NCBI GenBank assembly: GCA_033765235.1
Contig: JANRIG010000022.1
Span: 133,863 to 197,862, forward strand
Reading direction: 5' to 3'
DNA: 64,000 nucleotides
From: Cytophagales bacterium
Lineage (GTDB): Bacteria > Bacteroidota > Bacteroidia > Cytophagales > UBA9547
Of the stretch, positions 1 through 64,000 are shown piece after piece. The position numbers and the translations under genes are program-made. The notes under the pieces were generated by a model that was not told the origin of the DNA, searched no databases, and worked only from the letters and a program-made list of their open reading frames with translations. How positions within the stretch are numbered: position 1 is the first letter of the stretch; every line of letters starts with the position of its first letter.

Positions 1-2
1 TG

Positions 3-929
3 GTGAATAACTATGACTGGTTCAAAGGCATTGATTTTCTTACATTTTTGCGAGATGTAGGCAAGCATATTACTGTAAACTACATGCTGGCCAAAGACTC
101 GGTACAAAAAAGGATGGAAACAGGGCTGTCATTCACAGAGTTTAGCTACCAGCTGTTGCAAGGCTATGATTTTTATTATTTATACAAAAACAAAAATTGC
201 AAACTCCAACTCGGTGGCTCAGACCAGTGGGGCAATATAGTGACAGGAACAGAACTTATCAGGCGCAAAGCCAATGGCGAAGCATATGCCCTCACTTGCC
301 CTCTCATGACCAAGAGCGACGGGGGCAAATTTGGAAAAACAGAAAGTGGCACCATTTGGCTCGATGCCAATAAAACATCGCCCTACAAATTTTACCAGTT
401 TTGGCTCAATACCGCAGACGAAGATGCCGTGAAATGGATTAAAATATTTTCATTAAGACCAATGAGTGAAATAGAAGATGTGATAAATAAACATGCAAAT
501 GAGCCACATATGAGATGGGTACAAAAAACTATGGCAGAAGAGTTAACTATACGTGTACACAGCCAAGCAGAGTTGCAAAGAGCTATAGAAGCATCTGAAA
601 TACTATTTGGCAAAGGCACTACAGATACTTTGTCGAAACTGGATGAAGACACATTTTTATCTGTATTTGAGGGGGTGCCTCAGATTAATATTACAAAAAA
701 TACTTACAATAGCTGTACCAACGTAACCGACTTGCTCAGTACATTGACAGATAATATAATATTTGCCTCCAAATCAGAAGCCCGCAAAATGATAGAAGGC
801 GGAGGAGTGTCTCTCAATAAGCTAAAGATAGACAGCCCTACCCAAATGCCTGACATGCAGCTGCTGCAAGGCAAATATCTGCTGGTGCAAAAAGGGAAAA
901 AAAATTACACCATTATTAATGTAACCTGA
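3..929 (+). CDS. tyrS: Tyrosine--tRNA ligase, C-terminal ~308 aa (5' end lies outside the window)
   Basis: Contains [12 protein letters not shown] and KFGKTE (KMSKS-type loop) plus a C-terminal S4-like region. The frame is open to the window edge, so the GTG at position 3 is only the ORF caller's start, not the real one. Confidence 0.9.
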
Positions 930-931
930 TA

Positions 932-1522
932 GTGACTTACTATAGATATCTGTATATCTGTGTGATATGCCTCTCTTGCAGCACCAAAGAGTATGTGCCT
1001 AAGCCAAGAGGTTATCACAGAATAGATCTGCCTCCACACAGGTACCAAATGCTTACGGAGCCACACCCATTTACATTTGCATATGCTTTGCATGCACAAG
1101 TGAAGCCACACACCTCTGCATACGCCGAGGAGCATTGGGTAGATGTGTACTACCCTGAGTACAGAGCTACCTTGCAGCTCACTTACAAAGACATTAGCAA
1201 ACAAAATAATAAAAATGACAAACAAAAACTATTGTACGAACTGGTAAATGATGCCTACAAACTCACCTCCAAGCATCAGGTAAAAGCCTATGCCATAGAT
1301 GAAAACGTAATAAAAACACCATCGGGCAAAACAGCAGTAGTGTTTGAGTTGGAAGGTGATGTGCCGAGCCAGTTTCAGTTTTACTGTACAGATACCACAC
1401 ACCATTTTTTGCGCGGAGCATTATACTTTCGTACTGCCGTAAAAAATGACTCACTGGCACCTGTGATAGAATATGTAAAAATAGACATCATGCACTTGCT
1501 CAATACTTTGGAGTGGAAATGA
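932..1522 (+). CDS. gldD: Gliding-motility lipoprotein GldD-like
   Basis: 196 aa with a lipobox-like N-terminus (..CLSC). The [12 protein letters not shown] start and ..HLLNTLEWK end match my recollection of Flavobacterium GldD (~190 aa). GTG start 3 nt after the tyrS stop. Confidence 0.6.
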
Positions 1523-1527
1523 TGCAC

Positions 1528-2814
1528 TTATTGCCCTAATATATGCATTCTGTGAGCATCCAGATTGATGAAAATAAACAGCAATATAGTGAACCCCCAC
1601 AGCGATGAACCTCCATAACTGAAAAATGGCAGTGGAATACCTATTACCGGAAACAGACCTATTGTCATGCCTATATTTACCAAAAAGTGAAAAAACATAA
1701 TGCTCAATACACAATATCCATATACGCGAGCAAACTTAGATTTTTGTCTTTCGGCCATATATAACAATCTTAAAAACAGGGTAATAAATGTACCTATCAG
1801 TACTGTAGAGCCAAGCCACCCCCACTCCTCGCCTATAGTACAAAAAATAAAATCAGTATGCTGCTCGGGTACAAAGTCAAACTTGGTCTGAGTGCCTTCC
1901 AAAAAGCCTTTGCCCAAAAAGCCTCCCGAGCCTATGGCAATCTTGGATTGGGTCACATTCCAACCAAAGCCCAGTGGGTCTGCATCAGGATTTATAAGTG
2001 CTTTGATACGGTTTTGTTGATGTGGCTGCAGTACATTATTCACTATAAAATTTACACTAAATACAAATCCTGAAACAAAAACTGCTATGAAAGTTATTAA
2101 TAATATATTAGCCCACTTTTTTCTAATGGGTTTATAAAATAATATAATGCCCGCTGCCACTACCGCAAATATGCTTACAAGCAGATATTTGTCAATCAGC
2201 AATGTGATAATGAATAAAAATGCACAAATGATGCCAAGCACAATTGGTATGGGATTGAGCCCCTCTCGGTAAAGGACAATGATAAATGCACTGAATACGA
2301 GTGTAGACCCTGTATCGTTTTGCAACAAAATAAGTGTTGCAGGAAGTATGAATAGCAGACTTGCTCTGATTAGAGTATTAATATTTTCTAATTTAATATT
2401 GGGTGCCGATAAATAATTGCTTAAGGCGAGTGCTGTAGCAAATTTGATAAATTCAGACGGCTGTATGCCCAAAGTGCCTATACCCAGCCATGATTTGGAG
2501 CCTGCCACTACCTTGCCTGTGACAAGTACTACCAAAAGCAACCCCAAAAATACCATGTATATAAAATAACTGAATGACTCGAAAAATCTAAAATCTATCA
2601 TGAGAATAAATGCTGCAAGTATCACAGCCATCACTATCCATACCAATTGCTTGCCTGACTTAAGGTCAAAGTCAAATATATTTTGCTGAAGCTCAGGGTC
2701 ATATACTGCTGCAAAAATATTGAGCCACCCCCATATTACCAAAAACATGAAAAGCAATACTGTGACCCAGTCTATTTGAGTAGATGTTCTTAAATATTGA
2801 TTTTGAGTACTCAC
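1528..2814 (-). CDS. rodA: Rod shape-determining SEDS protein RodA (FtsW/RodA/SpoVE family)
   Basis: 428 aa polytopic membrane protein with SEDS motifs (GIQPSEFIKF, LPFFSYGGSS). Lies directly downstream of the PBP2 gene. GTG start. Confidence 0.9.
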   Translation of the reverse strand: MSTQNQYLRTSTQIDWVTVLLFMFLVIWGWLNIFAAVYDPELQQNIFDFDLKSGKQLVWIVMAVILAAFILMIDFRFFESFSYFIYMVFLGLLLVVLVTGKVVAGSKSWLGIGTLGIQPSEFIKFATALALSNYLSAPNIKLENINTLIRASLLFILPATLILLQNDTGSTLVFSAFIIVLYREGLNPIPIVLGIICAFLFIITLLIDKYLLVSIFAVVAAGIILFYKPIRKKWANILLITFIAVFVSGFVFSVNFIVNNVLQPHQQNRIKALINPDADPLGFGWNVTQSKIAIGSGGFLGKGFLEGTQTKFDFVPEQHTDFIFCTIGEEWGWLGSTVLIGTFITLFLRLLYMAERQKSKFARVYGYCVLSIMFFHFLVNIGMTIGLFPVIGIPLPFFSYGGSSLWGFTILLFIFINLDAHRMHILGQ

Positions 2815-2821
2815 TTACAGT

Positions 2822-4657
2822 TCAAGTTTTTTGTTTTGGTTTTGCAGGGTTGCGAATAAAGTCTCGTTCGAGTATATAGTTCTCAATCCAGTTTTTTTCT
2901 AATTTATATTGCAAATATTTTGAAAAAATAAGTCCTGCAATAGGTGCAGCCCATTCGGCACCAAATCCGGAGTTTTCTACCACTACGGCAATTGCAATTT
3001 TAGGATTGTCGCGCGGGGCAAAACCAATGAATACAGAGTGGTCTGCCCCATGAGGATTTTCTACAGTGCCCGTTTTGCCACATGCTATCACCTCACTTGA
3101 CCTTGCTAAAAAGCCTGTGCCGGAGCGCACCACAGCCTCCATGCCGTTTACCATGGTGTTGTAATACTTGCGGTTCACATCATTTTCATTTTTTTGCTTA
3201 TAAATATTGGCTATGGATGAAGTGTCTTTGCCCACAGCTTTGATGATGTGAGGAGCTATGTAATAACCTCTGTTGGCAAGTATACAGGCCACATTGGCCA
3301 TTTGCACGGGTGTAATGCTAAGCTCACCTTGCCCTATGCCCAAGGAGTATATAGTGCTGAATGCCCAGCGGTTTGCCCCATATATTTTGTCATAATATGC
3401 GCTGGATGGCATGATGCCTCGTTTTTCATTGGGCAGGTCTATCCCTGTTTTTTGACCTATACCAAACTTGAGCACGTGTGCACGCCAGTGGTCATAATTG
3501 ATTTTGCAATCGCGAAACATATTGCCTGTTTTATTTTTGCCCAGGATGATGCTGTATACCTTCCAGTAATAAGGGTTGCATGAAAATTGTATAGACGTTC
3601 TGAAGTTTGCCGAGCTGTGTTTGCCATGGCATGGAATAATGTTGCGGGTGCAGGGCAGTGAGGTATTGGTATCTATGAGTTTGTTTTGCAACGCATAGAG
3701 TCCATTTATAGTTTTGAATACTGATCCGGGAGGATACATAGCCATGAGTGCCCTGTTAAAAAGTGGTTTTAAACTGTCGCGAACAAGCATGGCATAGTTT
3801 TTTGAAAAATTTTCGCCTACCATTATATTGGGGTCATAGGTAGGTGCAGATACAAATGCAAGTACCTCTCCGGTAGCAGGCTCTATGGCTACTATGCTGC
3901 CTATTTTGTTTTTCATAAGTTTTTCGGCATAGCGTTGCAAGTCTTGGTCGAGGCTCAGCTTCACATCTCTGCCCGGTATGGAGGCAGTATCATACAATCC
4001 GCTTTTGAATTTGCCTTTTTCTACCCCTCTCACATCTACCATCACATATTTCACCCCTCTTATCCCGCGCAACTCTTTTTCATAATACTCTTCTATGCCG
4101 CTTATGCCTATGTAGTCGCCGGCATTGTAATTGTTTTTTCCTACAAGTTCTATTCTTTCTTTGCTTATTTCGCCCAAGTATCCGAGCACATTGGCACCTG
4201 TAGATGCAGGGTAGGTACGCACTGTGCGAGCTTGTATATAAAACCCCGGAAAGTCTGAAAGCAAATCCTGAATACTTGCAAATTTGATGTCTGACATTTG
4301 CTCAAAAAATACAGATGGCTTGAGGCGTGAATATTTTTTGGCTGCATCAAGCCTTGCATAAAAATCAAAGGTAGTGATTTCTAATTTTTGGCAGAGTATT
4401 TCAACATTTCCTTCTATTTTTAGTTTTTTGGGAATAACCATGAGGTCGAATACAGGTACATTGGCTACCATGATTTGATCATTTCTGTCGCGGATGACAC
4501 CCCTGTAAGGATACTCTATCACACGTTGCACAGCATTATTAGCAGCCTCCAGCTTGTAAGATGAGTCTATGATTTGGATAAAAAATAGTTTACTCAAATA
4601 GACTATTCCTACCAGCACTATTACAAACGAAATAATATTTACTCTAAATTGGTTCAT
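2822..4657 (-). CDS. mrdA: Penicillin-binding protein 2 (class B transpeptidase)
   Basis: N-terminal TM anchor, SxxK active site (PPGSVFK), KTGT box (CGKTGTVE). Paired with rodA. The track start (4666) is TTG; the ATG at 4657 (MNQFRVN..) is the more likely start. Confidence 0.9.
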   Translation of the reverse strand: MNQFRVNIISFVIVLVGIVYLSKLFFIQIIDSSYKLEAANNAVQRVIEYPYRGVIRDRNDQIMVANVPVFDLMVIPKKLKIEGNVEILCQKLEITTFDFYARLDAAKKYSRLKPSVFFEQMSDIKFASIQDLLSDFPGFYIQARTVRTYPASTGANVLGYLGEISKERIELVGKNNYNAGDYIGISGIEEYYEKELRGIRGVKYVMVDVRGVEKGKFKSGLYDTASIPGRDVKLSLDQDLQRYAEKLMKNKIGSIVAIEPATGEVLAFVSAPTYDPNIMVGENFSKNYAMLVRDSLKPLFNRALMAMYPPGSVFKTINGLYALQNKLIDTNTSLPCTRNIIPCHGKHSSANFRTSIQFSCNPYYWKVYSIILGKNKTGNMFRDCKINYDHWRAHVLKFGIGQKTGIDLPNEKRGIMPSSAYYDKIYGANRWAFSTIYSLGIGQGELSITPVQMANVACILANRGYYIAPHIIKAVGKDTSSIANIYKQKNENDVNRKYYNTMVNGMEAVVRSGTGFLARSSEVIACGKTGTVENPHGADHSVFIGFAPRDNPKIAIAVVVENSGFGAEWAAPIAGLIFSKYLQYKLEKNWIENYILERDFIRNPAKPKQKT

Positions 4658-4768
4658 ACTTTGCAAAAGTAGCTATATGTATTTTGCTATGGGTGACTGT
4701 GATGATATTTTTTGAATATTTTGTATTTTTTTTTATAATAATAAGACTGCAATAAATATATTCTTTGG

Positions 4769-5848
4769 CTACGAAATAAGCCATATTTTCCACAATGCGC
4801 ATACTATCATGAGTACGAAGCAGATAGGGGTAAGGTATTTCCAACTTAAGCTCATGAGCTGGTCTATGCGCACACGTGGAAATGTCCATCGTACCCATAC
4901 CTGCAATAACATGATGAAAAAAGATTTTGAAAAAATCCAAAACACACCCCAAGCATATCCTGATGCAGTGCCTGCCACTCCTGTAGTATATTGGCATAGT
5001 TTTATTGATCCTATGTTTACAGCAGGGCTGTGATAACCTCCAAAAAATAGAAATACAGCCAATATGCTGAAAAGTAGCATTTTGCAATATTCTGAAAGAA
5101 AAAACACGGCAAATCTAAAGCCTGAATACTCTGTATGAAACCCACCGACTAACTCAGATTCTGCCTCAGGTATGTCAAAAGGGGCACGGTTGCAATCGGC
5201 TAAAGCAGCTATAAAATATATGATAAATAGCGGTATAAAAAAAGGTGCTTGCAATATATTCCAGTTCAATATACCCCCATAATCATTTATCTGTAAGCCT
5301 TTTATGCCAAAAAGATAGTTTGGCAATGATGCATACATGCTTTGAGCATTTGCAATGTGATCAAGGTTGAGCGAGCCGTGCCACATCACCGCTACCAATA
5401 CGCACAAACCTATGGGCACTTCATATGATATCACCTGTGCGGCGGTGCGCATGGCACCTATGAGCGCATATTTGCTATTGGAGCTCCAGCCTGCCAGTAA
5501 TATACCTACTACATCCAATGCCAAAATGCCCAATATAAAAAAAATGGCAGATGCTGAATAGGCAGCAGGGTATGACATGGCGAGAGGTACAAAGGCAAAT
5601 GATGCTAATACTGATAAAAATATAATATAAGGTGCCATTTTGAACAATGCTTTATCGGCCTGAAGGGGCACTATATCTTCTTTTTGTAGTAGTTTGAGCA
5701 AGTCTGCCACAGGCTGTAGAGTGCCCCAAATACCTACATGAGTAGGTCCTAATCTGTCTTGCATGAATGAGGCCATTTTGCGCTCAAAATAAAAAATGAC
5801 TAACACGGTAGCAAGCAAAAGAGGCAGAGCAACTACGAATGCTATCAC
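4769..5848 (-). CDS. nuoH: NADH-quinone oxidoreductase subunit H (complex-I type), not inside a nuo operon
   Basis: 359 aa. FERKMASFMQDRLGPTHVG, AGWSSNSKYALIGAMRTAAQVISYEV and PFDIPEAESELVGGFHTEYSG align along the full length with canonical NuoH/ND1. GTG start 4 nt after the upstream lipoprotein gene's stop. Confidence 0.85.
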   Translation of the reverse strand: MIAFVVALPLLLATVLVIFYFERKMASFMQDRLGPTHVGIWGTLQPVADLLKLLQKEDIVPLQADKALFKMAPYIIFLSVLASFAFVPLAMSYPAAYSASAIFFILGILALDVVGILLAGWSSNSKYALIGAMRTAAQVISYEVPIGLCVLVAVMWHGSLNLDHIANAQSMYASLPNYLFGIKGLQINDYGGILNWNILQAPFFIPLFIIYFIAALADCNRAPFDIPEAESELVGGFHTEYSGFRFAVFFLSEYCKMLLFSILAVFLFFGGYHSPAVNIGSIKLCQYTTGVAGTASGYAWGVFWIFSKSFFIMLLQVWVRWTFPRVRIDQLMSLSWKYLTPICFVLMIVCALWKIWLIS

Positions 5849-5852
5849 AGTA

Positions 5853-6608
5853 TCAGTCAGTTAGGTCATCTACGAAATATCTCAGTATGGAGTTGTCCAT
5901 CATTTGCCTGTCTGCCAGTACTTCTTCTATAGGGGTGCGAAAAAAATATTCTACACCTGCAGCATCGGTCAGGTAAAAGGTATATTCCTCTGAGGTAGTG
6001 CCATCGGGTTTGTACAATTTTTCTTTTCTGGCAAATTTCCTGTTTTCAAGGCTGCTTATTGCTGAGTCTAAGCCTTTGTTGCGCAGCTCTTTAAACATTA
6101 CTCTACATATATTTTTATTGTTTCCGGTCTCACTATATTCGGAGGGTATGAATAGGTTTATAGAGTGTACTTTATAGGTCTTTGTACCTGATACTACATC
6201 AAGAAATATGCTGTCATTGAGCTCTACTCCCATAAGTTTGGGGTTGAATAAATCTGCTTCATCTATATTATTGGTATCTGTTACAGCAAGCAGGTTTTGA
6301 CTTAGCATAGATAGGCATATTTGTTTGTATGATAGGGCACGGCCGGTGTCATTAATAGCTCTGATGCTACCTTTTTTTATTTGGTTAAATACACTTTCGG
6401 GAAATTTTTCAAATTCTTCATTTCCTTTCACCACCACCATTTTGCCGGGGTTTAGTGAGTCATTGAAGTCTATCTCATGCACCCTTAAAAACCATGAACC
6501 TCTGAATTTGAGAGGCTTGGCAAGTTTTTTATTTTCAGGAGGGTTGCAACTAAGTATAGTAGCAATAATGGCAATGATGCAAATGCAAGAGGGGATATTC
6601 ATATTCAT
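5853..6608 (-). CDS. Hypothetical lipoprotein
   Basis: N-terminus MNMNIPSCICIIAIIATILSC with a lipobox-like Cys. No family recognised. The track start (6620) is TTG; the ATG at 6608 is preferred. Confidence 0.5.
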   Translation of the reverse strand: MNMNIPSCICIIAIIATILSCNPPENKKLAKPLKFRGSWFLRVHEIDFNDSLNPGKMVVVKGNEEFEKFPESVFNQIKKGSIRAINDTGRALSYKQICLSMLSQNLLAVTDTNNIDEADLFNPKLMGVELNDSIFLDVVSGTKTYKVHSINLFIPSEYSETGNNKNICRVMFKELRNKGLDSAISSLENRKFARKEKLYKPDGTTSEEYTFYLTDAAGVEYFFRTPIEEVLADRQMMDNSILRYFVDDLTD

Positions 6609-6771
6609 ATTCAAATACAAGATACTTATAAATTATTCTGCCAATATAGTATTTTTTTATATATGTAGTATTATCCGCTATTAAGAATAATGTGTTAATG
6701 AAGTTTAGATAAGCGTTTTTTCTTTGTCATGCTCAACAGGGTTTTCATACCATGTTATTTTCAATATCACA

Positions 6772-6803
6772 TTTCAACAATTGTTATCGCTGACTTGTTG
6801 AAA
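6772..6803 (-). terminator. Hairpin downstream of the hydrogenase-like operon (9-bp stem, tttcaacaa/ttgttgaaa)
   Basis: Perfect 9-bp inverted repeat with a 14-nt loop, 30 nt past the stop at 6833. No clear U-tract. Confidence 0.3.
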
Positions 6804-6832
6804 AGCGGCAGTACTTATTAATAGCAAATGAG

Positions 6833-7621
6833 CTACATGCCGGAGAGTAGCTTATTCTTTTTTTTGATGAGATCAAGTACGCCGTTTATGAAGGTGAGAG
6901 GGTGAGGCGGATTGCCGGGTACAAATAAATCTATAGAGTATTTATTGATAAAATCTCTTCTTAGTGCAGCACTTCCTGCAAATATACCTCCGCTTATGGC
7001 ATCTGTACCTGCCAAAATAATGATTTTGGGTGCGGGCACAGCATCAAAGCAAATCTGTAAGGCTTCCTCCATATTGGCTGTGACAGGTCCACTGATGACT
7101 ATACCATCTGCATGGCGCGGCGAGGCCACAAAAGATATGCCGTAGCGGCCCATGTCAAAGTTTACATTGCTGCAAGCATTGAGTTCCCACTCAGTACTGT
7201 TGTCGCCTCCGGCAGATATTTGCCTGAGCCTGAGTGAGTGGCCAAATATTTTTCTTATTTCTTTTCTTACCACATTATCGTCTATTTGTATAGTTGCATT
7301 ATCACTTGCATTTATTATGAGGTTGTTACGGTTATTGGTTGCTATTTTATAATCGTTGGTGAAGTGTATTTTCTTTTCGCCAAGCATGCGTTCACACTCC
7401 TTGCAAAACACACATTTGCCCAAATCTATACTTATGGGTGTGTCTGATATAGCACTTGTAGGGCATAGCTTGGCTACTGCTTTTGCTTCATCGTCAGTTA
7501 TGGTGTTTGATATGACAGGTCTGCCCATGGCATAGGTATCGGGCAGCACCGGTTTGGTGATGTCGGGTATGTATTGCTTACCTTGATGCTTTATGATTTG
7601 GTATGTATCTAAGAAAAACAT
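6833..7621 (-). CDS. NuoB/HycG-like small subunit lacking all four [4Fe-4S] Cys ligands, fused to an N-terminal half-ferredoxin
   Basis: SPRHADGIVISGPVT and the overall NuoB fold motifs are present. The canonical CxxCE, GTCA.SGG and PGCPP motifs read GDNSTEWE, GTDAISGG and PGNPP. The N-terminal extension carries CP-x16-CxxCxxC. Confidence 0.8.
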   Translation of the reverse strand: MFFLDTYQIIKHQGKQYIPDITKPVLPDTYAMGRPVISNTITDDEAKAVAKLCPTSAISDTPISIDLGKCVFCKECERMLGEKKIHFTNDYKIATNNRNNLIINASDNATIQIDDNVVRKEIRKIFGHSLRLRQISAGGDNSTEWELNACSNVNFDMGRYGISFVASPRHADGIVISGPVTANMEEALQICFDAVPAPKIIILAGTDAISGGIFAGSAALRRDFINKYSIDLFVPGNPPHPLTFINGVLDLIKKKNKLLSGM

Positions 7622-7671
7622 GGTTATTCAAATATAAAATATTTCATGGTATAATTATTTATCATTAAGGT

Positions 7672-9195
7672 CTATAAATCATGCCCGCAGTAGCTGAGGT
7701 CAAAGCTTTTGTTGCACACCGGGAAGTCTGATATTTCATTGTTTCTCAATGCTATGGCAAGTGCAATCCAGTTGTTGAAAGAGGCATCTTTTATCTTGTA
7801 TTGTAATATTTCGCCGGTGGTGCCTGTGATTATTGCATGCATGGTTTCGCCACGCCAACTTTCGGTGAGTGATACTACAAGTTTATTCGCAGGCAAGGTG
7901 TAGCCAAATATATTGTCGCGGTATTTGTCAAAATTGTCTGTACTGGCTTCGAGGGCAGAAATTAATGTGTAAATATATTTTATAGAATTTCTTATCTCCA
8001 AGTCTCTTATTTTGCTTCTTGCATAAGTGTCTCCGTCTTCTAATATGGCTTTGTCGGGTTTTGAGGTTAGGTAATATTGGTAGCTGTGTGTGAGGCGTAT
8101 ATCTCTATTTATGTCCATGGTGCGTGCTATCATGCCTGTAGCACCTGTGAGCAAGCCTTGTTCAGTGGTCACTATCCCTGTTTTCTGAAGTCTGTTTAGC
8201 ACATTGGGCTGGCTAAATGTCTTGTCTGATATTTCCACATATTTTTTTTCAAATACTTGAAGCACATTTTTGAGGTTGCTGAGTAGTGCAGTAGTAAGTG
8301 GATATGGCTCATAACCTACTCTGAGCAAGCCTTTGGCAAATCTGTTGCCGCACCATGATTGAATGTAGTTGATAATGGGTGTACGCAGTGCACCAAATAC
8401 TGCACTACCCAATTGGTATGCAATATCAGTACATATACCACTAAGGTCGCCCACATGTACTGCTATGCGCTCCAGCTCTGAGGCTATGGTGCGTGAGATT
8501 TGTATTCTATTAGTAGGTATATATCCTATTATACTTTCTACAGCCATGATGTGCGCCAAGGCATGTGCCACTACCGCATCGCCTGCTACAGACTCTGCAA
8601 GTATCATGCGCTGGAGTGGGTGCAGCTTATCTATGAATAGACTTTCTACCCCTCTGTGTTGGTATCCGAGTTGTATTTCCAGATGTTTCACATTTTCGCC
8701 AACGCATACAAATCTAAAATGCCCCGGCTCAATGACGCCTGCATGTATAGGTCCTACACCTACCTCGTGTACTTCATCGCCGGATATGGTAAAAAACGGG
8801 TAGTTGAAAATTTCATGAAGTTTATTTTTTCTGTTATGAGGGTATCTTACAGGTTTGAGCCACGGATGATCAATGAAATCTATGCCATAGTTTTCACAAA
8901 TTTCGCGCTCATACATAGCAATAGACGGAATATCAGGCACCAATGAATGTATAGCCTTAAAAAATTGTAAATACAACTCATGAGCTGTTACATATAGTAG
9001 ACAGGTCTTGTCATGAGCTATGATGATGATAAACCTGAGCACCCCTTGGTGCTTGTAGGCATGATAGGATATGATGTGGGCTTGAGTATCTTTTAAAAGT
9101 ACAATAACAGTATCACAAAAATCTTCATATCTAAGCACAGGCACATCATGTATATCTACCGGCTCTGCATTGGATATTTGAATATATTTTTTCAT
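7672..9195 (-). CDS. Fused NuoC/NuoD (HycE/HyfG-like) large subunit lacking the [NiFe] Cys ligands
   Basis: VGPIHAGVIEPGHFRF and LGYQHRGVE motifs. The L1 position reads ESVAGDAVVAH (Cys to Ala twice). The C-terminal L2 position reads DLSYCGHDL instead of D[PL]CxxCx[DE][RL]. The ATG at 9195 gives an ATGA overlap with the upstream gene; the track's 9276 start would overlap it by 85 nt. Confidence 0.8.
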   Translation of the reverse strand: MKKYIQISNAEPVDIHDVPVLRYEDFCDTVIVLLKDTQAHIISYHAYKHQGVLRFIIIIAHDKTCLLYVTAHELYLQFFKAIHSLVPDIPSIAMYEREICENYGIDFIDHPWLKPVRYPHNRKNKLHEIFNYPFFTISGDEVHEVGVGPIHAGVIEPGHFRFVCVGENVKHLEIQLGYQHRGVESLFIDKLHPLQRMILAESVAGDAVVAHALAHIMAVESIIGYIPTNRIQISRTIASELERIAVHVGDLSGICTDIAYQLGSAVFGALRTPIINYIQSWCGNRFAKGLLRVGYEPYPLTTALLSNLKNVLQVFEKKYVEISDKTFSQPNVLNRLQKTGIVTTEQGLLTGATGMIARTMDINRDIRLTHSYQYYLTSKPDKAILEDGDTYARSKIRDLEIRNSIKYIYTLISALEASTDNFDKYRDNIFGYTLPANKLVVSLTESWRGETMHAIITGTTGEILQYKIKDASFNNWIALAIALRNNEISDFPVCNKSFDLSYCGHDL

Positions 9196-10625
9196 TTGGG
9201 CAAGTGTGCTACAGACATTTTGATATATTCTACAAGTTCTATGTTTGGATGCAATCCTACCCAAAATACTATGCAAAGCAATATGTATTGTGTAATTGAC
9301 TCATAAGGCTTTATAATTTCAAATACAGGAATATTGCTACGCAGAGGTGCGAATAATATATGAAAAAAATCTTTGGATAATAATGCAAATATATAGACAA
9401 GTAATACAATAATACCCACAGGCACAACCCAATGCCATGAAATAAAAAGTGACTTTAAGGTATAATACTCAGTCAAAAACAGCACTGACGGCGGTATGCC
9501 GAGTATTGATACAAAACCTAAAAAAAGTACTAATGCGCCGGCAGGGTTTAGTTTAAAGTAAGCCCCTGTAAAGTCTAAGTTTTTGGTCAAATACACCCTG
9601 TAAAGCTGCCCAATTTGAAAAAATATGGCAGATTTGATGAGCGAATGAAATACCAGATGCAATACTGCTACAAAATACCCGGCGTGTCCGCAGGAAAGTG
9701 CAATGATAGCTATGGCAGCGTGCTCTACACTTGAGTAGGCTAATAGTCTTTTGAAGTTCTTTATTTTGAAAAGATATATAACCACAAAAATAAGCGAAGC
9801 TATACCTATGATAATGAGTATTTTATCCATCCATGGCTTGATAGATGTGAATACAAAAGATTCATAAAATCTGAATATGGATACAAAGCCCACATTCATA
9901 AGCCCGCCTGAAAGCATAGCACCTACGGGCGATGGGGCTATGTCTTTGGCATCTATATCTACTGTGAAAAGTGGTACCACACCCAACTTCACACTAATGC
10001 CAATGATGGCAAACAAAAAGCAAGACTTCAACCACATAGGGCTCATATGAGGGGTGGTTTTTTGCAATTCGGTAATATATAAGCCGGTCTCATTGGTCTC
10101 TTGTGCGGCTATCCCTAACAGTAATATACCTGCGTAGGCAAGTGCCAGCCCTATGGAGCTCACAAAAAAGTATTTCCATGCAGCCTCGAGTGAGTGCGAA
10201 TTGCGGTCGTGGTATATGAGGATGGATGCCACTATGGTAGTGGCTTCGAGAAAGCACCATAGCAAACCCAAGTGCTCTGATATCAATACCCCCGTCATAG
10301 ATGCCACTAGCCCAACCATGGAGGCATTGTGTATGGCAATAATTCTTTTTTTTGACCTGCGGTTAATTGAATAAAGTGCAGTATGTATTACGGTAGGTAC
10401 TATCAATATAGATATTACGGTCATAAATATCAACCCTACCTTGTCAAACCTCAGATATTGACCTATTAATGTGCCTTCGTGTATGAAACACTGATAGTTG
10501 AAGTACCAATGTAACAGTACAAACGGCACATACAAAAGATAGCCTGCCAAAGTATGCCTCACAAACACCATGACACACATAATGATGAATGAAAGTACAA
10601 AATAAATGATGACTATTTCTAACAT
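9192..10625 (-). CDS. NuoN/HyfF-like antiporter-type membrane subunit
   Basis: 477 aa with about 14 TM helices and a Proton_antipo_M-like core (APSPVGAMLSGGLMNVGFVSIFRF). TAATG overlap with the upstream gene. Confidence 0.7.
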   Translation of the reverse strand: MLEIVIIYFVLSFIIMCVMVFVRHTLAGYLLYVPFVLLHWYFNYQCFIHEGTLIGQYLRFDKVGLIFMTVISILIVPTVIHTALYSINRRSKKRIIAIHNASMVGLVASMTGVLISEHLGLLWCFLEATTIVASILIYHDRNSHSLEAAWKYFFVSSIGLALAYAGILLLGIAAQETNETGLYITELQKTTPHMSPMWLKSCFLFAIIGISVKLGVVPLFTVDIDAKDIAPSPVGAMLSGGLMNVGFVSIFRFYESFVFTSIKPWMDKILIIIGIASLIFVVIYLFKIKNFKRLLAYSSVEHAAIAIIALSCGHAGYFVAVLHLVFHSLIKSAIFFQIGQLYRVYLTKNLDFTGAYFKLNPAGALVLFLGFVSILGIPPSVLFLTEYYTLKSLFISWHWVVPVGIIVLLVYIFALLSKDFFHILFAPLRSNIPVFEIIKPYESITQYILLCIVFWVGLHPNIELVEYIKMSVAHLPK

Positions 10626-11290
10626 TAATCTTTAAGTTCGGTAAGGTTACGTATCTCTATGGCTTTGAATATGCCTTTGGCACGGTTGAGGAATACTCCT
10701 AATAGAAATACGGTGGTGAGTATGTCAAATAATATTCCCATATTGATGATGATGGGGAGCTCTGTGCCCATGGCAAGCGATAGCATAAAGAGTCCGTTTT
10801 CAAGTACAAGATAGCCAACTATATGAGTAATGATTTTTTTGCGCCTCATAATTATGAGCAACCCTGTGAGAATGGAAGATAACGATGCTGTGAAATATAT
10901 AATTTCATGGGTATGTTGCTGAAGCCTGTATGCATTGCCGGTTTCAAAATTTATATGAAGTTCGTAGCCAAAAAAGAAGGAGATTATGAAAATAATGGCA
11001 ATCTTAAAAAGTGAATAAAAGTTGAGCTGGTCGGGCTCGCGCTCATAGAATATGTTATTTTTTTTCATCAAATAATATAAGTAATACGGTACTATAATGC
11101 CTTTGAAAATCAAGGTTTCTAATAAAATAAATGTAAGATTGATAAGGTGCATCTCTTTGAGCTCTGACAGTACTATGGCAAAGAGTAATATGCCTTGTAT
11201 GGCAAGTGAATATATGTATGAAAGTACCCTGCCGGCATTGATGAGGTATATAAGTGTCATGCAATATAATATGATAAAGAGGTTTGTCAT
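10625..11290 (-). CDS. HyfE-like small membrane subunit
   Basis: 221 aa polytopic membrane protein. It sits in the position, and has the size, of HyfE between the HyfC-like and HyfF-like genes. Confidence 0.5.
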   Translation of the reverse strand: MTNLFIILYCMTLIYLINAGRVLSYIYSLAIQGILLFAIVLSELKEMHLINLTFILLETLIFKGIIVPYYLYYLMKKNNIFYEREPDQLNFYSLFKIAIIFIISFFFGYELHINFETGNAYRLQQHTHEIIYFTASLSSILTGLLIIMRRKKIITHIVGYLVLENGLFMLSLAMGTELPIIINMGILFDILTTVFLLGVFLNRAKGIFKAIEIRNLTELKD

Positions 11291-11293
11291 GGT

Positions 11294-12202
11294 CTACAAT
11301 TTATTCATTATCAATACAATACCAAAAAATAATATGAGAGCTAAAACAGTGAGGATAAAGATAAAATTAGGATTTTTTTTCATACGCTCTCGCGCTCTAA
11401 AACTCTCTGCCATACCTACTGTGACTGCCAGTGCAAACTGCAATCCAAAAAATAAAAGGAGCTCTTGCACAATATTCATACCCGAATGGAGCAAAAAATT
11501 GCACATAAGCAACCCAAACATAGCAAACTTGAGCGACACTGAATAGGTCAAAATTGCCATATCAAAAGCAGAGTTGTCAAGTATCATCACCTCATGTATC
11601 ATGGTGAGCTCAAGGTGTGTATTTGGGTCATCTAAGGGCAGCCTGCTGTTTTCTATCATCATGATTTGAAAAAGCAGAAAAAATGCCAAAATAAGCAAAA
11701 ATATAGAGGTAGAATCACTGTAATTGATAAAATCGTTGAACATATCAGCAAATGAGGTAGTGCCTGTGTACATGGCAAAAGAGCCCATGAGCAAAAAAAA
11801 CGCTGGCTCTGCCAGCAGTGCATATAATGCCTCGCGATTGGCTCCCATGCCTTCAAAGGGACTGCCTGTGTCCATAGCTGCAATAATCATGAAAAACCTG
11901 CCCACTGCCAACATATATGCGAAAAATACAAAATCTCCGTCAAACGATATCACCGCCTGCTGGTCGTGAAAGGGCAGTACCAATAGTGCACATACTATGC
12001 TGCTGAAGTATATACTCGGTGCTATTTTGAATACGAAACCGGTGGTGGTGCTATATATGGTTTGTTTTCTTAACAGCCTCACTATATCATACATATGCTG
12101 CAATAATCCGGGTCCTTTGCGCCCCGATGCTATGGCTTTTGTACGATTGACTACCCCTAAAAAAAATATAGATGCTACCACCACTGCTATGATGCCTATC
12201 AT
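11294..12202 (-). CDS. HyfC/HycD-like (NuoH-family) membrane subunit
   Basis: 302 aa polytopic protein. Gene order and size match HycD/HyfC. ATGA overlap with the upstream gene. Confidence 0.65.
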   Translation of the reverse strand: MIGIIAVVVASIFFLGVVNRTKAIASGRKGPGLLQHMYDIVRLLRKQTIYSTTTGFVFKIAPSIYFSSIVCALLVLPFHDQQAVISFDGDFVFFAYMLAVGRFFMIIAAMDTGSPFEGMGANREALYALLAEPAFFLLMGSFAMYTGTTSFADMFNDFINYSDSTSIFLLILAFFLLFQIMMIENSRLPLDDPNTHLELTMIHEVMILDNSAFDMAILTYSVSLKFAMFGLLMCNFLLHSGMNIVQELLLFFGLQFALAVTVGMAESFRARERMKKNPNFIFILTVLALILFFGIVLIMNKL

Positions 12203-14166
12203 ATAAGTTGCAAATAAGTGATGAGAAATAAACCTATAATAAATGCAAATGCATACAATATATAAGTCTGCGTGCGCCCTGTCTGAAATACAGCAAATCT
12301 TTTAATAAATTTGGTAAGGGCTATGGCAGGCATAGTTACAAATTTTACCTCCAATACGTCTTTGATATTGGTCACGTATGATGATTTGGCAGGATAAATG
12401 TCAGTATTATGTATTTGTTTTTCTCTGTTTTTGGAGTAAATAATAATAGATGCCAGCTCACGCAAATTTTGGGTGAATGAGGTAGAGGTATATTGTAATT
12501 TGCTGGTAGGTGCTGTGTAGCCACAACCCCAGGTAGGCCCATACTTTGCTGTGTTATGTTTTTCTACATATGTTTTCAATAAATAAATTGCTATAGTAAT
12601 GATAATGAATAGAATAGACACTATACTTATATGATTCATCATAGATATGGTATTGGTCTGTACATATATATTTTTTATTCCAAAGGTCATAATCACAGGA
12701 TTGAGCATATTTATTAACAAAAATGGAAACAAAGATATGCATAGTATAATGATACAAATAAGAGCTTGAGGCACAAGCATCCATGTGTCAGCCTCATTTT
12801 TGGCTATGTGCTCACTACTTCTGCTGCTTCCCAAAAATGTGATACCATACATTTTGCTAAAGCAAAATAATGACAAACCTCCGGTAAATGAGAGGCATAC
12901 CAAGCCTATCACCAAAAGTTCATCTATAGAAACATCGCCTTTTTTGAACTCGCCCATGATGGCATCGTAAATAATGTATTCGGAGATGAAGCCGTTGAAC
13001 GGGGGCAAACCGCTGATAGCTACACAACCTGTAAGAAAAAAGATTGCAGTAACAGGCATATTTTTGGCAATGCCACCGAGTAGGTTCATATTTTTGGTAC
13101 CTGTAGCATGATATACAGCACCTGCACCATAAAATAGAAGAGGCTTGTACAAAGCATGGTTGAGTATATGCATGATGGCTGCCGCAAAACCCAGATAGCT
13201 CAGTGCTTCATTGTTCACAGCCTTGCCCAGTACACCCAACCCCAATGCCAAACCAATGATGCCCATATTTTCTATGCTACTGTAGGCAATGGTTTTTTTT
13301 AGCTCATTTTGCATGCACGCGTGGATGATGCCATAAATAGATGAGAATGCACCTACTACCAGCATTATAATGCCATAGGCTTGAAAGTCATACTGCAGCA
13401 TAGAAATGAGGCGAATGATGCCATAAATACCCATTTTGCTCATAGCACCCGAAAAGAGGGCTGAGGCATGTGCAGGTGCTACATTGTACACATGCGGCAG
13501 CCATGTGTGCAACGGGATAAACCCTGCTTTGAATGCAAAGCCGATAAAAAATATTAAGAATATCAAGCTGTCTTTTCCTGATGCCAAAAATTGTGCAAGC
13601 CCTCCAAAATCTGCCTCATAACCATTGATTTGCAGCATGATAGTGCCGCCTGTAAGAAATATAATGCATATGTGCATCTGCACAAAATAGTAGAGTGCAG
13701 CCTTCATCACATCTTTTTGGTCGTTTTCAAACATCATTACCAAAAATGAAGCCAATGTCATGATTTCCCAAAATATCAAAAATGGAATAAGGTTTTGTAC
13801 CATTGCCACCAATAGCATGAATATTTGCAAAAGGTTGAATGAAATAAGGTGCAGGTTGAGTGGGTGAGGGTCTGTCTCATATTTAAGATAGCCTTGTAAA
13901 TAAATGGAGGAAAACAAAGAAATGGTATTAATGATAATAATATAAAATACAGCCAACCCATCTACGCAAAAGGAGAGCTCACCAATGAGTGGTATCATAG
14001 TGGAATAGCTATAAAATGTACCCTTTGTCAAATACAGATATACTATAATACCTGAGGCTATATTCACTGCTATATTCATGAGCAATGCATACATACATTT
14101 GTACTTGACAGGCACAAATACAATGAGCGGTATTAAAAATAAAGTAAAGATGTAGTTCCAAGACAT
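12199..14166 (-). CDS. HyfB/NuoL-like antiporter-type membrane subunit
   Basis: ~655 aa with a Proton_antipo_M core (HTWLPHVYNVAPAHASALFSGAMSKMGIYGIIRL). The track start (14184) is TTG; the ATG at 14166 (MSWNYIF..) is preferred. Confidence 0.8.
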   Translation of the reverse strand: MSWNYIFTLFLIPLIVFVPVKYKCMYALLMNIAVNIASGIIVYLYLTKGTFYSYSTMIPLIGELSFCVDGLAVFYIIIINTISLFSSIYLQGYLKYETDPHPLNLHLISFNLLQIFMLLVAMVQNLIPFLIFWEIMTLASFLVMMFENDQKDVMKAALYYFVQMHICIIFLTGGTIMLQINGYEADFGGLAQFLASGKDSLIFLIFFIGFAFKAGFIPLHTWLPHVYNVAPAHASALFSGAMSKMGIYGIIRLISMLQYDFQAYGIIMLVVGAFSSIYGIIHACMQNELKKTIAYSSIENMGIIGLALGLGVLGKAVNNEALSYLGFAAAIMHILNHALYKPLLFYGAGAVYHATGTKNMNLLGGIAKNMPVTAIFFLTGCVAISGLPPFNGFISEYIIYDAIMGEFKKGDVSIDELLVIGLVCLSFTGGLSLFCFSKMYGITFLGSSRSSEHIAKNEADTWMLVPQALICIIILCISLFPFLLINMLNPVIMTFGIKNIYVQTNTISMMNHISIVSILFIIITIAIYLLKTYVEKHNTAKYGPTWGCGYTAPTSKLQYTSTSFTQNLRELASIIIYSKNREKQIHNTDIYPAKSSYVTNIKDVLEVKFVTMPAIALTKFIKRFAVFQTGRTQTYILYAFAFIIGLFLITYLQLI

Positions 14167-14360
14167 GTTGTACAAACTTAACAATTATTTAACAATCGCA
14201 AAAAAAAAATGATGAGCCATGATAGTATTGTACATAATACTTACTACAGCCACGTAAGATTTTAATAACATGGGCAAATAATTTATGAAAAGTGATATTT
14301 ATTAAAAAATTTGGAAGTAAAATTAAAATTATTTACATCTATTGAGGGCTGCATACGTAT

Positions 14361-14391
14361 GTTACACTATCCATAGAAATGATAGTGTAAC
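14361..14391 (-). terminator. trxA terminator-like hairpin (perfect 11-bp stem, 9-nt loop)
   Basis: gttacactatc-catagaaat-gatagtgtaac, 37 nt downstream of the trxA stop. Separates trxA from the hydrogenase-like operon. Confidence 0.5.
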
Positions 14392-14427
14392 TGTATGTAA
14401 ACTTTGAATTGTAATAAGTATTTGCAT

Positions 14428-14760
14428 TTATGCAAGCACGCTTTCGAGCTTTTTGCTGAGAGCAGACTTGGCCACTGCGCCTATTTGCTTATCTACTACT
14501 TGTCCGTTTTTGAAAAACAACAAAGTAGGTATGCTGCGTATGCCAAATTTTGCGGCCGAGTTGGGGTTAAAATCTACATTTACTTTGCCTACTATGGCTT
14601 TGCCTTCATACTCACCTGCAAGTTCTTCTACGGCAGGTCCTATCATTTTACACGGTCCGCACCACTCAGCCCAAAAGTCTACAAGGACAGGCTTGCCTGA
14701 GTTGATGATGTTTTCAAAATTGGTATCGTTTATCTCTACTGCTTTATGGGTGGTAGTCAT
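14428..14760 (-). CDS. trxA: Thioredoxin
   Basis: 110 aa with WAEWCGPCK active site. Confidence 0.95.
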   Translation of the reverse strand: MTTTHKAVEINDTNFENIINSGKPVLVDFWAEWCGPCKMIGPAVEELAGEYEGKAIVGKVNVDFNPNSAAKFGIRSIPTLLFFKNGQVVDKQIGAVAKSALSKKLESVLA

Positions 14761-14844
14761 GATTATTTCCTATTTAAAATTAATATTAAAATTTATTTAT
14801 TATTCAAACAAAGGTATTTTTTTATAAGTTCAAGATATCAACAA

Positions 14845-15210
14845 TTATTCCACGCCTGATTTGTACAGTGTTATTTTAGCTTTGTGGCATATACCACCTA
14901 CGGGCGGATTGTGCTTTGCCACAGTCACAGTAGCATCAATGATAGCATCAAAGTTTGTAAATATAGCGTTGAGTATTCTATATCCTAAGTTTTCGAGTAG
15001 TTTTGAGGGGATATCTACTTCTTTTTTAACTATTTTATATAACTTTTCATAATTTATAGTGCCTGACAATTCGTCAGTAATGGGTGAATCTTGCAAGTCT
15101 GCATGGATAATGAGGTCTATTTCATACTTATTGCCAATCACTCTCTCTTCGCTGTAAAAGCCGTGATATGCAAAAAATTCTAACCCTTGCAATGATATGG
15201 TGCCTGTCAT
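14845..15210 (-). CDS. folB: Dihydroneopterin aldolase
   Basis: 121 aa. The start, ISLQGLEFFAYHGFYSEERVIGNKYEIDL, is typical of FolB. Its ATG overlaps the upstream stop (ATGA). Confidence 0.85.
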   Translation of the reverse strand: MTGTISLQGLEFFAYHGFYSEERVIGNKYEIDLIIHADLQDSPITDELSGTINYEKLYKIVKKEVDIPSKLLENLGYRILNAIFTNFDAIIDATVTVAKHNPPVGGICHKAKITLYKSGVE

Positions 15211-15836
15211 ATTTTGTCAAAAAATGATATTTCTGGCACGTTTTGCGCTTCGGAAATTGATTTTTTAGCTTCCGTTTTTTCGAGATTTTTTGAAGGTGTA
15301 GTGGGCTTATTATCTATTCTGCTGATGCGTTCTTGGAGGTCTCTTTGTATATTTTTAAGTTCTAATATGAGGTTTTCTTTGATGTTTTCTATCTCTTTCA
15401 CTTCTCTTTCGGCATGTCGCATCATGTCTTTGGAGGTTTCTTCGCTTATTTTGAGCTGTTGCTCAGCTTTTTCTATGGTGTCTTTGGCCTGGTATTTGGC
15501 CTCATTGAGCAGCGCATCGGCGTTCATTTGGGCTTCTTTTAGCAATAGTTCCGCAGTTTTGTTGGCTTGCTCTACCAAGTGAGAACCTGTGTCTTCGGCC
15601 GTTTTCAGCGTTTTGTACAGCGATGTTTCTACATCTCTGAGTTTTTGTACTTCTTTATCAAGCAGCTCTATCTTCATTTTCTGCTCTCTATTCTCTTCCA
15701 GCAGCTTTTCCCACTCTTGTGATACGGATATCAGATATGCTTCTACTTCTTCCTTTTCATACCCTCTAAAAGTTTTTTCAAAGGTTTTTTGTCTTATTTC
15801 CAAGGGGGTAATCCTCATTCCGCTTTTCTTTACCAT
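15207..15836 (-). CDS. DivIVA-domain coiled-coil protein
   Basis: MRITPLEIRQKTFEKTFRGYEKEEVEAYL is the DivIVA N-terminal signature, followed by a long coiled coil. The real start is probably M20 (15836) or M26 (15818) of the track ORF. Confidence 0.75.
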   Translation of the reverse strand: MVKKSGMRITPLEIRQKTFEKTFRGYEKEEVEAYLISVSQEWEKLLEENREQKMKIELLDKEVQKLRDVETSLYKTLKTAEDTGSHLVEQANKTAELLLKEAQMNADALLNEAKYQAKDTIEKAEQQLKISEETSKDMMRHAEREVKEIENIKENLILELKNIQRDLQERISRIDNKPTTPSKNLEKTEAKKSISEAQNVPEISFFDKI

Positions 15837-15941
15837 ACCTATTACATTTTCAACCAAAAGTATAAAAATAAACCATTTATTTACCCACTTCACAAAATAT
15901 TTATAAAAAATTACCGTTGTTAGCCAAAAATATTACTTATT

Positions 15942-17498
15942 ATGACTAGACAAAATATATTGTGGGCAGACGACGAGATAGAATTATTGAAACCTCATAT
16001 CCTATTTTTGAGCAACAAGGGGTACGACATCACAGCCGTGCAAAGCGGGGCAGATGCGTTGGACAAGTGCCATACTGCACCCTATGATATTGTATTTTTG
16101 GATGAAAATATGCCGGGCATGTCGGGTCTTGAAACACTCACCCAAATAAAACTGCTTAAACCCAACCTCCCTGTCATAATGATCACCAAGTCTGAAGAAG
16201 AGCGAATCATGGAAGATGCCATAGGCAGCAAAATAGCTGACTATCTCATAAAACCACTGAACCCCAACCAAATACTGCTGTCTGTAAAAAAAATATTGGA
16301 CAACAAACGCTTGATATCCGAAAAAACTACTTTGGCTTACCAGCAAGAGTTTAGAAACCTGAGCATGGCATACAATGAGCCTCTTAACCATGAGCAATGG
16401 GCAGAAATTTATAAAAAATTGGTGTATTGGGAAATAGAAATAGACCAATCGCAAAACAAAGAGGTGCTCGAAATGCTGGAAATGCAAAAACACGAAGCCA
16501 ATGCCAACTTTATCAAATACATTATCAAAAATTATGAAAAATGGCTCAATGATGTGCAGGTGAGCAAACCTACCCTATCGCACCAGATTATGAAAAAAAT
16601 GGTGTTTCCTCATATCAATGCTGACACTACTACATTTTTTATACTTATAGACAACCTCAGGTATGACCAGTGGCGGTGCATAGCCCCTGAGGTGCAAGAC
16701 ATGTTTGATATCATAGACGAAAGCTCGTACTATGCCATACTGCCTACCACTACCGAGTTTGCACGCAATGCCATATTCTCAGGACTCATGCCCTCTGATA
16801 TGGAAAAATATCATCCCAATCTGTGGATAAATGAAGATAACGAAGAAAAACGCAATGCCAACGAAGACAAATTTCTTGAAGCACAGCTCAAACGCCATAA
16901 AATAGATACCAAATATTCATACCACAAAATATTGAATGCCACGCAAGGCAAAGCCTTGAACGACAACCTTAATAACCTCATGGGCAATGGCATCAATGCG
17001 GTGGTGTACAACTTTGTAGATATGCTCTCGCATGCCCGTACAGATAGCCATATGATTAAAGAACTTGCACCTGATGAGGCTGCATACAGAAGCATTACCT
17101 TATCGTGGTTTTTGCACTCACCGTTGCACGACTTACTCAAGTTTTTGTCTGAGAAAAAGGTAAAAACCATCATCACTACAGACCATGGTACCATAAAGGT
17201 AAAAAATCCTGTAAAAATAATAGGCGACCGCGAAACCAATACCAACCTAAGATACAAAGAAGGCAAAAATCTTTCGTTTGAAGAAAAAGGCACCTTTCAT
17301 ACCCGCAAGCCCGAGCGGCTGATGCTGCCCAAGCACAACCTCACCTCAAGCTATGTATTTGCGCTCAACCAAGACTTTTTTGCATATCCCAATAACTATA
17401 ATTATTACGTAAGCTATTACAAAGACACCTTTCAGCATGGAGGAGTATCCTTAGAAGAGATGATAGTACCGCTCATCACCATGGTGGGCAAAGGGTGA
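15942..17498 (+). CDS. porX: T9SS response regulator PorX (receiver domain + PglZ/alkaline-phosphatase-like domain)
   Basis: 518 aa. ILWADDEIELLKPHILFLSNKGYD..VFLDENMPGMSGLE receiver domain, then a PglZ-type C-terminal domain. Size and motifs match PorX. Confidence 0.85.
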   Translation: MTRQNILWADDEIELLKPHILFLSNKGYDITAVQSGADALDKCHTAPYDIVFLDENMPGMSGLETLTQIKLLKPNLPVIMITKSEEERIMEDAIGSKIADYLIKPLNPNQILLSVKKILDNKRLISEKTTLAYQQEFRNLSMAYNEPLNHEQWAEIYKKLVYWEIEIDQSQNKEVLEMLEMQKHEANANFIKYIIKNYEKWLNDVQVSKPTLSHQIMKKMVFPHINADTTTFFILIDNLRYDQWRCIAPEVQDMFDIIDESSYYAILPTTTEFARNAIFSGLMPSDMEKYHPNLWINEDNEEKRNANEDKFLEAQLKRHKIDTKYSYHKILNATQGKALNDNLNNLMGNGINAVVYNFVDMLSHARTDSHMIKELAPDEAAYRSITLSWFLHSPLHDLLKFLSEKKVKTIITTDHGTIKVKNPVKIIGDRETNTNLRYKEGKNLSFEEKGTFHTRKPERLMLPKHNLTSSYVFALNQDFFAYPNNYNYYVSYYKDTFQHGGVSLEEMIVPLITMVGKG

Positions 17499-17559
17499 TG
17501 TGAGGATGACATTTATATATTATATGAATGTTTGTTCACAATTTTTTTTATTACAGATA

Positions 17560-17590
17560 GCATATACAACTTTTTGAAAGTTGTATATGC
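17560..17590. terminator. Perfect 14-bp-stem hairpin (member 1 of a twin family)
   Basis: gcatatacaacttt-ttg-aaagttgtatatgc, 62 nt after the porX stop, between convergent genes. Confidence 0.6.
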
Positions 17591-17609
17591 TTAGGAATGA
17601 GGGCGGAAG

Positions 17610-17771
17610 CTATTTTTTGATTTGCTCACGCATTTTGTGATATAAGTGCTGATTTGCCTTGGCTTCCTTTATTCTTTCAGGAAAAATAGGATTATCACCA
17701 TATTTTTCTTTTACCTTTTTTATTAGTTGAATAGGGTCTAATACAATGACATTATTATTGCCTGTTTTCAT
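17610..17771 (-). CDS. Small hypothetical ORF (53 aa, below the ORF-track cutoff)
   Basis: ATG..TAG ORF read by hand: MKTGNNNVIVLDPIQLIKKVKEKYGDNPIFPERIKEAKANQHLYHKMREQIKK. No family recognised. Confidence 0.25.
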   Translation of the reverse strand: MKTGNNNVIVLDPIQLIKKVKEKYGDNPIFPERIKEAKANQHLYHKMREQIKK

Positions 17772-17907
17772 GACTTTAGTATGCTAAATTCTGTATAATT
17801 TTTATGTAAATTAATATTAGATGAAATTTTTTGACCTTCTTCCAATCCAAATATACGATAATTTTTATTAAATTCATTGCCATAATTTATTATGGTTCGA
17901 ATTATTG

Positions 17908-18264
17908 CTATTTCCTCTCCAGAGCAGCTATCTTTTGCTCAAGCAGTAAGATTTTCTCTTCGTATAGTTTTATCATTTCTTGATGCATCTTTTCAAATTT
18001 GGCAGAGTAATGTGTATGAATAGAAAAACTTTGTTCATTGGCTGTGCCATAGTTATTAAAAATGGGGGAAGATGTGTTTATGAGTTCTTCGGGTGTAGTT
18101 TGCAAGCTATCGGCAATGGCTTTGAGGCGGTGTAGGTTTATATCTACTTCATCGCGTTCTATCTTACCATATCCTGTGACCGACATATGGAGCATTTCGG
18201 CCATATTTTCCTGACTTAGTTTTTTGCTTTCGCGTAGCAGCCTTATTTTTTCACCTACCTTCAT
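17908..18264 (-). CDS. XRE-family HTH transcriptional regulator with C-terminal coiled coil
   Basis: IRLLRESKKLSQENMAEMLHMSVTGYGKIERDE is a classic Cro/C1 HTH. Divergent from the 18430 operon. Confidence 0.85.
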   Translation of the reverse strand: MKVGEKIRLLRESKKLSQENMAEMLHMSVTGYGKIERDEVDINLHRLKAIADSLQTTPEELINTSSPIFNNYGTANEQSFSIHTHYSAKFEKMHQEMIKLYEEKILLLEQKIAALERK

Positions 18265-18429
18265 GGTGCATATTTGTTAATTGAATGTGCTAAAATACAT
18301 ATTGTTTGAGAATATCAAATACATGAGAGTAGTAATATTATTGCATACTATAAAATATCATCAAAAAAGCTGTAAAAATTGTCTTAAACCTAATTAATTG
18401 AGCACATTTATTAATTTAATATAACCACC

Positions 18430-19002
18430 ATGAAAAATTTAACATCAATTTTATTTATCACTATCCTATATATTTGTACAGTTAATGCACAGTTACTTGT
18501 CAAAGATAGTTTTGACAATCTTAGTTCCGGAACAGGTTTTCAAATGCCTTGGCAAGACAGTGCTCCTATATACAACCATTATTATACAGATTCAGGTTTC
18601 CCATTTGAATATGCATTGCTCAACGGTTCGGGAAGCTACCTCAATACTAGGCATTGGTCAGGAAGTGCTAATGCATACCCTACGCTTTACCGCGATTTCG
18701 ATGTAAGTTCAAATTCTCAAGTATTCACATCAGGATATGTAGAAAACAATGCTGTTACTGTCAATTATGGCAAAGATATATATATTTCTCTATTCTTCAG
18801 ATTTGAGACTATCAATGGCGAGATAATCTTAGAAAATACTGCGGGAGATGCTTCAATAAAATTTGTATTAGAGTCTGCCTCTCAAGACAATATACTTACC
18901 GTGTATATTAAAGAGCCTGCTACAAATGGCAAAGGTGTCAACTATATCAAACTGGGCAGTACTCCGCCCTTAAACCGATTTTATACCCACTATTATGTAT
19001 AA
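18430..19002 (+). CDS. Secreted hypothetical protein (signal peptide, LamG/ConA-like beginning); possibly the 5' half of a split gene
   Basis: Signal peptide MKNLTSILFITILYICTVNAQ followed by beta-rich sequence. See findings. Confidence 0.5.
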   Translation: MKNLTSILFITILYICTVNAQLLVKDSFDNLSSGTGFQMPWQDSAPIYNHYYTDSGFPFEYALLNGSGSYLNTRHWSGSANAYPTLYRDFDVSSNSQVFTSGYVENNAVTVNYGKDIYISLFFRFETINGEIILENTAGDASIKFVLESASQDNILTVYIKEPATNGKGVNYIKLGSTPPLNRFYTHYYV

Positions 19003-19121
19003 AAATTTCACAAAAAAAAAGATTTGAGTTTGTCAATTATTCTGGACCTAATAACTTAAATGACCAATCTTACATACAAGAAATTACATGCAGTATAAAT
19101 CAATCACTCACCGACGAAAAT

Positions 19122-20051
19122 GTGATAAACCCGTTTGTAAAATATTATTGGCTGGTACAAGAGTATATATCCGATTTATCAATATATGATACACCTAAGG
19201 TAAAATATAACATGAACATGATAAAAGTAAGAGGTCAACACAATTTTGCGGTAGACGAGCTTAAAATTGCAACTACTTTCAATGAAATGAAACCAACCAT
19301 ACAAACCATAAACAATGCCGGTAATTTGGCTGTAAATGGCAACTTTATATCAAATGGCAATGGCAATATTAAAGGCAACTTGCTGATAGAAAATGGTAAT
19401 ATAAATATGATTGGCAAGCCTGATAATGCTATTATTGCTCATGGCTTGAATAAATACAAAGGACCTGAAATAAATATGAATTATTTGGGCAGGGTTACAT
19501 CGGGCAGAATGGTACTTCAGGATATGATGAATGGAGGAGGTGCTAATTGGAGTAGATTGTTATTAAGTAATAATTTGGTGTTTAATGACCGTAAAAATTA
19601 TTTTGAACTAGTAGGAGGAGGGGTTTATCCTGATTTTGCTGCTTTAAGATTTGAAAACGATGGAATTATTAGTTTATATTCCAAAAGTCAAACAATGGAT
19701 CCAATAAATACAACTTTTGGTCATTTAAATATGTACAGAAAACTATATATTACACCTGATGGTAAATTTTATTTTTATGGCACCATTTATGCCAAAGAAA
19801 TTGAAATAAAAACTACCGGGTTTCCTGATTATGTATTTCACAAGAAGTATAAATTAGAAAGATTAGAAAATGTAGAAACATACATCAATAAAAATAAACA
19901 TCTAAAAGGATTGCCCACTGCAAAAGAGGTATCAGACAAAGGTATAAAAATAACTGAACTTAATAAAAAACTGGTAGAAAAAATAGAAGAACTTACTTTG
20001 TATATTATTGAACAAAATAAACGTATAAAGGCATTAGAAGATAAACATTAA
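19122..20051 (+). CDS. Hypothetical protein with a beta-helix-like Asn/Gly-rich middle and a PDYVF...HLKGLPTAKEV...coiled-coil C-terminal module; possibly the 3' half of a split gene
   Basis: Non-ATG (GTG) start and no signal peptide. The N-terminus carries FAVDELKIATTF, which resembles a LamG-domain terminal strand. The C-terminal module recalls a conserved Bacteroidota tail-fibre-like end. Confidence 0.5.
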   Translation: MINPFVKYYWLVQEYISDLSIYDTPKVKYNMNMIKVRGQHNFAVDELKIATTFNEMKPTIQTINNAGNLAVNGNFISNGNGNIKGNLLIENGNINMIGKPDNAIIAHGLNKYKGPEINMNYLGRVTSGRMVLQDMMNGGGANWSRLLLSNNLVFNDRKNYFELVGGGVYPDFAALRFENDGIISLYSKSQTMDPINTTFGHLNMYRKLYITPDGKFYFYGTIYAKEIEIKTTGFPDYVFHKKYKLERLENVETYINKNKHLKGLPTAKEVSDKGIKITELNKKLVEKIEELTLYIIEQNKRIKALEDKH

Positions 20052-20061
20052 TTAATAAGTT

Positions 20062-20910
20062 ATGAGACACTATTATATAGCATGGTGCATAATTATTGGG
20101 TTGATTATTTACAATATAAGATGCAAACCTACTGAAGATGCTGTACCTATTGTTCCTATGAATAATAATACAAGTATAGTAGGAGTAAATACAGTAATAG
20201 GTGCAAGTACAATAACAGGCTCACATACTACATGTGGCAATGCTACAATAACAGGTACAAATTCAGTACTTGGTACAGTATTTAATATAATTACGATAAT
20301 TGGCAATGTACCCGGCAACCATACAATACTGGGGCTTAATACCTTAACAGGGGAAACAACGATATTAGGTATTGTAACAACAGCTGACACTAGCACATCT
20401 GTTATTATTAAACCAAGCTGTACCTATACAGGTGATTATTTTGTAAACCGCCTTACTACAAACCAAATAGACTTGCCCATACGTAAATCCATAGTAATAT
20501 TGCCTGAACACTTACGAGTAGAATTCAAAGCATTACTTTGGGACACACGATGTCTTGACCCGAATTTGCCAAAAGTAGTATGTGAACCTTGGCCTCCCGA
20601 GGTATTGGTAAAGTATGAAATAAGCGATGCCCAATGCAATACTTATGAAACATATATGTCTAAATACGATTTTTATTTAAATATACTAATTTTATCCTAT
20701 CCATTACCAAAATCTCAAAATGTGTACAGTACCTTAACCTTTACAGGATTTAATATTGAATACCAAAATATACTACCTAAAAAAGTGATAGATACTACAG
20801 TCTATCCATTTTATGATGTTGATAATATAACAATAGTAAGGATTGATACATTCTTTATTCCCATTGTAAAGGATACAAATAGTTATACGCTAAAACTTAA
20901 GTTAAACTAA
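20062..20910 (+). CDS. Secreted/lipoprotein-like protein with a hexapeptide ([LIVT]-G-x4) repeat tract
   Basis: Gly recurs every 6 residues across IVGVNTVIGASTITGSHTTCGNATITGTNSVLGT. Hydrophobic N-terminus. Its stop overlaps the next gene's ATG (TAATG). Confidence 0.55.
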   Translation: MRHYYIAWCIIIGLIIYNIRCKPTEDAVPIVPMNNNTSIVGVNTVIGASTITGSHTTCGNATITGTNSVLGTVFNIITIIGNVPGNHTILGLNTLTGETTILGIVTTADTSTSVIIKPSCTYTGDYFVNRLTTNQIDLPIRKSIVILPEHLRVEFKALLWDTRCLDPNLPKVVCEPWPPEVLVKYEISDAQCNTYETYMSKYDFYLNILILSYPLPKSQNVYSTLTFTGFNIEYQNILPKKVIDTTVYPFYDVDNITIVRIDTFFIPIVKDTNSYTLKLKLN

Positions 20911-23051
20911 TGCTTAGAAGACATATATTGACAATATACTTTTTACTAAATTTTAGTTTTTGCATCGGTCAATTTTTTTTTACTGATTCTATTGATTATA
21001 TCCTAAAACCAAGCTTTTATAACAAATATTTAGAAATAAAAGATAGTTTATTTATTACCCCCGATGAATTTATTTCTAACTACTCAAGCAAAATTATTGG
21101 TAACAGCAAAAGTAAACTATTATATGTTCGTACTAAAACGGACCCATCAGGGAATATCCACAAAACTTACCAACAATATTATAACAATTATCCCATAAAT
21201 GACGGATATGTAATATTGCATTGCATCAATAGTTATGTTAATAAAGTAACGGGCAGTTTATACTATAATTTTACAGCAAGCAGCAATATGACACATACAA
21301 TAAAACCTAAAAATTTAATAAAAAATATGGTTCCCAAAAATATAATGAAAGACAAAAGGACTTCCATAGAATATAAATGTAAATATATAGATTGTGATAC
21401 TACACCTTTCAAAAAAGAAATGATATTAAGCCATGAGATAACCGTTTATAGTGATACAAATAACTATGACTATACATTCTATTTTTTTGCATCAAATGAT
21501 AAATATTTGTTTAAAAACAAAAACACAAAATATTGTGCGCCAAATTATTATACACCTACTTCTGATGAGACAGTAGAAAATTGTGCAAACATAAATTTTT
21601 ACAATACAGACAAACAATTTTTCGCAGATTATGAAGTAAGTAAGGCTGCTTATTTGTCAAAAATTAAAGGTAATAGACCTATGTTAAACGATTTCAACCG
21701 TACAATATATAACAATATAAATGTTGTAAATGGAGGTCAATTTATTACTTCACCAACTTTATTTCAGTGGAACAGTCCTGTTCAACGTGGTGCGGCTACC
21801 TATCTATGGGCAGCAGAATTTTTTTATGATTATGCATATGACAACTATGGTTTTAGTACTGTTGATAACAAAGATGGAAACATATCAATAGTACTTAATA
21901 GTTCTGTATCTGCTGGAATACTTGCTTCTTATAGTAATAAAGTAGTCAACATTGTTGGGGTCAATGTTATTAGACCTGCTGTTTTATGGCACGAGTTAGG
22001 TCATTCCATAGCAGACCAAATTTGGGGAAATGGTACTGTCGTCATAGGAGAATATCCCTTTTTCGAAGGTATTGCTGATATTACTAGCATGGTAATACAA
22101 TATGCATATACAGGAGGTAATGTACTATGGGAATCTGTTTATAATCCATCATGGTCAGTTAACGCAACTATAGGAGATGTAGATTGGAATAATCCACATA
22201 GGAATGAAGATGCACAAAAACGTATAATTACTCATTGGTTTTATATAATGTGCAACGGGCAAACTGGTTTTAATACATTAGGATATCCTTATAATGTGTC
22301 AGGCATAGGCATAAATAAGGCAGACAAAATATTATTCCATGCTATGGAATATTACAGCTATCAAGGCATTAGTTTAAAAGATGCATTAGTAAACTGCTTA
22401 TTATCAGCAGCAGACTTATATGGCAATTGCTCAAATGAGTATATACAAACATCAAATGCAATAGAAGCTGTAGGTATAAGAAATGGAACAACAAATTGGG
22501 GAAGTGATTACAATTTATGTTTGGATATAAACTCTTCAATTTCATCACAATTTATATTTGCTACCGGGGTCTTTACTTTATCAAATAATTGCAGCACTAT
22601 TGTGAGAAATAATTCAACTTTAATTGCTAATTCTTCTACAAAAGTGGTTCTTAAACCTGGTTTTAAAGCAGAAAGGGGGTCTTTTTTCCATGCAGGTATT
22701 ACACAATGTTATAATCCTACTGTTTCTAAAACACCTCCAATTTACAATTCATCAAGAAAAGAATACATCGAAACTTCACATTTAAACAAAATAGTTGCTA
22801 AAAAATATATCCCTGATGTATTTCCTAATCCATTCGAAAATACTTTTAACATAGATTATAACCCCGATAGCATATCTAATAATTCAAATTTTTATAGAAT
22901 AATTGATATAAACTCAAAAACTATAAAAGAGGGTGCCTTTAATGTAGGCAGCAATCAGGTTGATATGTCGTCTGTAGGTACTGGGTTGTATTATTTACAA
23001 TTATATTTATCTGGCACCTACAGCAAAACTTTCAAAATTGTCAGGAAATAA
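20910..23051 (+). CDS. Thermolysin-like (clan MA(E), M4/M36-like) zinc metalloprotease with T9SS type-A C-terminal sorting domain
   Basis: HELGH zinc motif with a downstream FFEGIADI (third-ligand Glu region), about 20 residues later. C-terminal ..VFPNPFENTFNIDY...GLYYLQLYLSGTYSKTFKIVRK sorting domain. Signal peptide. Confidence 0.75.
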   Translation: MLRRHILTIYFLLNFSFCIGQFFFTDSIDYILKPSFYNKYLEIKDSLFITPDEFISNYSSKIIGNSKSKLLYVRTKTDPSGNIHKTYQQYYNNYPINDGYVILHCINSYVNKVTGSLYYNFTASSNMTHTIKPKNLIKNMVPKNIMKDKRTSIEYKCKYIDCDTTPFKKEMILSHEITVYSDTNNYDYTFYFFASNDKYLFKNKNTKYCAPNYYTPTSDETVENCANINFYNTDKQFFADYEVSKAAYLSKIKGNRPMLNDFNRTIYNNINVVNGGQFITSPTLFQWNSPVQRGAATYLWAAEFFYDYAYDNYGFSTVDNKDGNISIVLNSSVSAGILASYSNKVVNIVGVNVIRPAVLWHELGHSIADQIWGNGTVVIGEYPFFEGIADITSMVIQYAYTGGNVLWESVYNPSWSVNATIGDVDWNNPHRNEDAQKRIITHWFYIMCNGQTGFNTLGYPYNVSGIGINKADKILFHAMEYYSYQGISLKDALVNCLLSAADLYGNCSNEYIQTSNAIEAVGIRNGTTNWGSDYNLCLDINSSISSQFIFATGVFTLSNNCSTIVRNNSTLIANSSTKVVLKPGFKAERGSFFHAGITQCYNPTVSKTPPIYNSSRKEYIETSHLNKIVAKKYIPDVFPNPFENTFNIDYNPDSISNNSNFYRIIDINSKTIKEGAFNVGSNQVDMSSVGTGLYYLQLYLSGTYSKTFKIVRK

Positions 23052-23089
23052 TATTTCTTATAATATAAGAATATATATTTTTCAGAATT

Positions 23090-23120
23090 GATTAGACAAC
23101 TTTTTGAAAGTTGTCTAATC
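23090..23120. terminator. Perfect 14-bp-stem hairpin (member 2 of a twin family)
   Basis: gattagacaacttt-ttg-aaagttgtctaatc, 39 nt after the protease stop and 95 nt upstream of lon. Confidence 0.6.
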
Positions 23121-23214
23121 TTGGGAGCGTATCATACACAAATATTCATACTTCACACACTTTGGCACAACATTTGATATTTGGTATTAATATTTTCATT
23201 GTTAATAATAATAA

Positions 23215-25701
23215 ATGTCTTCTCAAGATAGATTTACCAACCTGCTATTGCCTGTATCACATGCAGACGACGGCGAAACATTCTCAATAATAACCTCAAA
23301 TACCCAAGATTCGTTAGAAAAAATACCTGAAATCATTCCCATACTGCCTGTACGCAACACAGTACTGTTTCCAGGGGTAGTATTGCCTATCACCGTAGGG
23401 CGCGAAAAATCCATAAAACTTGTAAAAAAGTCTTATAAAGGCGATAAAATAATAGGAGTAGTGGCTCAAATACCTCCGGGAGGCGATGAAGCCACCGAAG
23501 ACAATATGTACAAAATAGGCACTGTAGCCCGCATACTCAAAATGCTGGTGCTTCCTGATGGCAATACTACCATCATCATACAAGGCATATCCAGATTTAA
23601 GTTTGATACCTTTGCTACCCTTGAGCCGTACATCACTGCCAAAGCTACCTTGCTGGGCGACAATTTTCCTACAAAGCTCACCAGAGAGCAGAAAGCACTC
23701 ATGCAAAGCATTCGCGACAATGCCACTAAAATACTAAAACTCAATACAGACTTGCCTCGCGAAGCGCAGATGGCCATAGATAATATAGAAAGCCCTGCAT
23801 TTCTCACCCACTTTTTGTGCAGCAATATCAACGCCGAACTCAACGAAAAACAAAACCTGCTCGAAACAGACAGTGGCATAGCAAGGGCAGGAATGCTGCT
23901 TGAGCACTTGCTCAAAGACCTCCAAATGATAGAGCTCAAGCGCGAAATACAAAATAAGGCTCACAATGACATAGACCAGCAGCAGCGCGACTACTTTTTG
24001 CGCCAGCAGCTCAAAGTATTACAAGACGAGCTGGGGCAAGAGGGTACTGAGAAGCGTGTAGAGGAGTTGCGCCAAAAAGCAAAAACCAAAAAATGGACAG
24101 AAAATGTAGGTAAAACATTCCTAAAAGAGCTTGATAAACTGCAACGGATGAACAATATGTCGCCGGAGTACGGGGTCACTATGAATTATTTGGAATATTT
24201 TTTAGAATTGCCTTGGCAGGAATATACCAAAGACAACTTTGATATAAAAAGAGCCAAAAAAATATTGGATGCCGAGCACTCAGGCATGGAAAAAGTTAAA
24301 GAACGCATACTCGAATACCTTGCAGTGCTCAAACTCAAAAACGATATGAAAGCTCCCATCTTATGCCTATTCGGACCTCCGGGAGTGGGCAAAACCTCAT
24401 TAGGCAGGTCTGTGGCCAAGTCGCTCAATCGCAAATATGTCAGAATGTCACTCGGGGGGCTGCACGACGAGGCCGAAATACGCGGACACAGACGCACCTA
24501 CATAGGTGCCATGCCCGGCAAAATACTGCACCATATCAAAAAAGCACAATCATCAAATCCTGTATTTATATTGGATGAAATTGATAAAATAGGCCATGAT
24601 TTTCGGGGCGACCCATCATCTGCATTATTGGAAGTGCTGGACCCTGAGCAAAATTTTGAGTTTCTTGACAACTATCTCGACCAAGCTTATGACCTGTCCA
24701 AAGTACTCTTTATAGCCACAGCCAATACCCTCGATACCATACAGCCGGCCCTGCGCGACCGTATGGAAATCATAGAACTGAGTGGATACACGGTAGAAGA
24801 AAAAACAGACATTGCCAAAAAGCACCTAATTATTAAACAAAAAAAAGAAAACGGATTGCACGAAAAAGACTTTGGCATAGCAGATGCAGGCATTGTCAAA
24901 ATCATAGAAAGCTACACGCGCGAGTCGGGAGTGAGACAACTGGAAAGGCAAATAGCCAAAGTATGTCGCAACTTAGCCAAAGCCAAAGCACTAGGCGAGC
25001 CATACAAGAAAATATTGCAACCCGATGACATAGAGCGAATACTTGGGCATGAAAGAATAGATAAAGACGAATATGACGATAGTAATACTGCAGGGGTAGT
25101 TACAGGATTGGCATGGACTCAGGTAGGGGGCGAAATACTCACCATAGAGGCAAGCCTTAGCAGGGGCAAAGGCAAACTTACCCTCTCAGGTCAACTGGGA
25201 GATGTAATGAAAGAGTCTGCCATGGCAGCACTTTCGTACCTCAAAGCACATGCAGATACGTGGAATATCAGTTATGAAATATTTGAACATTATGACCTGC
25301 ATATTCATGTGCCGGCAGGGGCTGTGCCCAAAGATGGTCCATCGGCCGGCATCACTATGTTCACAGCTATGGCATCGGCATACACTCAGCGTATGGTAAA
25401 ACAAAAAATAGCCATGACCGGTGAGATTACGCTCAGAGGCAAAGTATTGCCTGTGGGAGGTATCAAAGAAAAGATATTAGCAGCCAAAAGAGCAGGCATT
25501 ACAGATATTATACTGTGTGCAAAAAACCGCAAAGATGTCTCTGAAATAGCAGACCATTACCTCACGGGCTTGCATATACACTACATAGAGCACATGAGCG
25601 AGGTCATAGATATGGCGCTCACACACCAAAAAGTGAAAAATGCAATAAATTTTATTATACCTGAAAAATCAAAAATAGACCAACCTCAAGAGATATACTG
25701 A
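23215..25701 (+). CDS. lon: ATP-dependent Lon protease
   Basis: 828 aa with a LON N-domain, Walker A GPPGVGKTS and catalytic PKDGPSAGITM. Confidence 0.97.
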   Translation: MSSQDRFTNLLLPVSHADDGETFSIITSNTQDSLEKIPEIIPILPVRNTVLFPGVVLPITVGREKSIKLVKKSYKGDKIIGVVAQIPPGGDEATEDNMYKIGTVARILKMLVLPDGNTTIIIQGISRFKFDTFATLEPYITAKATLLGDNFPTKLTREQKALMQSIRDNATKILKLNTDLPREAQMAIDNIESPAFLTHFLCSNINAELNEKQNLLETDSGIARAGMLLEHLLKDLQMIELKREIQNKAHNDIDQQQRDYFLRQQLKVLQDELGQEGTEKRVEELRQKAKTKKWTENVGKTFLKELDKLQRMNNMSPEYGVTMNYLEYFLELPWQEYTKDNFDIKRAKKILDAEHSGMEKVKERILEYLAVLKLKNDMKAPILCLFGPPGVGKTSLGRSVAKSLNRKYVRMSLGGLHDEAEIRGHRRTYIGAMPGKILHHIKKAQSSNPVFILDEIDKIGHDFRGDPSSALLEVLDPEQNFEFLDNYLDQAYDLSKVLFIATANTLDTIQPALRDRMEIIELSGYTVEEKTDIAKKHLIIKQKKENGLHEKDFGIADAGIVKIIESYTRESGVRQLERQIAKVCRNLAKAKALGEPYKKILQPDDIERILGHERIDKDEYDDSNTAGVVTGLAWTQVGGEILTIEASLSRGKGKLTLSGQLGDVMKESAMAALSYLKAHADTWNISYEIFEHYDLHIHVPAGAVPKDGPSAGITMFTAMASAYTQRMVKQKIAMTGEITLRGKVLPVGGIKEKILAAKRAGITDIILCAKNRKDVSEIADHYLTGLHIHYIEHMSEVIDMALTHQKVKNAINFIIPEKSKIDQPQEIY

Positions 25702-25718
25702 AAAAAGTAAAGTAAATA

Positions 25719-26111
25719 TTACTTCTTTTGCTCCAGTATCACCCCTTTGATAGATACCATGGTCACAGCGGGTACCGTATTTGCCATGATGGTGAGTGCT
25801 TTGTTAAAATTGCCTGGCTTACCTTTGTACTTGTATCCTGCTTTCACAATGCCATATTGCCCCGGCATCACAGGCTTTTTTGAGAAATCTGCCAATGTAC
25901 ATTCGCATGCTGTCTTTATGTCGCTGATTATGAGGGGCTCTACGCCTACATTTTTGAACTTAAACTCGCACCACAAGGTATCATCTTTTTCCACCACACT
26001 ACCAAAATCATGCTCTGTTTTGTCAAATTTGAAGTCGGCCTGAGCCAAGCTTGTCATTGAGCCAAGCCATATGAAGGAGGCTAAGAGTGTATATTTCATT
26101 TTGTTTTTCAT
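25719..26111 (-). CDS. DUF1573-domain secreted protein
   Basis: 130 aa with a signal peptide. FKFDKTEHDFGSV...FKFKNVGVEPLIISDIKTACECT matches the DUF1573 pattern. Confidence 0.7.
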   Translation of the reverse strand: MKNKMKYTLLASFIWLGSMTSLAQADFKFDKTEHDFGSVVEKDDTLWCEFKFKNVGVEPLIISDIKTACECTLADFSKKPVMPGQYGIVKAGYKYKGKPGNFNKALTIMANTVPAVTMVSIKGVILEQKK

Positions 26112-26126
26112 ATATTATTTATTCAC

Positions 26127-27434
26127 TTACTCATTTTTTAGCATAACCATAGCAGCCCCCATAGAAGTTCCCTGCGACAGGTCGTGGGCTATCACTTCTA
26201 CACCATTGCATTTTTGCGATAGCAATTTCATGAAAATTTTATTTTTATTAAAACCCCCATCCACAAATATTTTTTCTACGCTGCTCATGCCATCAGTTGC
26301 CATCAGCAGCGCATCATATTGGTAGGTCACCATATCCTCCATCAAGCGGTGATATGCTTGTTCATAACTTGTGTAGCTGTCAAGCACAGTGGCATCAAAT
26401 ACCTGCTCGGGTAGGGTGCTGCTATTGAGTATGGCAGGCATAGCGAGAGCTTTTGTATAGGTATCAGCGTCAAAATCTATATTTTTGTAATAATCTTTAT
26501 CTTTCACAAAATGTCCGGCAAATATTTTGGTAAATACTTCATGAAAATGTCCTAAAAATAGCCTTGAGGCTTTTACTTTCACCCCTTCAAAAGTCATATA
26601 ATTCAGACAATCTTTTTGGAGTTCTTGTTTGGTAAGCAGGCTTTTGGCAAAGGGGTAAAGGCATATGCTCCATGTGCCTGTGCTTACAAGCACAAATGGT
26701 TGCTTATTTTTTTTAAAATACGGAATAAGTGCCGCACTGCTGTCATGCAGCCCGGTGCCCACAGGTATTTCATGGTCGCGGTAGCGGGTATAGCCCAAGG
26801 TATAATTTTGGGTAACAGGGGCAAATAATGTATCTATGCCTTCGGCTTTTACCCATGTGTGATAATCGTTTTGTTGCATATCCCAAAGTGCGGTGTGGCA
26901 GCCTATGCTTGTGTATTCACTACATTTTTTTTGGGTGAATAAGTAGGCACAATATTGAGGCAAGTGCAGCGAAGTACTTATTTTTTTGAAAACCAAAGGA
27001 TGGGCATATTTGAGCCAATACAGTTGCAACCCTGAGTTGAGCATGCCCAACACAGGCGATGCTGTAGCTGTGGCTATATCATCTTTATCACCATAGGCAT
27101 TATAAAACTTTTTTTCGTAGTCGGCAGGGAAATTTTTTAGGTAATTATAAAGTGGTGTTACAGGTTTGCCTTGAGCATCTAAGTGCACAAATGATGCACC
27201 GTAGGTGGCAAAATTGAGTGCAGTAATATCAAACCTTACATCATTTTGCAGGGTTTGCCAGGTTTCTGTCATCCACGCGGTGAGGGCGTGAAGGTCTTCA
27301 CAACTTTCACCTTCATCGTCTTTTACCTCTTCAAATACTGTTTGTACTTCGTGTACAAGTTGCATTTGCAGATCAAAGAGTAATATTTTTTTATTGGTTT
27401 TTCCTATGTCAAATACAGCAATGGTTTTTAGCAT
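26127..27434 (-). CDS. FGGY-family carbohydrate kinase
   Basis: 435 aa. The N-terminal IAVFDIGKTNKKILLFD phosphate-1 motif and the length fit the FGGY/actin-fold sugar kinases. Substrate unknown. Confidence 0.65.
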   Translation of the reverse strand: MLKTIAVFDIGKTNKKILLFDLQMQLVHEVQTVFEEVKDDEGESCEDLHALTAWMTETWQTLQNDVRFDITALNFATYGASFVHLDAQGKPVTPLYNYLKNFPADYEKKFYNAYGDKDDIATATASPVLGMLNSGLQLYWLKYAHPLVFKKISTSLHLPQYCAYLFTQKKCSEYTSIGCHTALWDMQQNDYHTWVKAEGIDTLFAPVTQNYTLGYTRYRDHEIPVGTGLHDSSAALIPYFKKNKQPFVLVSTGTWSICLYPFAKSLLTKQELQKDCLNYMTFEGVKVKASRLFLGHFHEVFTKIFAGHFVKDKDYYKNIDFDADTYTKALAMPAILNSSTLPEQVFDATVLDSYTSYEQAYHRLMEDMVTYQYDALLMATDGMSSVEKIFVDGGFNKNKIFMKLLSQKCNGVEVIAHDLSQGTSMGAAMVMLKNE

Positions 27435-27627
27435 TATTTATGAATTATTAAATAAAAATTATATTCTAAAGTATCACGCAATATTACGGCAATATGTGAA
27501 AATAAAATTTTAATATTTTATAATTATAACCTCAATGGTTGTTTACAGAATCATTAAGAAGTAATGGGTTAAAAACATATTCTTTATATTTGAAATTCAC
27601 ATTTCACCGTCCACATTTCACCCGTTT

Positions 27628-28341
27628 CTACAGACTAATACTTTGGTAAAAATAGCTTTTGAGCTCCTCCAATGTATTTTCATTAGCCTCCATATCTTTC
27701 ACTATCAGGCCTTTTTCAAGTATCACTACCCTTTGGCACAGCTCACTTACATGGTTCAGGTCGTGGCTCGATACTATGATGGTAGTGCCGTATTTTTGAT
27801 TCATGTCTTTGAGCAACAATTTGAGTAATATCTGTGAAGATGGGTCCAGTGAGTTGAAAGGCTCATCCAGTATCACCACTTTAGGATTTACAAAGAGGGC
27901 ACCTGCTATGCCGCATTTTTGTTTATTGCCTGTGCTCAGGCTACGTATGAGTTTGCCTTTGAGCCCTACTACCTCGCCCCCAAAAAACTGTTGTATGCGA
28001 TGTATTTTATCTTCTATTTCTTGCTTGCGTATGTCATACAACTCGCCCAAAAAATAAAAATATTCCTCAGGCTTCATAAAGTCGAGCAGAAAACTTTGGT
28101 CAAGAAATGAGCCTGTATATTTTTTCCATTCCTCACTCTCGTTCACTTTATTGGTGCCCATAGTCACATAGCCTTCGTCTGCTTTTATAAGGTCGAGTGC
28201 GAGGCGCAAAAAGGTGGTTTTGCCCGCCCCATTATTACCCAATAAGCCAAATATTTGCCCGCCGGGTATGGTGAGCTCGGGTATGTGCAGCACCGTATGG
28301 TCTTTGTAGTTTTTTTTGAGTTGCAATGCTTTTATTTCCAT
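27628..28341 (-). CDS. ABC transporter ATP-binding protein
   Basis: Walker A GNNGAGKTT, signature LSTGNKQK, Walker B VVILDEP. The ATG at 28341 (MEIKALQL..) is preferred over the track's 28434. Confidence 0.9.
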   Translation of the reverse strand: MEIKALQLKKNYKDHTVLHIPELTIPGGQIFGLLGNNGAGKTTFLRLALDLIKADEGYVTMGTNKVNESEEWKKYTGSFLDQSFLLDFMKPEEYFYFLGELYDIRKQEIEDKIHRIQQFFGGEVVGLKGKLIRSLSTGNKQKCGIAGALFVNPKVVILDEPFNSLDPSSQILLKLLLKDMNQKYGTTIIVSSHDLNHVSELCQRVVILEKGLIVKDMEANENTLEELKSYFYQSISL

Positions 28342-28348
28342 ATTTTTT

Positions 28349-29038
28349 TTACTGTTCTCTGTATAGTTCAAGTTTTTTGTGCTTTTGCGCTTTATATTCC
28401 TCCATGATTGAAGGTATAAGAAACCAATGTACAATAACGATGATGCAAGTAATACCTATCAGCGCATAGGTAAACCATACATTGCCCATCACATATTTGA
28501 GACCGAATATTGACAGCATATATATACTCATGACCACACCTATTCCTACAAATAAAAATACTGGGTTAAACCCGTTAAACTGCATTTTCCATGCTGAGTG
28601 CAGCTCCAGCCTGCGGCTGCCAAGGTATGAAAATATAAAATTTATCAATACTAATACTACTGCCATACATGCCATTAGTGCTATTGATTCAATATTAGGC
28701 TGCTTTACCACATACACAGCCACTATCACTATAGCAATGATAAGCAAAAATAAAATGTAGTTGAGCCTGAAGTGCTGTACAAAATTGAACGGAATGGTGC
28801 TGAGCCTGTCCATAATAGTGCTGAGTTTAGAAAATGGGTAGTAATATATACCATTTGCTAAACAAAAAATAGGCAATATTGTGAATGAGGCTGGAAATTG
28901 ATTGCCATTGGCAGTAGTATCCGGCATAATGAAAAAGAAGGGGCTAAATAATGCACAGGCTATAAATTGCATTCTGAGAAATGGATTATTCCATATCAAA
29001 AACAATTCAAAGCGCAGGTATGTCCATGTGTATTTCAT
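28349..29038 (-). CDS. Polytopic membrane protein (putative permease partner, C-terminal half)
   Basis: 229 aa with about 6 TM segments. ATGA overlap with the upstream ORF and 7 nt from the ABC ATPase gene. Confidence 0.55.
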   Translation of the reverse strand: MKYTWTYLRFELFLIWNNPFLRMQFIACALFSPFFFIMPDTTANGNQFPASFTILPIFCLANGIYYYPFSKLSTIMDRLSTIPFNFVQHFRLNYILFLLIIAIVIVAVYVVKQPNIESIALMACMAVVLVLINFIFSYLGSRRLELHSAWKMQFNGFNPVFLFVGIGVVMSIYMLSIFGLKYVMGNVWFTYALIGITCIIVIVHWFLIPSIMEEYKAQKHKKLELYREQ

Positions 29039-29763
29039 AATATATCGAAGTATAGGGCGCGGTGCAATAATTTTTGGGCACTTAATATTAACCCGTATAT
29101 ACCCGCTATCAATACTGTGAGTATTATTATGCCCTCATACTGTAGGGTAAAGTTAAAAAAATATTCAGAATAGTCTTTTATGGCAGCCCACTTATTGGCT
29201 TGCGCTATCAATATGAGTATGGCAATGCCAAATGGCAACCCTCTGAACAAAAAATACCTCAATGCCAGCAATCGTATGCACACCATGCCAAAATGGTTTA
29301 TGGCTATGAACCCGACAAAGCATGACACATACAGCACCGCCTGCCACCACTCATAATAGAGTGGAAATGTCTTATACACAAACGGGATAAGCACCAAAAA
29401 ATATAACAAGTTGCTCCATTGAGCCAATGAGGTAGTGATTAAATAGTTTACCAACTGCTGCTTGGGCACAGGCAGGGTGAGCAAAGGCTTAATCACTATC
29501 GAAGGCAGTTTTTGAAAAAAAGATCGCTGTGCCAAGTCAAATACAAATATAAACAGCAAACCACCATTGAGCTTCTCTACCACATTGGCATTGGGATTGA
29601 GTGCTGAAATGATATCTGGCAAATACAACCCCAAGTACACCAACATGGTCAATATATACCCCATCACTATGAGACCGAGCACTTTGAAAAGTGCTTTTTG
29701 CAAAAACAATCTGTTGCGCCTAAAGCGCAAAATGGTAAGGTATATGAGCTTGTCGTAATACAA
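29035..29763 (-). CDS. Polytopic membrane protein (putative permease partner, N-terminal half)
   Basis: 242 aa with about 6 TM segments. TTG start as called, so the start is uncertain. Confidence 0.5.
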   Translation of the reverse strand: MYYDKLIYLTILRFRRNRLFLQKALFKVLGLIVMGYILTMLVYLGLYLPDIISALNPNANVVEKLNGGLLFIFVFDLAQRSFFQKLPSIVIKPLLTLPVPKQQLVNYLITTSLAQWSNLLYFLVLIPFVYKTFPLYYEWWQAVLYVSCFVGFIAINHFGMVCIRLLALRYFLFRGLPFGIAILILIAQANKWAAIKDYSEYFFNFTLQYEGIIILTVLIAGIYGLILSAQKLLHRALYFDIL

Positions 29764-29928
29764 AGGCTATTTATTTAGATATTTTGTGTGCAAATATGAA
29801 GGGTTAATATTTCATATCAAAATAAGATACAAATGTATTGGTAGGGTAATAATTTTTGTCATCATACCTCAAAAGCAGGGATGATATATCAGCTAATTTA
29901 TCTACCTTTGTATTCAATATATTAGTAT

Positions 29929-30525
29929 ATGGACAAGATATTAGATGAAGTCAGAGAAATACTAAAGCAAGTGGCTATCAGTCAGGCAAACAATGAGAAA
30001 GATATGCAACTTGCAAAAGAACGTCAAGATAGAACTGAAGTGCAAATAGCAGAGACAAATGCCCAGCTGGCAAAGACCGATGCCAAATTGAAAGAAACAG
30101 CCCAAATATTGAGCAATATAGGCATAAATATTGGTCATACTGCCGAAGAATTTTTCTATTATTCACTACAAGATAATCCTAAATTGGGAAACATAGTTTT
30201 TGATTATGTATCACCCAACATCAGCAACATGCACAAAGGCTTACAAGATGAATTTGATATAGTCATGTACAATGGCGACAGTATTGCACTGATAGAAATT
30301 AAACATAAAGTACACCCGTCTGATATTGAAACCTTAAAGACTAATAAGGTCAATAACTTCAGATATTTATTTCCATTATACAAAGACTACAAAATATACT
30401 TGGGCATTGGCGGCCTGTCAGTACCCAAAGATATAGAAAACAAAGCCCAAAAAGAAGGCATTGCAGTACTCAGACAAAAAGGAGAAATAGCTCAAATACA
30501 AGCAGATAGCTTAAAAGCATATTAA
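29929..30525 (+). CDS. Coiled-coil + PD-(D/E)xK nuclease-fold-like protein
   Basis: N-terminal ~60-aa coiled coil, then DEFDIVMYNGDSIALIEIKHKV (D-x12-ExK). Confidence 0.45.
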   Translation: MDKILDEVREILKQVAISQANNEKDMQLAKERQDRTEVQIAETNAQLAKTDAKLKETAQILSNIGINIGHTAEEFFYYSLQDNPKLGNIVFDYVSPNISNMHKGLQDEFDIVMYNGDSIALIEIKHKVHPSDIETLKTNKVNNFRYLFPLYKDYKIYLGIGGLSVPKDIENKAQKEGIAVLRQKGEIAQIQADSLKAY

Positions 30526-30749
30526 TATTTAAGGTTAATATTTTTTGTACAATCACTGTAAATAATATTTTTTGCCACAAAATATGGTAAACTCATATAT
30601 GGAATAATAAAAAAATTTCTATTTATTTGTCTATCAATTATTAACCTTATTGATACCATAATATTTATCCACATAACGTAGGATATGTAAAAATTGCTAC
30701 ATATTTTTACCTCCTTATTATTTCTGTCATTCATCATAATACGTCCACC

Positions 30750-33700
30750 ATGAAATCAAAAATAAGTTTACTCATCTTCAGTACCTTATTGCTAACCTAC
30801 TCACTCACAGCGCAAATACCAACCACAAATCTTCAGCTATGGCTTCGTGCAGATGCAGGCCTCACCACCACAGCAGGCAATGCCATCAACTCAGGCTGGA
30901 CAGACCAATCGCCCAATGGCTTAGTACTCTCACGCAGCGGCAACCCCATATTAATGGGCAATGCCATCAATGGCAGACCGGCTGTGAGGTTTATAAATGG
31001 TCAATCGTTTACAACCAACAATGCAGCCGTGACCTCATTGCCCAATATTACCTATTTTGTAGTGTGCAAATTTGGCATGGCCAGCACAGAAGTATTTAAT
31101 AAAAGTAACCAATATGGCTTGTATGCACAATCTAACAACAGCGCCAGATTTTTTACAAACTCCATATACAACAATGAGTTGCAGTACAATGTATCGAGCG
31201 TAGTAGGTGTATATAATATTTACAGAGGCAGATATGACCTTTCGCAGATTACAGGTGCAGCAAATACTACAGTTAGTTCACCTGTAAATTTATCATCAGC
31301 CATACCTACAGGTAGTACTCTGTATGTAGGAGGCGGTTGGAATTTTTGGTTCGACAATGGTGAGCTGGCAGAACTCATCATTTACAATACAGCACTCAAT
31401 GCTTCTGATATAGATGCTGTATACGCCTATCTGTCAGCTAAATACAATATTGGTTTTAGCCCAAATGCTCCGTCAATCACCAACTTTGGTACCAAAGAAG
31501 CCACCTTTGAACCGTTGTTTTTAGGTACTAAAGTGGCCGCCTCAGGCTTTGGCAGCACAGGCGATGTAGTTACAGTGATTGGAAACAACTTTTCAAGTGT
31601 TACAGGAGTTACACTTAACAACTTAGCTATGACAAGCTACACTGTAAACTCCAACAATATGCTCAGCTTCTCATTGCCCGATGGGCTTGCCAATGTAGGC
31701 AAAGACTTCACAGGACGCATAAGGCTCATCAACTCCTTTGGCACAGGCATGTCTGCCCAAGACCTTCAAGTGATATATACCAACTTCACTCCTTCATCCA
31801 CATTCAATGCAGTATCAGGAGGCAAGTTTTCCATTGCAGGTACAGATGTTTACCAAATCAGTGCAGTATCAGTAGGTGGGGTGTCTGCATCATTCGCCTT
31901 TGAGTCTGCGAGCAACATAATTAAGGTCAATATATCTACAACATTGGGATTGGGCAATAAAACCATACATGTATCACAAAATACCTATTTGGGCAATTTT
32001 GTATATGATTTAGGATTTCCTGTAAATGTGGTATCCACCATACCCTCACCATTCATTGCAAATATCAATCCTACTCACGGTGATATAGGCAGTACACTTA
32101 TTATCAACGGGGTAAACTTTGGAGTAGGCGGGCATGACAATGTGGTGCAGTTTGGCTCTGTAAGGGTGTTGCCATTTTATGGCAACATTACTTCAGCGCA
32201 TATATTTGTACCTACGGGCATTAGCCATAGCCCTATCAACTTGGTCAATCTCAATAGTGGCTTGAGTACCAAATATTACAAACCATTCATAACAACATTT
32301 GCAGGAGGAGCAAATATAAGTTCAGGCACTTTTGCACCACCCGTATTTCCTTCAGCCAGCTATACCTCATATCAAGTAAAATTTGCAGACCTTAATAATG
32401 ATGGCAAGCCTGAGGTCATCACTCCTTATTATAATTCATCATATATCACCATCAATGTAAACGCTGCAAATAATACCATTACTGCAGCAAACTTTTCATC
32501 TACATTCACTGTAAACTGTGGCAACAACCCATACGATATGGAAATTGCTGATATTGACAATGATGGCAGGCTCGATATCATATTGGCAAACTATTCCAGC
32601 TCATTCATTACAATACTAAAAAATAACTACATATCCGGCACTTTGCAAGCTTCTAACTTTAGCACAATCAATGTAGCTAGTGCCAATAATTTTTACGGCA
32701 TTGCCGTAGGCGACATTGATATGGATGGCAAGCAAGACCTGGTAGGTGCCAGAGCTACAGACAATAATATATATGTATATAAAAATAATTTTACAATTGG
32801 TACTACTATTACTGCTTCCAGCTTTGGCTCGGCCGTTATTTTTGGCATAGGCGCAGGCACTACCCCTTACGATGTGGATTTGACAGACCTCAATAATGAC
32901 GGCAAGCCTGAGCTCGTCTCTGCCAACAATAACCAAGCTTCATTATCTATATTTGAAAATATTGCTACTTTGGGTGTCATAAATTCCAGCTCTTTTTCTA
33001 CTCCATTCACTGCGCCACTTGCTTCAGGCAGTGTATCTGTCAATGCTGCTGACTTTGATGGCGATGGCAAAACAGACCTTGTGGCTACAAATTATAGCTC
33101 TGCCAGTGTATCTGTCATTAGAAATAAGCATATATCAGGGGCTTTGGCTGCAGCACAGTTCAATACCCGAGTAGATTTTGCTGCAGGCACTACCCCTTAC
33201 AAATTGGCCGTAGGAGATTTGAATGGCGATGGCAAAGTAGATATTGCAGTGTCAAATTTTGGTTCAAATACCATCTCACTTTTTGCTAATAACGCAGTGC
33301 CCGGCACCATTACATCCGCAAGTTTTGCATCCAAAATAGACTATTCAGTGCCAAATAGCCCTACTGCTGCTGCCATTGCAGACTTAGACGGCGATGGCAA
33401 GCCCGATGTGGCTTGTGCTACTTACTATGGCTTTAATATAGCGATATTCCGCAACCTCATTACACCTCCTCCTGTAATCACAAGTTTTGCGCCTGCCTCA
33501 GGGTTGCCTTTGAGCAATGTAACTATTTTTGGCTCCAATTTCAGCAATGTAGCCCAAATAGCATTGGGCACTACTTTAGGCAGCAATATATTGGCAAATG
33601 AGGCAAACTATATCGTGGCTAAAATACCTGCTTTTTCATCTACCAATTTTATTACATTGACAAATGGCAGTGGCAGTAGTGCTACAAGTACATCTGTGTT

Positions 33701-36700
33701 CAGCATCACAGGTGCTACACCCTTACCAGTAATTACCTCTGTAAGTCCTATAAATACTACACTGGGGGGCACAGTTATCATCCAAGGCAGCGGGTTTGAA
33801 GTGGTGCCCGAGCTCAATTTGGTATGGTTTGGTGCTACGCGTATGCCTGTGTTATCCTCATCTGCTACGCAAATGGTAGTATCTGTAATAGGAGGCGGTT
33901 CGGTATCTGTCATCAATTATCAAAATGGTTTTGGATTGAACACACAGTGGAAACTACCCTTTGCCTATACATTTGCCAATGGAAACTTTGTGCCCTCATC
34001 GTTTACCAACAATGCTACATTTGCTACCTCAAGCCAACCTTATAATATATTGGCTGCAGACTTTGATGGCGATGGCAAGCCCGATATCATGGCTACAGCA
34101 TACAATGCATCTACCAATCAGATAAGTATTGCCAAAAACAATGCTATTAATAACACCATCACTGGTTCTACTTTTGCTGCACCATTTGTATTACAAGGCT
34201 ACACTTGGTATTGCTTTCAGTCATCGGTCGGCGACCTTGATGGCGATGGCAAATTGGATATAGTGATACCTAATACTAATACTAACTACTTTACAATCTA
34301 TAAAAATATCAGCAGCCCGGGCACACTCACAGCCTCAAGTTTCGGGTCAAGGATAGATATAAATGTAACTGCAGGCTACTCAAGCTATGGCTCTGCCATA
34401 GCAGATATAGACAATGATGGGAATAACGATGTAATATTCACAAGCAATAACAGTAATAGAATATTCATATATCGCAACCTTGGCACAGGCAATATCAATA
34501 ATACTTTGCAATACAGTGCAGACTTTGCCACCGGCACCAATCCCTCCACAGTAAAGATAACTGACGTAGACGGTGATGGCAAAAAAGATATTGTAATAGG
34601 CTACACATCATCTGCATATGTATCTGTATATAGGAATGTTAGCACCTCGGGTACTATCACAAGCGCATCTTTTGCACCTCGTGTAGATTTACCCACTGCC
34701 AATGCATGTTATAGTATAGCCATAGCCGACATTAATAGCGATGGCAAACCTGAGATACTTGCTGCTAATTACACAGGTAACTTTATTCATTTATTTCAAA
34801 ATAATAATATGCCCGGCACCGTGACCTCTGCCATGTTTGCAAGGGTGGACTTACCCACCAACGCAGGCTCTAACCCTTATGATATAAATGCAGGCGATTT
34901 GGACGGTGATGGCAAACCTGAAATAATTATGGGAGGTACAGGCAATACACTCATTGCAGTATATAAAAATAATTATTTATCAGGAAATATTTTGGCAGCA
35001 AACTTTACAAAATCAGATATACCAAACCTTACTTCGGCCTATGGTATAGAGGTAGCAGACCTTGATCTGGATGGCAAACTTGAAATACTTGCTGCCAATG
35101 GGGCAAATAATGTGAAAATATACAAAAACCAGATAGGCAATGGCTTAGTGCCTACTATTACAGGTTTTAGCCCTGCCTCAGGCACAGCACTGGTTACTTG
35201 GGTCACCGTCACAGGATTTGGCTTCACCAGTATATCAGGGGTAGCAATAGCTTCGGTACCTTCGCCTCAATACACCGTTATCAATGCTAATACCTTAATA
35301 TTCAAAGTGCCCAATGCTACAATTACAGGCAAAATAAGTATTGCCAATCAATTTGGCACACTAGGAATATCTGCCACAGACTTTACAGTTACTGGCTTGG
35401 CACCATTACCGGTAATCACAAGTTTCACCCCTTCCAAAGGATATGCTGCCATGGAAGTATCTATATTGGGAAGTGGATTTGACAATATTGCATTAAATAA
35501 TGTTGTACACTTTGGAGGTGCCAAAGCTACAATCACTGGAGCATCTGCCAATTTGCTGCAAGCACTCGCACCATGGGGTGCTACTTTTGACAAGATAAGA
35601 GTTACCAACCTACTCACCAATTTTTCAGGCGAAAGTACCATGCCATTTGTCACTACTTTTGCCGGACCACGCACCATTACCTCTGCTACCTTTGCACCTA
35701 AGGTAGATTTACCTTCGGCATCCAATGTATATGCTACTTATATAGCCGACATAGACGGCGATGGTAAAAATGACCTTTTGGCTGCCAACTACAACTTAAA
35801 TACATTTTCAATATTCAGAAACACAGGCACAGGTATAAACTTTAGCAATCAATTTGCACCAAAAGTAGATTTTACTACAGGTAGCACGGCTTACAAAATC
35901 ACTGTAGCCGACCTGGACGGCGATGGCAAAAATGATATAATAGTGCCAAACTATAGTTCTAATACTATTTCGGTATTTAGAAATTTATCAAATCCGGGCA
36001 GTATATTTTTATCCAACAAAGTAGACTTCTCGGTGGGTAGCAATCCTGTAGCCGTAGAGGCTGCAGATATAGATAGCGATGGCTTGCTTGATTTAGTCAT
36101 TGCCAACTACAATGTGAATTACTTTACAATTTATAAAAACACAGGTATTACAGGCACTATCACAAGCACCTCATTTGGTGCCAGACAAGATATTGTCAAT
36201 GATTATTACGCCTATGCCATAGCCATAGGAGACTTAGACCGCGACGGCAAACCTGACATTGCCACTACTACCCAAAATACTAACATAATAAGTATTTACA
36301 GAAACCTTAGCACACAAGGTGCTATTACCCTGGCACCAAGATTGCCTCTCACATCACAGTTTTACCCCTGGGACTTAAAATTTGCAGACTTGGACTATGA
36401 CAATATACTTGACATGGTAGCCTCAAATCCTACTTATGGTACAGTATCAGTATTTAGAAACACAGGTTTGGTAGGTACTATCACTTCAGCCAGTTTTGCT
36501 GCCAGGGTAGATTTTAATACTCTTGCAAGCAATAATTATTTAGCCTTAGCAGACATAGACGGCGATGGCAGAGTGGATATAAGCAACTCAGGCTTTCAAA
36601 GTCCTAACTATTTTATAAGTGTATTAAGAAATGTATCTACAGGCGCTGGCATTAATACAGGCAGTTTTGCAACCAATATACCTTACATAGTAGGCACGCA

Positions 36701-39700
36701 AAATCCTTATATATACGCATTAGGTGACCTTAACAATGATAGCAAGCCGGACTTGGCTGTACCTCAATATGGTGGAGCCACTATCAGTTTGCTCAAAAAT
36801 CTCTCATCTTCGGAGCCTACTGTTACAGGCTTCAATCCTTCATCGGGGCAGGCTGGCATCATCTTCATCACTATCACAGGTGCAGGATTTGCTACCGCAT
36901 CGCACATAAGAATAAATACTACATCGGGATCTAATATTAATATAATAAACGATAATTTTATTATTGCACGACTGCCAATAAATGCCACCACAGGCGCAGT
37001 AGCTGTGCTCAACGGATTTGGACTGGCAGGTACAGTAGCTGGAATTTTCACAGTCACAGCCCCATTCCCATATCCCTCCATATCCGGTATAGTACCTGCA
37101 AAAGGAGAGAAAAATGCCACTGTCACAGTCATTGGAGCCAACTTTGGAAGCAATATAGGATTTAACAATCTATGGTTTGGAGCTTCACAGGCAACTATTA
37201 CAGGTGCCAATGCCAATGAAATTGTAGCCAATGTACCCAATGCAGCTACTTATGACAGACCAACTTTGCTAAACACCGAAACCTCACTATTTACTTACTA
37301 TAATACGCCGTATATTACCACTTTTGCAGGCTCTAATAGCATATTAGGGGCATCTTTTGCAAGCGAAACCGGCATCTTAGGCGGTATTTCAAACCCATAT
37401 TTTTCTGTAGTAAAAGATCTTGACGGAGATGGAAAACCTGAAGTAGTCACCGCTAATTATGGTAGCAATACCATTACCATAAGTAGAAATGTAACTATTA
37501 ATAACACCATTACATCTTCATCTTTTGTAAACTCTAATATCACCAATCCTTTCTCTAACCCTATTGGGTTAGCCGTTGGGGACATTGATAATGATGGCAA
37601 ACCTGATATTATTGTTACTAACTCTAATAATTCATCGATATCCATATACAAAAATAATTTCAATTCAGGTACTATTTCTTCTGCAAATTTTTCAAGTGCC
37701 ATTACACTGCCCGTTGAGAACGACCCAAGGTGTATAGCCATAGGCGACCTTGATAAAGACGGATATAATGACTTGGTAGTGGGCAATTTCTTTTCTAATA
37801 GTTTATCAATTTTTAAAAATAGGGGTCAGCAGGGTAACATATCAATTAATAGTTTTGAACCTGCTTTTAATATAAATATTACTAACAGACCTAATAGTGT
37901 GGCTATCGGGGACTTAGATGCAGACACAAAACCGGATATAGTCGTAGGTATGCAAACAGGATTAATTGTCATTATTAAAAACAACAGCCAGCAAGGAACA
38001 CTTAACTCATCTTCATTTGAAGCTCCCATTAATCAAGCTACTACATATACTACATTTAACATTGCAATAGGAGATATAAATGATGACGGCAAACCAGAAA
38101 TAATAGGAGGATCAACGAGTGCCTTTGCTACAATATTACAAAATACAACTATTAATAATACCATTACAGGAACTTCATTTAGTAATATTGTATACCTTAA
38201 CACCTCGGGCAGTACATACAATTGTATAGCACTTGGCGACTTTAACGGCGATGGCAAAGTAGATATTGCAGGCACCGCCTACAGTGGCACTAATCGTATG
38301 TATGTATTTCAAAACAATCTTACCACCTCTACTATTACTGCTGCAGCCTTTGGACCAAGAGTAGACTATGCCATATCATCAAACCCTATTGGTATTAATG
38401 TGTCTGACCTTGATGGCGATGCCAAGCCAGATGTCATAGTCACAAGCTACAACAACAACAGATTGAGTATTTATAAAAACCTCATAGTTGCTCCACCTAC
38501 TATCACAGGTATGACACCGCTCACAGGTACTGCAGGTATCACCGTTGTAAGTGTATCCGGAGGGGGCTTTGCCAATGTGAATGTTGTAGGCTTGGGCAAT
38601 AGCGCGGGGGCAAGTTTTACTATATTGGGAAATAACAATATGCTTGTAAAAGTACCTCCTACTGCTACTATAGGAGCACTCACCGTGAATACCAATCTGG
38701 GTGGATTGGCATATTCTAATGAAATATTTACCGTTACAGGTGCATTTCCTTATCCTTCTATTACAGGGGTATCACCTTTATTTGCCTCATCAGGAGAAAC
38801 CATATCTGTGTTTGGCACTAATTTTGACGCTACGCTTTCTAATAACAGGCTGTATTTTGGCGCAGTGAAAGCCATGCCCAATTTTGCAAGTCCCAATTTA
38901 TTGACTGCACTATTGCCTCCCGGAGCTACCCACGACAATGTACGGTATATGAATGATGCTACAATGTTGCAAAGTGCCTCTGCAAGGATGGTGAGCCCCA
39001 CATTCACAGGTATGAATACTATTACAGGGGCTACCTATGCTGCTGCAGTAAATCATGCCAATTTCACCTCAGGCAACTACAAAGTGCTGCTTGGCGATGT
39101 GGACGGTGATGGCAAAGTAGATGCGGTGACTAATACCTATACCAATAATAATATCAGTATTTTCAGAAACATTTCATCGGCGGGCACTTGGACAGGCACA
39201 TCGTTGGCTACAAGGATAGATATCAGTATTGCAGGTGCTTACTACATGTGGGAAATGGAACTCGAAGACATAGATATGGATGGCAAACTGGACATCATAT
39301 TTGTAGATGGCAATGGTGCACGTATTGGGATATTAAAAAATAACAGTTCGCCAGGGTCACTGTCTGCTGCAAGCTTCTCAGCACCTGTATTTTACACGGG
39401 TACTCCAAATCCTTATGCATTAGAAGTAGCAGATTTTGATAACGACGGCCTGGTAGATATAGCTGCTATGAACGGTGGTGGCATCACTGGTTTGTATATA
39501 TACAAAAATCTGGGTATCACAGGCACTATTACCTCAGCCTCATTTGCACCTGCCATCACCATACCTACTTCTTATTCTTATGCTTATGAGCTGCAAGCCG
39601 CTGACTTTGACTACGATGGGAGGCTTGATATGGTAGCTGCAAACTATGGCAACAATGGTTTCACAATATTCAAAAACATAGCTCAAGCAGGGGTTATATC

Positions 39701-42700
39701 ATTTGTAGGATATACTTATAATACAGGTTATCAGGCTATATCGTGCCGTGTGGGGGATATAGACAAAGACGGAAGAGCAGACATTGCATTATCAAATAAT
39801 ACCAGTACTCTGGCACAGGTTTATAAAAATAACTCATTAGGAGGCACACTTTCGGGCTCCTCTTTCAGTTTGGGAGGCACATTTACAGCCGGCTCAGGAG
39901 GGTATGGCGTAGAGCTGTTTGACCTTGATGGCGATAGCTGGCTCGATATGGTAATAGCCAACTATTCATCCAATAACATTTCTATTTTTAGGAATAATAG
40001 GGTAGCAGGCACTATCAATGGCACCTCATTTTCACCTAAAGTAGACTATGCCACCTCATCAGGGCCTTCTTACCCCCGAGCAGCAGATATGGATCTTGAC
40101 GGCAAACCTGATATTATTATTCCATATATTGGCGCAGCTCAACTTACAGTATTTAGAAATGCATTAGTAGAGATACCCACTGTCACAGGGTTCACACCTA
40201 CATCAGGCACTCCACTGAGTATCATAAGTATTACGGGCGCATCATTGGGTACTGTAAATAATGTGTATATAGGAGGAGCTGTTACCAATATCATTACCTC
40301 ATTGGGTGCCAATGCACTGCTTGCAAGAGTGCCTGTGAATGCTGCTACAGGTCTGGTAGTAGTGAGTAATACGCAAGGCAGCACCAGCACAGCCCCAGGC
40401 ATATTCACAGTGATACCCATACAGTACCCAACCATCACGGGGATAGCACCATTGGCAGAAACAGCAGGGAACATCATTCAAATATTTGGTAATAATTTCA
40501 GCACTTTATCGGGTAGCAATATTTTGGGTATAGGTGCGGTGAATGCTACGGTGACAGGTGCTACAGCCACTCAATTAACAGCCACTATACCCATGAGTGC
40601 AGATTATAAAGCCATCACGCTACTAAACAATGAATCAGGATTTAGAGCATCATATACTATACCATTGCGTCTTATATTCCCAAGTTCAGGCACCATATTA
40701 GGCAGCTCCATGGCTCCAAAAGTAGATTATATAGGACTTAGTCAACCATATTACACCACTCAAAAAGACTTAAACGGTGATGGCAAACCTGAAATATTGA
40801 CTGCAAATTATGGGTCAAACTATGTCACCATATTCAATAATCAAAGTATCAATGGCACCATTACAGGAAGCTCTTTCAGTTCATTTAATATTCTTCCCGG
40901 GTTTAATAATCCACTTTTCATGGCAGCCGAAGATTTGGACAATGACAGCAAGCCGGACTTGGCCGTTGTAGATTATTTTGGCAATAGAATAGCCATTTAT
41001 AAAAATATACATACGGGTGGTGCATTGTCGGCAGCTTCATTTTCCGGCCCTATTTATTTTGCAACTGCCTCCAGACCTTACACTTTAGCCATCGCAGATT
41101 TTGATTATGATGGATTTAATGATATTGCGGTAGCCAACAATACAGGATTTAACGTGTCAGTATTTAAAAACAATATTACTCCGGGTGTTATCAATGCTTC
41201 TACATTTGCCCCAAAAGTAGATTTCACAGTAGCTACAGCACCTATAGAAATTACAGCAGCAGATATAGACAATGATGGCAGGATAGATATTGTCACCTCC
41301 AATGATGGTACTCCGGCAGTATCTATATTGAAAAATATTACTAACAGGGGCATTATCAACTCAGGCTCATTTGCCACTCATGTAAGTCCTGCCACAGCAT
41401 ATGGAGGATATGGGTTGGGAATAGGTGACCTGAATAACGATGGCAAACTGGAAATTGTGGCTGCCTCATCATCAAGCAGCTTTGTAATGGTGTTTCAAAA
41501 CAATACCTCAGGTAATACCATCACAGGTACATCTTTTGTTATTACAAATATTGCTGCACCTATATATGGGTATCGCTCTGTGAAAATAGCCGACCTTGAC
41601 GGCGATGGAAAAAATGAAATGGTAGTGCCTACCACCAACCCCTTAGTATCTGTGTATAGAAATATCACCACTGGATTAGGTATCAATACAGGAAGTTTTT
41701 CACCGGCCGTTACATATACCACAGGCAATTATCCTTGGGGGCTCTCATTAGGCGACCTTGACGGGGACGGCAAACCTGAGATAGTGACAGCAAACTATTC
41801 TTCCAACTCCATATCTATCCTCAAAAACTTGCAATCTAATTCTAACTTGCCCACAATCAATAACTTTGTACCTGCCTCGGCGCGAAGAGGCAAGTCATTT
41901 ACCATCACAGGCACCAACTTTATAGGAGTTTCTACCGTGCAACTCGGAGGGGTGAGTGTACCTTATACAGTGCTCAATGTGAACAACATAGTGGCTACTT
42001 TGCCCGGCACAGCCATTACAGGTAGTGTATACATCAGTGCGTTTGGTGGCAATGTAACCTCTGCCTCCAACTTTGTAGTAGACCTTACACCTGCACCCAG
42101 CATCACAGGCATTAACCCCACAAGCGTATTGCAGGGTGGGGTAGTTACCATTACAGGTACTGAATTAGAGTTTTTATTAAACCCAATTACTATTTCAGGT
42201 ATTACTATAAATAATTATCAATACAATCCCAGCTTAGGTCGCATTATTGCCACAGTACCCGGCTATGCAGTTTCGGGCGATATCAGGTTGGCTACTTCTT
42301 TTGGTGGTATATCAGCAATTGGTTCAAGTTCTTATTTGAATGTTACCCCAATGTTAAAACCAAGTTTTGGATATACAATTCCTGCTCCAATATGGGACAA
42401 TGGTAGTGGAGTTACCTATAATGCATCTGGCACTGTGGTTACCCGTACACTTCCCGGGGCCGATTTTGGTGCAAATATCAGAACTATTAATATGCCAAAA
42501 TCTAATGGCATTTCGATTTCACTAAAACAAGGTATATCTACTAATATATTAAACTTTGGGATAGCAGAAATGGGAAATTTTGGAGCTCCCGATTATCAGG
42601 CAGTTATAGATGGTAGTAACGTGATGGCAGTTAGGTTGGCAGTAGTACTTGCAAATAATATAACTTCAGTTTCACCAGATGATTTGTTTACAGTAAGGTT

Positions 42701-45700
42701 ATCTCCTTCAGGTATCGCAAGCATACTTAAAAATGGTGTCACAGTATATACCTTTGCAACAAGTGCTGCTGCGGCATCATATTCCGCTACTTTAGGGATA
42801 TATCAACAGGGCGATTCATTTCATTCTATTACTGTAAATAATGAAGTTGAATTTTCTCAAAATTCAGCCTTCCCCGGAACTGTAGTTTCAGTTTTTGGAA
42901 ATAATTTTGTAAGTGTGTCTGGTGTAGCAGTTTCGGGTGTAAACTCAACATTTAATGTTCAAAGTTCAACATTATTATTAATAACAGTGCCTTCTGTAAT
43001 TACAGGTAAAGTAACTGTAACTAACTACAGTGGCAGTACACAATCAGCCACCAACTTACAGGTGCTTACTCCTACCTCGCCCAACTTTGGGCAAATGCTT
43101 GTAATGGACGGGGCAGACAACCAAATAGCGGTGCCACATGACATTGCCATTAATTTTACAAACGGCTTTACGATAGAAGCCATGGTAAAATTCAACCAAA
43201 TCACCCGCACTACAGATGGGTATGACTGGCAAGCCATATTTACCAAAAGTGCATACTCACAAGCCTACGGACTTATGCTGCAAACCGAAGGGTCAAAATT
43301 ACTTCGTTTTTATCTCAACGGCTGTACCCCAAGCACTGTCACTTATGATTGGTCATCCAATCTGCTACCTAATATTTGGTATCATGTAGCTGTCTCCTAT
43401 GATGGCGTACGTGCCAAAATATATATAGACGGTGTTGAAGTGCTTAACACTCCTGTAAGTGGCAATGTATCTACAAACACCAACAGCCTAATATTTGGTG
43501 CTAGCCCTGGCAATGGACCTTACCCGCTCGATGGTAACATAGACGAGGTGCGTGTGTGGAACTTTGCACGCAGTATATCAGGTATTAATGCAAACAGATG
43601 TGATGAAATATTTGGCAACGAACCCGGCTTGGTTGCTTACTATCGCTTCAATGAGATCAATACCTCTGTCACCGCATTAGACCATTCTCCAAGCAGGCTT
43701 TTGGGCAACTTAAATAACTTTACATTGCCATCGCAAAGGGTAGCTTCTACCGCCTTATGCTACGCTCCTGCTACCATCACTGCCTTTAACCCCACTTCAG
43801 GCAATGCAGGCAGCACCTATATCAATATCACAGGCACAGGTTTCACGGCGGTGACTCAAGTTGCCATAAACAATGTGAACCTTCCATATACTGTTTTGGG
43901 AGTGAATAATATAGTGGCATTTATACCTATATCTGTCACTTCAGGTTTTGTAGTGGTGAGAAATAATGTTTTTAATACTACCTCTACAGGTATATTTACG
44001 GTCATACCCCAATATCCTGTTATCAGCAATATTTCACCATCATCTCAAAGAGAGGGAAGGGGAGTGACATTAGCAGGATTAAACTTTGCAGGTGTTACTC
44101 AGGTAAAAGCAGGAGGTAATGTAAATGCGCCATTCGCCATATTCAATACTACCTTATTGGGGTTCACTGTACCGGGTGGAGCACTTACAGGACCTGTCAC
44201 AGTTACTAACTTTTCAGGCATTGGTGAGTCGAGTACTTTCACCGTGTTGCCTACCCCTGCACCAAGTGTCACGGGTGTTAGTCCTGCTTACGCAGTGATT
44301 GGTAACCAAATCATTGCAACGGTGCAAGAAATAGAGTTTTTGCAAGGTCCTATCACATTTGGGGGCATTACCATTGGCGTATTTACGAATACAGGCAGTG
44401 CGCTTATATTTAATGTGCCTTTTGGTGCAAATTCGGGGGATATAAGAATCAAAACATTGTATGGTGGTATTTCACAAACTTCAGCAGGTACATATCTTAC
44501 AGTATTGCCTCCACCTATTATTTCTGATTTTGGCAATATTATTGCAGCCATGGGCAAATCTGCTTCAGGAGGTTGTGGCTCTGCAGGAGATATTATTACC
44601 ATATTGGGAAATAACTTTGCACCCGGCCTCACGGATGTGTATATCAACAACTTTAACTCTATAAACCCTACCGTAACTTCAAGTAACCTCATATATGCCC
44701 GAGTGCCTGACCTTGTAGGTTCACCCGGTCAAAATATTACTGGTAAAATAAAAGTACAAACTCCTGCGGGCCAAATACAATCTGTGCCTAACCTTACAGG
44801 TATATTCTGCGCCTCAAGTCCTACCACTACCATTGGGCTTGCCATAGGTGCCGGGTTTGAAATAGAAGGCAATGACCTTTTAAATATAAATGGGGTGACT
44901 GTGGCAGGAGCCAATGCTACATTCAACTATTTGAGTGGCAGTCTCAATGTAGTAGTGCCTAATGGTGCAAATACAGGAAACATTTCTGTAACATTAAGAC
45001 AATCAAGCTATTATTTTACATTCCCTTTCAGTTTCTATATATATCCTCGCCCTACCATATCAGGTATAATGCCATTGCCTGCTGCCGAGGGTAGTACCAT
45101 AAGCATAGTTGGCAGCGCACTCGACAGTGTGACTGGGGTAGCATTTGTAGGAGCCACGCAAACCATAGTATCAAACATCAATACCAACTTGGTGACACTC
45201 AGCGTACCTGACGGAGTGCAAAATGGCTTCATTACTTTATACGCAGGTGGTGGCTCGGCACTTAGCCCCGTGCAGTTTTTAGTAGCCCCTACCATTACAG
45301 GGCTCACACCTGTAGCAAATGGTGTAGGAAAACCTGTATATATCACAGGCAAAAGCCTCAATGGCATTACACAGATATTATTTAATGGGACAAATGGTTC
45401 CATAGTTTCCAAAACCAATACAAATATCACTGTAAATGTGCCCTCGGGTGCTACCACAGGCAACTTGTGGGCCATAGCTCCTATGTACACCTCGCCCGGA
45501 ATATTCTTTACTGTATTACCCCAACCTATGATTACCAACATAGCACCAGGTAGCGGTCCTGCAGGTACTATTATTTCTGTAATTGGCGAAAACTTTACCA
45601 TGGCAGGCACAAATCAAGTTACATTCAATGGTGGATCAACTGTAAATGCCACATTGTCTGGCACTAATGTACTATTGGTAGAAGTACCTGCCACTGCGCT

Positions 45701-48700
45701 CACAGGCTATATAAGCGTGAATAACAATGGAGGCTCTGCAACCAGTGCTATACAGTTTGCTGTATCACCCTCACTTACAGGTTTGTTTACCCCTTCTATA
45801 GCAGGTGCAGGTGCCATAGTTACTATTTTTGGTAAAAATCTTTCAAACCCAAATCTGGTAAGGTTCAATGGATTTATATCTACCAATTTCAGTTCCATAT
45901 CATCTACTGCCGTGCGTGCAGCAGTACCTGTTTTGGCAGGTTCGGGTGCGGTATTAGTAGATGTCACTACCGATGGCGGACAGTCTAACGGGGTGGTATA
46001 TACCATATTAGGAGCACCTACTATTGCTTCAGCTACTCCCGGCAGCGGCATAGCAGGTACTGTAGTGACCTTGACAGGTACTAATTATTTGACCAATAAT
46101 ATTGTATATGTGAATAACGCATTTGCACCAAGCACATTCGTGAGCAGCACAAAAGTTTTGGTCACTGTGCCCGGCAATGTGAGTGTGGGTATTGGCAATA
46201 TTCAACTTCAAAATCAAGGCAATGTGAATCTGCCTGACCCTGCCAACTATACCAACAGTCCGGGCAGCTTTAGTGCCATTCCACACATTGGTACCATCAC
46301 TGGAGGTTCGCCATTATTTACCATACTTACCCAAGCCAGACAAGGCGATGCCATCAGGCTCACAGGTACTAACTATCTATCAGGAGCGCAAGTGTTTTTT
46401 AACGGCTTAGTAGCCAATGCATACAGTGTGTCTAGCAATCAGTTATATGTGGTAGTACCTACAGGAGCTGCCTCAGGTAATGTGACTGTACGCACCTCCG
46501 GAGGCACCTCATCTCCTGTCACTTTTAACATCATTCCACCACCTTCCATTACTTCATTCAATCCTACCTCGGGAGTGGCAGGTACATGGGTCACAATCAC
46601 TGGCGTGGAGTTTAATGCGGTCACTAATGTCACATTTGGCAGTGTGTCATCTGTGGGATATACAGTAGTAAACTCCAATACCTTAGTGGCTTCAGTACCC
46701 GGCACTACCGGCAAAGGAAAGATAAGCATATCTGCCGCAGGTGGAGTTGCCCAAAGCAGTCTTGATTTTGTACCTACACCTGTTATCACTTCAATTAATT
46801 ATACAGAGGCACCCATAAATTCTTACATCAATATTGCAGGCACCAATTTGCACAATGCTACAGATGTGAAAATAAATGGAGTAGAGGTAGTAACTTACTC
46901 AAACTTTGGTACATCTGTATCTATATTGGTACCTAACAATGCCACAAGCGGATACATTACTCTCACCAGTGAAGGAGGTAATGCCATATCACCATACACC
47001 TTTACTGTGAGTACTATCACATCTATAAATCCTACATCAGGCATAGCGGGTAGTTTAGTCACCGTATCAGGTATAGGGTTGAGCAGTGTCACAAGCTACA
47101 ACTTTGATGGCGCCACATCATTCAATATTGTACAAAACATGGGTAATATGCTCATAGTGAGCGTACCGGGTACAGCAGAAGTTGGAAGTATAAGGCTCAA
47201 TTTTCCTAACAGTGGTCAAACAAGCTCATCGCAAATATTTAACCCATCGCCGGTTATCACTTCTATAAGCCCATATACCCATGGCACAAGCCAATTTATA
47301 AACCTGACAGGTACTAACTTGAGAGAAGTGATACATGCTGAGTTTAATGGTGTGCCAAGCAGTAACTTAGGCTCAGCCTCAGGCAGCAACAGAAACAATG
47401 TGCAAGTACCTGCCAATGCACTGTCTGGCATCATAAGTGTCACAGTATCAGGTGGTGGTACTGCATCAAGCCCATTGTCATTCACGGTAATATCCATATC
47501 TGGAGTATTTCCTGCTGTCACATTGGGTGGCAGTGAAATTACCATCACAGGTGCCAACCTCGACAGCCCGACTGCTGTAACCATTGGAGGTACTACAGTA
47601 GCAGGTATTAATGCCGGCAGCACCTCTTCCATGCTCATTACCACTGTGCCATCCAGCATATCCAGTGCGCAAATCATAGTGTACAAAGGAGGTGGATATA
47701 ATGATTCATACAGCATCAATTTGCCCAATGCTACCATTACATCTGTAAACCCAACTGTGGCGGGCTATGGCAGCATACTCACTATCAATGGTTTTCACTT
47801 TACTAATGCGCGCAATGTATGGCTTTACAATGCTTCACATTCGCCATTTAGTAATGCCCTAAACTATCAAGTGATAAACAGTAATTTGATATTGGCCACT
47901 GTTACCTCTAATGCAGTTACAGGAAATGTAAGAGTACAAGCCCAAAATAATAATATTACTACAGGCGGTCAATTAATTGTATTACCACCTACTTTGAATC
48001 CTTTGCCACATCCTGAAGTGTTGCCTGCAGGCCAATCTGTAGTGCTCAACGGAAATAACCTTACCTCACCTGCAACCCTCTCAGTAGGAGGAGCAGCCGT
48101 GACAATATCGAGCTATGGTGAAAACAGTATCACATTTACCATGCCTACCACTACAGGTAGCAATATGGTAACTGTGCAAAATGCTGCAGGGTTGAGCAGT
48201 GTCACATTCAGCTTATTCTCCATCACTTCTTTGAGTACCACAGCAGGAGTAGCAGGTAGTATTGTGAGCATTTCAGGCACATCCATGAGTTCTATTTCAG
48301 GCGTGAGATTCAACGGTGTGAGTGCCACTTATGCCATTATTTCTGACAATCAAATCATCGCATATGTACCTGACAATGCAGGCAATGGCTTAGTAAGTGT
48401 GCAAGCAGGCAGTTACAGTATCAATGCCTCACCTATATTTAACCCCATACCTGTCATCACAGGTTATTATGTATATAATGGATTAGATGCATCTACAGCT
48501 ATATCAGGCAGTAGGGTATCACTCACAGGTACTAATTTGAATAATGTAAATAGTGTGATACTTGGTGGTGGCAGCAGTGCATATGTGAGTTTTATAGGTT
48601 GTACAGGATTGTGCTGCACAGGCAACGCAAGTACATCCATATTCCCGCTTTGCGCTCCGAGCAATGCACAATCAGGCACTATATTGGCATCAAATGGCTT

Positions 48701-51700
48701 ATATACAGCCAGTTTTGGAGGGTTTAATTTTGTAGGACCACCTGTATCAATATCAGGAGTAGTATCACAACCCGGTGCTACAGTCACTATATTTGGTGCC
48801 ATGCTCAACACGGTGACTGCAGTGAGCTTTGGGGGTGTTCCGGCTGATTTCTTTACCCAATTTGGTAATACCATCGTAGCAAACATATCATTTAACTCCA
48901 CTATATCCGGCTCAGTATCAGTACTAACGCGTGGAGGCAATGTAACCTCGGCATATACTGCACCGCCAATCATTACCTCGTTTAACAAAATTCAAGGTGC
49001 CATAGGCATAGATGTAAGGGTAAATGGACTTAACCTCTCAGGCATAAGTCAAGTTGTATTCAATGGCATTACCGCTTCAGGAACTAATTTTGGAAGCTAC
49101 ATCACTGTAAATGTACCTGCAGGAGCTACCACAGGTTATGTAAATATTTCCAATGCTGCAGGTACTGCCATATCACCTGATGTATTTTCAGTGATACCAA
49201 TGCCAAGCATAGTAGGCTTTAATCCATCTCAAGGAGGCGAAGGTACATTGGTACTAATAGATGGATTTAACTTAGAAAACATCAATGCTGTATCGTTTGC
49301 CAACGGGTCACAATCTGCAAGTATCACAGGCGTGTCTGCCACACAAATATCTGTAATAGCACCCAATAATGTAAATACAGGTAAAATTGTGATTTCCAAT
49401 ACATTCTATTATCCGGGTACCATACAGTCATCAGCTGATTTTGTGGCAGCACCAGAGATATCTTCAGTAATAAATATCAGCAACAATAATGCTCCCTACA
49501 TAGGTAAAGCAGGTGAAATAATAAGAATAAATGGAATTAACTATACCAATCCTTCTTATGTATCATTTAACGGTGTAATGGCAAATACTGCCTACAATTC
49601 CAACTCACAACTTACGGCAACTGTGCCTTCAGGGGCTACTTCGGGCATTATCAGTATTACTACCTCAGGTGGTAATGTATCTTCTACTGCCAATTTTGAC
49701 ATAGTAGATATGGTAAATGTGCAGGTGAGTGCTCCCAATTCTTGTGCAGGGGCTAACTATCAGGTACTATACACTGTTACAGGCTTATTCCCAAGCGACA
49801 ATATATTTTATGTTGACATCATGAATGGTGGCTCTGTGGTGAGTAGCAATGTAGCTTCGCGCAACAGCAATACATCAAGCATAATTTATTCCATATTGCC
49901 CGGCAGTTTGATAGGCACATATCAAGTAAGGGTGAGGTCTGCATCAATATCTACCGGCTATCAACTTATATCTGCCAATAGCAATAGTTTTGGCATAACT
50001 AACGTAAACGGATGGTTGGGTGGCGACACAGGTGGGGCAGACAACTGGAACATAGCAGCTAACTGGGGATGTAATATGCAGCCAACCTCAGGCAGCTACG
50101 TAGTGATACCCTCTGTGGCACCAAGTGGAGTCATGCCGGTGATATATGGTAGTGCATCAGCCGGGTCAATATTTGTAAATGGCGGTGGCTCTGTAAACCT
50201 TACTACTTCAGGTTTGCTCACGTTGCATGGAGGCTTGACCTTGCCCGGTACTTACGGATTGGTGTGTGCTCCCAATAGTTTTGTGTTTGTAAATGCAATA
50301 GCCACATTTTGGACAAGCATAAACCATGTAGAAGTAGGAAACCTTAACATTAACAATGGCAATTTCATAAAATTAGAGTCTCCACTCAAGGTAAAAGGCA
50401 GCTTGGTGAATAATAGCACCAACCAAAATGGTACTAATGCAAAGGGCTTGAATACCAATGGATTTGCAGTAACTGTAGAGGGCACGGCATTCCAAGCGGT
50501 TGGCACACCCAATGCAACCACTACATTTGATGAATTGTATTTGAACAATAATGTAACAGGTGCAGGAGTAGCATTGGCAGGGGCAGTGCAAGTGAAATGT
50601 AAGTTTGTGAACATGGGTATATTCTATGCCAACGGATTTTTGACCGAGTTTATCAACAGTCCATGTACGCCAATAGTACAAGGCACATCCAACACAGAGT
50701 TTCATGACATAGCCATAAGCAACACCGTGACAGCAGTATCTATACAAAGCAAGGTGAAAGTAAGGGGCAATTTTGTAAATCAAAGTAGTGCTCGCGGAGT
50801 AGTAATGACACCAACTGCAGGAATAGAATTTAGTGGAAATGCAGTGGCACAAACCATAGAAGCCAATGGTCAAACACTACAATACAATGATTTGGTGGTA
50901 AACAACCCTATGGGAGTATCACTCACCACCACTTTTGGTAACAATCTGATAGTGAGTGGTAATTTTGTGAACAATGGTGTATTCACAGACCCGTCCAATA
51001 CATTATCATTTACAGGAAGTAATACCTCTATATCAGGCACAGGCATATTCAACTTAAATAATATAGAACTTACCAGTGCAGCAGGTATATCAGTGGTGGC
51101 TCCAGTGAATGTGAAAGGTAATATAAAAGTAAGGGGCAACTTCAAAGCTACAGGACAGACACTTACCATGAATGCCACAGGCTCCCAAACCATAGAAAGT
51201 GTGAACAATATAGTAGTATCACTGGCGGGATTAAACATAGCAGCTACTTCTACGGTGACCTCCACAGCACCTTTAGCAGTATCAGGTCATCTACAAACAG
51301 ACGGTAATACAGTGCTCACAGTGGTAGATTTTGTAGGCACTTCTCCACAAATCATTAGCGGAGCAGGTAATATTACTATTGGGGGATTGAATAATAATGG
51401 CATGACTACCTTGGGCATTGCTACCTCCATAGAAGTGACAGGAAATGTGATAAACAATGCACCATTGGAGGCACAAGCAGGCACAGCCATTACATTTGCA
51501 GGTACTAACCAAACCATTGGAGGTGCAGTAGAACCTGTACTCAACAATGTATCTATAGCTCCTGCATCTACTGTGACACTCACACGCTCAATACGTACAC
51601 GAGGCAATTTTAACCCTACAGGTACATTTGTACCCAATAATCAGACTGTGACTTTCGCAGCTTCGGGTAGCCAAAATGTAGAAAGTACTCATGTAGTATC

Positions 51701-53363
51701 ATTTGCAGGCATACAAATAGAGAGTACCTCGTCACTCACCATTAATACTACTGTAAACATATCAGGTAGTGTGATGAATACGGGCAATGTAGTGATAAAC
51801 GAGGAAGTGAAGTTTGCTTCTGTATCTGCACAAACTATAGGAGGCACGGGAGATATAACATTGAGTGATGTCAAAAATATGAATACAAGTACTGATGGTG
51901 TAATAGTACAAAGTGCCATAGAAATACAAGGGAATATTGAAAACAACGGCAAATTAGATTTTGCCAATACACTTACACTCACAGGTGCCTCACAAACTGT
52001 GAGTGGGACAGCCGAAATATCAGTGAATAATGTAGCAATAGCCAATACTGGAAGTGTAACCTTGCGCACCAATACACGAGTGAGGGGTAATTTTGTAAAC
52101 AACTCACAGGTAGGAGGCTTACAAGCATTGCCCGGCGCAGTGGTGAGTATGGAAGGCACAAGCACCCAAACCATAGGTGGCAGCACACCTACCACTTTTG
52201 GCGGACTTAATATAAGCAATGCTGCAGGGGTGGAAGTGTCGCACTCATTGGTCACACACAATCTTACCATGGCAGGTGGTGTGGTAGATTTGCCTGCTTC
52301 TGAAAAAGTGACGGTTACCAACCCTGCCGCCAATGCTGTAGTGGCTAATGATGGCAGCTTTGTAAATGGCACTATGACCCGTAGCGTAGAAAATAATGCA
52401 GGAAGCTATACATTCCCTGTGGGCACCAATGATGTGCAGACTATAGCCAAAATTGACATAAATACAACCTTGGCAGGGGTGAGCAATATCCAAGTTTCGT
52501 CAAAAGATACACTTCGTACTAATGCACTGTCTGCTGCTACACCTATAGTGGACAATGGCACAAGACTTGAGACCACATTGCCTGCTACTTGGAAAATAGA
52601 ACCTAATGTGCAACCTGCCACAGGCACCTATAATGTGACCCTGGAAATACCTGTAAACTCTGTGCCGGGTGCTGATACCTCGGGATTGGCAGTAGTGAAA
52701 AGACCAACTCCCGCAGCTGCATTTGTAACACAAGGTACCAAAGCGCCTACCACCACCAGAGGCAACTTTGTGCAAGTAAAACGAAACAATATAAGTTCAT
52801 TCTCTGAGTTTGCCATAGCAGGGGAGTGTGCCAGGTTGGTGGCATCTACACCCAAGCCTGTTATAACCAAAGTAAATAATGATACTCAGCTCGATGCAGG
52901 AGTGGCCTCCAAAGGGTATGACTGGAAATATAATGGCACCTCGCAAAGCAGCTATGCCACACAAGTGATAACACCCACAGCTTCAGGAGACTATAGTGTG
53001 AGAGTATTGGCCAATGGTTGTTTCTCATTGCCATCAGATCCTGTGAGCTTCACGGTAGCTACCGTACCCGGTCCACTCCCTACTGTGGATGGGCTCAATT
53101 TGTCAAAATCGTTTGACATACATCTGTATCCAAATCCTGCCAAAAAATATGTAGTGTTAGAATTAATAAATGCAAAAGATGGTAAATATGTAGTAAGTTT
53201 TCACAATATCATAGGCAATGAAGTAATGATAAAAACTATATCAGCGGATGGCGATGCGCATAAGTACGAGACCTTTGGCATAAGCGAGCTGAAACCGGGT
53301 ATATATTTTGTAAAAGTGACTTATGGCAGCCAAGTAAAGGTACACAGGCTTGTGGTAGATTAA
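30750..53363 (+). CDS. Giant (7537 aa) secreted multi-repeat surface protein: signal peptide, LamG, IPT/TIG domains, six FG-GAP/VCBS beta-propellers, second LamG, ~24 tandem IPT, beta-helix-like repeats, T9SS type-A CTD
   Basis: Uninterrupted 22,614-nt ORF. Signal peptide MKSKISLLIFSTLLLTYSLTAQ. 42 DxDGDGKxD blade motifs. Many P.ITs..P..G..G..VTI.G.NF IPT starts. C-terminal HLYPNPAKKYVVLEL...GIYFVKVTYGSQVKVHRLVVD. Confidence 0.9.
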   Translation: MKSKISLLIFSTLLLTYSLTAQIPTTNLQLWLRADAGLTTTAGNAINSGWTDQSPNGLVLSRSGNPILMGNAINGRPAVRFINGQSFTTNNAAVTSLPNITYFVVCKFGMASTEVFNKSNQYGLYAQSNNSARFFTNSIYNNELQYNVSSVVGVYNIYRGRYDLSQITGAANTTVSSPVNLSSAIPTGSTLYVGGGWNFWFDNGELAELIIYNTALNASDIDAVYAYLSAKYNIGFSPNAPSITNFGTKEATFEPLFLGTKVAASGFGSTGDVVTVIGNNFSSVTGVTLNNLAMTSYTVNSNNMLSFSLPDGLANVGKDFTGRIRLINSFGTGMSAQDLQVIYTNFTPSSTFNAVSGGKFSIAGTDVYQISAVSVGGVSASFAFESASNIIKVNISTTLGLGNKTIHVSQNTYLGNFVYDLGFPVNVVSTIPSPFIANINPTHGDIGSTLIINGVNFGVGGHDNVVQFGSVRVLPFYGNITSAHIFVPTGISHSPINLVNLNSGLSTKYYKPFITTFAGGANISSGTFAPPVFPSASYTSYQVKFADLNNDGKPEVITPYYNSSYITINVNAANNTITAANFSSTFTVNCGNNPYDMEIADIDNDGRLDIILANYSSSFITILKNNYISGTLQASNFSTINVASANNFYGIAVGDIDMDGKQDLVGARATDNNIYVYKNNFTIGTTITASSFGSAVIFGIGAGTTPYDVDLTDLNNDGKPELVSANNNQASLSIFENIATLGVINSSSFSTPFTAPLASGSVSVNAADFDGDGKTDLVATNYSSASVSVIRNKHISGALAAAQFNTRVDFAAGTTPYKLAVGDLNGDGKVDIAVSNFGSNTISLFANNAVPGTITSASFASKIDYSVPNSPTAAAIADLDGDGKPDVACATYYGFNIAIFRNLITPPPVITSFAPASGLPLSNVTIFGSNFSNVAQIALGTTLGSNILANEANYIVAKIPAFSSTNFITLTNGSGSSATSTSVFSITGATPLPVITSVSPINTTLGGTVIIQGSGFEVVPELNLVWFGATRMPVLSSSATQMVVSVIGGGSVSVINYQNGFGLNTQWKLPFAYTFANGNFVPSSFTNNATFATSSQPYNILAADFDGDGKPDIMATAYNASTNQISIAKNNAINNTITGSTFAAPFVLQGYTWYCFQSSVGDLDGDGKLDIVIPNTNTNYFTIYKNISSPGTLTASSFGSRIDINVTAGYSSYGSAIADIDNDGNNDVIFTSNNSNRIFIYRNLGTGNINNTLQYSADFATGTNPSTVKITDVDGDGKKDIVIGYTSSAYVSVYRNVSTSGTITSASFAPRVDLPTANACYSIAIADINSDGKPEILAANYTGNFIHLFQNNNMPGTVTSAMFARVDLPTNAGSNPYDINAGDLDGDGKPEIIMGGTGNTLIAVYKNNYLSGNILAANFTKSDIPNLTSAYGIEVADLDLDGKLEILAANGANNVKIYKNQIGNGLVPTITGFSPASGTALVTWVTVTGFGFTSISGVAIASVPSPQYTVINANTLIFKVPNATITGKISIANQFGTLGISATDFTVTGLAPLPVITSFTPSKGYAAMEVSILGSGFDNIALNNVVHFGGAKATITGASANLLQALAPWGATFDKIRVTNLLTNFSGESTMPFVTTFAGPRTITSATFAPKVDLPSASNVYATYIADIDGDGKNDLLAANYNLNTFSIFRNTGTGINFSNQFAPKVDFTTGSTAYKITVADLDGDGKNDIIVPNYSSNTISVFRNLSNPGSIFLSNKVDFSVGSNPVAVEAADIDSDGLLDLVIANYNVNYFTIYKNTGITGTITSTSFGARQDIVNDYYAYAIAIGDLDRDGKPDIATTTQNTNIISIYRNLSTQGAITLAPRLPLTSQFYPWDLKFADLDYDNILDMVASNPTYGTVSVFRNTGLVGTITSASFAARVDFNTLASNNYLALADIDGDGRVDISNSGFQSPNYFISVLRNVSTGAGINTGSFATNIPYIVGTQNPYIYALGDLNNDSKPDLAVPQYGGATISLLKNLSSSEPTVTGFNPSSGQAGIIFITITGAGFATASHIRINTTSGSNINIINDNFIIARLPINATTGAVAVLNGFGLAGTVAGIFTVTAPFPYPSISGIVPAKGEKNATVTVIGANFGSNIGFNNLWFGASQATITGANANEIVANVPNAATYDRPTLLNTETSLFTYYNTPYITTFAGSNSILGASFASETGILGGISNPYFSVVKDLDGDGKPEVVTANYGSNTITISRNVTINNTITSSSFVNSNITNPFSNPIGLAVGDIDNDGKPDIIVTNSNNSSISIYKNNFNSGTISSANFSSAITLPVENDPRCIAIGDLDKDGYNDLVVGNFFSNSLSIFKNRGQQGNISINSFEPAFNINITNRPNSVAIGDLDADTKPDIVVGMQTGLIVIIKNNSQQGTLNSSSFEAPINQATTYTTFNIAIGDINDDGKPEIIGGSTSAFATILQNTTINNTITGTSFSNIVYLNTSGSTYNCIALGDFNGDGKVDIAGTAYSGTNRMYVFQNNLTTSTITAAAFGPRVDYAISSNPIGINVSDLDGDAKPDVIVTSYNNNRLSIYKNLIVAPPTITGMTPLTGTAGITVVSVSGGGFANVNVVGLGNSAGASFTILGNNNMLVKVPPTATIGALTVNTNLGGLAYSNEIFTVTGAFPYPSITGVSPLFASSGETISVFGTNFDATLSNNRLYFGAVKAMPNFASPNLLTALLPPGATHDNVRYMNDATMLQSASARMVSPTFTGMNTITGATYAAAVNHANFTSGNYKVLLGDVDGDGKVDAVTNTYTNNNISIFRNISSAGTWTGTSLATRIDISIAGAYYMWEMELEDIDMDGKLDIIFVDGNGARIGILKNNSSPGSLSAASFSAPVFYTGTPNPYALEVADFDNDGLVDIAAMNGGGITGLYIYKNLGITGTITSASFAPAITIPTSYSYAYELQAADFDYDGRLDMVAANYGNNGFTIFKNIAQAGVISFVGYTYNTGYQAISCRVGDIDKDGRADIALSNNTSTLAQVYKNNSLGGTLSGSSFSLGGTFTAGSGGYGVELFDLDGDSWLDMVIANYSSNNISIFRNNRVAGTINGTSFSPKVDYATSSGPSYPRAADMDLDGKPDIIIPYIGAAQLTVFRNALVEIPTVTGFTPTSGTPLSIISITGASLGTVNNVYIGGAVTNIITSLGANALLARVPVNAATGLVVVSNTQGSTSTAPGIFTVIPIQYPTITGIAPLAETAGNIIQIFGNNFSTLSGSNILGIGAVNATVTGATATQLTATIPMSADYKAITLLNNESGFRASYTIPLRLIFPSSGTILGSSMAPKVDYIGLSQPYYTTQKDLNGDGKPEILTANYGSNYVTIFNNQSINGTITGSSFSSFNILPGFNNPLFMAAEDLDNDSKPDLAVVDYFGNRIAIYKNIHTGGALSAASFSGPIYFATASRPYTLAIADFDYDGFNDIAVANNTGFNVSVFKNNITPGVINASTFAPKVDFTVATAPIEITAADIDNDGRIDIVTSNDGTPAVSILKNITNRGIINSGSFATHVSPATAYGGYGLGIGDLNNDGKLEIVAASSSSSFVMVFQNNTSGNTITGTSFVITNIAAPIYGYRSVKIADLDGDGKNEMVVPTTNPLVSVYRNITTGLGINTGSFSPAVTYTTGNYPWGLSLGDLDGDGKPEIVTANYSSNSISILKNLQSNSNLPTINNFVPASARRGKSFTITGTNFIGVSTVQLGGVSVPYTVLNVNNIVATLPGTAITGSVYISAFGGNVTSASNFVVDLTPAPSITGINPTSVLQGGVVTITGTELEFLLNPITISGITINNYQYNPSLGRIIATVPGYAVSGDIRLATSFGGISAIGSSSYLNVTPMLKPSFGYTIPAPIWDNGSGVTYNASGTVVTRTLPGADFGANIRTINMPKSNGISISLKQGISTNILNFGIAEMGNFGAPDYQAVIDGSNVMAVRLAVVLANNITSVSPDDLFTVRLSPSGIASILKNGVTVYTFATSAAAASYSATLGIYQQGDSFHSITVNNEVEFSQNSAFPGTVVSVFGNNFVSVSGVAVSGVNSTFNVQSSTLLLITVPSVITGKVTVTNYSGSTQSATNLQVLTPTSPNFGQMLVMDGADNQIAVPHDIAINFTNGFTIEAMVKFNQITRTTDGYDWQAIFTKSAYSQAYGLMLQTEGSKLLRFYLNGCTPSTVTYDWSSNLLPNIWYHVAVSYDGVRAKIYIDGVEVLNTPVSGNVSTNTNSLIFGASPGNGPYPLDGNIDEVRVWNFARSISGINANRCDEIFGNEPGLVAYYRFNEINTSVTALDHSPSRLLGNLNNFTLPSQRVASTALCYAPATITAFNPTSGNAGSTYINITGTGFTAVTQVAINNVNLPYTVLGVNNIVAFIPISVTSGFVVVRNNVFNTTSTGIFTVIPQYPVISNISPSSQREGRGVTLAGLNFAGVTQVKAGGNVNAPFAIFNTTLLGFTVPGGALTGPVTVTNFSGIGESSTFTVLPTPAPSVTGVSPAYAVIGNQIIATVQEIEFLQGPITFGGITIGVFTNTGSALIFNVPFGANSGDIRIKTLYGGISQTSAGTYLTVLPPPIISDFGNIIAAMGKSASGGCGSAGDIITILGNNFAPGLTDVYINNFNSINPTVTSSNLIYARVPDLVGSPGQNITGKIKVQTPAGQIQSVPNLTGIFCASSPTTTIGLAIGAGFEIEGNDLLNINGVTVAGANATFNYLSGSLNVVVPNGANTGNISVTLRQSSYYFTFPFSFYIYPRPTISGIMPLPAAEGSTISIVGSALDSVTGVAFVGATQTIVSNINTNLVTLSVPDGVQNGFITLYAGGGSALSPVQFLVAPTITGLTPVANGVGKPVYITGKSLNGITQILFNGTNGSIVSKTNTNITVNVPSGATTGNLWAIAPMYTSPGIFFTVLPQPMITNIAPGSGPAGTIISVIGENFTMAGTNQVTFNGGSTVNATLSGTNVLLVEVPATALTGYISVNNNGGSATSAIQFAVSPSLTGLFTPSIAGAGAIVTIFGKNLSNPNLVRFNGFISTNFSSISSTAVRAAVPVLAGSGAVLVDVTTDGGQSNGVVYTILGAPTIASATPGSGIAGTVVTLTGTNYLTNNIVYVNNAFAPSTFVSSTKVLVTVPGNVSVGIGNIQLQNQGNVNLPDPANYTNSPGSFSAIPHIGTITGGSPLFTILTQARQGDAIRLTGTNYLSGAQVFFNGLVANAYSVSSNQLYVVVPTGAASGNVTVRTSGGTSSPVTFNIIPPPSITSFNPTSGVAGTWVTITGVEFNAVTNVTFGSVSSVGYTVVNSNTLVASVPGTTGKGKISISAAGGVAQSSLDFVPTPVITSINYTEAPINSYINIAGTNLHNATDVKINGVEVVTYSNFGTSVSILVPNNATSGYITLTSEGGNAISPYTFTVSTITSINPTSGIAGSLVTVSGIGLSSVTSYNFDGATSFNIVQNMGNMLIVSVPGTAEVGSIRLNFPNSGQTSSSQIFNPSPVITSISPYTHGTSQFINLTGTNLREVIHAEFNGVPSSNLGSASGSNRNNVQVPANALSGIISVTVSGGGTASSPLSFTVISISGVFPAVTLGGSEITITGANLDSPTAVTIGGTTVAGINAGSTSSMLITTVPSSISSAQIIVYKGGGYNDSYSINLPNATITSVNPTVAGYGSILTINGFHFTNARNVWLYNASHSPFSNALNYQVINSNLILATVTSNAVTGNVRVQAQNNNITTGGQLIVLPPTLNPLPHPEVLPAGQSVVLNGNNLTSPATLSVGGAAVTISSYGENSITFTMPTTTGSNMVTVQNAAGLSSVTFSLFSITSLSTTAGVAGSIVSISGTSMSSISGVRFNGVSATYAIISDNQIIAYVPDNAGNGLVSVQAGSYSINASPIFNPIPVITGYYVYNGLDASTAISGSRVSLTGTNLNNVNSVILGGGSSAYVSFIGCTGLCCTGNASTSIFPLCAPSNAQSGTILASNGLYTASFGGFNFVGPPVSISGVVSQPGATVTIFGAMLNTVTAVSFGGVPADFFTQFGNTIVANISFNSTISGSVSVLTRGGNVTSAYTAPPIITSFNKIQGAIGIDVRVNGLNLSGISQVVFNGITASGTNFGSYITVNVPAGATTGYVNISNAAGTAISPDVFSVIPMPSIVGFNPSQGGEGTLVLIDGFNLENINAVSFANGSQSASITGVSATQISVIAPNNVNTGKIVISNTFYYPGTIQSSADFVAAPEISSVINISNNNAPYIGKAGEIIRINGINYTNPSYVSFNGVMANTAYNSNSQLTATVPSGATSGIISITTSGGNVSSTANFDIVDMVNVQVSAPNSCAGANYQVLYTVTGLFPSDNIFYVDIMNGGSVVSSNVASRNSNTSSIIYSILPGSLIGTYQVRVRSASISTGYQLISANSNSFGITNVNGWLGGDTGGADNWNIAANWGCNMQPTSGSYVVIPSVAPSGVMPVIYGSASAGSIFVNGGGSVNLTTSGLLTLHGGLTLPGTYGLVCAPNSFVFVNAIATFWTSINHVEVGNLNINNGNFIKLESPLKVKGSLVNNSTNQNGTNAKGLNTNGFAVTVEGTAFQAVGTPNATTTFDELYLNNNVTGAGVALAGAVQVKCKFVNMGIFYANGFLTEFINSPCTPIVQGTSNTEFHDIAISNTVTAVSIQSKVKVRGNFVNQSSARGVVMTPTAGIEFSGNAVAQTIEANGQTLQYNDLVVNNPMGVSLTTTFGNNLIVSGNFVNNGVFTDPSNTLSFTGSNTSISGTGIFNLNNIELTSAAGISVVAPVNVKGNIKVRGNFKATGQTLTMNATGSQTIESVNNIVVSLAGLNIAATSTVTSTAPLAVSGHLQTDGNTVLTVVDFVGTSPQIISGAGNITIGGLNNNGMTTLGIATSIEVTGNVINNAPLEAQAGTAITFAGTNQTIGGAVEPVLNNVSIAPASTVTLTRSIRTRGNFNPTGTFVPNNQTVTFAASGSQNVESTHVVSFAGIQIESTSSLTINTTVNISGSVMNTGNVVINEEVKFASVSAQTIGGTGDITLSDVKNMNTSTDGVIVQSAIEIQGNIENNGKLDFANTLTLTGASQTVSGTAEISVNNVAIANTGSVTLRTNTRVRGNFVNNSQVGGLQALPGAVVSMEGTSTQTIGGSTPTTFGGLNISNAAGVEVSHSLVTHNLTMAGGVVDLPASEKVTVTNPAANAVVANDGSFVNGTMTRSVENNAGSYTFPVGTNDVQTIAKIDINTTLAGVSNIQVSSKDTLRTNALSAATPIVDNGTRLETTLPATWKIEPNVQPATGTYNVTLEIPVNSVPGADTSGLAVVKRPTPAAAFVTQGTKAPTTTRGNFVQVKRNNISSFSEFAIAGECARLVASTPKPVITKVNNDTQLDAGVASKGYDWKYNGTSQSSYATQVITPTASGDYSVRVLANGCFSLPSDPVSFTVATVPGPLPTVDGLNLSKSFDIHLYPNPAKKYVVLELINAKDGKYVVSFHNIIGNEVMIKTISADGDAHKYETFGISELKPGIYFVKVTYGSQVKVHRLVVD
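32040..41850 (+). repeat. Six tandem coding super-repeats (~1.67-1.69 kb each, units 2-6): IPT-IPT-seven FG-GAP blades
   Basis: Unit boundaries, read from the recurring P(T/P)(I/V)TGF.P.SG motif, fall at about 33465, 35150, 36815, 38495, 40175 and 41850. I counted seven D.(D/N)xDGxxD blades in every unit. Confidence 0.75.
43760..49710 (+). repeat. Array of ~24 tandem IPT/TIG-like Ig-fold domains (coding)
   Basis: Hand count of 24 consecutive ~80-90 aa units, each starting P.(I/V)(T/S)...P..G..G..(V/I).(I/L).G.N(F/L). Confidence 0.65.
53115..53360 (+). other. T9SS type-A C-terminal sorting domain of the giant protein
   Basis: The YPNP start, G.Y..(K/L)V motif near the end, and ~80 aa length match the TIGR04183-type pattern as I recall it. 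Confidence 0.75.
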
Positions 53364-53421
53364 TGCTTATATAAGTTAGGTAAGATTAGGATAAAAAGCC
53401 ATGGCTTGAAAGCATTGAGAA

Positions 53422-54204
53422 CTATTTTATATCTTTAGTAGTATGCCTAAGCAACATATAATATAGGTATACATACTTTACAAACCGCGAATATGAGCTG
53501 CCCAAGGCAATAATGAGGCCTTTGATACCGTCTAAAAAACCTAATTTTAAAAAATAATATTTGATAAAGGCAGCAGTGGGGCTGGCAAGCATCATGAATA
53601 CATTGAACCTTTTTTTGCGTTGGATAAGAGCTTTGGCACCATCGAGCCCATATTTATTAAGTTTATCAAAATATTGAAATACATTTTGATAGCTGTAGTG
53701 AATAATATCAGCTTTGAGAGTACCTAACTTGCCTTGCGGACACTCCACATGCTCGTGCAGAGCCATGTTGTTAAAATCTACATAATTTTTGTTGAACAGC
53801 CTAGTGACATATCCCGGATACCAATCGCTATAGCGCACCCACTCACCCATAAAGTAAGTTTTGCGTGGCATTTGGTATGCAAACATTTTGGTTTCGGAAA
53901 GTGGCAAAGCCATGATTTCTTTTTTGAGCTCAAAGGGTATCTCTTCATCAGCATCTACCCATAGTATCCAATCATTTGAAGTTTGCGACAGTGCATATTT
54001 TTTGCTGCCCGCAAATCCCATCCACTCTATATTAAAAATTTTTATTTTATGATATTTTTGTGCAATTTGCAATGTTTCGTCTGTGCTACCGGTGTCTACT
54101 AATATTATTTCATCTGCCCAAGATATAGATTCTAAGCATTTTGCAATGTTTTTTTCTTCATTTAAGGTAATGATTATTACAGATATTTTTTGTCGGTCGT
54201 ACAT
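53422..54204 (-). CDS. Family 2 glycosyltransferase
   Basis: ISVIIITLNEEKNIAKCLESISWADEIILVDTGSTDET and a DADE (DxD-type) motif. Confidence 0.85.
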   Translation of the reverse strand: MYDRQKISVIIITLNEEKNIAKCLESISWADEIILVDTGSTDETLQIAQKYHKIKIFNIEWMGFAGSKKYALSQTSNDWILWVDADEEIPFELKKEIMALPLSETKMFAYQMPRKTYFMGEWVRYSDWYPGYVTRLFNKNYVDFNNMALHEHVECPQGKLGTLKADIIHYSYQNVFQYFDKLNKYGLDGAKALIQRKKRFNVFMMLASPTAAFIKYYFLKLGFLDGIKGLIIALGSSYSRFVKYVYLYYMLLRHTTKDIK

Positions 54205-54216
54205 TTAGCAAATAAT

Positions 54217-56169
54217 ATGAAAATAAAAGCAGCAAATAAATTAAACATTATCATTTATACGTTACTTTTTTATGTTTGTGTTACATATAATACATGTTTT
54301 TCGCAATCATACACCGAGTATTATGATACACTTTCGTTGCAAATAAAAACACAAGGCACAGTATTAGCAGGCAAAAGGTCAGGAAAATGGACATATTATT
54401 ATCAGTCTGGCATTGTGAAGTCTGTGATAGAATATAAAAATGATAGTGTAAACGGTGCATGGAATGATTACTATGAAGATGGTACCCCTAAGTTGCTCAG
54501 CACGTACAAAAATGATATGCTCAACGGAATATGGGAAGAATATTTTCCTGCCGGAATAATAAAATCAACGGCAAATTACGAATCAGGAATGCTAAGTGGC
54601 ACAGCTACAGTGTATTATGAAACAGGCATCATAAAAAGCATTGAAAACTATAAAAACAACTATATACACGGTCCTGTAAAATACTACTATGAAAACGGCA
54701 ACACCAAATCAGAATCTATATTTGACATGGGGTATGAAACCGGGCTAAGAAATGAATACTATTATACAGGCAAATTGATGAGCTCAGGATTGCTAAACCA
54801 TGGCAAGCAGGAAGGTAATTGGAAGTATTATTACGACACAGGTATATTGAGGTCTGAAAAAAACTTTGAAAACGATAAACTAAAGGGTATAAGCAAATTT
54901 TATCACCCCAATGGCAAAATCAGGCAAACAGAAATGCGCGACTCATCAAGGTTGTGGGAAGTATCTGATTATTATAACGAAAAAGGCAAAAAATTGCCCA
55001 AAGGCACATTGACCAAAGGATTTGGCACACGCTACACCTACCATGCAAATGGCTCAAAATCCGGCGAATATATATACAAAGAGGGTCTTATGCACGGGGA
55101 AGCTACCACATATTATGAAACAGGCAAAAAGCAAACAGAAATAAAATATGAACTAGGCAAAATTATAGGCACCAAATATGAATATTACCCAAACGGGTAC
55201 TTTAAATCTATAACCAACTATGCAGATGGATTGGAACAGGGCGAGTATTTTGAGTTTTTTGAGACTGGCCCCATCAGTGTGCAGGGTTATTTCAAGGCTG
55301 GTGCAGAGGATAGTTTGTGGAATGAATATTATGAAAACGGCACCCTTATGTCTGAGGGCTACTATAAAGAAGGATATCAAAATGGAGAGTGGTATGAGTA
55401 CTACAACAACGGTTCCATATCTGCCTACGGCAGCTATAAGACAGGTGTGCAACATGGGCGTTGGATGGAGTTTTACCGCGACACGGTACTATCATCGCTC
55501 GGCTACTATGAAAACGGCAAAAAAAGCGGCTATTGGTACGGATATTATCCTCATGGTGATGTGCACATGCAAGGCGAGTTTAGAGACGGTGCCGAATGGG
55601 GACCTTGGCGATTATATCATGAAAATGGTGCCAACTATATGTCTGGCGACTACTTTTACGGCATGGAGCATGGGATGTGGAGAGAGTATGATACAGACAA
55701 CCACCTCAAAGCATCGGGCCTATATATAAAAGGCCTGGAAGCAGGACCTTGGATAAACTACAATGTAGTGGGTGACACTGTGCAGATAGAATATTGGGAC
55801 AAAGGAAAATTGATGAATATATCCCCGTTTTATCTCGACAAAAAAACAAAACTAAACCCGGGCACCCTAAAAAATGGCAACGGTACTCGCCTCACCTACC
55901 ACACCAACAGAAAAATTGAAGCCTCAGGTACATTCAAAAACGGATACCCACATGGTGTATGGAAATATTACTTTACCACAGGCATACTTTCTGCTCAGGG
56001 CATATTTATACAAGGCAAAAAAGAGGGCAAATGGATATATTACCACGAAAACGGCAAAACAGAATGCATAGCACGATACAAGCAAGACGATACCATAGGC
56101 CAATGGCTATACTATGATGAAGCCGGCAAATTATATGATGTGAAAAACATGGAAGACGAAAATAAATAA
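54217..56169 (+). CDS. MORN-variant / YwqK-type repeat protein (secreted), ~24 repeats
   Basis: Signal-like N-terminus, then reiterated G.W..YY.(N/S)G......Y.(N/D)(G/D)...G units throughout. The ATG at 54217 is preferred over the TTG at 54190. Confidence 0.75.
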   Translation: MKIKAANKLNIIIYTLLFYVCVTYNTCFSQSYTEYYDTLSLQIKTQGTVLAGKRSGKWTYYYQSGIVKSVIEYKNDSVNGAWNDYYEDGTPKLLSTYKNDMLNGIWEEYFPAGIIKSTANYESGMLSGTATVYYETGIIKSIENYKNNYIHGPVKYYYENGNTKSESIFDMGYETGLRNEYYYTGKLMSSGLLNHGKQEGNWKYYYDTGILRSEKNFENDKLKGISKFYHPNGKIRQTEMRDSSRLWEVSDYYNEKGKKLPKGTLTKGFGTRYTYHANGSKSGEYIYKEGLMHGEATTYYETGKKQTEIKYELGKIIGTKYEYYPNGYFKSITNYADGLEQGEYFEFFETGPISVQGYFKAGAEDSLWNEYYENGTLMSEGYYKEGYQNGEWYEYYNNGSISAYGSYKTGVQHGRWMEFYRDTVLSSLGYYENGKKSGYWYGYYPHGDVHMQGEFRDGAEWGPWRLYHENGANYMSGDYFYGMEHGMWREYDTDNHLKASGLYIKGLEAGPWINYNVVGDTVQIEYWDKGKLMNISPFYLDKKTKLNPGTLKNGNGTRLTYHTNRKIEASGTFKNGYPHGVWKYYFTTGILSAQGIFIQGKKEGKWIYYHENGKTECIARYKQDDTIGQWLYYDEAGKLYDVKNMEDENK

Positions 56170-56226
56170 CATCATTGAAAAATCCTCTCATATTATTGAA
56201 TAATACCTTAATTTATATACCTTAAA

Positions 56227-58383
56227 GTGAAAAAAAACAATACAAAATCGACCGGTGCACAATTTGGAGAACTCATGGCAAAGGTACAAAAATTTCTTGA
56301 CCGCAATTTTGATGAATCTTTTAGCCAAGACCAACTTTTCAAAATTATGCGGGGTCGCGAAAAAAAGCAATATTCAGCACTCACCACTGTGCTCGACAAA
56401 TTAGTAAAAAACGAAAAAATACAAGTACTGCCCAACAAAAACTACCAATCGCTCTTTACGCCACAAACTTTGATAGGTGTGATAGACCACGTAAATCCTA
56501 GATTTGCCTATCTTGTGAGCCCTGACTTGGAAGAAGACCCTATCATATACGCTCAAGACATGCACAATGCACTGGATGGCGATACCGTAAAAGTAATGCT
56601 GGTACCTTCTAAAAACAGCAGGAATAACGGCAGAGTCGAAGGCGAGGTATTAGAAATAATAGAACGCAAAAAAACAGAATTTGTAGGCAAAATACAACTC
56701 AACAAAAATTTTGCATTTTTGATACCTGACTCCAAAAAAATATTCACAGACTTTTATATTCCCGAAGGCAAAATAATGGATGCCAAAAACGGTGACAAAG
56801 TAATAGTAAAATTTACCCATTGGTACGATAATGATAAGTCACCCCATGCAGAAGTGATAAAAATATTAGGCAAATCAGGTGAAAATGAAGTAGAAATGCA
56901 CGCTATCATGGCAGAATTTGGGTTGCCGGTAGAGTTTCCCAATACAGTGACCGATGAGTCTGAAAATATTAGTGGCATTATTGACAATGATGAAATAAAA
57001 AAACGCCGCGACTTTAGACATATACTCACATTCACCATAGACCCTGCTGATGCCAAAGACTTTGACGATGCCATATCTATACAAACACTACCCAATGGCA
57101 ATACAGAAGTAGGCGTACATATAGCCGATGTGACCCACTATGTTGTGCCCGGCACCGAGCTTGAGCGTGAAGCAGCCAAGCGCGCCACCTCTGTGTATTT
57201 GGTAGACAGATGTGTGCCCATGCTGCCCGAAAAATTATCAAACGACCTTTGCTCACTCAAACCTAATGTGGACAGGTACACATTTTCTGCAGTATTTGAG
57301 ATGACAGACCAAGCACAAATAGTATCTGAGTGGTACGGCAAGACTATCATACACTCCGACCGCAGATACTCCTATGAAGAAGCACAAGAAATACTTGAAG
57401 GTGCTGAAAGTGAGCATAGCACAGTGCTGCTACATATCAATGCATTGGCAAAGATGCTTCGCAAAGAGCGCTTTAGAAATGGTGCCGTAAACTTTGAAAC
57501 AGTGGAGGTAAAATTTAAACTCAATGAAAAAGGTGAGCCGCTCGGAGTATTCCCCAAAGTGCGCAAAGATGCACACAAACTCATAGAAGAGTTTATGCTG
57601 TTGGCTAATAAAAAAGTAGCAGAATATGTGTTTAAACACAAAAACGGTAAAGAAAAAAACATCATGGTATATAGAATACATGATGAGCCCGACCCTGAAA
57701 AAATGAGAACATTTGCCAACTTTGCCCTAAGATTTGGCTACAAACTCAATGCCGACAGCAAACAAGTATCAAAAGAGCTCAATACCATGATGGAAGCCAT
57801 AGAAGGCAAGCCCGAGCAAAACGTACTCGAAAACCTTGCGGTGAGAGCCATGGCCAAAGCCAAATATACTATAAACCCTCTCTCACACTTTGGTCTGGCT
57901 TTTGAGCACTACACTCACTTCACCTCACCCATACGCAGATACCCCGATATGATGGTGCACAGGCTGCTGCAAATGTACCTCACAGACACCGTGAAAGCAG
58001 AGCTCAAAGACTATGAACAACGCTGCAAGCAAAGTTCTGAAATGGAAAAACTTGCCGCAGATGCAGAGCGTGCTTCTATCAAATATAAACAAGCCGAATA
58101 TATGACCAAAATGCTGGGTATGCAGTTTCAAGGTATCATCACAGGGGTCACAGAATGGGGCATATTTGTAGAAATAATAGAAACTAAGTGCGAAGGGCTC
58201 GTACGATTTAGCGATATGAAAGACGATTTTTATGACCTTGACATAGCCAACTACAGAGCCATAGGCAGAAAATATCATGTAATATTAAACCTTGGTGATA
58301 AAGTATTAGTTAATGTAAAAAATACAGACATGGAAAAACGTACCATAGATTTATTATTTATAGAAAAAGTACAGAATGCCTAA
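56227..58383 (+). CDS. rnr: Ribonuclease R
   Basis: 718 aa with cold-shock-like N-domains, an RNB catalytic core (DPADAKDFDDAIS, HFTSPIRRYPD) and a C-terminal S1 domain. GTG start as called; an alternative ATG lies at 56275. Confidence 0.9.
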   Translation: MKKNNTKSTGAQFGELMAKVQKFLDRNFDESFSQDQLFKIMRGREKKQYSALTTVLDKLVKNEKIQVLPNKNYQSLFTPQTLIGVIDHVNPRFAYLVSPDLEEDPIIYAQDMHNALDGDTVKVMLVPSKNSRNNGRVEGEVLEIIERKKTEFVGKIQLNKNFAFLIPDSKKIFTDFYIPEGKIMDAKNGDKVIVKFTHWYDNDKSPHAEVIKILGKSGENEVEMHAIMAEFGLPVEFPNTVTDESENISGIIDNDEIKKRRDFRHILTFTIDPADAKDFDDAISIQTLPNGNTEVGVHIADVTHYVVPGTELEREAAKRATSVYLVDRCVPMLPEKLSNDLCSLKPNVDRYTFSAVFEMTDQAQIVSEWYGKTIIHSDRRYSYEEAQEILEGAESEHSTVLLHINALAKMLRKERFRNGAVNFETVEVKFKLNEKGEPLGVFPKVRKDAHKLIEEFMLLANKKVAEYVFKHKNGKEKNIMVYRIHDEPDPEKMRTFANFALRFGYKLNADSKQVSKELNTMMEAIEGKPEQNVLENLAVRAMAKAKYTINPLSHFGLAFEHYTHFTSPIRRYPDMMVHRLLQMYLTDTVKAELKDYEQRCKQSSEMEKLAADAERASIKYKQAEYMTKMLGMQFQGIITGVTEWGIFVEIIETKCEGLVRFSDMKDDFYDLDIANYRAIGRKYHVILNLGDKVLVNVKNTDMEKRTIDLLFIEKVQNA

Positions 58384-59359
58384 AATATTTGACGTATCGC
58401 ACGCCCAAAACCTCATTAACGAGCAGATAAAAATGCTTGAAATGGGGCACAATCCTGCAGAGCTGTACGACCCCATTACCTATTTTTTGCATATTGGAGG
58501 CAAACGAATGCGCCCACTACTCTGCATGATGGGCTACTACTTATACAATGATGACTATGAATCTGTTGCAAAACCTGCCCTTATTACAGAACTTTTTCAC
58601 AACTTTACCCTCGTGCACGACGATATAATGGACAATGCACCCCTGCGCAGAGGCCAACCTACCATTCATGAAAAGTGGAACAAAAATATAGCCTTGCTGG
58701 CAGGTGATGTCACCTTTGTAAAAGCCTATGAGCTCTTTGAATATATAGACCCTAATATCAGATGGCAAATATTTAAGCATTTCAACACCACAGCCATACA
58801 GGTATGCGAAGGGCAGCAATATGATATGAACTTTGAAACCGTGCCACAAATATCTCTTGTACAATACCTCCACATGATACAGCTCAAAACCGCTGTACTG
58901 CTGGGCTTTAGTATGTGTATGGGTGCTGCTATGGCAGGTGCCAATGATACTGATAGCAACAATATTTATGATGCTGCTGTGAAAATAGGGGTAGCATTTC
59001 AGGTAAAAGATGATTATTTAGATGTATTTGGACAGGCACACAAAGTAGGCAAAAAACTCGGAGGAGATATTGTAGCCAATAAAAAAACATTTTTAGCTAC
59101 AAAAGCACTTGAAAAAGCAAATAAAGACCAAAAAAACGAGCTATTTCATTGGTTTCAAACCAAAAATCATGACAATAGCAGTAAAATTACACATGTCACA
59201 CAGCTGTACCTTGATTTGGGTATAAAACAAGAAACAGAAGATTTCATCAGCATACAGTTCAATGATGCCATATCCACCTTTGAAACCATGAATATTGCCG
59301 AACACAAAAAACAATTTATCATCCAATTTTTTAATTCGCTTATGCAGAGGGATAGTTAG
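58376..59359 (+). CDS. Polyprenyl diphosphate synthase (trans-isoprenyl diphosphate synthase family)
   Basis: First Asp-rich motif LVHDDIMDN and second VKDDYLD. Overlaps rnr by 8 nt. Confidence 0.85.
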   Translation: MPKIFDVSHAQNLINEQIKMLEMGHNPAELYDPITYFLHIGGKRMRPLLCMMGYYLYNDDYESVAKPALITELFHNFTLVHDDIMDNAPLRRGQPTIHEKWNKNIALLAGDVTFVKAYELFEYIDPNIRWQIFKHFNTTAIQVCEGQQYDMNFETVPQISLVQYLHMIQLKTAVLLGFSMCMGAAMAGANDTDSNNIYDAAVKIGVAFQVKDDYLDVFGQAHKVGKKLGGDIVANKKTFLATKALEKANKDQKNELFHWFQTKNHDNSSKITHVTQLYLDLGIKQETEDFISIQFNDAISTFETMNIAEHKKQFIIQFFNSLMQRDS

Positions 59360-59366
59360 TGAGTTA

Positions 59367-59424
59367 GTGATATTACATTCCGCGTCACTGCAAGGCACAA
59401 AGCAGTCTTATGAATAAATGAATA
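59367..59424 (+). repeat. Direct repeat copy R1 (~58 nt, relatively GC-rich)
   Basis: gtgatattacattccgcgtcactgcaaggcacaaagcagtcttatgaataaatgaata. Starts 8 nt after the polyprenyl synthase stop. Confidence 0.8.
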
Positions 59425-59569
59425 ATCTAATAATTTGAGAGTTATTTATTCTTCAATACATAAAATTTTAACTATAACTTTTATACTTTTATATCCTTTT
59501 TCAAGACAATACATGTACCAAAGACATATATTTTGTTATTAAGGTAAATTTGAATATTTTTGTATTGCA

Positions 59570-59725
59570 ATGAATGATAAACAAAAAGAAGAATTTGGAA
59601 AATTCTATTTTGATTTGGCAAAGTTGGTTTTTGCAGGGGTTGTATTATTCAACATTACAGAAATAAATCAACCTTTTAAATTATTTATAGTTATTTCAGG
59701 AATTTTTATTATAATATTGTTTTAA
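59570..59725 (+). CDS. Tiny putative membrane protein (51 aa, below the ORF-track cutoff)
   Basis: Hand-translated: MNDKQKEEFGKFYFDLAKLVFAGVVLFNITEINQPFKLFIVISGIFIIILF. Two hydrophobic segments. Confidence 0.3.
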   Translation: MNDKQKEEFGKFYFDLAKLVFAGVVLFNITEINQPFKLFIVISGIFIIILF

Positions 59726-59747
59726 TTGGTAAAAAATATTTAAAATA

Positions 59748-59867
59748 ATGTCTGGAGTATATTTATTTGCAATCATACTTTTATGTGCTGTCATAAACTA
59801 TATATATGTATTATACATAGAAAAAAAATATGGTCATCTCAAATATTTGACCCTCGCAGGCGTGTGA
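59748..59867 (+). CDS. Tiny putative membrane protein (39 aa)
   Basis: Hand-translated: MSGVYLFAIILLCAVINYIYVLYIEKKYGHLKYLTLAGV. One TM segment. Confidence 0.25.
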   Translation: MSGVYLFAIILLCAVINYIYVLYIEKKYGHLKYLTLAGV

Positions 59868-59883
59868 GAGAGTAAATTGGTGA

Positions 59884-59941
59884 GTGATATTACATTCCGC
59901 GTCGCAGCGAGGCACAAAGCAGCATTATGATTAAATGATTA
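59884..59941 (+). repeat. Direct repeat copy R2 (~58 nt)
   Basis: gtgatattacattccgcgtcgcagcgaggcacaaagcagcattatgattaaatgatta. Same orientation as R1, 517 nt downstream. Identical runs of 20 nt and 12 nt. Confidence 0.8.
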
Positions 59942-60006
59942 GGCAATCACTCTTAATGTTTCTTAATTTATTAATGGAAAATAATAACCAAATAGCATAA
60001 TTCACA

Positions 60007-60576
60007 CTACGCCTTGGTGATAGTAGTGCGCAGTATATAAAAACTCACTTCATCAGTCACTTGCTGAAACGAAAATTCTAATTTGTTGCCCGACTTACGT
60101 GCCATATCTATAAAACCCAATCCAGCTGTGCCCCTGTCAGACAACACTGACTGGCTCAACTCATTGAGATATAGCTCTCTGAGTGCTTCTTTATCAAGCC
60201 TGTTTATAAGTTCTAATTTGTTTTGTATAATACTGATAGATTCATTGGGTATTAAATTGCCTGAAACCAAAAAATAACCTCTTTCATCGCGCCCTATCAG
60301 AAATATACCATCTTCCATGTCATATTCTTCAGAGTCTATCTCATCGGCATGTTTTACAATATTTTGCAAACACTCTACCATTACATTAAATACGCGTTTT
60401 TTTACCAACAAATCTGTTTCCTGATTATTGAGCCTTTGCTCGGTGACAGATAGTATATTTTTGGTAAGCGTTTGCGTAAATCCACCTTCAAATCCAAAGA
60501 TGATATTATTTTTTTTTAGGTAATTGTGCATTTCATGCACATATTTCAAAGATGATTCAGTATAGGATTCAGACAT
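60007..60576 (-). CDS. SiaB-like / DUF6272-type GHKL ATPase-fold protein (anti-sigma-kinase-like)
   Basis: 189 aa. IIFGFEGGFTQ.., VFNVMVECLQNIVKHA, and GTAGLGFIDMARKSGNKLEFSF near the C-terminus match my recollection of the SiaB-family pattern. Confidence 0.5.
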   Translation of the reverse strand: MSESYTESSLKYVHEMHNYLKKNNIIFGFEGGFTQTLTKNILSVTEQRLNNQETDLLVKKRVFNVMVECLQNIVKHADEIDSEEYDMEDGIFLIGRDERGYFLVSGNLIPNESISIIQNKLELINRLDKEALRELYLNELSQSVLSDRGTAGLGFIDMARKSGNKLEFSFQQVTDEVSFYILRTTITKA

Positions 60577-60671
60577 TTATTATTATTAATAATGGTATGA
60601 TACGCAGATTAGGATAAAATTGTGTTAATTTTATATATTTTTTTTAATAAAAAGAAACATGTGTAAGAATA

Positions 60672-61442
60672 TTATTGAAATATATGCCCGGCTTGTACAT
60701 ATGCTTTCTGTTTTGCCCATTGTGGATGCAAGGCTACCACCTCTCCTATCATGATGATGGCAGGGTTGTCTATATTTGCTTCACGTGCTTTCACTGATAT
60801 ATCTGATACAGTGCCAATGATAAATTTTTCATTGGTTTGGGTGCCGTTTTGAATAATAGCTGTAGGTATAAGTGCTTTGCCTTCAGATATGAATATTTCA
60901 CATATCCCTTGCAGCCTGCTCATGGCCATGAGCACTATTACTGTGGCTGTAGACTTGGCAGCCCAGCGTATATCGTCTGATATTTGTCCGTCTTTGGTAG
61001 AGCCGGTAGTGACCCAAAAACTCTCGTTAATGCCTCTTGCTGTGAGAGGTATCATTTGTGCCTCAGGTACTGCTATAGCACTGGATATACCCGGCACTAC
61101 TGCTACAGGCAGATCAAATGCCTTGGCAATATCTATTTCTTCTTGTGCCCTGCCAAACACAAACGGATCCCCACCTTTGAGGCGTACTACATGACCATAT
61201 TTGTAGGCACATTCTATGATAAGTTGGTTTATTTGCGTTTGCGAAAACTCACATTTGCCCCTCCGCTTGCCTACAAATATTTTTATGGCTTCGGGTTTGC
61301 AATGTGAGAGCAATTCTTGGTTTGCCAAAGCATCATAAAGCACACAATCTGCATCATTGAGAGCTTTCACACCTTTGAGGGTTATGAGATCTGCATCCCC
61401 GGGACCGGCACCTACCAATGTAAGTTTTGAATCAGGCAACAT
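60672..61442 (-). CDS. cobA: Uroporphyrinogen-III C-methyltransferase (SUMT)
   Basis: LTLVGAGPGDADLITLKGVKALNDADCVLYDAL and VVRLKGGDPFVFGR motifs. The ATG at 61442 is preferred over the TTG at 61451. Confidence 0.9.
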   Translation of the reverse strand: MLPDSKLTLVGAGPGDADLITLKGVKALNDADCVLYDALANQELLSHCKPEAIKIFVGKRRGKCEFSQTQINQLIIECAYKYGHVVRLKGGDPFVFGRAQEEIDIAKAFDLPVAVVPGISSAIAVPEAQMIPLTARGINESFWVTTGSTKDGQISDDIRWAAKSTATVIVLMAMSRLQGICEIFISEGKALIPTAIIQNGTQTNEKFIIGTVSDISVKAREANIDNPAIIMIGEVVALHPQWAKQKAYVQAGHIFQ

Positions 61443-61789
61443 AAATATCAACTTTATTTACACAAAAATAGTGTTTTTTTTTAGTATTTGCGTAGTGATT
61501 TTTGTGTTTATTTAAAAAAATCATTAGAAATTTTGCTTAGAGACTAAAAACAATTGTTTTTACAAAAAAGTCAATATTAATGACATTAGTGCTATAAATG
61601 AATAGGAGAAAAATTATTCCGAGTTTTTAAACGCTAATTGCCCCTCATTGGTATTAGCGTCGCGCTGCCCCTCCTGCTTAGTACCTCGGATCTCGCACTA
61701 GCTATGATGATGAGTATGTAAGTGAATGAATAAATTACATCTTAAATCTTTAATCTTAAATTAAAAAATTTACCCTTTAAAATATCCTC

Positions 61790-63037
61790 TTATCCTCTCA
61801 CCTGTCCGGTGCCATGTACAATCCATTTGTAAGAGGTGAGCTCACTAAGTGCCATAGGTCCGCGTGCGTGCAGCTTTTGGGTGCTTATTCCTATCTCTGC
61901 GCCCATGCCAAACTGGGCGCCGTCTGTAAAAGCAGTAGAAGCATTGGCATACACCGCCGCAGCATCTACAGATTGCAAAAATAATTGTATATTGTCTTTG
62001 TTTTGAGATATTATACATTCAGAGTGCATAGAACTGTAGGTATCTATATGCTCTATTGCCTCCTGTATGTTGTTTACGGTCTTTATAGACATTTTATAAT
62101 CGAGAAACTCGGTGCCGTAGGAGTGCTCATCTGTAGGTTGTAAAAGCTGGTCGGGATATTTTCCGTGTAGGGTGCTGTATGAGTGTTCGTCTGCATATAT
62201 GGTTACATGGCTCTCAATGAGAGGTTCTACTAATTCATACAAATCGGGCAATCTGCTTTGGTGTACTATCAGGCAGTCGAGTGCATTGCACACACTCACA
62301 CGTCTTGTTTTCTCATTATTTACAATGGCTTTGCCTTTTTGCAGGTCAGCACTTTCGTCAAAGTAGGTATGCACTATGCCCGCACCGGTCTCTATCACAG
62401 GTATTTTTGAATGCTCACGTACATAGTCTATCAGGCTTTGGCTGCCTCTGGGTATTATCACATCTATATACCCATGGGCTTGAAGCATAGCTTCAGTAGC
62501 CTCTCGTGAGCCAGGTAGCAGTGTCACCATATTCATGTCCAAGTCATTTTTTTTGAGCACATGGTGTATGAGAGATGCTATGGCAGCATTGGAGTATGTA
62601 GCATCTGAGCCGCCCTTGAGCAGTGCGGCATTGCCCGACTTGAGACACAAAGCTGTGCAGTCAAAGGTCACATTAGGGCGAGCCTCATACACTATTCCTA
62701 CCACACCCAGCGGCACTGTTATCTTTTGCAGGTGTAAACCATTGTCCAATGTCCTATCTTCCAATGTTTTATATAGCGGTGTAGATAATTTTGATACTTT
62801 CACAAGGTCGTTACAAATATCTTGTAACCTTTTTTCTGTAAGCAGCAGCCTGTCATACTTGGGGTTGGCTTTGTCCATTAGAGCCAGGTCTTTGGCATTT
62901 TCTGTGAGTATAATATCAATATTGTCTAATGTATATGAAGCTATTTGGCGCAATACATCATCTATCCGTTCAGCTTTTATATGGCTAAGATTTTTTGAGG
63001 CTTTTTTTACTTGTTTGAAAGTATCTGTTATAGACAT
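61790..63037 (-). CDS. proA: Glutamate-5-semialdehyde dehydrogenase (gamma-glutamyl phosphate reductase)
   Basis: 415 aa aldehyde dehydrogenase fold with [17 protein letters not shown] and the catalytic-Cys region [11 protein letters not shown]. Confidence 0.9.
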
Positions 63038-63064
63038 ATATTAATATTAATTAGGATATTTATG

Positions 63065-63136
63065 TGGCTACGGCAGGAATCGAACCTGCATCTAGAGTTT
63101 AGGAAACTCCTATTCTATCCATTGAACTACGTTGCC
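63065..63136 (-). tRNA. tRNA-Arg (anticodon CCT), 72 nt, CCA not encoded
   Basis: Reverse complement: GGCAACG-TA-GTTC-AATGGATA-GAAT-A-GGAGT-TTCCTAA-ACTCT-AGAT-GCAGG-TTCGATT-CCTGC-CGTAGCC-A. Cloverleaf folded by hand. Confidence 0.8.
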
Positions 63137-63467
63137 AAAGGGTTTAAAAATAAGTTTGCAAAATTCATATATTGCAGCCTAATTTCCAATTTTTATATGA
63201 ATTTATCCAATTTGTGCTAACTGCCTCATTTTTTGACTATTTGTATTAGTTTTATATATTTTATACAGATAAAATATATTTTTTTTATCACAATATTATA
63301 CTTTTACAATTTATATTATCTATAATTGCCTATTATTCAATATTATTTGATATAGTAAAATATTAAATAATCAATTTATTATTACTCTAAACCCATATAT
63401 AACAATAATTTAACATTTGGATAATAGTAACTTAATATAGAAACACGTAATTTCAAAAAAATTTATA

Positions 63468-64000
63468 ATGAAGTGGACAGCCCAAATATTCATAGCCTCA
63501 GCACTCCTTATTTGCATGCCTGTATTTTCGCAGCTTATACAGGTAGAGTACTCAGGTGCCATAGGCCCCACAGACTGGACACGCGGCTGGACAAACTACA
63601 AACCTGTAGAAACTGACTACCCGCCTGCCAACACACTCATTCCCAATATGATTTCGACAAATACATACCTGTCTAAGCGTAATGTGTATTTGCTCAAAGG
63701 ATTTGTATACGTGGCCAACAACGCCACCTTATATATAGAAGCAGGTGCCATTATACGTGCAGACAGAGACTCCAAAGCCGTGTTGGTAATCACCAAAGGT
63801 GCAAAAATACGAGCCATAGGTACTGAGACAGAGCCCATCATATTCACCTCCAATCAAAACAAAGGTGAGCGCTCGCCGGGCGATTGGGGAGGCATTATGA
63901 TACTGGGCAACTCCGGTATCAACAATCCTAAAGGCTCTGCAGTGGCCGAAGGTATCCAAAATCCTGACCTTGGTGCCTATGGTGGCAGCGACCCGGAAGA
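63468..64000 (+). CDS. Secreted protein, 3'-truncated by the window edge (not in the ORF track because no stop lies in the window)
   Basis: ATG at 63468, then 177 codons with no stop. Signal peptide MKWTAQIFIASALLICMPVFSQ. YLLKGFVYVANNATLYIEAGAIIRA...EPIIFTS...GDWGGIMILG resembles a conserved Bacteroidota beta-helix-like secreted family. Confidence 0.7.
   Translation, partial: MKWTAQIFIASALLICMPVFSQLIQVEYSGAIGPTDWTRGWTNYKPVETDYPPANTLIPNMISTNTYLSKRNVYLLKGFVYVANNATLYIEAGAIIRADRDSKAVLVITKGAKIRAIGTETEPIIFTSNQNKGERSPGDWGGIMILGNSGINNPKGSAVAEGIQNPDLGAYGGSDPE

Follow-up and report, generated by a model that had tools for sequence, protein, structure and literature searches.

Genome reports of Ehr complexes date back to 2005 and 2013, and many genome surveys list them. 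For complex I and its relatives, a long-standing question is how ion translocation is linked to the chemistry that takes place at the arm junction. The Ehr family is described as Ech-related or energy-converting-hydrogenase-related and its function as unknown (PMC7894505, PMC6349859, PMC10284858); in Geobacter, the subunits carry names such as EhrA-1, EhrC, EhrL and EhrS (PMC7894505). Ehr complexes are descendants of Hyf/Hyc-type group-4 [NiFe] hydrogenases that have kept a complex-I-like architecture. Both hydrophilic subunits are fusions, the large one NuoC+D-like and the small one NuoI+NuoB-like, and the membrane part comprises a NuoH-like anchor, a HyfE-like subunit and a pair of antiporter-like subunits.

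The ehr locus and its relatives

We analysed a six-gene locus on the minus strand of the window, i.e. the whole 64 kb stretch of DNA under study. The initial annotation had read the genes as HyfB/NuoL-like, HyfC/NuoH-like, HyfE-like, HyfF/NuoN-like, NuoCD/HycE-like and NuoB/HycG-like. Assignment of the six products by Pfam and NCBIfam profiles agrees with this order, which corresponds to EhrA-B-C-D-L-S. Since every match scores far under the curated cut-off, the products are divergent. The operon comprises the following features:

14185–14427, minus strand: upstream intergenic region, with a perfect 11-bp inverted repeat at about 14362–14392, directly after the thioredoxin gene
12199–14184, minus strand: EhrA, HyfB/NuoL-type antiporter-like subunit, 661 aa from TTG (NCBIfam 'hydrogenase 4 subunit B', 458 bits, below cut-off)
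11294–12202, minus strand: EhrB, NuoH/HyfC/HycD-type membrane anchor, 302 aa (Pfam NADHdh, 105 bits)
10625–11290, minus strand: EhrC, HyfE-like small membrane subunit, 221 aa (NCBIfam 'hydrogenase 4 membrane subunit', E=7.8e-15)
9192–10625, minus strand: EhrD, HyfF/NuoN-M-type antiporter-like subunit, 477 aa (NCBIfam 'hydrogenase 4 subunit F', 184 bits)
7672–9195, minus strand: EhrL, fused NuoC+NuoD/HycE-like subunit, 507 aa, without Ni-Fe site and without C-terminal extension
6833–7621, minus strand: EhrS, 262 aa, N-terminal HycF/NuoI-like ferredoxin domain fused to a NuoB/HycG-like domain

All six ORFs are intact and translationally coupled. The junctions listed by the initial annotation can be read directly from the sequence: ATGA overlaps join ehrA to ehrB (12199–12202) and ehrD to ehrL (9192–9195), a TAATG overlap joins ehrC to ehrD (10625), and ehrB and ehrC are separated by 3 nt (11291–11293). 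An alternative ATG start of EhrA lies 18 nt downstream of the TTG (14164–14166). The inverted repeat follows the thioredoxin gene, and thus the ehr operon probably has its own promoter; no Rfam match was found in the intergenic region 14185–14427.

More than 600 species in many phyla matched our search patterns for the family, including aerobes such as Niastella. The six-gene order is kept in most of the 80 genome loci that we fetched, with a minority truncated or rearranged; the complete loci include Geomonas limicola (L054) and a Geobacter metagenome-assembled genome (L078). In a rough neighbour-joining tree of EhrL, which is a distance tree without support values, the window locus lies inside a monophyletic Ehr clade with Geobacteraceae (including L054 and L078), Melainabacteria and Spirochaetota loci. 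Its sister group is HycE/HyfG, and NuoCD serves as the outgroup. The loci of these groups and of other phyla in the clade have the gene order in common and likewise carry the Cys-less motifs, and the Geobacter-type complex also has the same subunit set and the same HycF-HycG fusion in its small subunit. The locus thus very probably encodes a Bacteroidota-type Ehr complex, which supports the assignment made from the sequence at the outset. There are nevertheless differences: Geobacter-type EhrS keeps three sets of [4Fe-4S] ligands, whereas the window EhrS has one and reads D-T-D-N at the proximal site, and Ehr relatives often have two copies of EhrA, whereas the window locus has a single one.

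Former metal sites of the hydrophilic arm

Four sites in EhrL and EhrS were compared to the metal sites of hydrogenases:

8563–8595, minus strand: former L1 motif of EhrL, ESVAGDAVVAH (residues 201–211), with A204 and A207 in place of Cys and the Ehr-specific invariant D206 between them
7675–7704, minus strand: former L2 motif of EhrL, FDLSYCGHDL (residues 498–507), with S501 and G504 in place of Cys
7394–7465, minus strand: retained [4Fe-4S] ligands of EhrS, C53(P)...C70-x2-C73-x2-C76, i.e. the last Cys of ferredoxin motif 1 and the first three of motif 2
6911–7204, minus strand: former proximal (N2/G1-equivalent) site of EhrS, with D140 (7202–7204), T143 (7193–7195), D207 (7001–7003) and N237 (6911–6913)

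The closest solved relative of EhrL is E. coli HycE, both by sequence (7Z0S_E, phmmer, E=1.8e-32) and by fold (TM 0.83, AF2 model with pLDDT 83.8); an exact match of the product is annotated in a Cytophagales metagenome-assembled genome (P0001). The phmmer alignment places SVAGDAVVAH opposite RVCGICGFAH and DLSYCGHDL opposite DPCYSCTDR, as in the hand alignment of the initial annotation. That alignment was in register also for the small subunit, as alignments to solved structures show no Cys at the L1, L2 or N2 ligand positions. The remaining C503 occupies a non-ligand position that holds Cys in most family members and Ser or Ala in the remainder. Across all phyla, the L1 consensus of the family is ES[IV]AGD[TS]xxGH, and the L2 motif shared with the Geobacter-type complexes is given as FNLSY[CSA]G[HFN]DL. 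EhrL ends in GHDL. Judged by its ligand positions, this Ehr complex cannot bind the Ni-Fe cofactor.

Other parts of the old active site have been kept. The beta1-beta2 loop residues H151 and E156 are invariant, and so is the substrate proton path of hydrogenases (R448, H247, E400 and R358); the roles of these residues, and that of the ND3-like loop Cys discussed below, were assigned from PMC9474812. The proposal that the complex uses something other than H2/H+ chemistry thus went too far on the H+ side. The old active site is surrounded by Ehr-specific invariants, 23 in number, of which many are polar (D206, D470, E173, H143, K467, K496, N276 and N495 among them), and 90 EhrL positions reach a conservation of at least 95% across phyla. 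EhrL lacks the residues that bind quinone in complex I: G205 stands opposite Y273 of E. coli NuoCD and I155 opposite H224, and both G205 and I155 are invariant in the family.

EhrS matches the NCBIfam profiles NuoB (residues 145–254) and NuoI (residues 62–105), and its residues 1–110 align end to end with HycF/HyfH/NuoI, starting from residue 1. Its AF2 model (pLDDT 86) has MbhJ and HycG as top Foldseek matches. This fused ferredoxin module had been missed in the initial annotation, which had stated that every metal-site cysteine is replaced; C53, C70, C73 and C76 are in fact retained. The set corresponds to the N6b/F2 cluster and is kept in 56 of 58 family members and in all 120 close homologues. 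Its distal partner has been lost, with T42, A46, V49 and L80 at the ligand positions. The proximal-ligand positions, located by aligning EhrS with MbhJ (6CFW_J) and with E. coli HyfI/HycG, read D140, T143, D207 and N237, so that the reported loss of all four ligands stands. Among the 120 close homologues, D140, D207 and N237 are conserved in about 116–119, position 143 drifts (C in 63, A in 22, T in 20, others in the rest), and both ferredoxin-type clusters are kept in 25.

EhrS thus cannot bind the proximal [4Fe-4S] cluster, and the ligands of one isolated ferredoxin-type cluster remain. The electron path had been described as looking broken altogether. This is correct in that, with no ligands for the proximal cluster, there is a break in the wire that leads from the ferredoxin-like domain towards the membrane interface; however, the complex is not metal-free, because one [4Fe-4S] site survives under strong selection.

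In most other phyla, EhrS keeps the ligands of three clusters, and in a monophyletic Bacteroidota clade the proximal ligands have been replaced by a conserved D-x-D-N. The loss of the proximal cluster is therefore a fixed trait of a large Bacteroidota clade and not peculiar to the window locus. Almost no differences beyond the three ligand positions were found between the D-x-D-N and the CCCC subfamilies. EhrS is the most conserved subunit, and its cluster-less NuoB-like domain, with a mean pairwise identity of 73% within the clade, is conserved more strongly than any other part of the complex. The window complex represents a Bacteroidota-wide variant of Ehr in which two of three clusters have been lost.

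Membrane arm and comparison with known systems

In EhrA, the TM5 Glu (E140), the TM7 Lys (K219), H339, H343, K347 and the TM12 Glu (E402) are unchanged in 59–60 of 60 family members, and the Cys of the ND3-like loop motif TWGCGY is invariant. EhrB has invariant residues in the E-channel and the TM5-6 loop (R123, E132, D191, E198, E204, D209, K225, E266 and R271) and further invariants that are specific to Ehr (E117, D192, H196 and H203). E164 and D189 of EhrC are invariant (68/68), as are E127 and K213 of EhrD (38/38), and EhrD E386 is nearly so (37/38). The charged residues of the ion-translocation chain and the four coupling loops at the arm junction are all conserved.

The nearest solved structures for both hydrophilic subunits are those of E. 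coli hydrogenase-4 and formate hydrogenlyase (FHL; HyfB-C-E-F-G-H-I; HycC-D-E-F-G; 7Z0S). The window complex has homologous membrane subunits and the same fused NuoC+D architecture, and it keeps the beta1-beta2 loop Glu, the proton path and the ND1-, ND3- and NDUFS7-type loops. In contrast to hydrogenase-4 and FHL, it has no Ni-Fe ligands, no proximal cluster, no C-terminal maturation extension and no HyfA/HycB, HyfD, HyfJ or formate dehydrogenase; the HycF-like protein retains a single cluster and forms a fusion with the small subunit. A group 4a [NiFe] hydrogenase was rejected, as the Cys residues of L1 (RxCGxCxxxH), L2 (DPCxxCxxH/R) and the proximal cluster are missing. Respiratory complex I (NDH-1) has in common with Ehr the L-shaped module logic, the antiporter Glu/Lys chain and the E-channel residues of the NuoH-like subunit, whereas the window locus lacks the quinone Tyr/His, N2, NuoA, NuoJ and a separate NuoK. 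The absence of quinone ligands and N2, together with NCBIfam Nuo scores far under the cut-off, speaks against NDH-1.

Mrp antiporters (Mnh/Sha) run without redox input, and their MrpA/MrpD-type subunits have the same charged residues: the TM5 Glu, TM7 Lys and TM12 Lys/Glu are found as E140, K219 and E402 in EhrA and as E127, K213 and E386 in EhrD. However, Mrp lacks both a hydrophilic arm and a NuoH-like subunit. With NuoH-, NuoCD- and NuoB-like subunits present and no counterparts of MrpB, E, F and G in the ehr operon, the locus is not an Mrp antiporter proper. Pyrococcus MBS/Mbx (6U8Y) is likewise derived from a hydrogenase and has lost Ni-Fe chemistry while keeping ion pumping; its catalytic site is the proximal [4Fe-4S] cluster, for which the window EhrS has no ligands, and a sulfane reductase of this type was thus rejected. 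The same applies to a DAB/NDH-1MS CO2 hydration system, since no DabA/CupA-type zinc domain is present in the operon or the flanking window ORFs.

A domain search of window ORFs of at least 150 aa found no hyp, formate dehydrogenase or Ni-transport domains, as had been stated for the 64 kb, and no conserved dehydrogenase, ferredoxin or hyp gene was found across the 80 neighbourhoods or in the window. SulP anion transporters adjoin the ehr operon in seven loci and in L087, directly beside it in several phyla, a placement that is non-random (p ~2e-4). An HTH+PTS-EIIA regulator is the first gene in 24 of the 80 loci. Both associations involve a minority of loci, and neither occurs in the window, where the regulator gene is missing in front of ehrA.

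What might drive the complex

Two of three Fe-S clusters have been lost and the pumping and coupling parts have been kept; therefore, ions are probably moved without a continuous electron path. Our tentative preference, held at somewhat below even confidence, is that Ehr translocates ions or protons independently of redox chemistry. Binding and release of cations or protons may take place in a polar pocket formed from the old Ni-Fe and proximal-cluster sites, or groups in the pocket may switch their protonation state. Ser, Thr, Gly and Ala in place of the former ligands, together with D206, E201, E156 and the D140/D207/N237 triad, would line this pocket, and these events would be passed via the conserved loops to the NuoH-like channel and both antiporter-like subunits. 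Such a complex would be a gradient-driven secondary device rather than a pump powered by electrons, performing either cation/H+ exchange like Mrp, the working analogy here, or a related gated flux. The [4Fe-4S] cluster that survives would then either stabilise the ferredoxin-like domain or gate activity by sensing the redox or oxygen state. The earlier proposal of an ion-translocating or conformationally driven machine would agree with everything found here. Against a redox-independent translocator, there are no counterparts of MrpB, E, F and G, which have been linked to the handling of Na+ by Mrp. Furthermore, the invariant Cys of the remaining cluster, the close homologues with two clusters and the other phyla with three argue that electron handling still matters in the family.

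The same cluster pattern favours a redox-driven pump with a shortened wire, in which a soluble low-potential donor (ferredoxin or flavodoxin) would reduce the surviving cluster, with an acceptor nearby or a non-cysteinyl metal at D140/D207/N237, and drive the membrane arm as in MBH, MBS and complex I. D, D and N are conserved as functional ligands would be, the coupling loops and the proton path are retained as in the redox-driven relatives, and higher levels of the Ehr subunits are reported for Geobacter on formate (PMC7894505). If the three-cluster forms are redox pumps, their near-identity to the Bacteroidota form elsewhere means that the latter could be redox-driven in an unforeseen way. 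However, the window EhrS has no surface-side cluster, and it has Thr at the sole proximal position where relatives retain Cys. Without the proximal cluster, two cluster spacings separate the N6b equivalent from the large-subunit pocket; relay clusters of FHL are less than 14 A apart (PMC9474812), so that this gap would be too long for efficient electron transfer. In addition, Asp/Asp/Asn is not among the known Fe-S ligand sets, no partner gene is conserved nearby in the 80 neighbourhoods, and the family is found in aerobes. We thus consider a redox-driven pump rather unlikely. Even less probable is a gradient-driven enzyme without redox chemistry, in which the old Ni-Fe pocket, reached by inherited gas channels and the proton path, would catalyse a reaction that releases or consumes protons, e.g. 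CO2 hydration. Removal of the proton via the membrane arm would make the reaction vectorial, by analogy to cyanobacterial NDH-1MS/CupA and DabAB. The 23 Ehr-specific invariants rebuild the pocket rather than letting it decay, the proton path is retained, the SulP transporters directly beside the operon in several phyla belong to the same family as the bicarbonate carrier BicA, and a beta-carbonic anhydrase lies directly downstream in one of the 80 loci (Desulfocapsa, L055). Yet no recognisable Zn or carbonic-anhydrase motif and no DabA/CupA homologue was found, the SulP neighbours match DauA-type dicarboxylate carriers at least as well as BicA, and the SulP and carbonic-anhydrase links are missing from the window and most loci.

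Geobacter Ehr has been assumed to be a relic or non-functional, and missense mutations built up in ehr genes during long-term Geobacter culture (PMC13194489). The loss of all catalytic metals of the ancestor would also fit a relic peripheral arm or a decaying, non-functional operon. However, we regard this as highly improbable: the six coupled ORFs are intact, more than 600 species have kept the family, conservation is high in EhrL and highest in EhrS, the replacement residues D140, D207 and N237 are themselves fixed, and the Geobacter subunits were all detected as protein (PMC7894505).

Returning to redox-independent translocation, a large conserved clade has dropped the proximal cluster and changed almost nothing else, which argues that the core function of Ehr needs no electrons at the junction. 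The Bacteroidota clade is thus a natural experiment. It is conceivable, though on balance doubtful, that Bacteroidota Ehr is the first member of the complex I and membrane-bound hydrogenase superfamily with a full conserved arm and coupling loops but no electron wire, in which ion binding or a non-redox proton-coupled reaction in the pocket drives, or is driven by, the antiporter modules. A fixed Asp-Asp-Asn, with the net charge of oxidised [Fe4S4(Cys)4]2-, would then stand in place of the proximal cluster, and a polar pocket lined by Ser, Thr and Gly in place of the Ni-Fe site. If so, the complex would be a natural 'redox-free complex I' that separates conformational coupling from electron transfer. 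The practical value is modest today: metabolic reconstructions of Bacteroidota should treat ehr genes neither as hydrogenases nor as NADH dehydrogenases. Cultivable hosts of the Bacteroidota form exist, e.g. Niastella and Ancylomarina.

The operon and its family

The six genes lie on the minus strand in the order given by the initial annotation, as confirmed by the ORF coordinates and by the Pfam and NCBIfam identities of their products:

12199-14184, minus strand: HyfB/NuoL-like subunit (EhrA), 661 aa
11294-12202, minus strand: NuoH/HyfC-like subunit (EhrB), 302 aa
10625-11290, minus strand: HyfE-like subunit (EhrC), 221 aa
9192-10625, minus strand: HyfF/NuoN-like subunit (EhrD), 477 aa
7672-9195, minus strand: NuoC+NuoD/HycE-like large subunit (EhrL), 507 aa
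6833-7621, minus strand: NuoB/HycG-like small subunit (EhrS), 262 aa

Direct reading of the sequence yields the same junctions as described before, with ATGA at 12199-12202 and 9192-9195, TAATG at 10625 and TAG-ACC-ATG at 11290-11296; a 50-nt spacer precedes the small-subunit gene, the last of the operon. For the large subunit, we used the start at 9195 from the public annotation of an identical protein (100% match, in a Cytophagales MAG); the ORF lister extends the gene to a TTG at 9276. All NCBIfam scores of the operon products are under the curated cut-offs, most of them by far, and none of the Pfam scores is. The six products are divergent members of their superfamilies.

EhrL has thousands of Bacteroidota homologues with ~50% identity, with Niastella vici and Ancylomarina among the hosts, and at least 600 species match a pattern scan with one genome per species. 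The 80 loci that were kept for comparison cover Bacteroidota, Spirochaetota, Melainabacteria, Ignavibacteriota, Desulfobacterota, Geobacteraceae, Planctomycetota, Verrucomicrobiota, Gemmatimonadota, Omnitrophota and others. Almost all complete loci share the gene order HyfB-, HyfC-, HyfE-, HyfF-like, large and small subunit, often preceded by a second HyfB-like gene, and the cysteine-less motifs ES[IV]AGD[TS]xxGH and FNLSY[CSA]G[HFN]DL occur in all loci of the family. A distance tree with NuoCD as outgroup recovers the family as a single clade, with HycE/HyfG as its sister group. Gene order, motifs and tree position all uphold the earlier assignment: the family is the Ehr complex.

Originally, Ehr stood for 'Ech-hydrogenase-related', a name given to Geobacter sulfurreducens GSU0739-0745 (EhrA-1, A-2, B, C, D, L and S), and later for 'energy-converting hydrogenase-related'; the literature describes the complex as lacking Ni-Fe ligands and proposes a formate dehydrogenase partner in some candidate phyla (PMC7894505, PMC13194489, PMC6349859, PMC10284858, PMC7304191, PMC4758237). 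The Geobacter complex is present as protein and is more abundant on formate (PMC7894505). Our literature search for any Ehr phenotype returned nothing beyond Geobacter proteomics and genome surveys.

Some loci deviate from the common arrangement. The large-subunit gene comes first in L005 and L056, and EhrL homologues are solitary, with no other ehr gene in the fetched flanks, in a Cytophagales MAG (L036, 9980-11500) and a Prevotellaceae MAG (L029, 6405-7907). In the former, a peroxiredoxin gene stands in front of the solitary homologue.

Metal sites of the large and small subunits

In the large subunit, SVAGDAVVAH aligns with RVCGICGFAH of E. coli HycE and DLSYCGHDL with DPCYSCTDR (phmmer, 7Z0S_E, E=1.8e-32), and the register is unchanged in a family alignment including HycE, HyfG and NuoCD. 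The Ni-Fe cysteine positions are A204, A207, S501 and G504, which bears out the loss of the L1 and L2 cysteines noted before. C503, one residue ahead of the last ligand position, is Cys in most family members and Ser or Ala in others. In the small subunit, the proximal-cluster ligand positions are occupied by D140, T143, D207 and N237 when the sequence is aligned with MbhJ (6CFW_J) and with E. coli HyfI and HycG, so that all four ligands are lost, as had been proposed. From these alignments, we conclude that the hand alignment behind the initial annotation was in register, with no Cys at the canonical L1/L2 or proximal positions. The AlphaFold model of the large subunit (pLDDT 83.8) has HycE as its best Foldseek match (TM 0.83); that of the small subunit (pLDDT 86) has MbhJ and HycG as top matches.

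The small subunit is a fusion: over ~110 residues, starting at residue 1, its N-terminal part matches HycF, HyfH and NuoI, spanning both ferredoxin motifs. This fused ferredoxin domain had been overlooked. In motif 1, T42, A46 and V49 stand in place of the first three cysteines, and in motif 2, L80 replaces the last one, which leaves C53(P) and C70-x2-C73-x2-C76. In 2x[4Fe-4S] ferredoxins, each cluster is bound by three Cys of one motif and the last Cys of the other; by this rule, C53, C70, C73 and C76 form a complete set for one cluster. Following the published Thermus Nqo9 assignment, we take this cluster to be of the N6b type, which neighbours the proximal cluster. Of the family members from genomes, 56/58 keep the four cysteines, and so does each of the 120 closest homologues in the database. 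The earlier claim of a complete loss of metal-site cysteines is therefore incorrect; save for this Fe-S site, the initial observation was essentially right.

When comparing EhrS across phyla, we find that proteins outside Bacteroidota keep the ligands for distal, middle and proximal clusters, with Melainabacteria lacking the distal one. Within Bacteroidota, one monophyletic clade has D-x-D-N in place of the proximal ligands (positions 140, 143, 207 and 237); all three clusters persist in a basal MAG of this phylum (L017). Among the 120 closest EhrS homologues, D140 is found in 118, D207 in 119 and N237 in 116, position 143 is variable (C 63, A 22, T 20, others), and the distal cluster is kept in 25. 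Selection thus acts on three of the replacements but not on the fourth, which excludes a cysteine-ligated proximal cluster. This suggests a fixed new site at D140, D207 and N237 that is polar or binds cations, in which the net charge of the two carboxylates would equal that of an oxidised [Fe4S4(Cys)4]2- centre. Between the D-x-D-N subfamily and the cysteine-retaining CCCC subfamily, the three ligands are nearly the sole differentially fixed positions in the hydrophilic arm. A search of 50%-identity representatives with EhrS gave 99 proteins at E<=1e-30, with many fragments among the representatives and a noisy ligand tally that contributed little.

The locus is no singular oddity: its subfamily extends across Bacteroidota and has thousands of members. 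Ehr complexes as such were known already, and it is the Bacteroidota variant without a proximal cluster that appears to be new. Our literature search found no paper on it; an earlier mention is possible, and Marreiros et al. 2013 lay outside the search.

Coupling residues, recurrent neighbours and possible modes of action

The family alignment shows that the membrane arm keeps the TM5 Glu (EhrA E140, EhrD E127), the TM7 Lys (EhrA K219, EhrD K213), the TM12 Glu (EhrA E402, EhrD E386) and the EhrA triad H339/H343/K347. These antiporter-like charged residues of EhrA/EhrD are invariant or nearly so across the family (59-60/60, 37-38/38), and the ND3-like loop Cys of EhrA (TWGCGY) is kept in 60/60. 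The NuoH-like subunit retains R123, E132, D191, E198, E204, D209, K225, E266 and R271, and its TM5-6 loop has the Ehr-specific invariants E117, D192, H196 and H203. In the large subunit, the His of the beta1-beta2 loop and the Glu that donates protons (H151, E156) are retained in 78/78. The substrate proton path (R448, H247, E400, R358) is kept as well; at the canopy position, most family members have Asn, and the window has Asp. The residue roles follow the published FHL structure (PMC9474812). Across phyla, ninety positions of the large subunit reach a conservation of at least 95%, 23 of them Ehr-specific and many polar (D206, D470, E173, E201, H143, K467, K496, N276, N495, Q179). The alignments show that strong purifying selection acts on the predicted ion-translocation chain, on the coupling loops and on the proton path.

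The same alignments show that the complex, as far as its residues tell, would be unable to make or split H2 or to bind quinone in the manner of complex I. Both quinone ligands are missing (G205 at the Tyr position, I155 at the His position), for which reason we rejected a quinone reductase; an MBS-like complex was rejected because the proximal cluster is absent. With the proximal ligands lost, electron wiring from the remaining cluster to the junction would be impossible, in line with the broken path suggested initially.

Across the 80 loci, clustering of flanking ORFs revealed no conserved dehydrogenase, ferredoxin, hyp or Ni gene; the only recurrent flanking genes are HTH-EIIA, SulP and two-component regulators. 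SulP anion transporter genes lie at most 1.1 kb from ehr in 7/80 loci (L005, L009, L020, L047, L048, L066, L067), in six on the same strand, and in the separately fetched L087. As SulP is absent from the rest of the flanks, p is ~2e-4 for six independent cases. SulP precedes the operon in Ignavibacteria, Omnitrophota and Verrucomicrobia (SulP-EIIA-ehr) and follows it in two loci of the Bacteroidota clade, L005 and L020 (ehr-SulP). NCBIfam could not separate DauA-, sulfate- and BicA-type carriers among these neighbours.

The most economical reading, which we infer tentatively, is that the complex translocates ions or protons independently of redox chemistry. Its antiporter modules would be coupled to events of binding or protonation in the polar pocket that was rebuilt, and the lone [4Fe-4S] cluster would have a structural or sensory role. 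A shortened redox pump that works via the surviving cluster would explain the invariance of its ligands and would fit with the three clusters retained in other phyla; we consider it unlikely, and less so than the remaining alternatives. Gradient-driven non-redox catalysis in the pocket, for instance CO2 hydration, is suggested by analogy and by the SulP and carbonic-anhydrase neighbours of ehr; we regard it as distinctly improbable. That the complex is a relic is hardly credible, as it is contradicted by the conservation. In both the D-x-D-N and the CCCC subfamilies, conservation is highest in the small subunit, and the mean pairwise identity of its cluster-less NuoB-like domain is 73% within the Bacteroidota clade; in view of this conservation, we also rejected pseudogenisation. 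The variant is valuable mainly as a natural experiment that may show whether the coupling machinery of Ehr and complex I functions in the absence of an electron wire.

Genes and RNA around ehr

An HTH_17 + PTS-EIIA(2)/PtsN-like protein of ~225 aa, with an excisionase-type HTH_17 domain, is encoded by the first operon gene in 24 loci, all outside the D-x-D-N clade (L032, L038, L039, L047, L048, L051, L054, L057, L060, L061, L064, L066, L067, L071, L076, L079 and others). The gene is directly ahead of ehrA or overlaps it, which suggests PTS-Ntr-type control of the operon in these loci. Neither the window nor the other D-x-D-N loci contain it. The SulP proteins of L005 and L087 are of a long form (745-771 aa) with a C-terminal extension of no assigned family. 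The only beta-carbonic anhydrase gene in the 80 loci lies 227 nt 3' of ehrS in a Desulfocapsa MAG (L055, 6940-7530, plus strand).

Within the 64-kb window, ORFs of at least 150 aa include no hyp, formate dehydrogenase or nickel-transport domains, which agrees with the initial annotation. Downstream of ehrS we found two translationally coupled genes with a 4-nt gap:

5853-6620, minus strand: putative lipoprotein, 255 aa, with a faint GldN-like match
4769-5848, minus strand: stand-alone, canonical-looking nuoH of 359 aa, the second gene after ehrS (362 bits for Pfam NADHdh; 299 bits for NCBIfam NuoH, cut-off 305)

The window contains no other nuo genes, the pair is absent beside ehr in the 80 related loci, and the lipoprotein ORF is unrelated to the ORF 3' of ehrS in Niastella. 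Upstream of the operon lies a thioredoxin gene, with a hairpin in between. This is a perfect 11-bp inverted repeat at 14362-14392 (GTTACACTATC...GATAGTGTAAC), just past the thioredoxin gene, and probably the trx terminator. We rejected the genes around ehr in the window (those for thioredoxin, FolB, DivIVA, PBP2, the stand-alone NuoH and the lipoprotein of 255 aa) as ehr partners, as they are not conserved beside ehr elsewhere.

An Rfam scan of 6000-15500 (E<=1) gave no credible match, the lone sub-threshold hit (E=0.66) being due to chance, and seven related loci gave tRNAs only; a riboswitch or leader RNA was thus dropped as a functional clue. A scan for sigma-70 promoters and terminators, which is unsuited to Bacteroidota, gave counts indistinguishable from those in shuffled sequence.

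Lastly, Type IX secretion and gliding genes are dispersed near the ehr locus:

932-1522, plus strand: GldD
15942-17498, plus strand: PorX response regulator (816 bits)
20910-23051, plus strand: M4 peptidase with a T9SS sorting tail

These genes are consistent with a Cytophagales origin. The window also contains a single giant ORF:

30750-53363, plus strand: giant ORF, 7537 aa, with FG-GAP and TIG/IPT repeats and a laminin-G domain

The giant ORF ends in a T9SS C-terminal sorting domain and thus encodes a giant secreted or surface protein.

Follow-up and report, generated by a model that had tools for sequence, protein, structure and literature searches.

What can a relative of complex I do when its electron relay is reduced to a single iron-sulfur cluster? 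The question is raised by a gene on the minus strand (6833..7621) of a 64,000-nucleotide stretch of a Cytophagales genome, referred to here as the window. The gene starts with ATG, encodes 262 residues followed by a stop codon in an intact reading frame, and is the last gene of a conserved operon. Its product is a small subunit of the EhrS type. Ehr complexes are encoded by group-4-hydrogenase-like operons, and their large subunit lacks the NiFe-binding cysteines (PMC6349859, PMC10284858, PMC7304191). They are widespread relatives of complex I and the membrane-bound hydrogenases. The founding papers on Ehr are Coppi 2005 and Marreiros 2013.

The small subunit is a natural fusion of a HycF/NuoI-type and a HycG/NuoB-type protein within a six-gene Ehr membrane complex of Bacteroidota. 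The ferredoxin module comes first (residues 1 to about 118; 7268..7621, minus strand), and the NuoB-type module, which lacks the proximal-cluster ligands, follows (residues about 119-262; 6836..7267, minus strand). The second module was identified by Pfam Oxidored_q6 (PF01058; residues 144-250, E=2.4e-17) and by the NCBIfam NuoB profiles (residues 145-254), whose scores of 79 and 74 bits are far under their cut-offs of 116 and 143. A phmmer search of the PDB matched MbhJ (6cfw_J; residues 121-261, E=6e-21) and HycG (7z0s_G; E=4.6e-15). An AlphaFold2 model of the small subunit has a pLDDT of 89.6, exceeding 90 in the core of the ferredoxin domain, and a pTM of 0.87. Its best Foldseek matches are HycG and MbhJ, with a target-normalised TM-score of 0.81 to MbhJ. 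The first module was found by NCBIfam NuoI TIGR01971 (residues 62-105, E=2e-7) and by a profile of the family, which matches HycF (7z0s_F; HycF residues 23-106, E=1.2e-9), MbhN (2.8e-8) and NdhI/NuoI (about 1e-7). The fusion proposed in an earlier sequence-only reading of this DNA is thus recovered: sequence profiles find each half independently, and the NuoB half is found by structure as well. Among 8000 candidates scored, 7842 were homologues of the small subunit at E<=1e-3.

That reading had described the first module as exactly half of a ferredoxin. This description does not hold. The family profile and the model reveal a full-length HycF/NuoI-like domain in which one ligand set is substituted and none is cut off. 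Residues 1-118 comprise an N-terminal amphipathic helix, a GRP motif, a degenerate motif 1, motif 2 and a C-terminal FTNDYKIA segment. The predicted secondary structure alternates with high confidence between helices (2-12, 43-52, 75-80) and strands (35-37, 58-60, 63-66, 85-87). The domain has only four cysteines, namely C53, which is followed by P54, C70, C73 and C76, and L80-G81 occupy the place of the second motif's Cys-Pro. The codons of the four cysteines lie within 7394..7465 on the minus strand (C53, 7465-7463; C70, 7414-7412; C73, 7405-7403; C76, 7396-7394).

These four cysteines constitute a complete ligand set for one [4Fe-4S] cluster. They represent the fourth cysteine of motif 1 and the first three of motif 2, and their region aligns with motif 2 of NdhI and HycF. 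In MbsN, C71, C96, C99 and C102 are the ligands of the medial cluster (PMC8165549), and by this assignment they correspond to C53, C70, C73 and C76. This bears out the view that the remaining N-terminal cysteines are precisely the ligands of one cluster in a HycF/NuoI-type protein. The distal-cluster positions, that is, the first three cysteines of motif 1 and the fourth of motif 2, are T42, A46, V49 and L80. Judged from the sequence, the surviving cluster is predicted to be the medial one, at the N6b position. In hydrogenases and complex I the two modules together bear three [4Fe-4S] clusters (distal, medial and proximal), and of these it is the only one that the protein should still be able to bind. 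Since the predicted cluster is medial, its distal and proximal neighbors are both lost in the window protein. A second argument bears on the medial assignment. His42 of M. smegmatis NuoI contacts N6b (PMC10068793) and falls within a YHGRH segment. Its counterpart is G33-R34-P35, according to a motif correspondence in which FRGKP of HycF is aligned to the family profile. All the Bacteroidota orthologues have G33 and P35, and 184 of 198 have R34. The window protein reads YAMGRP where the family has FRGRP.

The NuoB-type module has lost the site of the proximal cluster. In a residue-by-residue alignment to MbhJ, D140 and T143 sit on the two cysteines of GSCNGCDIE, D207 on the cysteine of GACPTGG, and N237 on that of PGCPP, so that the four substitutions reported earlier (C to D, C to T, C to D and C to N) are reproduced exactly. 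Their codons span 6911..7204 on the minus strand (D140, 7204-7202; T143, 7195-7193; D207, 7003-7001; N237, 6913-6911). The module is not without cysteines, as had been stated, because C150 and C191 are present; neither is at a ligand position, and C191 is kept in 188 of 198 Bacteroidota orthologues. The altered site is itself conserved. Position 140 is Asp in 186 of these 198 sequences, position 207 is Asp in 196, and position 237 is Asn in 192. Position 143 varies among C, A, T, N, S and D, with Cys in 110 of 198, and a carboxylate is found at 140 or 143 in every sequence. The family-wide pattern is D/x/D/N, with at most one of the four positions being Cys. Three of the four ligand positions are therefore non-Cys in essentially all 198 orthologues, which confirms that the cluster facing the catalytic site has been lost. 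The loop motif of the NDUFS7 type, ASPRHADG, is near-invariant (R169 and D172 in 198 of 198, H170 in 197).

Aspartate ligation of [4Fe-4S] clusters occurs in some ferredoxins. The proximal site could accordingly be imagined to hold a cluster through Asp, Asn and Thr, making the protein a functional small subunit of a hydrogenase or complex I type with a non-standard N2-like cluster. The conservation of D140 and D207 fits this idea, as does the proximal cluster of MBS, which is bound by only three cysteines. However, none of the four positions is a Cys in the window protein, the single Cys allowed in the family is at the variable one, and the large subunit lacks the NiFe or quinone ligands that such a cluster could serve. 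We regard this explanation as very improbable.

Loss of ligands on this scale, amounting to 8 of 12 ancestral ones in the window small subunit, could also mark the operon as the decaying remnant of a hydrogenase-4-like cluster, in which the cysteines still present are functionless leftovers. The window large subunit, which has lost cysteines kept by the rest of the family, could be read in the same way. The conservation data rule this out, leaving it a negligible probability. C53, C70, C73 and C76 are invariant in 120 of 120 database homologues, in 81 of 81 sequences from species-representative genomes and the window, and in 198 of 198 unique Bacteroidota orthologues. The sequences compared are only about 60-70% identical (mean column identity about 68%), and dozens of other positions are invariant as well. 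The sequence-only reading had made its case depend on these cysteines being conserved, and every orthologue examined keeps all four. A relative is encoded in at least 579 matched stretches of species-representative genomes, which carry the same operon, and in the window all six reading frames are intact with translationally coupled overlaps.

The relatives form a series of cluster states. All eight ferredoxin cysteines are found in 29 of 198 Bacteroidota orthologues (about 15%), and the proximal set in none. Every intermediate cluster state is present among relatives in other phyla, including two-cluster forms with a medial and a proximal cluster, for example in Wallbacteria. Cluster loss has one polarity only among the 150 wider-family representatives listed. 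A neighbour-joining tree with Fitch parsimony places the eight-Cys state at the root, with about two losses in the sample. The notion that multiple independent losses in Bacteroidota scattered the eight-Cys state over the tree is not demonstrated by these two or so losses.

The six genes of the operon encode HyfB-, HyfC-, HyfE- and HyfF-like proteins, the large subunit and the small subunit. This order is kept in most of the 80 related loci with enough upstream DNA, one of which is rearranged, and in a Wallbacteria locus. All genes are on the minus strand. The first encodes an antiporter-like subunit of the HyfB/HycC/NuoL type with an ND3-like C-terminal extension (12199..14184; NCBIfam hydrogenase 4 subunit B, 458 bits; HycC 7z0s_C, E=2e-56). 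It is followed by a membrane anchor of the HyfC/HycD/NuoH type (11294..12202; Pfam NADHdh, 105 bits; HycD 7z0s_D, E=5e-26), a HyfE-like small membrane subunit whose position in the operon is conserved (10625..11290; NCBIfam hydrogenase 4 membrane subunit NF008556, E=7.8e-15), and an antiporter-like subunit of the HyfF/NuoN type (9192..10625; Pfam Proton_antipo_M, 127 bits; NCBIfam hydrogenase 4 subunit F, 184 bits). The HyfC-like subunit keeps the counterparts of the E-channel residues (Y102, R108, E130, E138 and E189). The antiporter residues were mapped from PMC9474812 through an alignment of the HyfB-like subunit with HycC, and the TM5 Glu, TM7 Lys, TM8 Lys, TM11 His/His/Lys, TM12 Glu and ND3-loop Cys are all kept. 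As far as sequence can tell, the coupling loops and proton-channel residues of the complex are intact. Promoter and terminator scans gave results no better than shuffled sequence.

The large subunit, EhrL, combines a NuoC-like and a HycE/NuoD-like part (7672..9195, minus strand; Pfam Complex1_49kDa and Complex1_30kDa) and aligns to HycE (7z0s_E, E=2e-32). Its likely start is the ATG at 9195, which overlaps the stop codon of the HyfF-like gene as ATGA; the mechanical reading frame reaches 9276. In the numbering of this 534-residue frame, the NiFe cysteines are replaced by A231/A234 and S528/G531, and across 72 family sequences these positions are A, T/S, S and G. The quinone-binding His and Tyr are absent too: the equivalents of H38 and Y87 of Nqo4 are I182 and G232, according to an alignment to 2fug_4. 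No hyp-like gene was found among the scanned reading frames of the window. EhrL is nevertheless far from free to vary: conservation reaches 95% or more at 128 positions, among them the His of the beta1-beta2 loop (H178), E183 and the canopy Arg (R475), and the pocket is very strongly conserved (E228, D233, H238, R475, S528, Y529, G531, D533 and the exact C-terminus). The window EhrL has lost several cysteines that are near-invariant elsewhere in the family, and in this respect the window lineage may be atypical.

Taken together, the complex is of the Ehr type, and its electron wire is interrupted before and after a single cluster. From the distances in known structures, we infer that such a complex can be neither a hydrogenase nor a canonical quinone reductase. 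Adjacent clusters in known structures are less than 12-14 Å apart (PMC8165549 among the sources), and the medial cluster is one cluster away from the active-site chamber.

The complex could still be a redox-driven pump of unknown chemistry. The medial cluster would then be a terminal redox center. Its electrons would come from ferredoxin or flavodoxin, without an intermediate or, in the eight-Cys relatives, by way of the distal cluster. The medial cluster could act on a substrate itself, or electrons could pass to a metal with non-Cys ligands at D140/(C143)/D207/N237 and on to the EhrL pocket. An iron-sulfur cluster, the proximal one, has been described as the catalytic site of the MBS sulfur reductase, a precedent within the superfamily (PMC7684303). 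The invariance of the four ligands, the D/D/N pattern with its ever-present carboxylate, the conserved pocket and the distal ligands of some orthologues are all compatible with a pump. Relatives in other phyla pair the medial and proximal clusters with the same NiFe-less large subunit, which suggests that the ancestral Ehr was probably redox-active. Against this, loss of the proximal cluster would leave a two-hop gap that would be too long for catalytic rates, and the variability of position 143 means that there is no fixed four-ligand metal site. The window lineage lacks the distal cluster and hence any obvious electron entry path. A partner enzyme is missing too, in that no conserved oxidoreductase flanks the operon; clustering of the flanking reading frames gave only an association with SulP, SbtA and porin-like genes, in a subset of loci. 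We consider a redox pump possible, although clearly not the likelier outcome.

The explanation we favor, with some but by no means full confidence, is that the lone cluster has a structural or redox-sensing role within an ion-translocating machine. The peripheral arm would have been retained for assembly and for conformational coupling to the ion-translocating membrane arm, which is intact. The cluster would serve the structure, gate this arm as a sensor of redox state or oxygen, or do both. The whole complex would then be a cation or proton translocator and not a redox enzyme. Cluster N7 of complex I, for which a structural role has been proposed, offers an analogy. Three observations run counter to this assignment. 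The conserved EhrL pocket could mean that chemistry still happens there, for which a purely structural or sensing cluster would not account, the two-cluster stub of about 15% of the orthologues makes more sense as a way in for electrons than as a structural element, and the conserved D/D/N with a carboxylate at 140 or 143 leaves room for a replacement metal or a proton site.

The gene neighborhood offers a lead on function. Downstream of the operon and on its strand, related loci have a gene for a SulP-family transporter or, in the same slot, SbtA and a PII-like gene; there are 11 such loci, and a shared porin-like gene is next in 10 of them. The SulP and SbtA families include known bicarbonate transporters. 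Bacteroidota Ehr could be a cation/proton translocator without through-electron transfer, its former Q/hydrogenase module turned into a single-cluster gate or sensor, that in part of the family energises or joins inorganic-carbon uptake. We hold this fuller proposal to be unlikely as it stands and offer it as a speculation, its inorganic-carbon part being drawn from the SulP/SbtA loci. A literature search found no link between Ehr and bicarbonate transport. A downstream lipoprotein gene and a solitary nuoH were considered as parts of the system and rejected, because they adjoin the operon in 0 of 80 related loci. Genes of the T9SS/PorX type are also among the neighbors in the window.

In a very large Bacteroidota clade, then, the relay is down to one invariant cluster ligand set with no neighbor on either side. 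The distal-medial-proximal wire, which is the hallmark of the other members of the superfamily, is unavailable to Bacteroidota Ehr, whatever its task. Three-, two- and one-cluster relatives beside the same NiFe-less large subunit amount to a natural experiment, and this series can separate the parts of the peripheral arm needed for coupling from those needed for electron transfer. Chryseolinea serpens DSM 24574 is a cultured member of the family and opens the way to experiments. Current annotations use 'NADH:ubiquinone oxidoreductase', 'Ni,Fe-hydrogenase III small subunit' and 'formate hydrogenlyase subunit 7' for this family. Such names mislead and, in metagenome surveys, would make hydrogenases or complex I look more numerous than they are.

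Among known systems, the closest in kind are other Ehr complexes. The window operon has antiporter-like, NuoH-like, HyfE-like, large and small subunits in one operon, and it shares with Ehr the group-4-like organization, the NiFe-less large subunit and the same kinds of subunits. The Ehr of Geobacter sulfurreducens (GSU0739-45), whose EhrA-1, EhrC, EhrL and EhrS are NuoL-like, HyfE-like, large and small subunits (PMC7894505), was compared by subunit composition only. The difference is that the window small subunit has given up the proximal and distal clusters as well, so that its medial set stands alone. Prior Ehr literature, as far as it was accessible, covers the loss of the NiFe ligands only; the loss in the small subunit is an addition made here, and an earlier mention is possible.

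For each subunit, the top matches in sequence and structure come from the formate hydrogenlyase (FHL) and hydrogenase-4 of E. coli. They have in common with the window complex the FRG(K/R)P motif, the NDUFS7-type loop, the beta1-beta2 loop His, the canopy Arg and the E-channel residues. In E. coli, HycF and HycG (HyfH and HyfI) are separate proteins whose three clusters lead to the NiFe site, whereas in the window they form a single protein, the NiFe site is missing along with two of the three clusters, and neither HycB nor FdhF is present as a partner. More generally, the small subunit has the NuoB fold of group 4 [NiFe]-hydrogenases but neither their four proximal cysteines nor their NiFe partner. 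The Q-module of complex I has homologous folds in NuoI (N6a and N6b), NuoB (N2) and NuoCD. The large subunit of the window is a fusion of the NuoC-NuoD type like NuoCD, and the retained cluster is the counterpart of N6b. N2, N6a, the quinone ligands and the N-module are absent.

MBH and MBS of Pyrococcus furiosus (MbhN with MbhJ, MbsN with MbsJ) have the same distal, medial and proximal architecture. Both still have the three clusters and a full Mrp module, whereas the window complex keeps one cluster and, besides the anchor, only HyfB-, HyfE- and HyfF-like subunits in its membrane arm. MBS is evidence that members of this superfamily can remodel their set of clusters to gain new chemistry; its proximal cluster is bound by only three cysteines (PMC7684303). 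Subunits of the MrpB, MrpC, MrpF and MrpG types were not identified in the window complex, where the only small membrane subunit found is the HyfE-like one. The antiporter-like subunits share the canonical charged residues of Mrp antiporters, and MrpA and MrpD are among their PDB matches (7qru, 6z16). In contrast to Mrp, which has no peripheral arm or iron-sulfur cluster, the window complex has a peripheral arm.

The small subunit is encoded by an intact ORF of 262 aa (7621..6833, minus strand), which is the sixth and last in a series of tightly packed, partly overlapping minus-strand genes. Those upstream encode HyfB/NuoL-like (14184-12199), HyfC/NuoH-like (12202-11294), HyfE-like (11290-10625) and HyfF-like (10625-9192) proteins and a NuoC+HycE/NuoD-like large subunit (9195-7672). 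At least 579 stretches encoding a relative turned up in a scan with one genome per species, and among the best 80 of these every taxon-named record is from Bacteroidota, including Chryseolinea serpens DSM 24574. The gene order is kept in most loci with enough upstream DNA and rearranged in one, and some related loci carry a second HyfB-like gene within an otherwise identical order. Downstream, the operon is adjoined by the gene for a 255-aa predicted lipoprotein (5853-6620, minus strand), which has a weak GldN/PorN match (22.1 bits, below the Pfam cut-off of 23) and no counterpart beside the operon in related loci. A solitary canonical NuoH gene (4769-5848, minus strand) lies between the lipoprotein gene and mrdA/rodA, scoring 362 bits with Pfam NADHdh and 299 bits with NCBIfam NuoH against a cut-off of 305. 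No further nuo gene was found among the scanned window ORFs, and none of 80 related loci has this NuoH gene beside the operon.

The C-terminal part of the small subunit had been aligned with NuoB/HycG in the sequence-only reading, and database and structural searches bear this out. Pfam Oxidored_q6 matches residues 144-250 (E=2.4e-17), and the NCBIfam NuoB models match residues 145-254 with scores far under the curated cut-offs. Against PDB chains, the phmmer hits include the Pyrococcus membrane-bound hydrogenase subunit MbhJ (6cfw_J, E=6e-21) and HycG of E. coli (E=4.6e-15). An AlphaFold2 model built from an alignment of 120 homologues is confident (pLDDT 89.6, pTM 0.87), and Foldseek ranks HycG, MbhJ and complex I PSST chains as its closest structural matches. 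In the MbhJ alignment, D140 and T143 occupy the positions of both CxxC Cys, D207 that of the third ligand and N237 that of the PGCPP Cys, confirming all four suspected replacements of proximal-cluster ligands. The domain had also been called Cys-less; it contains C150 and C191, both off the ligand positions, and is ligand-less rather than Cys-less.

The N-terminal part is matched by NuoI, HycF and NdhI models at residues 62-105 (NCBIfam). A profile of 30 N-terminal domains of the family, run against PDB chains, matches residues 23-106 of HycF (7z0s_F, E=1.2e-9), MbhN (6cfw_N, E=2.8e-8), the best NdhI and NuoI chains (E about 1e-7) and TYKY/NDUFS8 (E about 1e-6 to 1e-5). The profile match covers nearly the whole domain and takes in the FRG(K/R)P segment upstream of motif 1, the first of the two ferredoxin Cys motifs. 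The model begins with an amphipathic helix, after which strands and helices alternate, with a core pLDDT above 90. Because profile match and model span nearly the whole domain, it is a full-length HycF/NuoI homologue rather than a truncated half. The earlier description as half of a 2x[4Fe-4S] ferredoxin holds for the ligand set, since the only Cys of the domain are C53 (followed by P54), C70, C73 and C76, with T42, A46, V49 and L80 at the other four ligand positions; it does not hold for the domain, which is full length. With both halves matched to their families, the proposed HycF-HycG-type fusion is supported.

The retained Cys are exactly the ligand set of one cluster, as had been proposed. 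In MbsN, the distal cluster is ligated by C61, C64, C67 and C106, and the medial cluster by C71, C96, C99 and C102 (PMC8165549). The medial set, which takes the last Cys of motif 1 and the leading three of motif 2, is identical to the set kept in the small subunit. Two independent observations are in line with this. In mycobacterial complex I, His42 of NuoI is within coordination distance of N6b, the medial position (PMC10068793). His42 sits in the segment YHGRH, which corresponds by motif (HycF FRGKP aligned to the family profile) to G33-R34-P35; among Bacteroidota orthologues G33 and P35 never vary, and R34 occurs in 184/198. Among 150 listed representatives of the wider fusion family, one-sided loss always affects the distal set, and in many proteins the medial set coexists with a complete proximal set, a pairing that can be explained only if the two are neighbours. 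Together these points argue that the predicted surviving site is the N6b equivalent and that both neighbouring clusters are gone from the window protein. The view that one cluster persists while that on the catalytic side is lost is thus supported by the ligand sets, and refined in that the predicted survivor is medial.

Conservation across orthologues was the check set for this site. C53, C70, C73 and C76 are invariant in 120/120 best database homologues, in 81/81 sequences from species-representative genomes and the window, and in 198/198 unique Bacteroidota sequences, in alignments with a mean column identity of about 68%. At the former proximal site, D140 is present in 186, D207 in 196 and N237 in 192 of the 198, and position 143 is variable, with Cys in 110. 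A carboxylate is found at 140 or 143 in all 198 of the orthologue alignment (window codons within 6911-7204, minus strand), and wherever position 140 is Ala or Ser (11 sequences), position 143 is Asp. This unbroken presence of a carboxylate indicates, at the sequence level, that the site is still constrained, though not as a four-Cys site. The compensatory shift suggests a new role, such as a salt bridge, proton site or metal site. All eight ferredoxin Cys are kept in 29/198 Bacteroidota sequences, and a neighbour-joining tree places the eight-Cys state at the root with about two losses. Fusions of about 250 aa with 12, 8 or 4 ligand Cys also occur in Wallbacteria, Cloacimonadota, Nitrospirota, Nannocystis and Methanomassiliicoccales.

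HycE binds NiFe through four Cys, whose counterparts in the window's large subunit are A231, A234, S528 and G531 (534-aa ORF numbering); across 72 family members these positions are A, T/S, S and G. The quinone ligands H38 and Y87 of Thermus Nqo4 align with I182 and G232. At least 95% conservation is seen at 128 positions of the large subunit, among them H178 (the His of the beta1-beta2 loop), the Glu-Pro next to it and R475 (the canopy Arg), as located with the HycE alignment and the structure paper on FHL. The NDUFS7-type loop ASPRHADG is nearly invariant in the small subunit. The HyfB-like subunit keeps the TM5 Glu, TM7 Lys, TM8 Lys and Ser, TM11 His/His/Lys, TM12 Glu and ND3-loop Cys, whereas HycC itself lacks the TM7 Lys. 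The HyfC-like subunit keeps counterparts of HycD Y102, R108, E130, E138 and E189. Beyond the lost ligands the complex thus looks functional, and the conserved large subunit, loop and channel residues exclude a decaying relic. Additional large-subunit Cys, near-invariant in 71 other Bacteroidota orthologues, are C68 (71/72), C84 and C85 (65/72 each), C479 (70/72) and C481 (49/72); the window's large subunit (7672-9195, minus strand) has I, I, I, M and A there. The window lineage seems to have shed these Cys and kept the four cluster ligands of the small subunit.

The complex thus has neither the catalytic ligands of hydrogenases nor those of complex I; its coupling loops and membrane arm are conserved, and the only canonical cluster site left in its small subunit, the medial one, is absolutely conserved. 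Where structures of relatives are solved, neighbouring clusters are separated by <12-14 Å, and the medial cluster's only route to the active-site chamber runs through the proximal one (PMC8165549). Given this spacing and the missing proximal cluster, the medial cluster would lie about two hops from the large-subunit pocket, probably too far for catalytic electron transfer. As the main alternative, redox chemistry could persist at the medial cluster itself, much as a cluster serves as catalyst in MBS (PMC7684303), or by way of a metal, so far unrecognised, at the D/D/N site. The very strongly conserved large-subunit pocket and the distal ligands kept in some orthologues favour this alternative, which we consider less likely. 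We favour a lone predicted cluster acting as a structural element and/or redox sensor of the peripheral arm, which would be kept for assembly and conformational coupling in a cation/proton translocator rather than an oxidoreductase. The identity and predicted cofactor content of the small subunit are held with high confidence, the functional part is tentative, and the reading as a whole appears reasonably probable.

In nine Cytophagales-type loci (L035, L037, L047, L049, L060, L070, L071, L077 and L079), the operon is followed on its own strand by a SulP-family transporter gene (~750 aa). This gene is within ~150 nt in eight of the nine, and in 8/9 a porin-like gene (~490 aa) comes next. The SulP family includes bicarbonate transporters of the BicA type. 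Two loci, L083/L084, come closest to the window's protein (70% identity); in these, the SulP slot (8803-11949) is occupied by SbtA (Pfam Sbt_1, E=2e-116), a PII-like gene of 94 aa and the same porin-like gene. The SbtA family includes known bicarbonate transporters, and Sbt_1 is Na+-dependent according to Pfam. This exchange within a fixed gene frame suggests, as a hypothesis only, a link to inorganic-carbon uptake or its driving ion gradient; the association is missing from the window and from most related loci.

Elsewhere in the window, a single ORF of 7537 aa (30750-53363, plus strand) has more than 30 FG-GAP/VCBS-type repeats, TIG/IPT domains and a TcdB_toxin_midN-like region in its first 4000 aa, and its product looks like a giant surface or adhesin-type protein. 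Two Bacteroidota hallmarks are also present, in line with the taxonomic placement: a PorX-like response regulator with a PglZ domain (15942-17498, plus strand) and an M4 metallopeptidase carrying a type IX secretion sorting domain (20910-23051, plus strand).

By its gene content and NiFe-less large subunit, the complex is of the energy-converting hydrogenase-related (Ehr) type. Ehr complexes, whose defining feature is a large subunit without NiFe ligands, have already been described in Geobacter and numerous other lineages (PMC6349859, PMC10284858, PMC7304191, PMC7894505). The accessible Ehr literature treats missing NiFe ligands only, and Ehr is absent from a 2021 review of complex-I-like enzymes (PMC8165549). 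No account of a small subunit with a single medial cluster appears in the accessible literature, the founding Ehr papers lying outside this scope, and an earlier mention may exist; a small subunit reduced to this one site appears to be new. One Wallbacteria locus shares the operon and the NiFe-less large subunit, with even the C-terminal NLSYCGHDL in common, but its small subunit, unlike that of the window, retains the proximal Cys. This combination suggests that the NiFe site was lost first and the proximal cluster later, in the Bacteroidota line.
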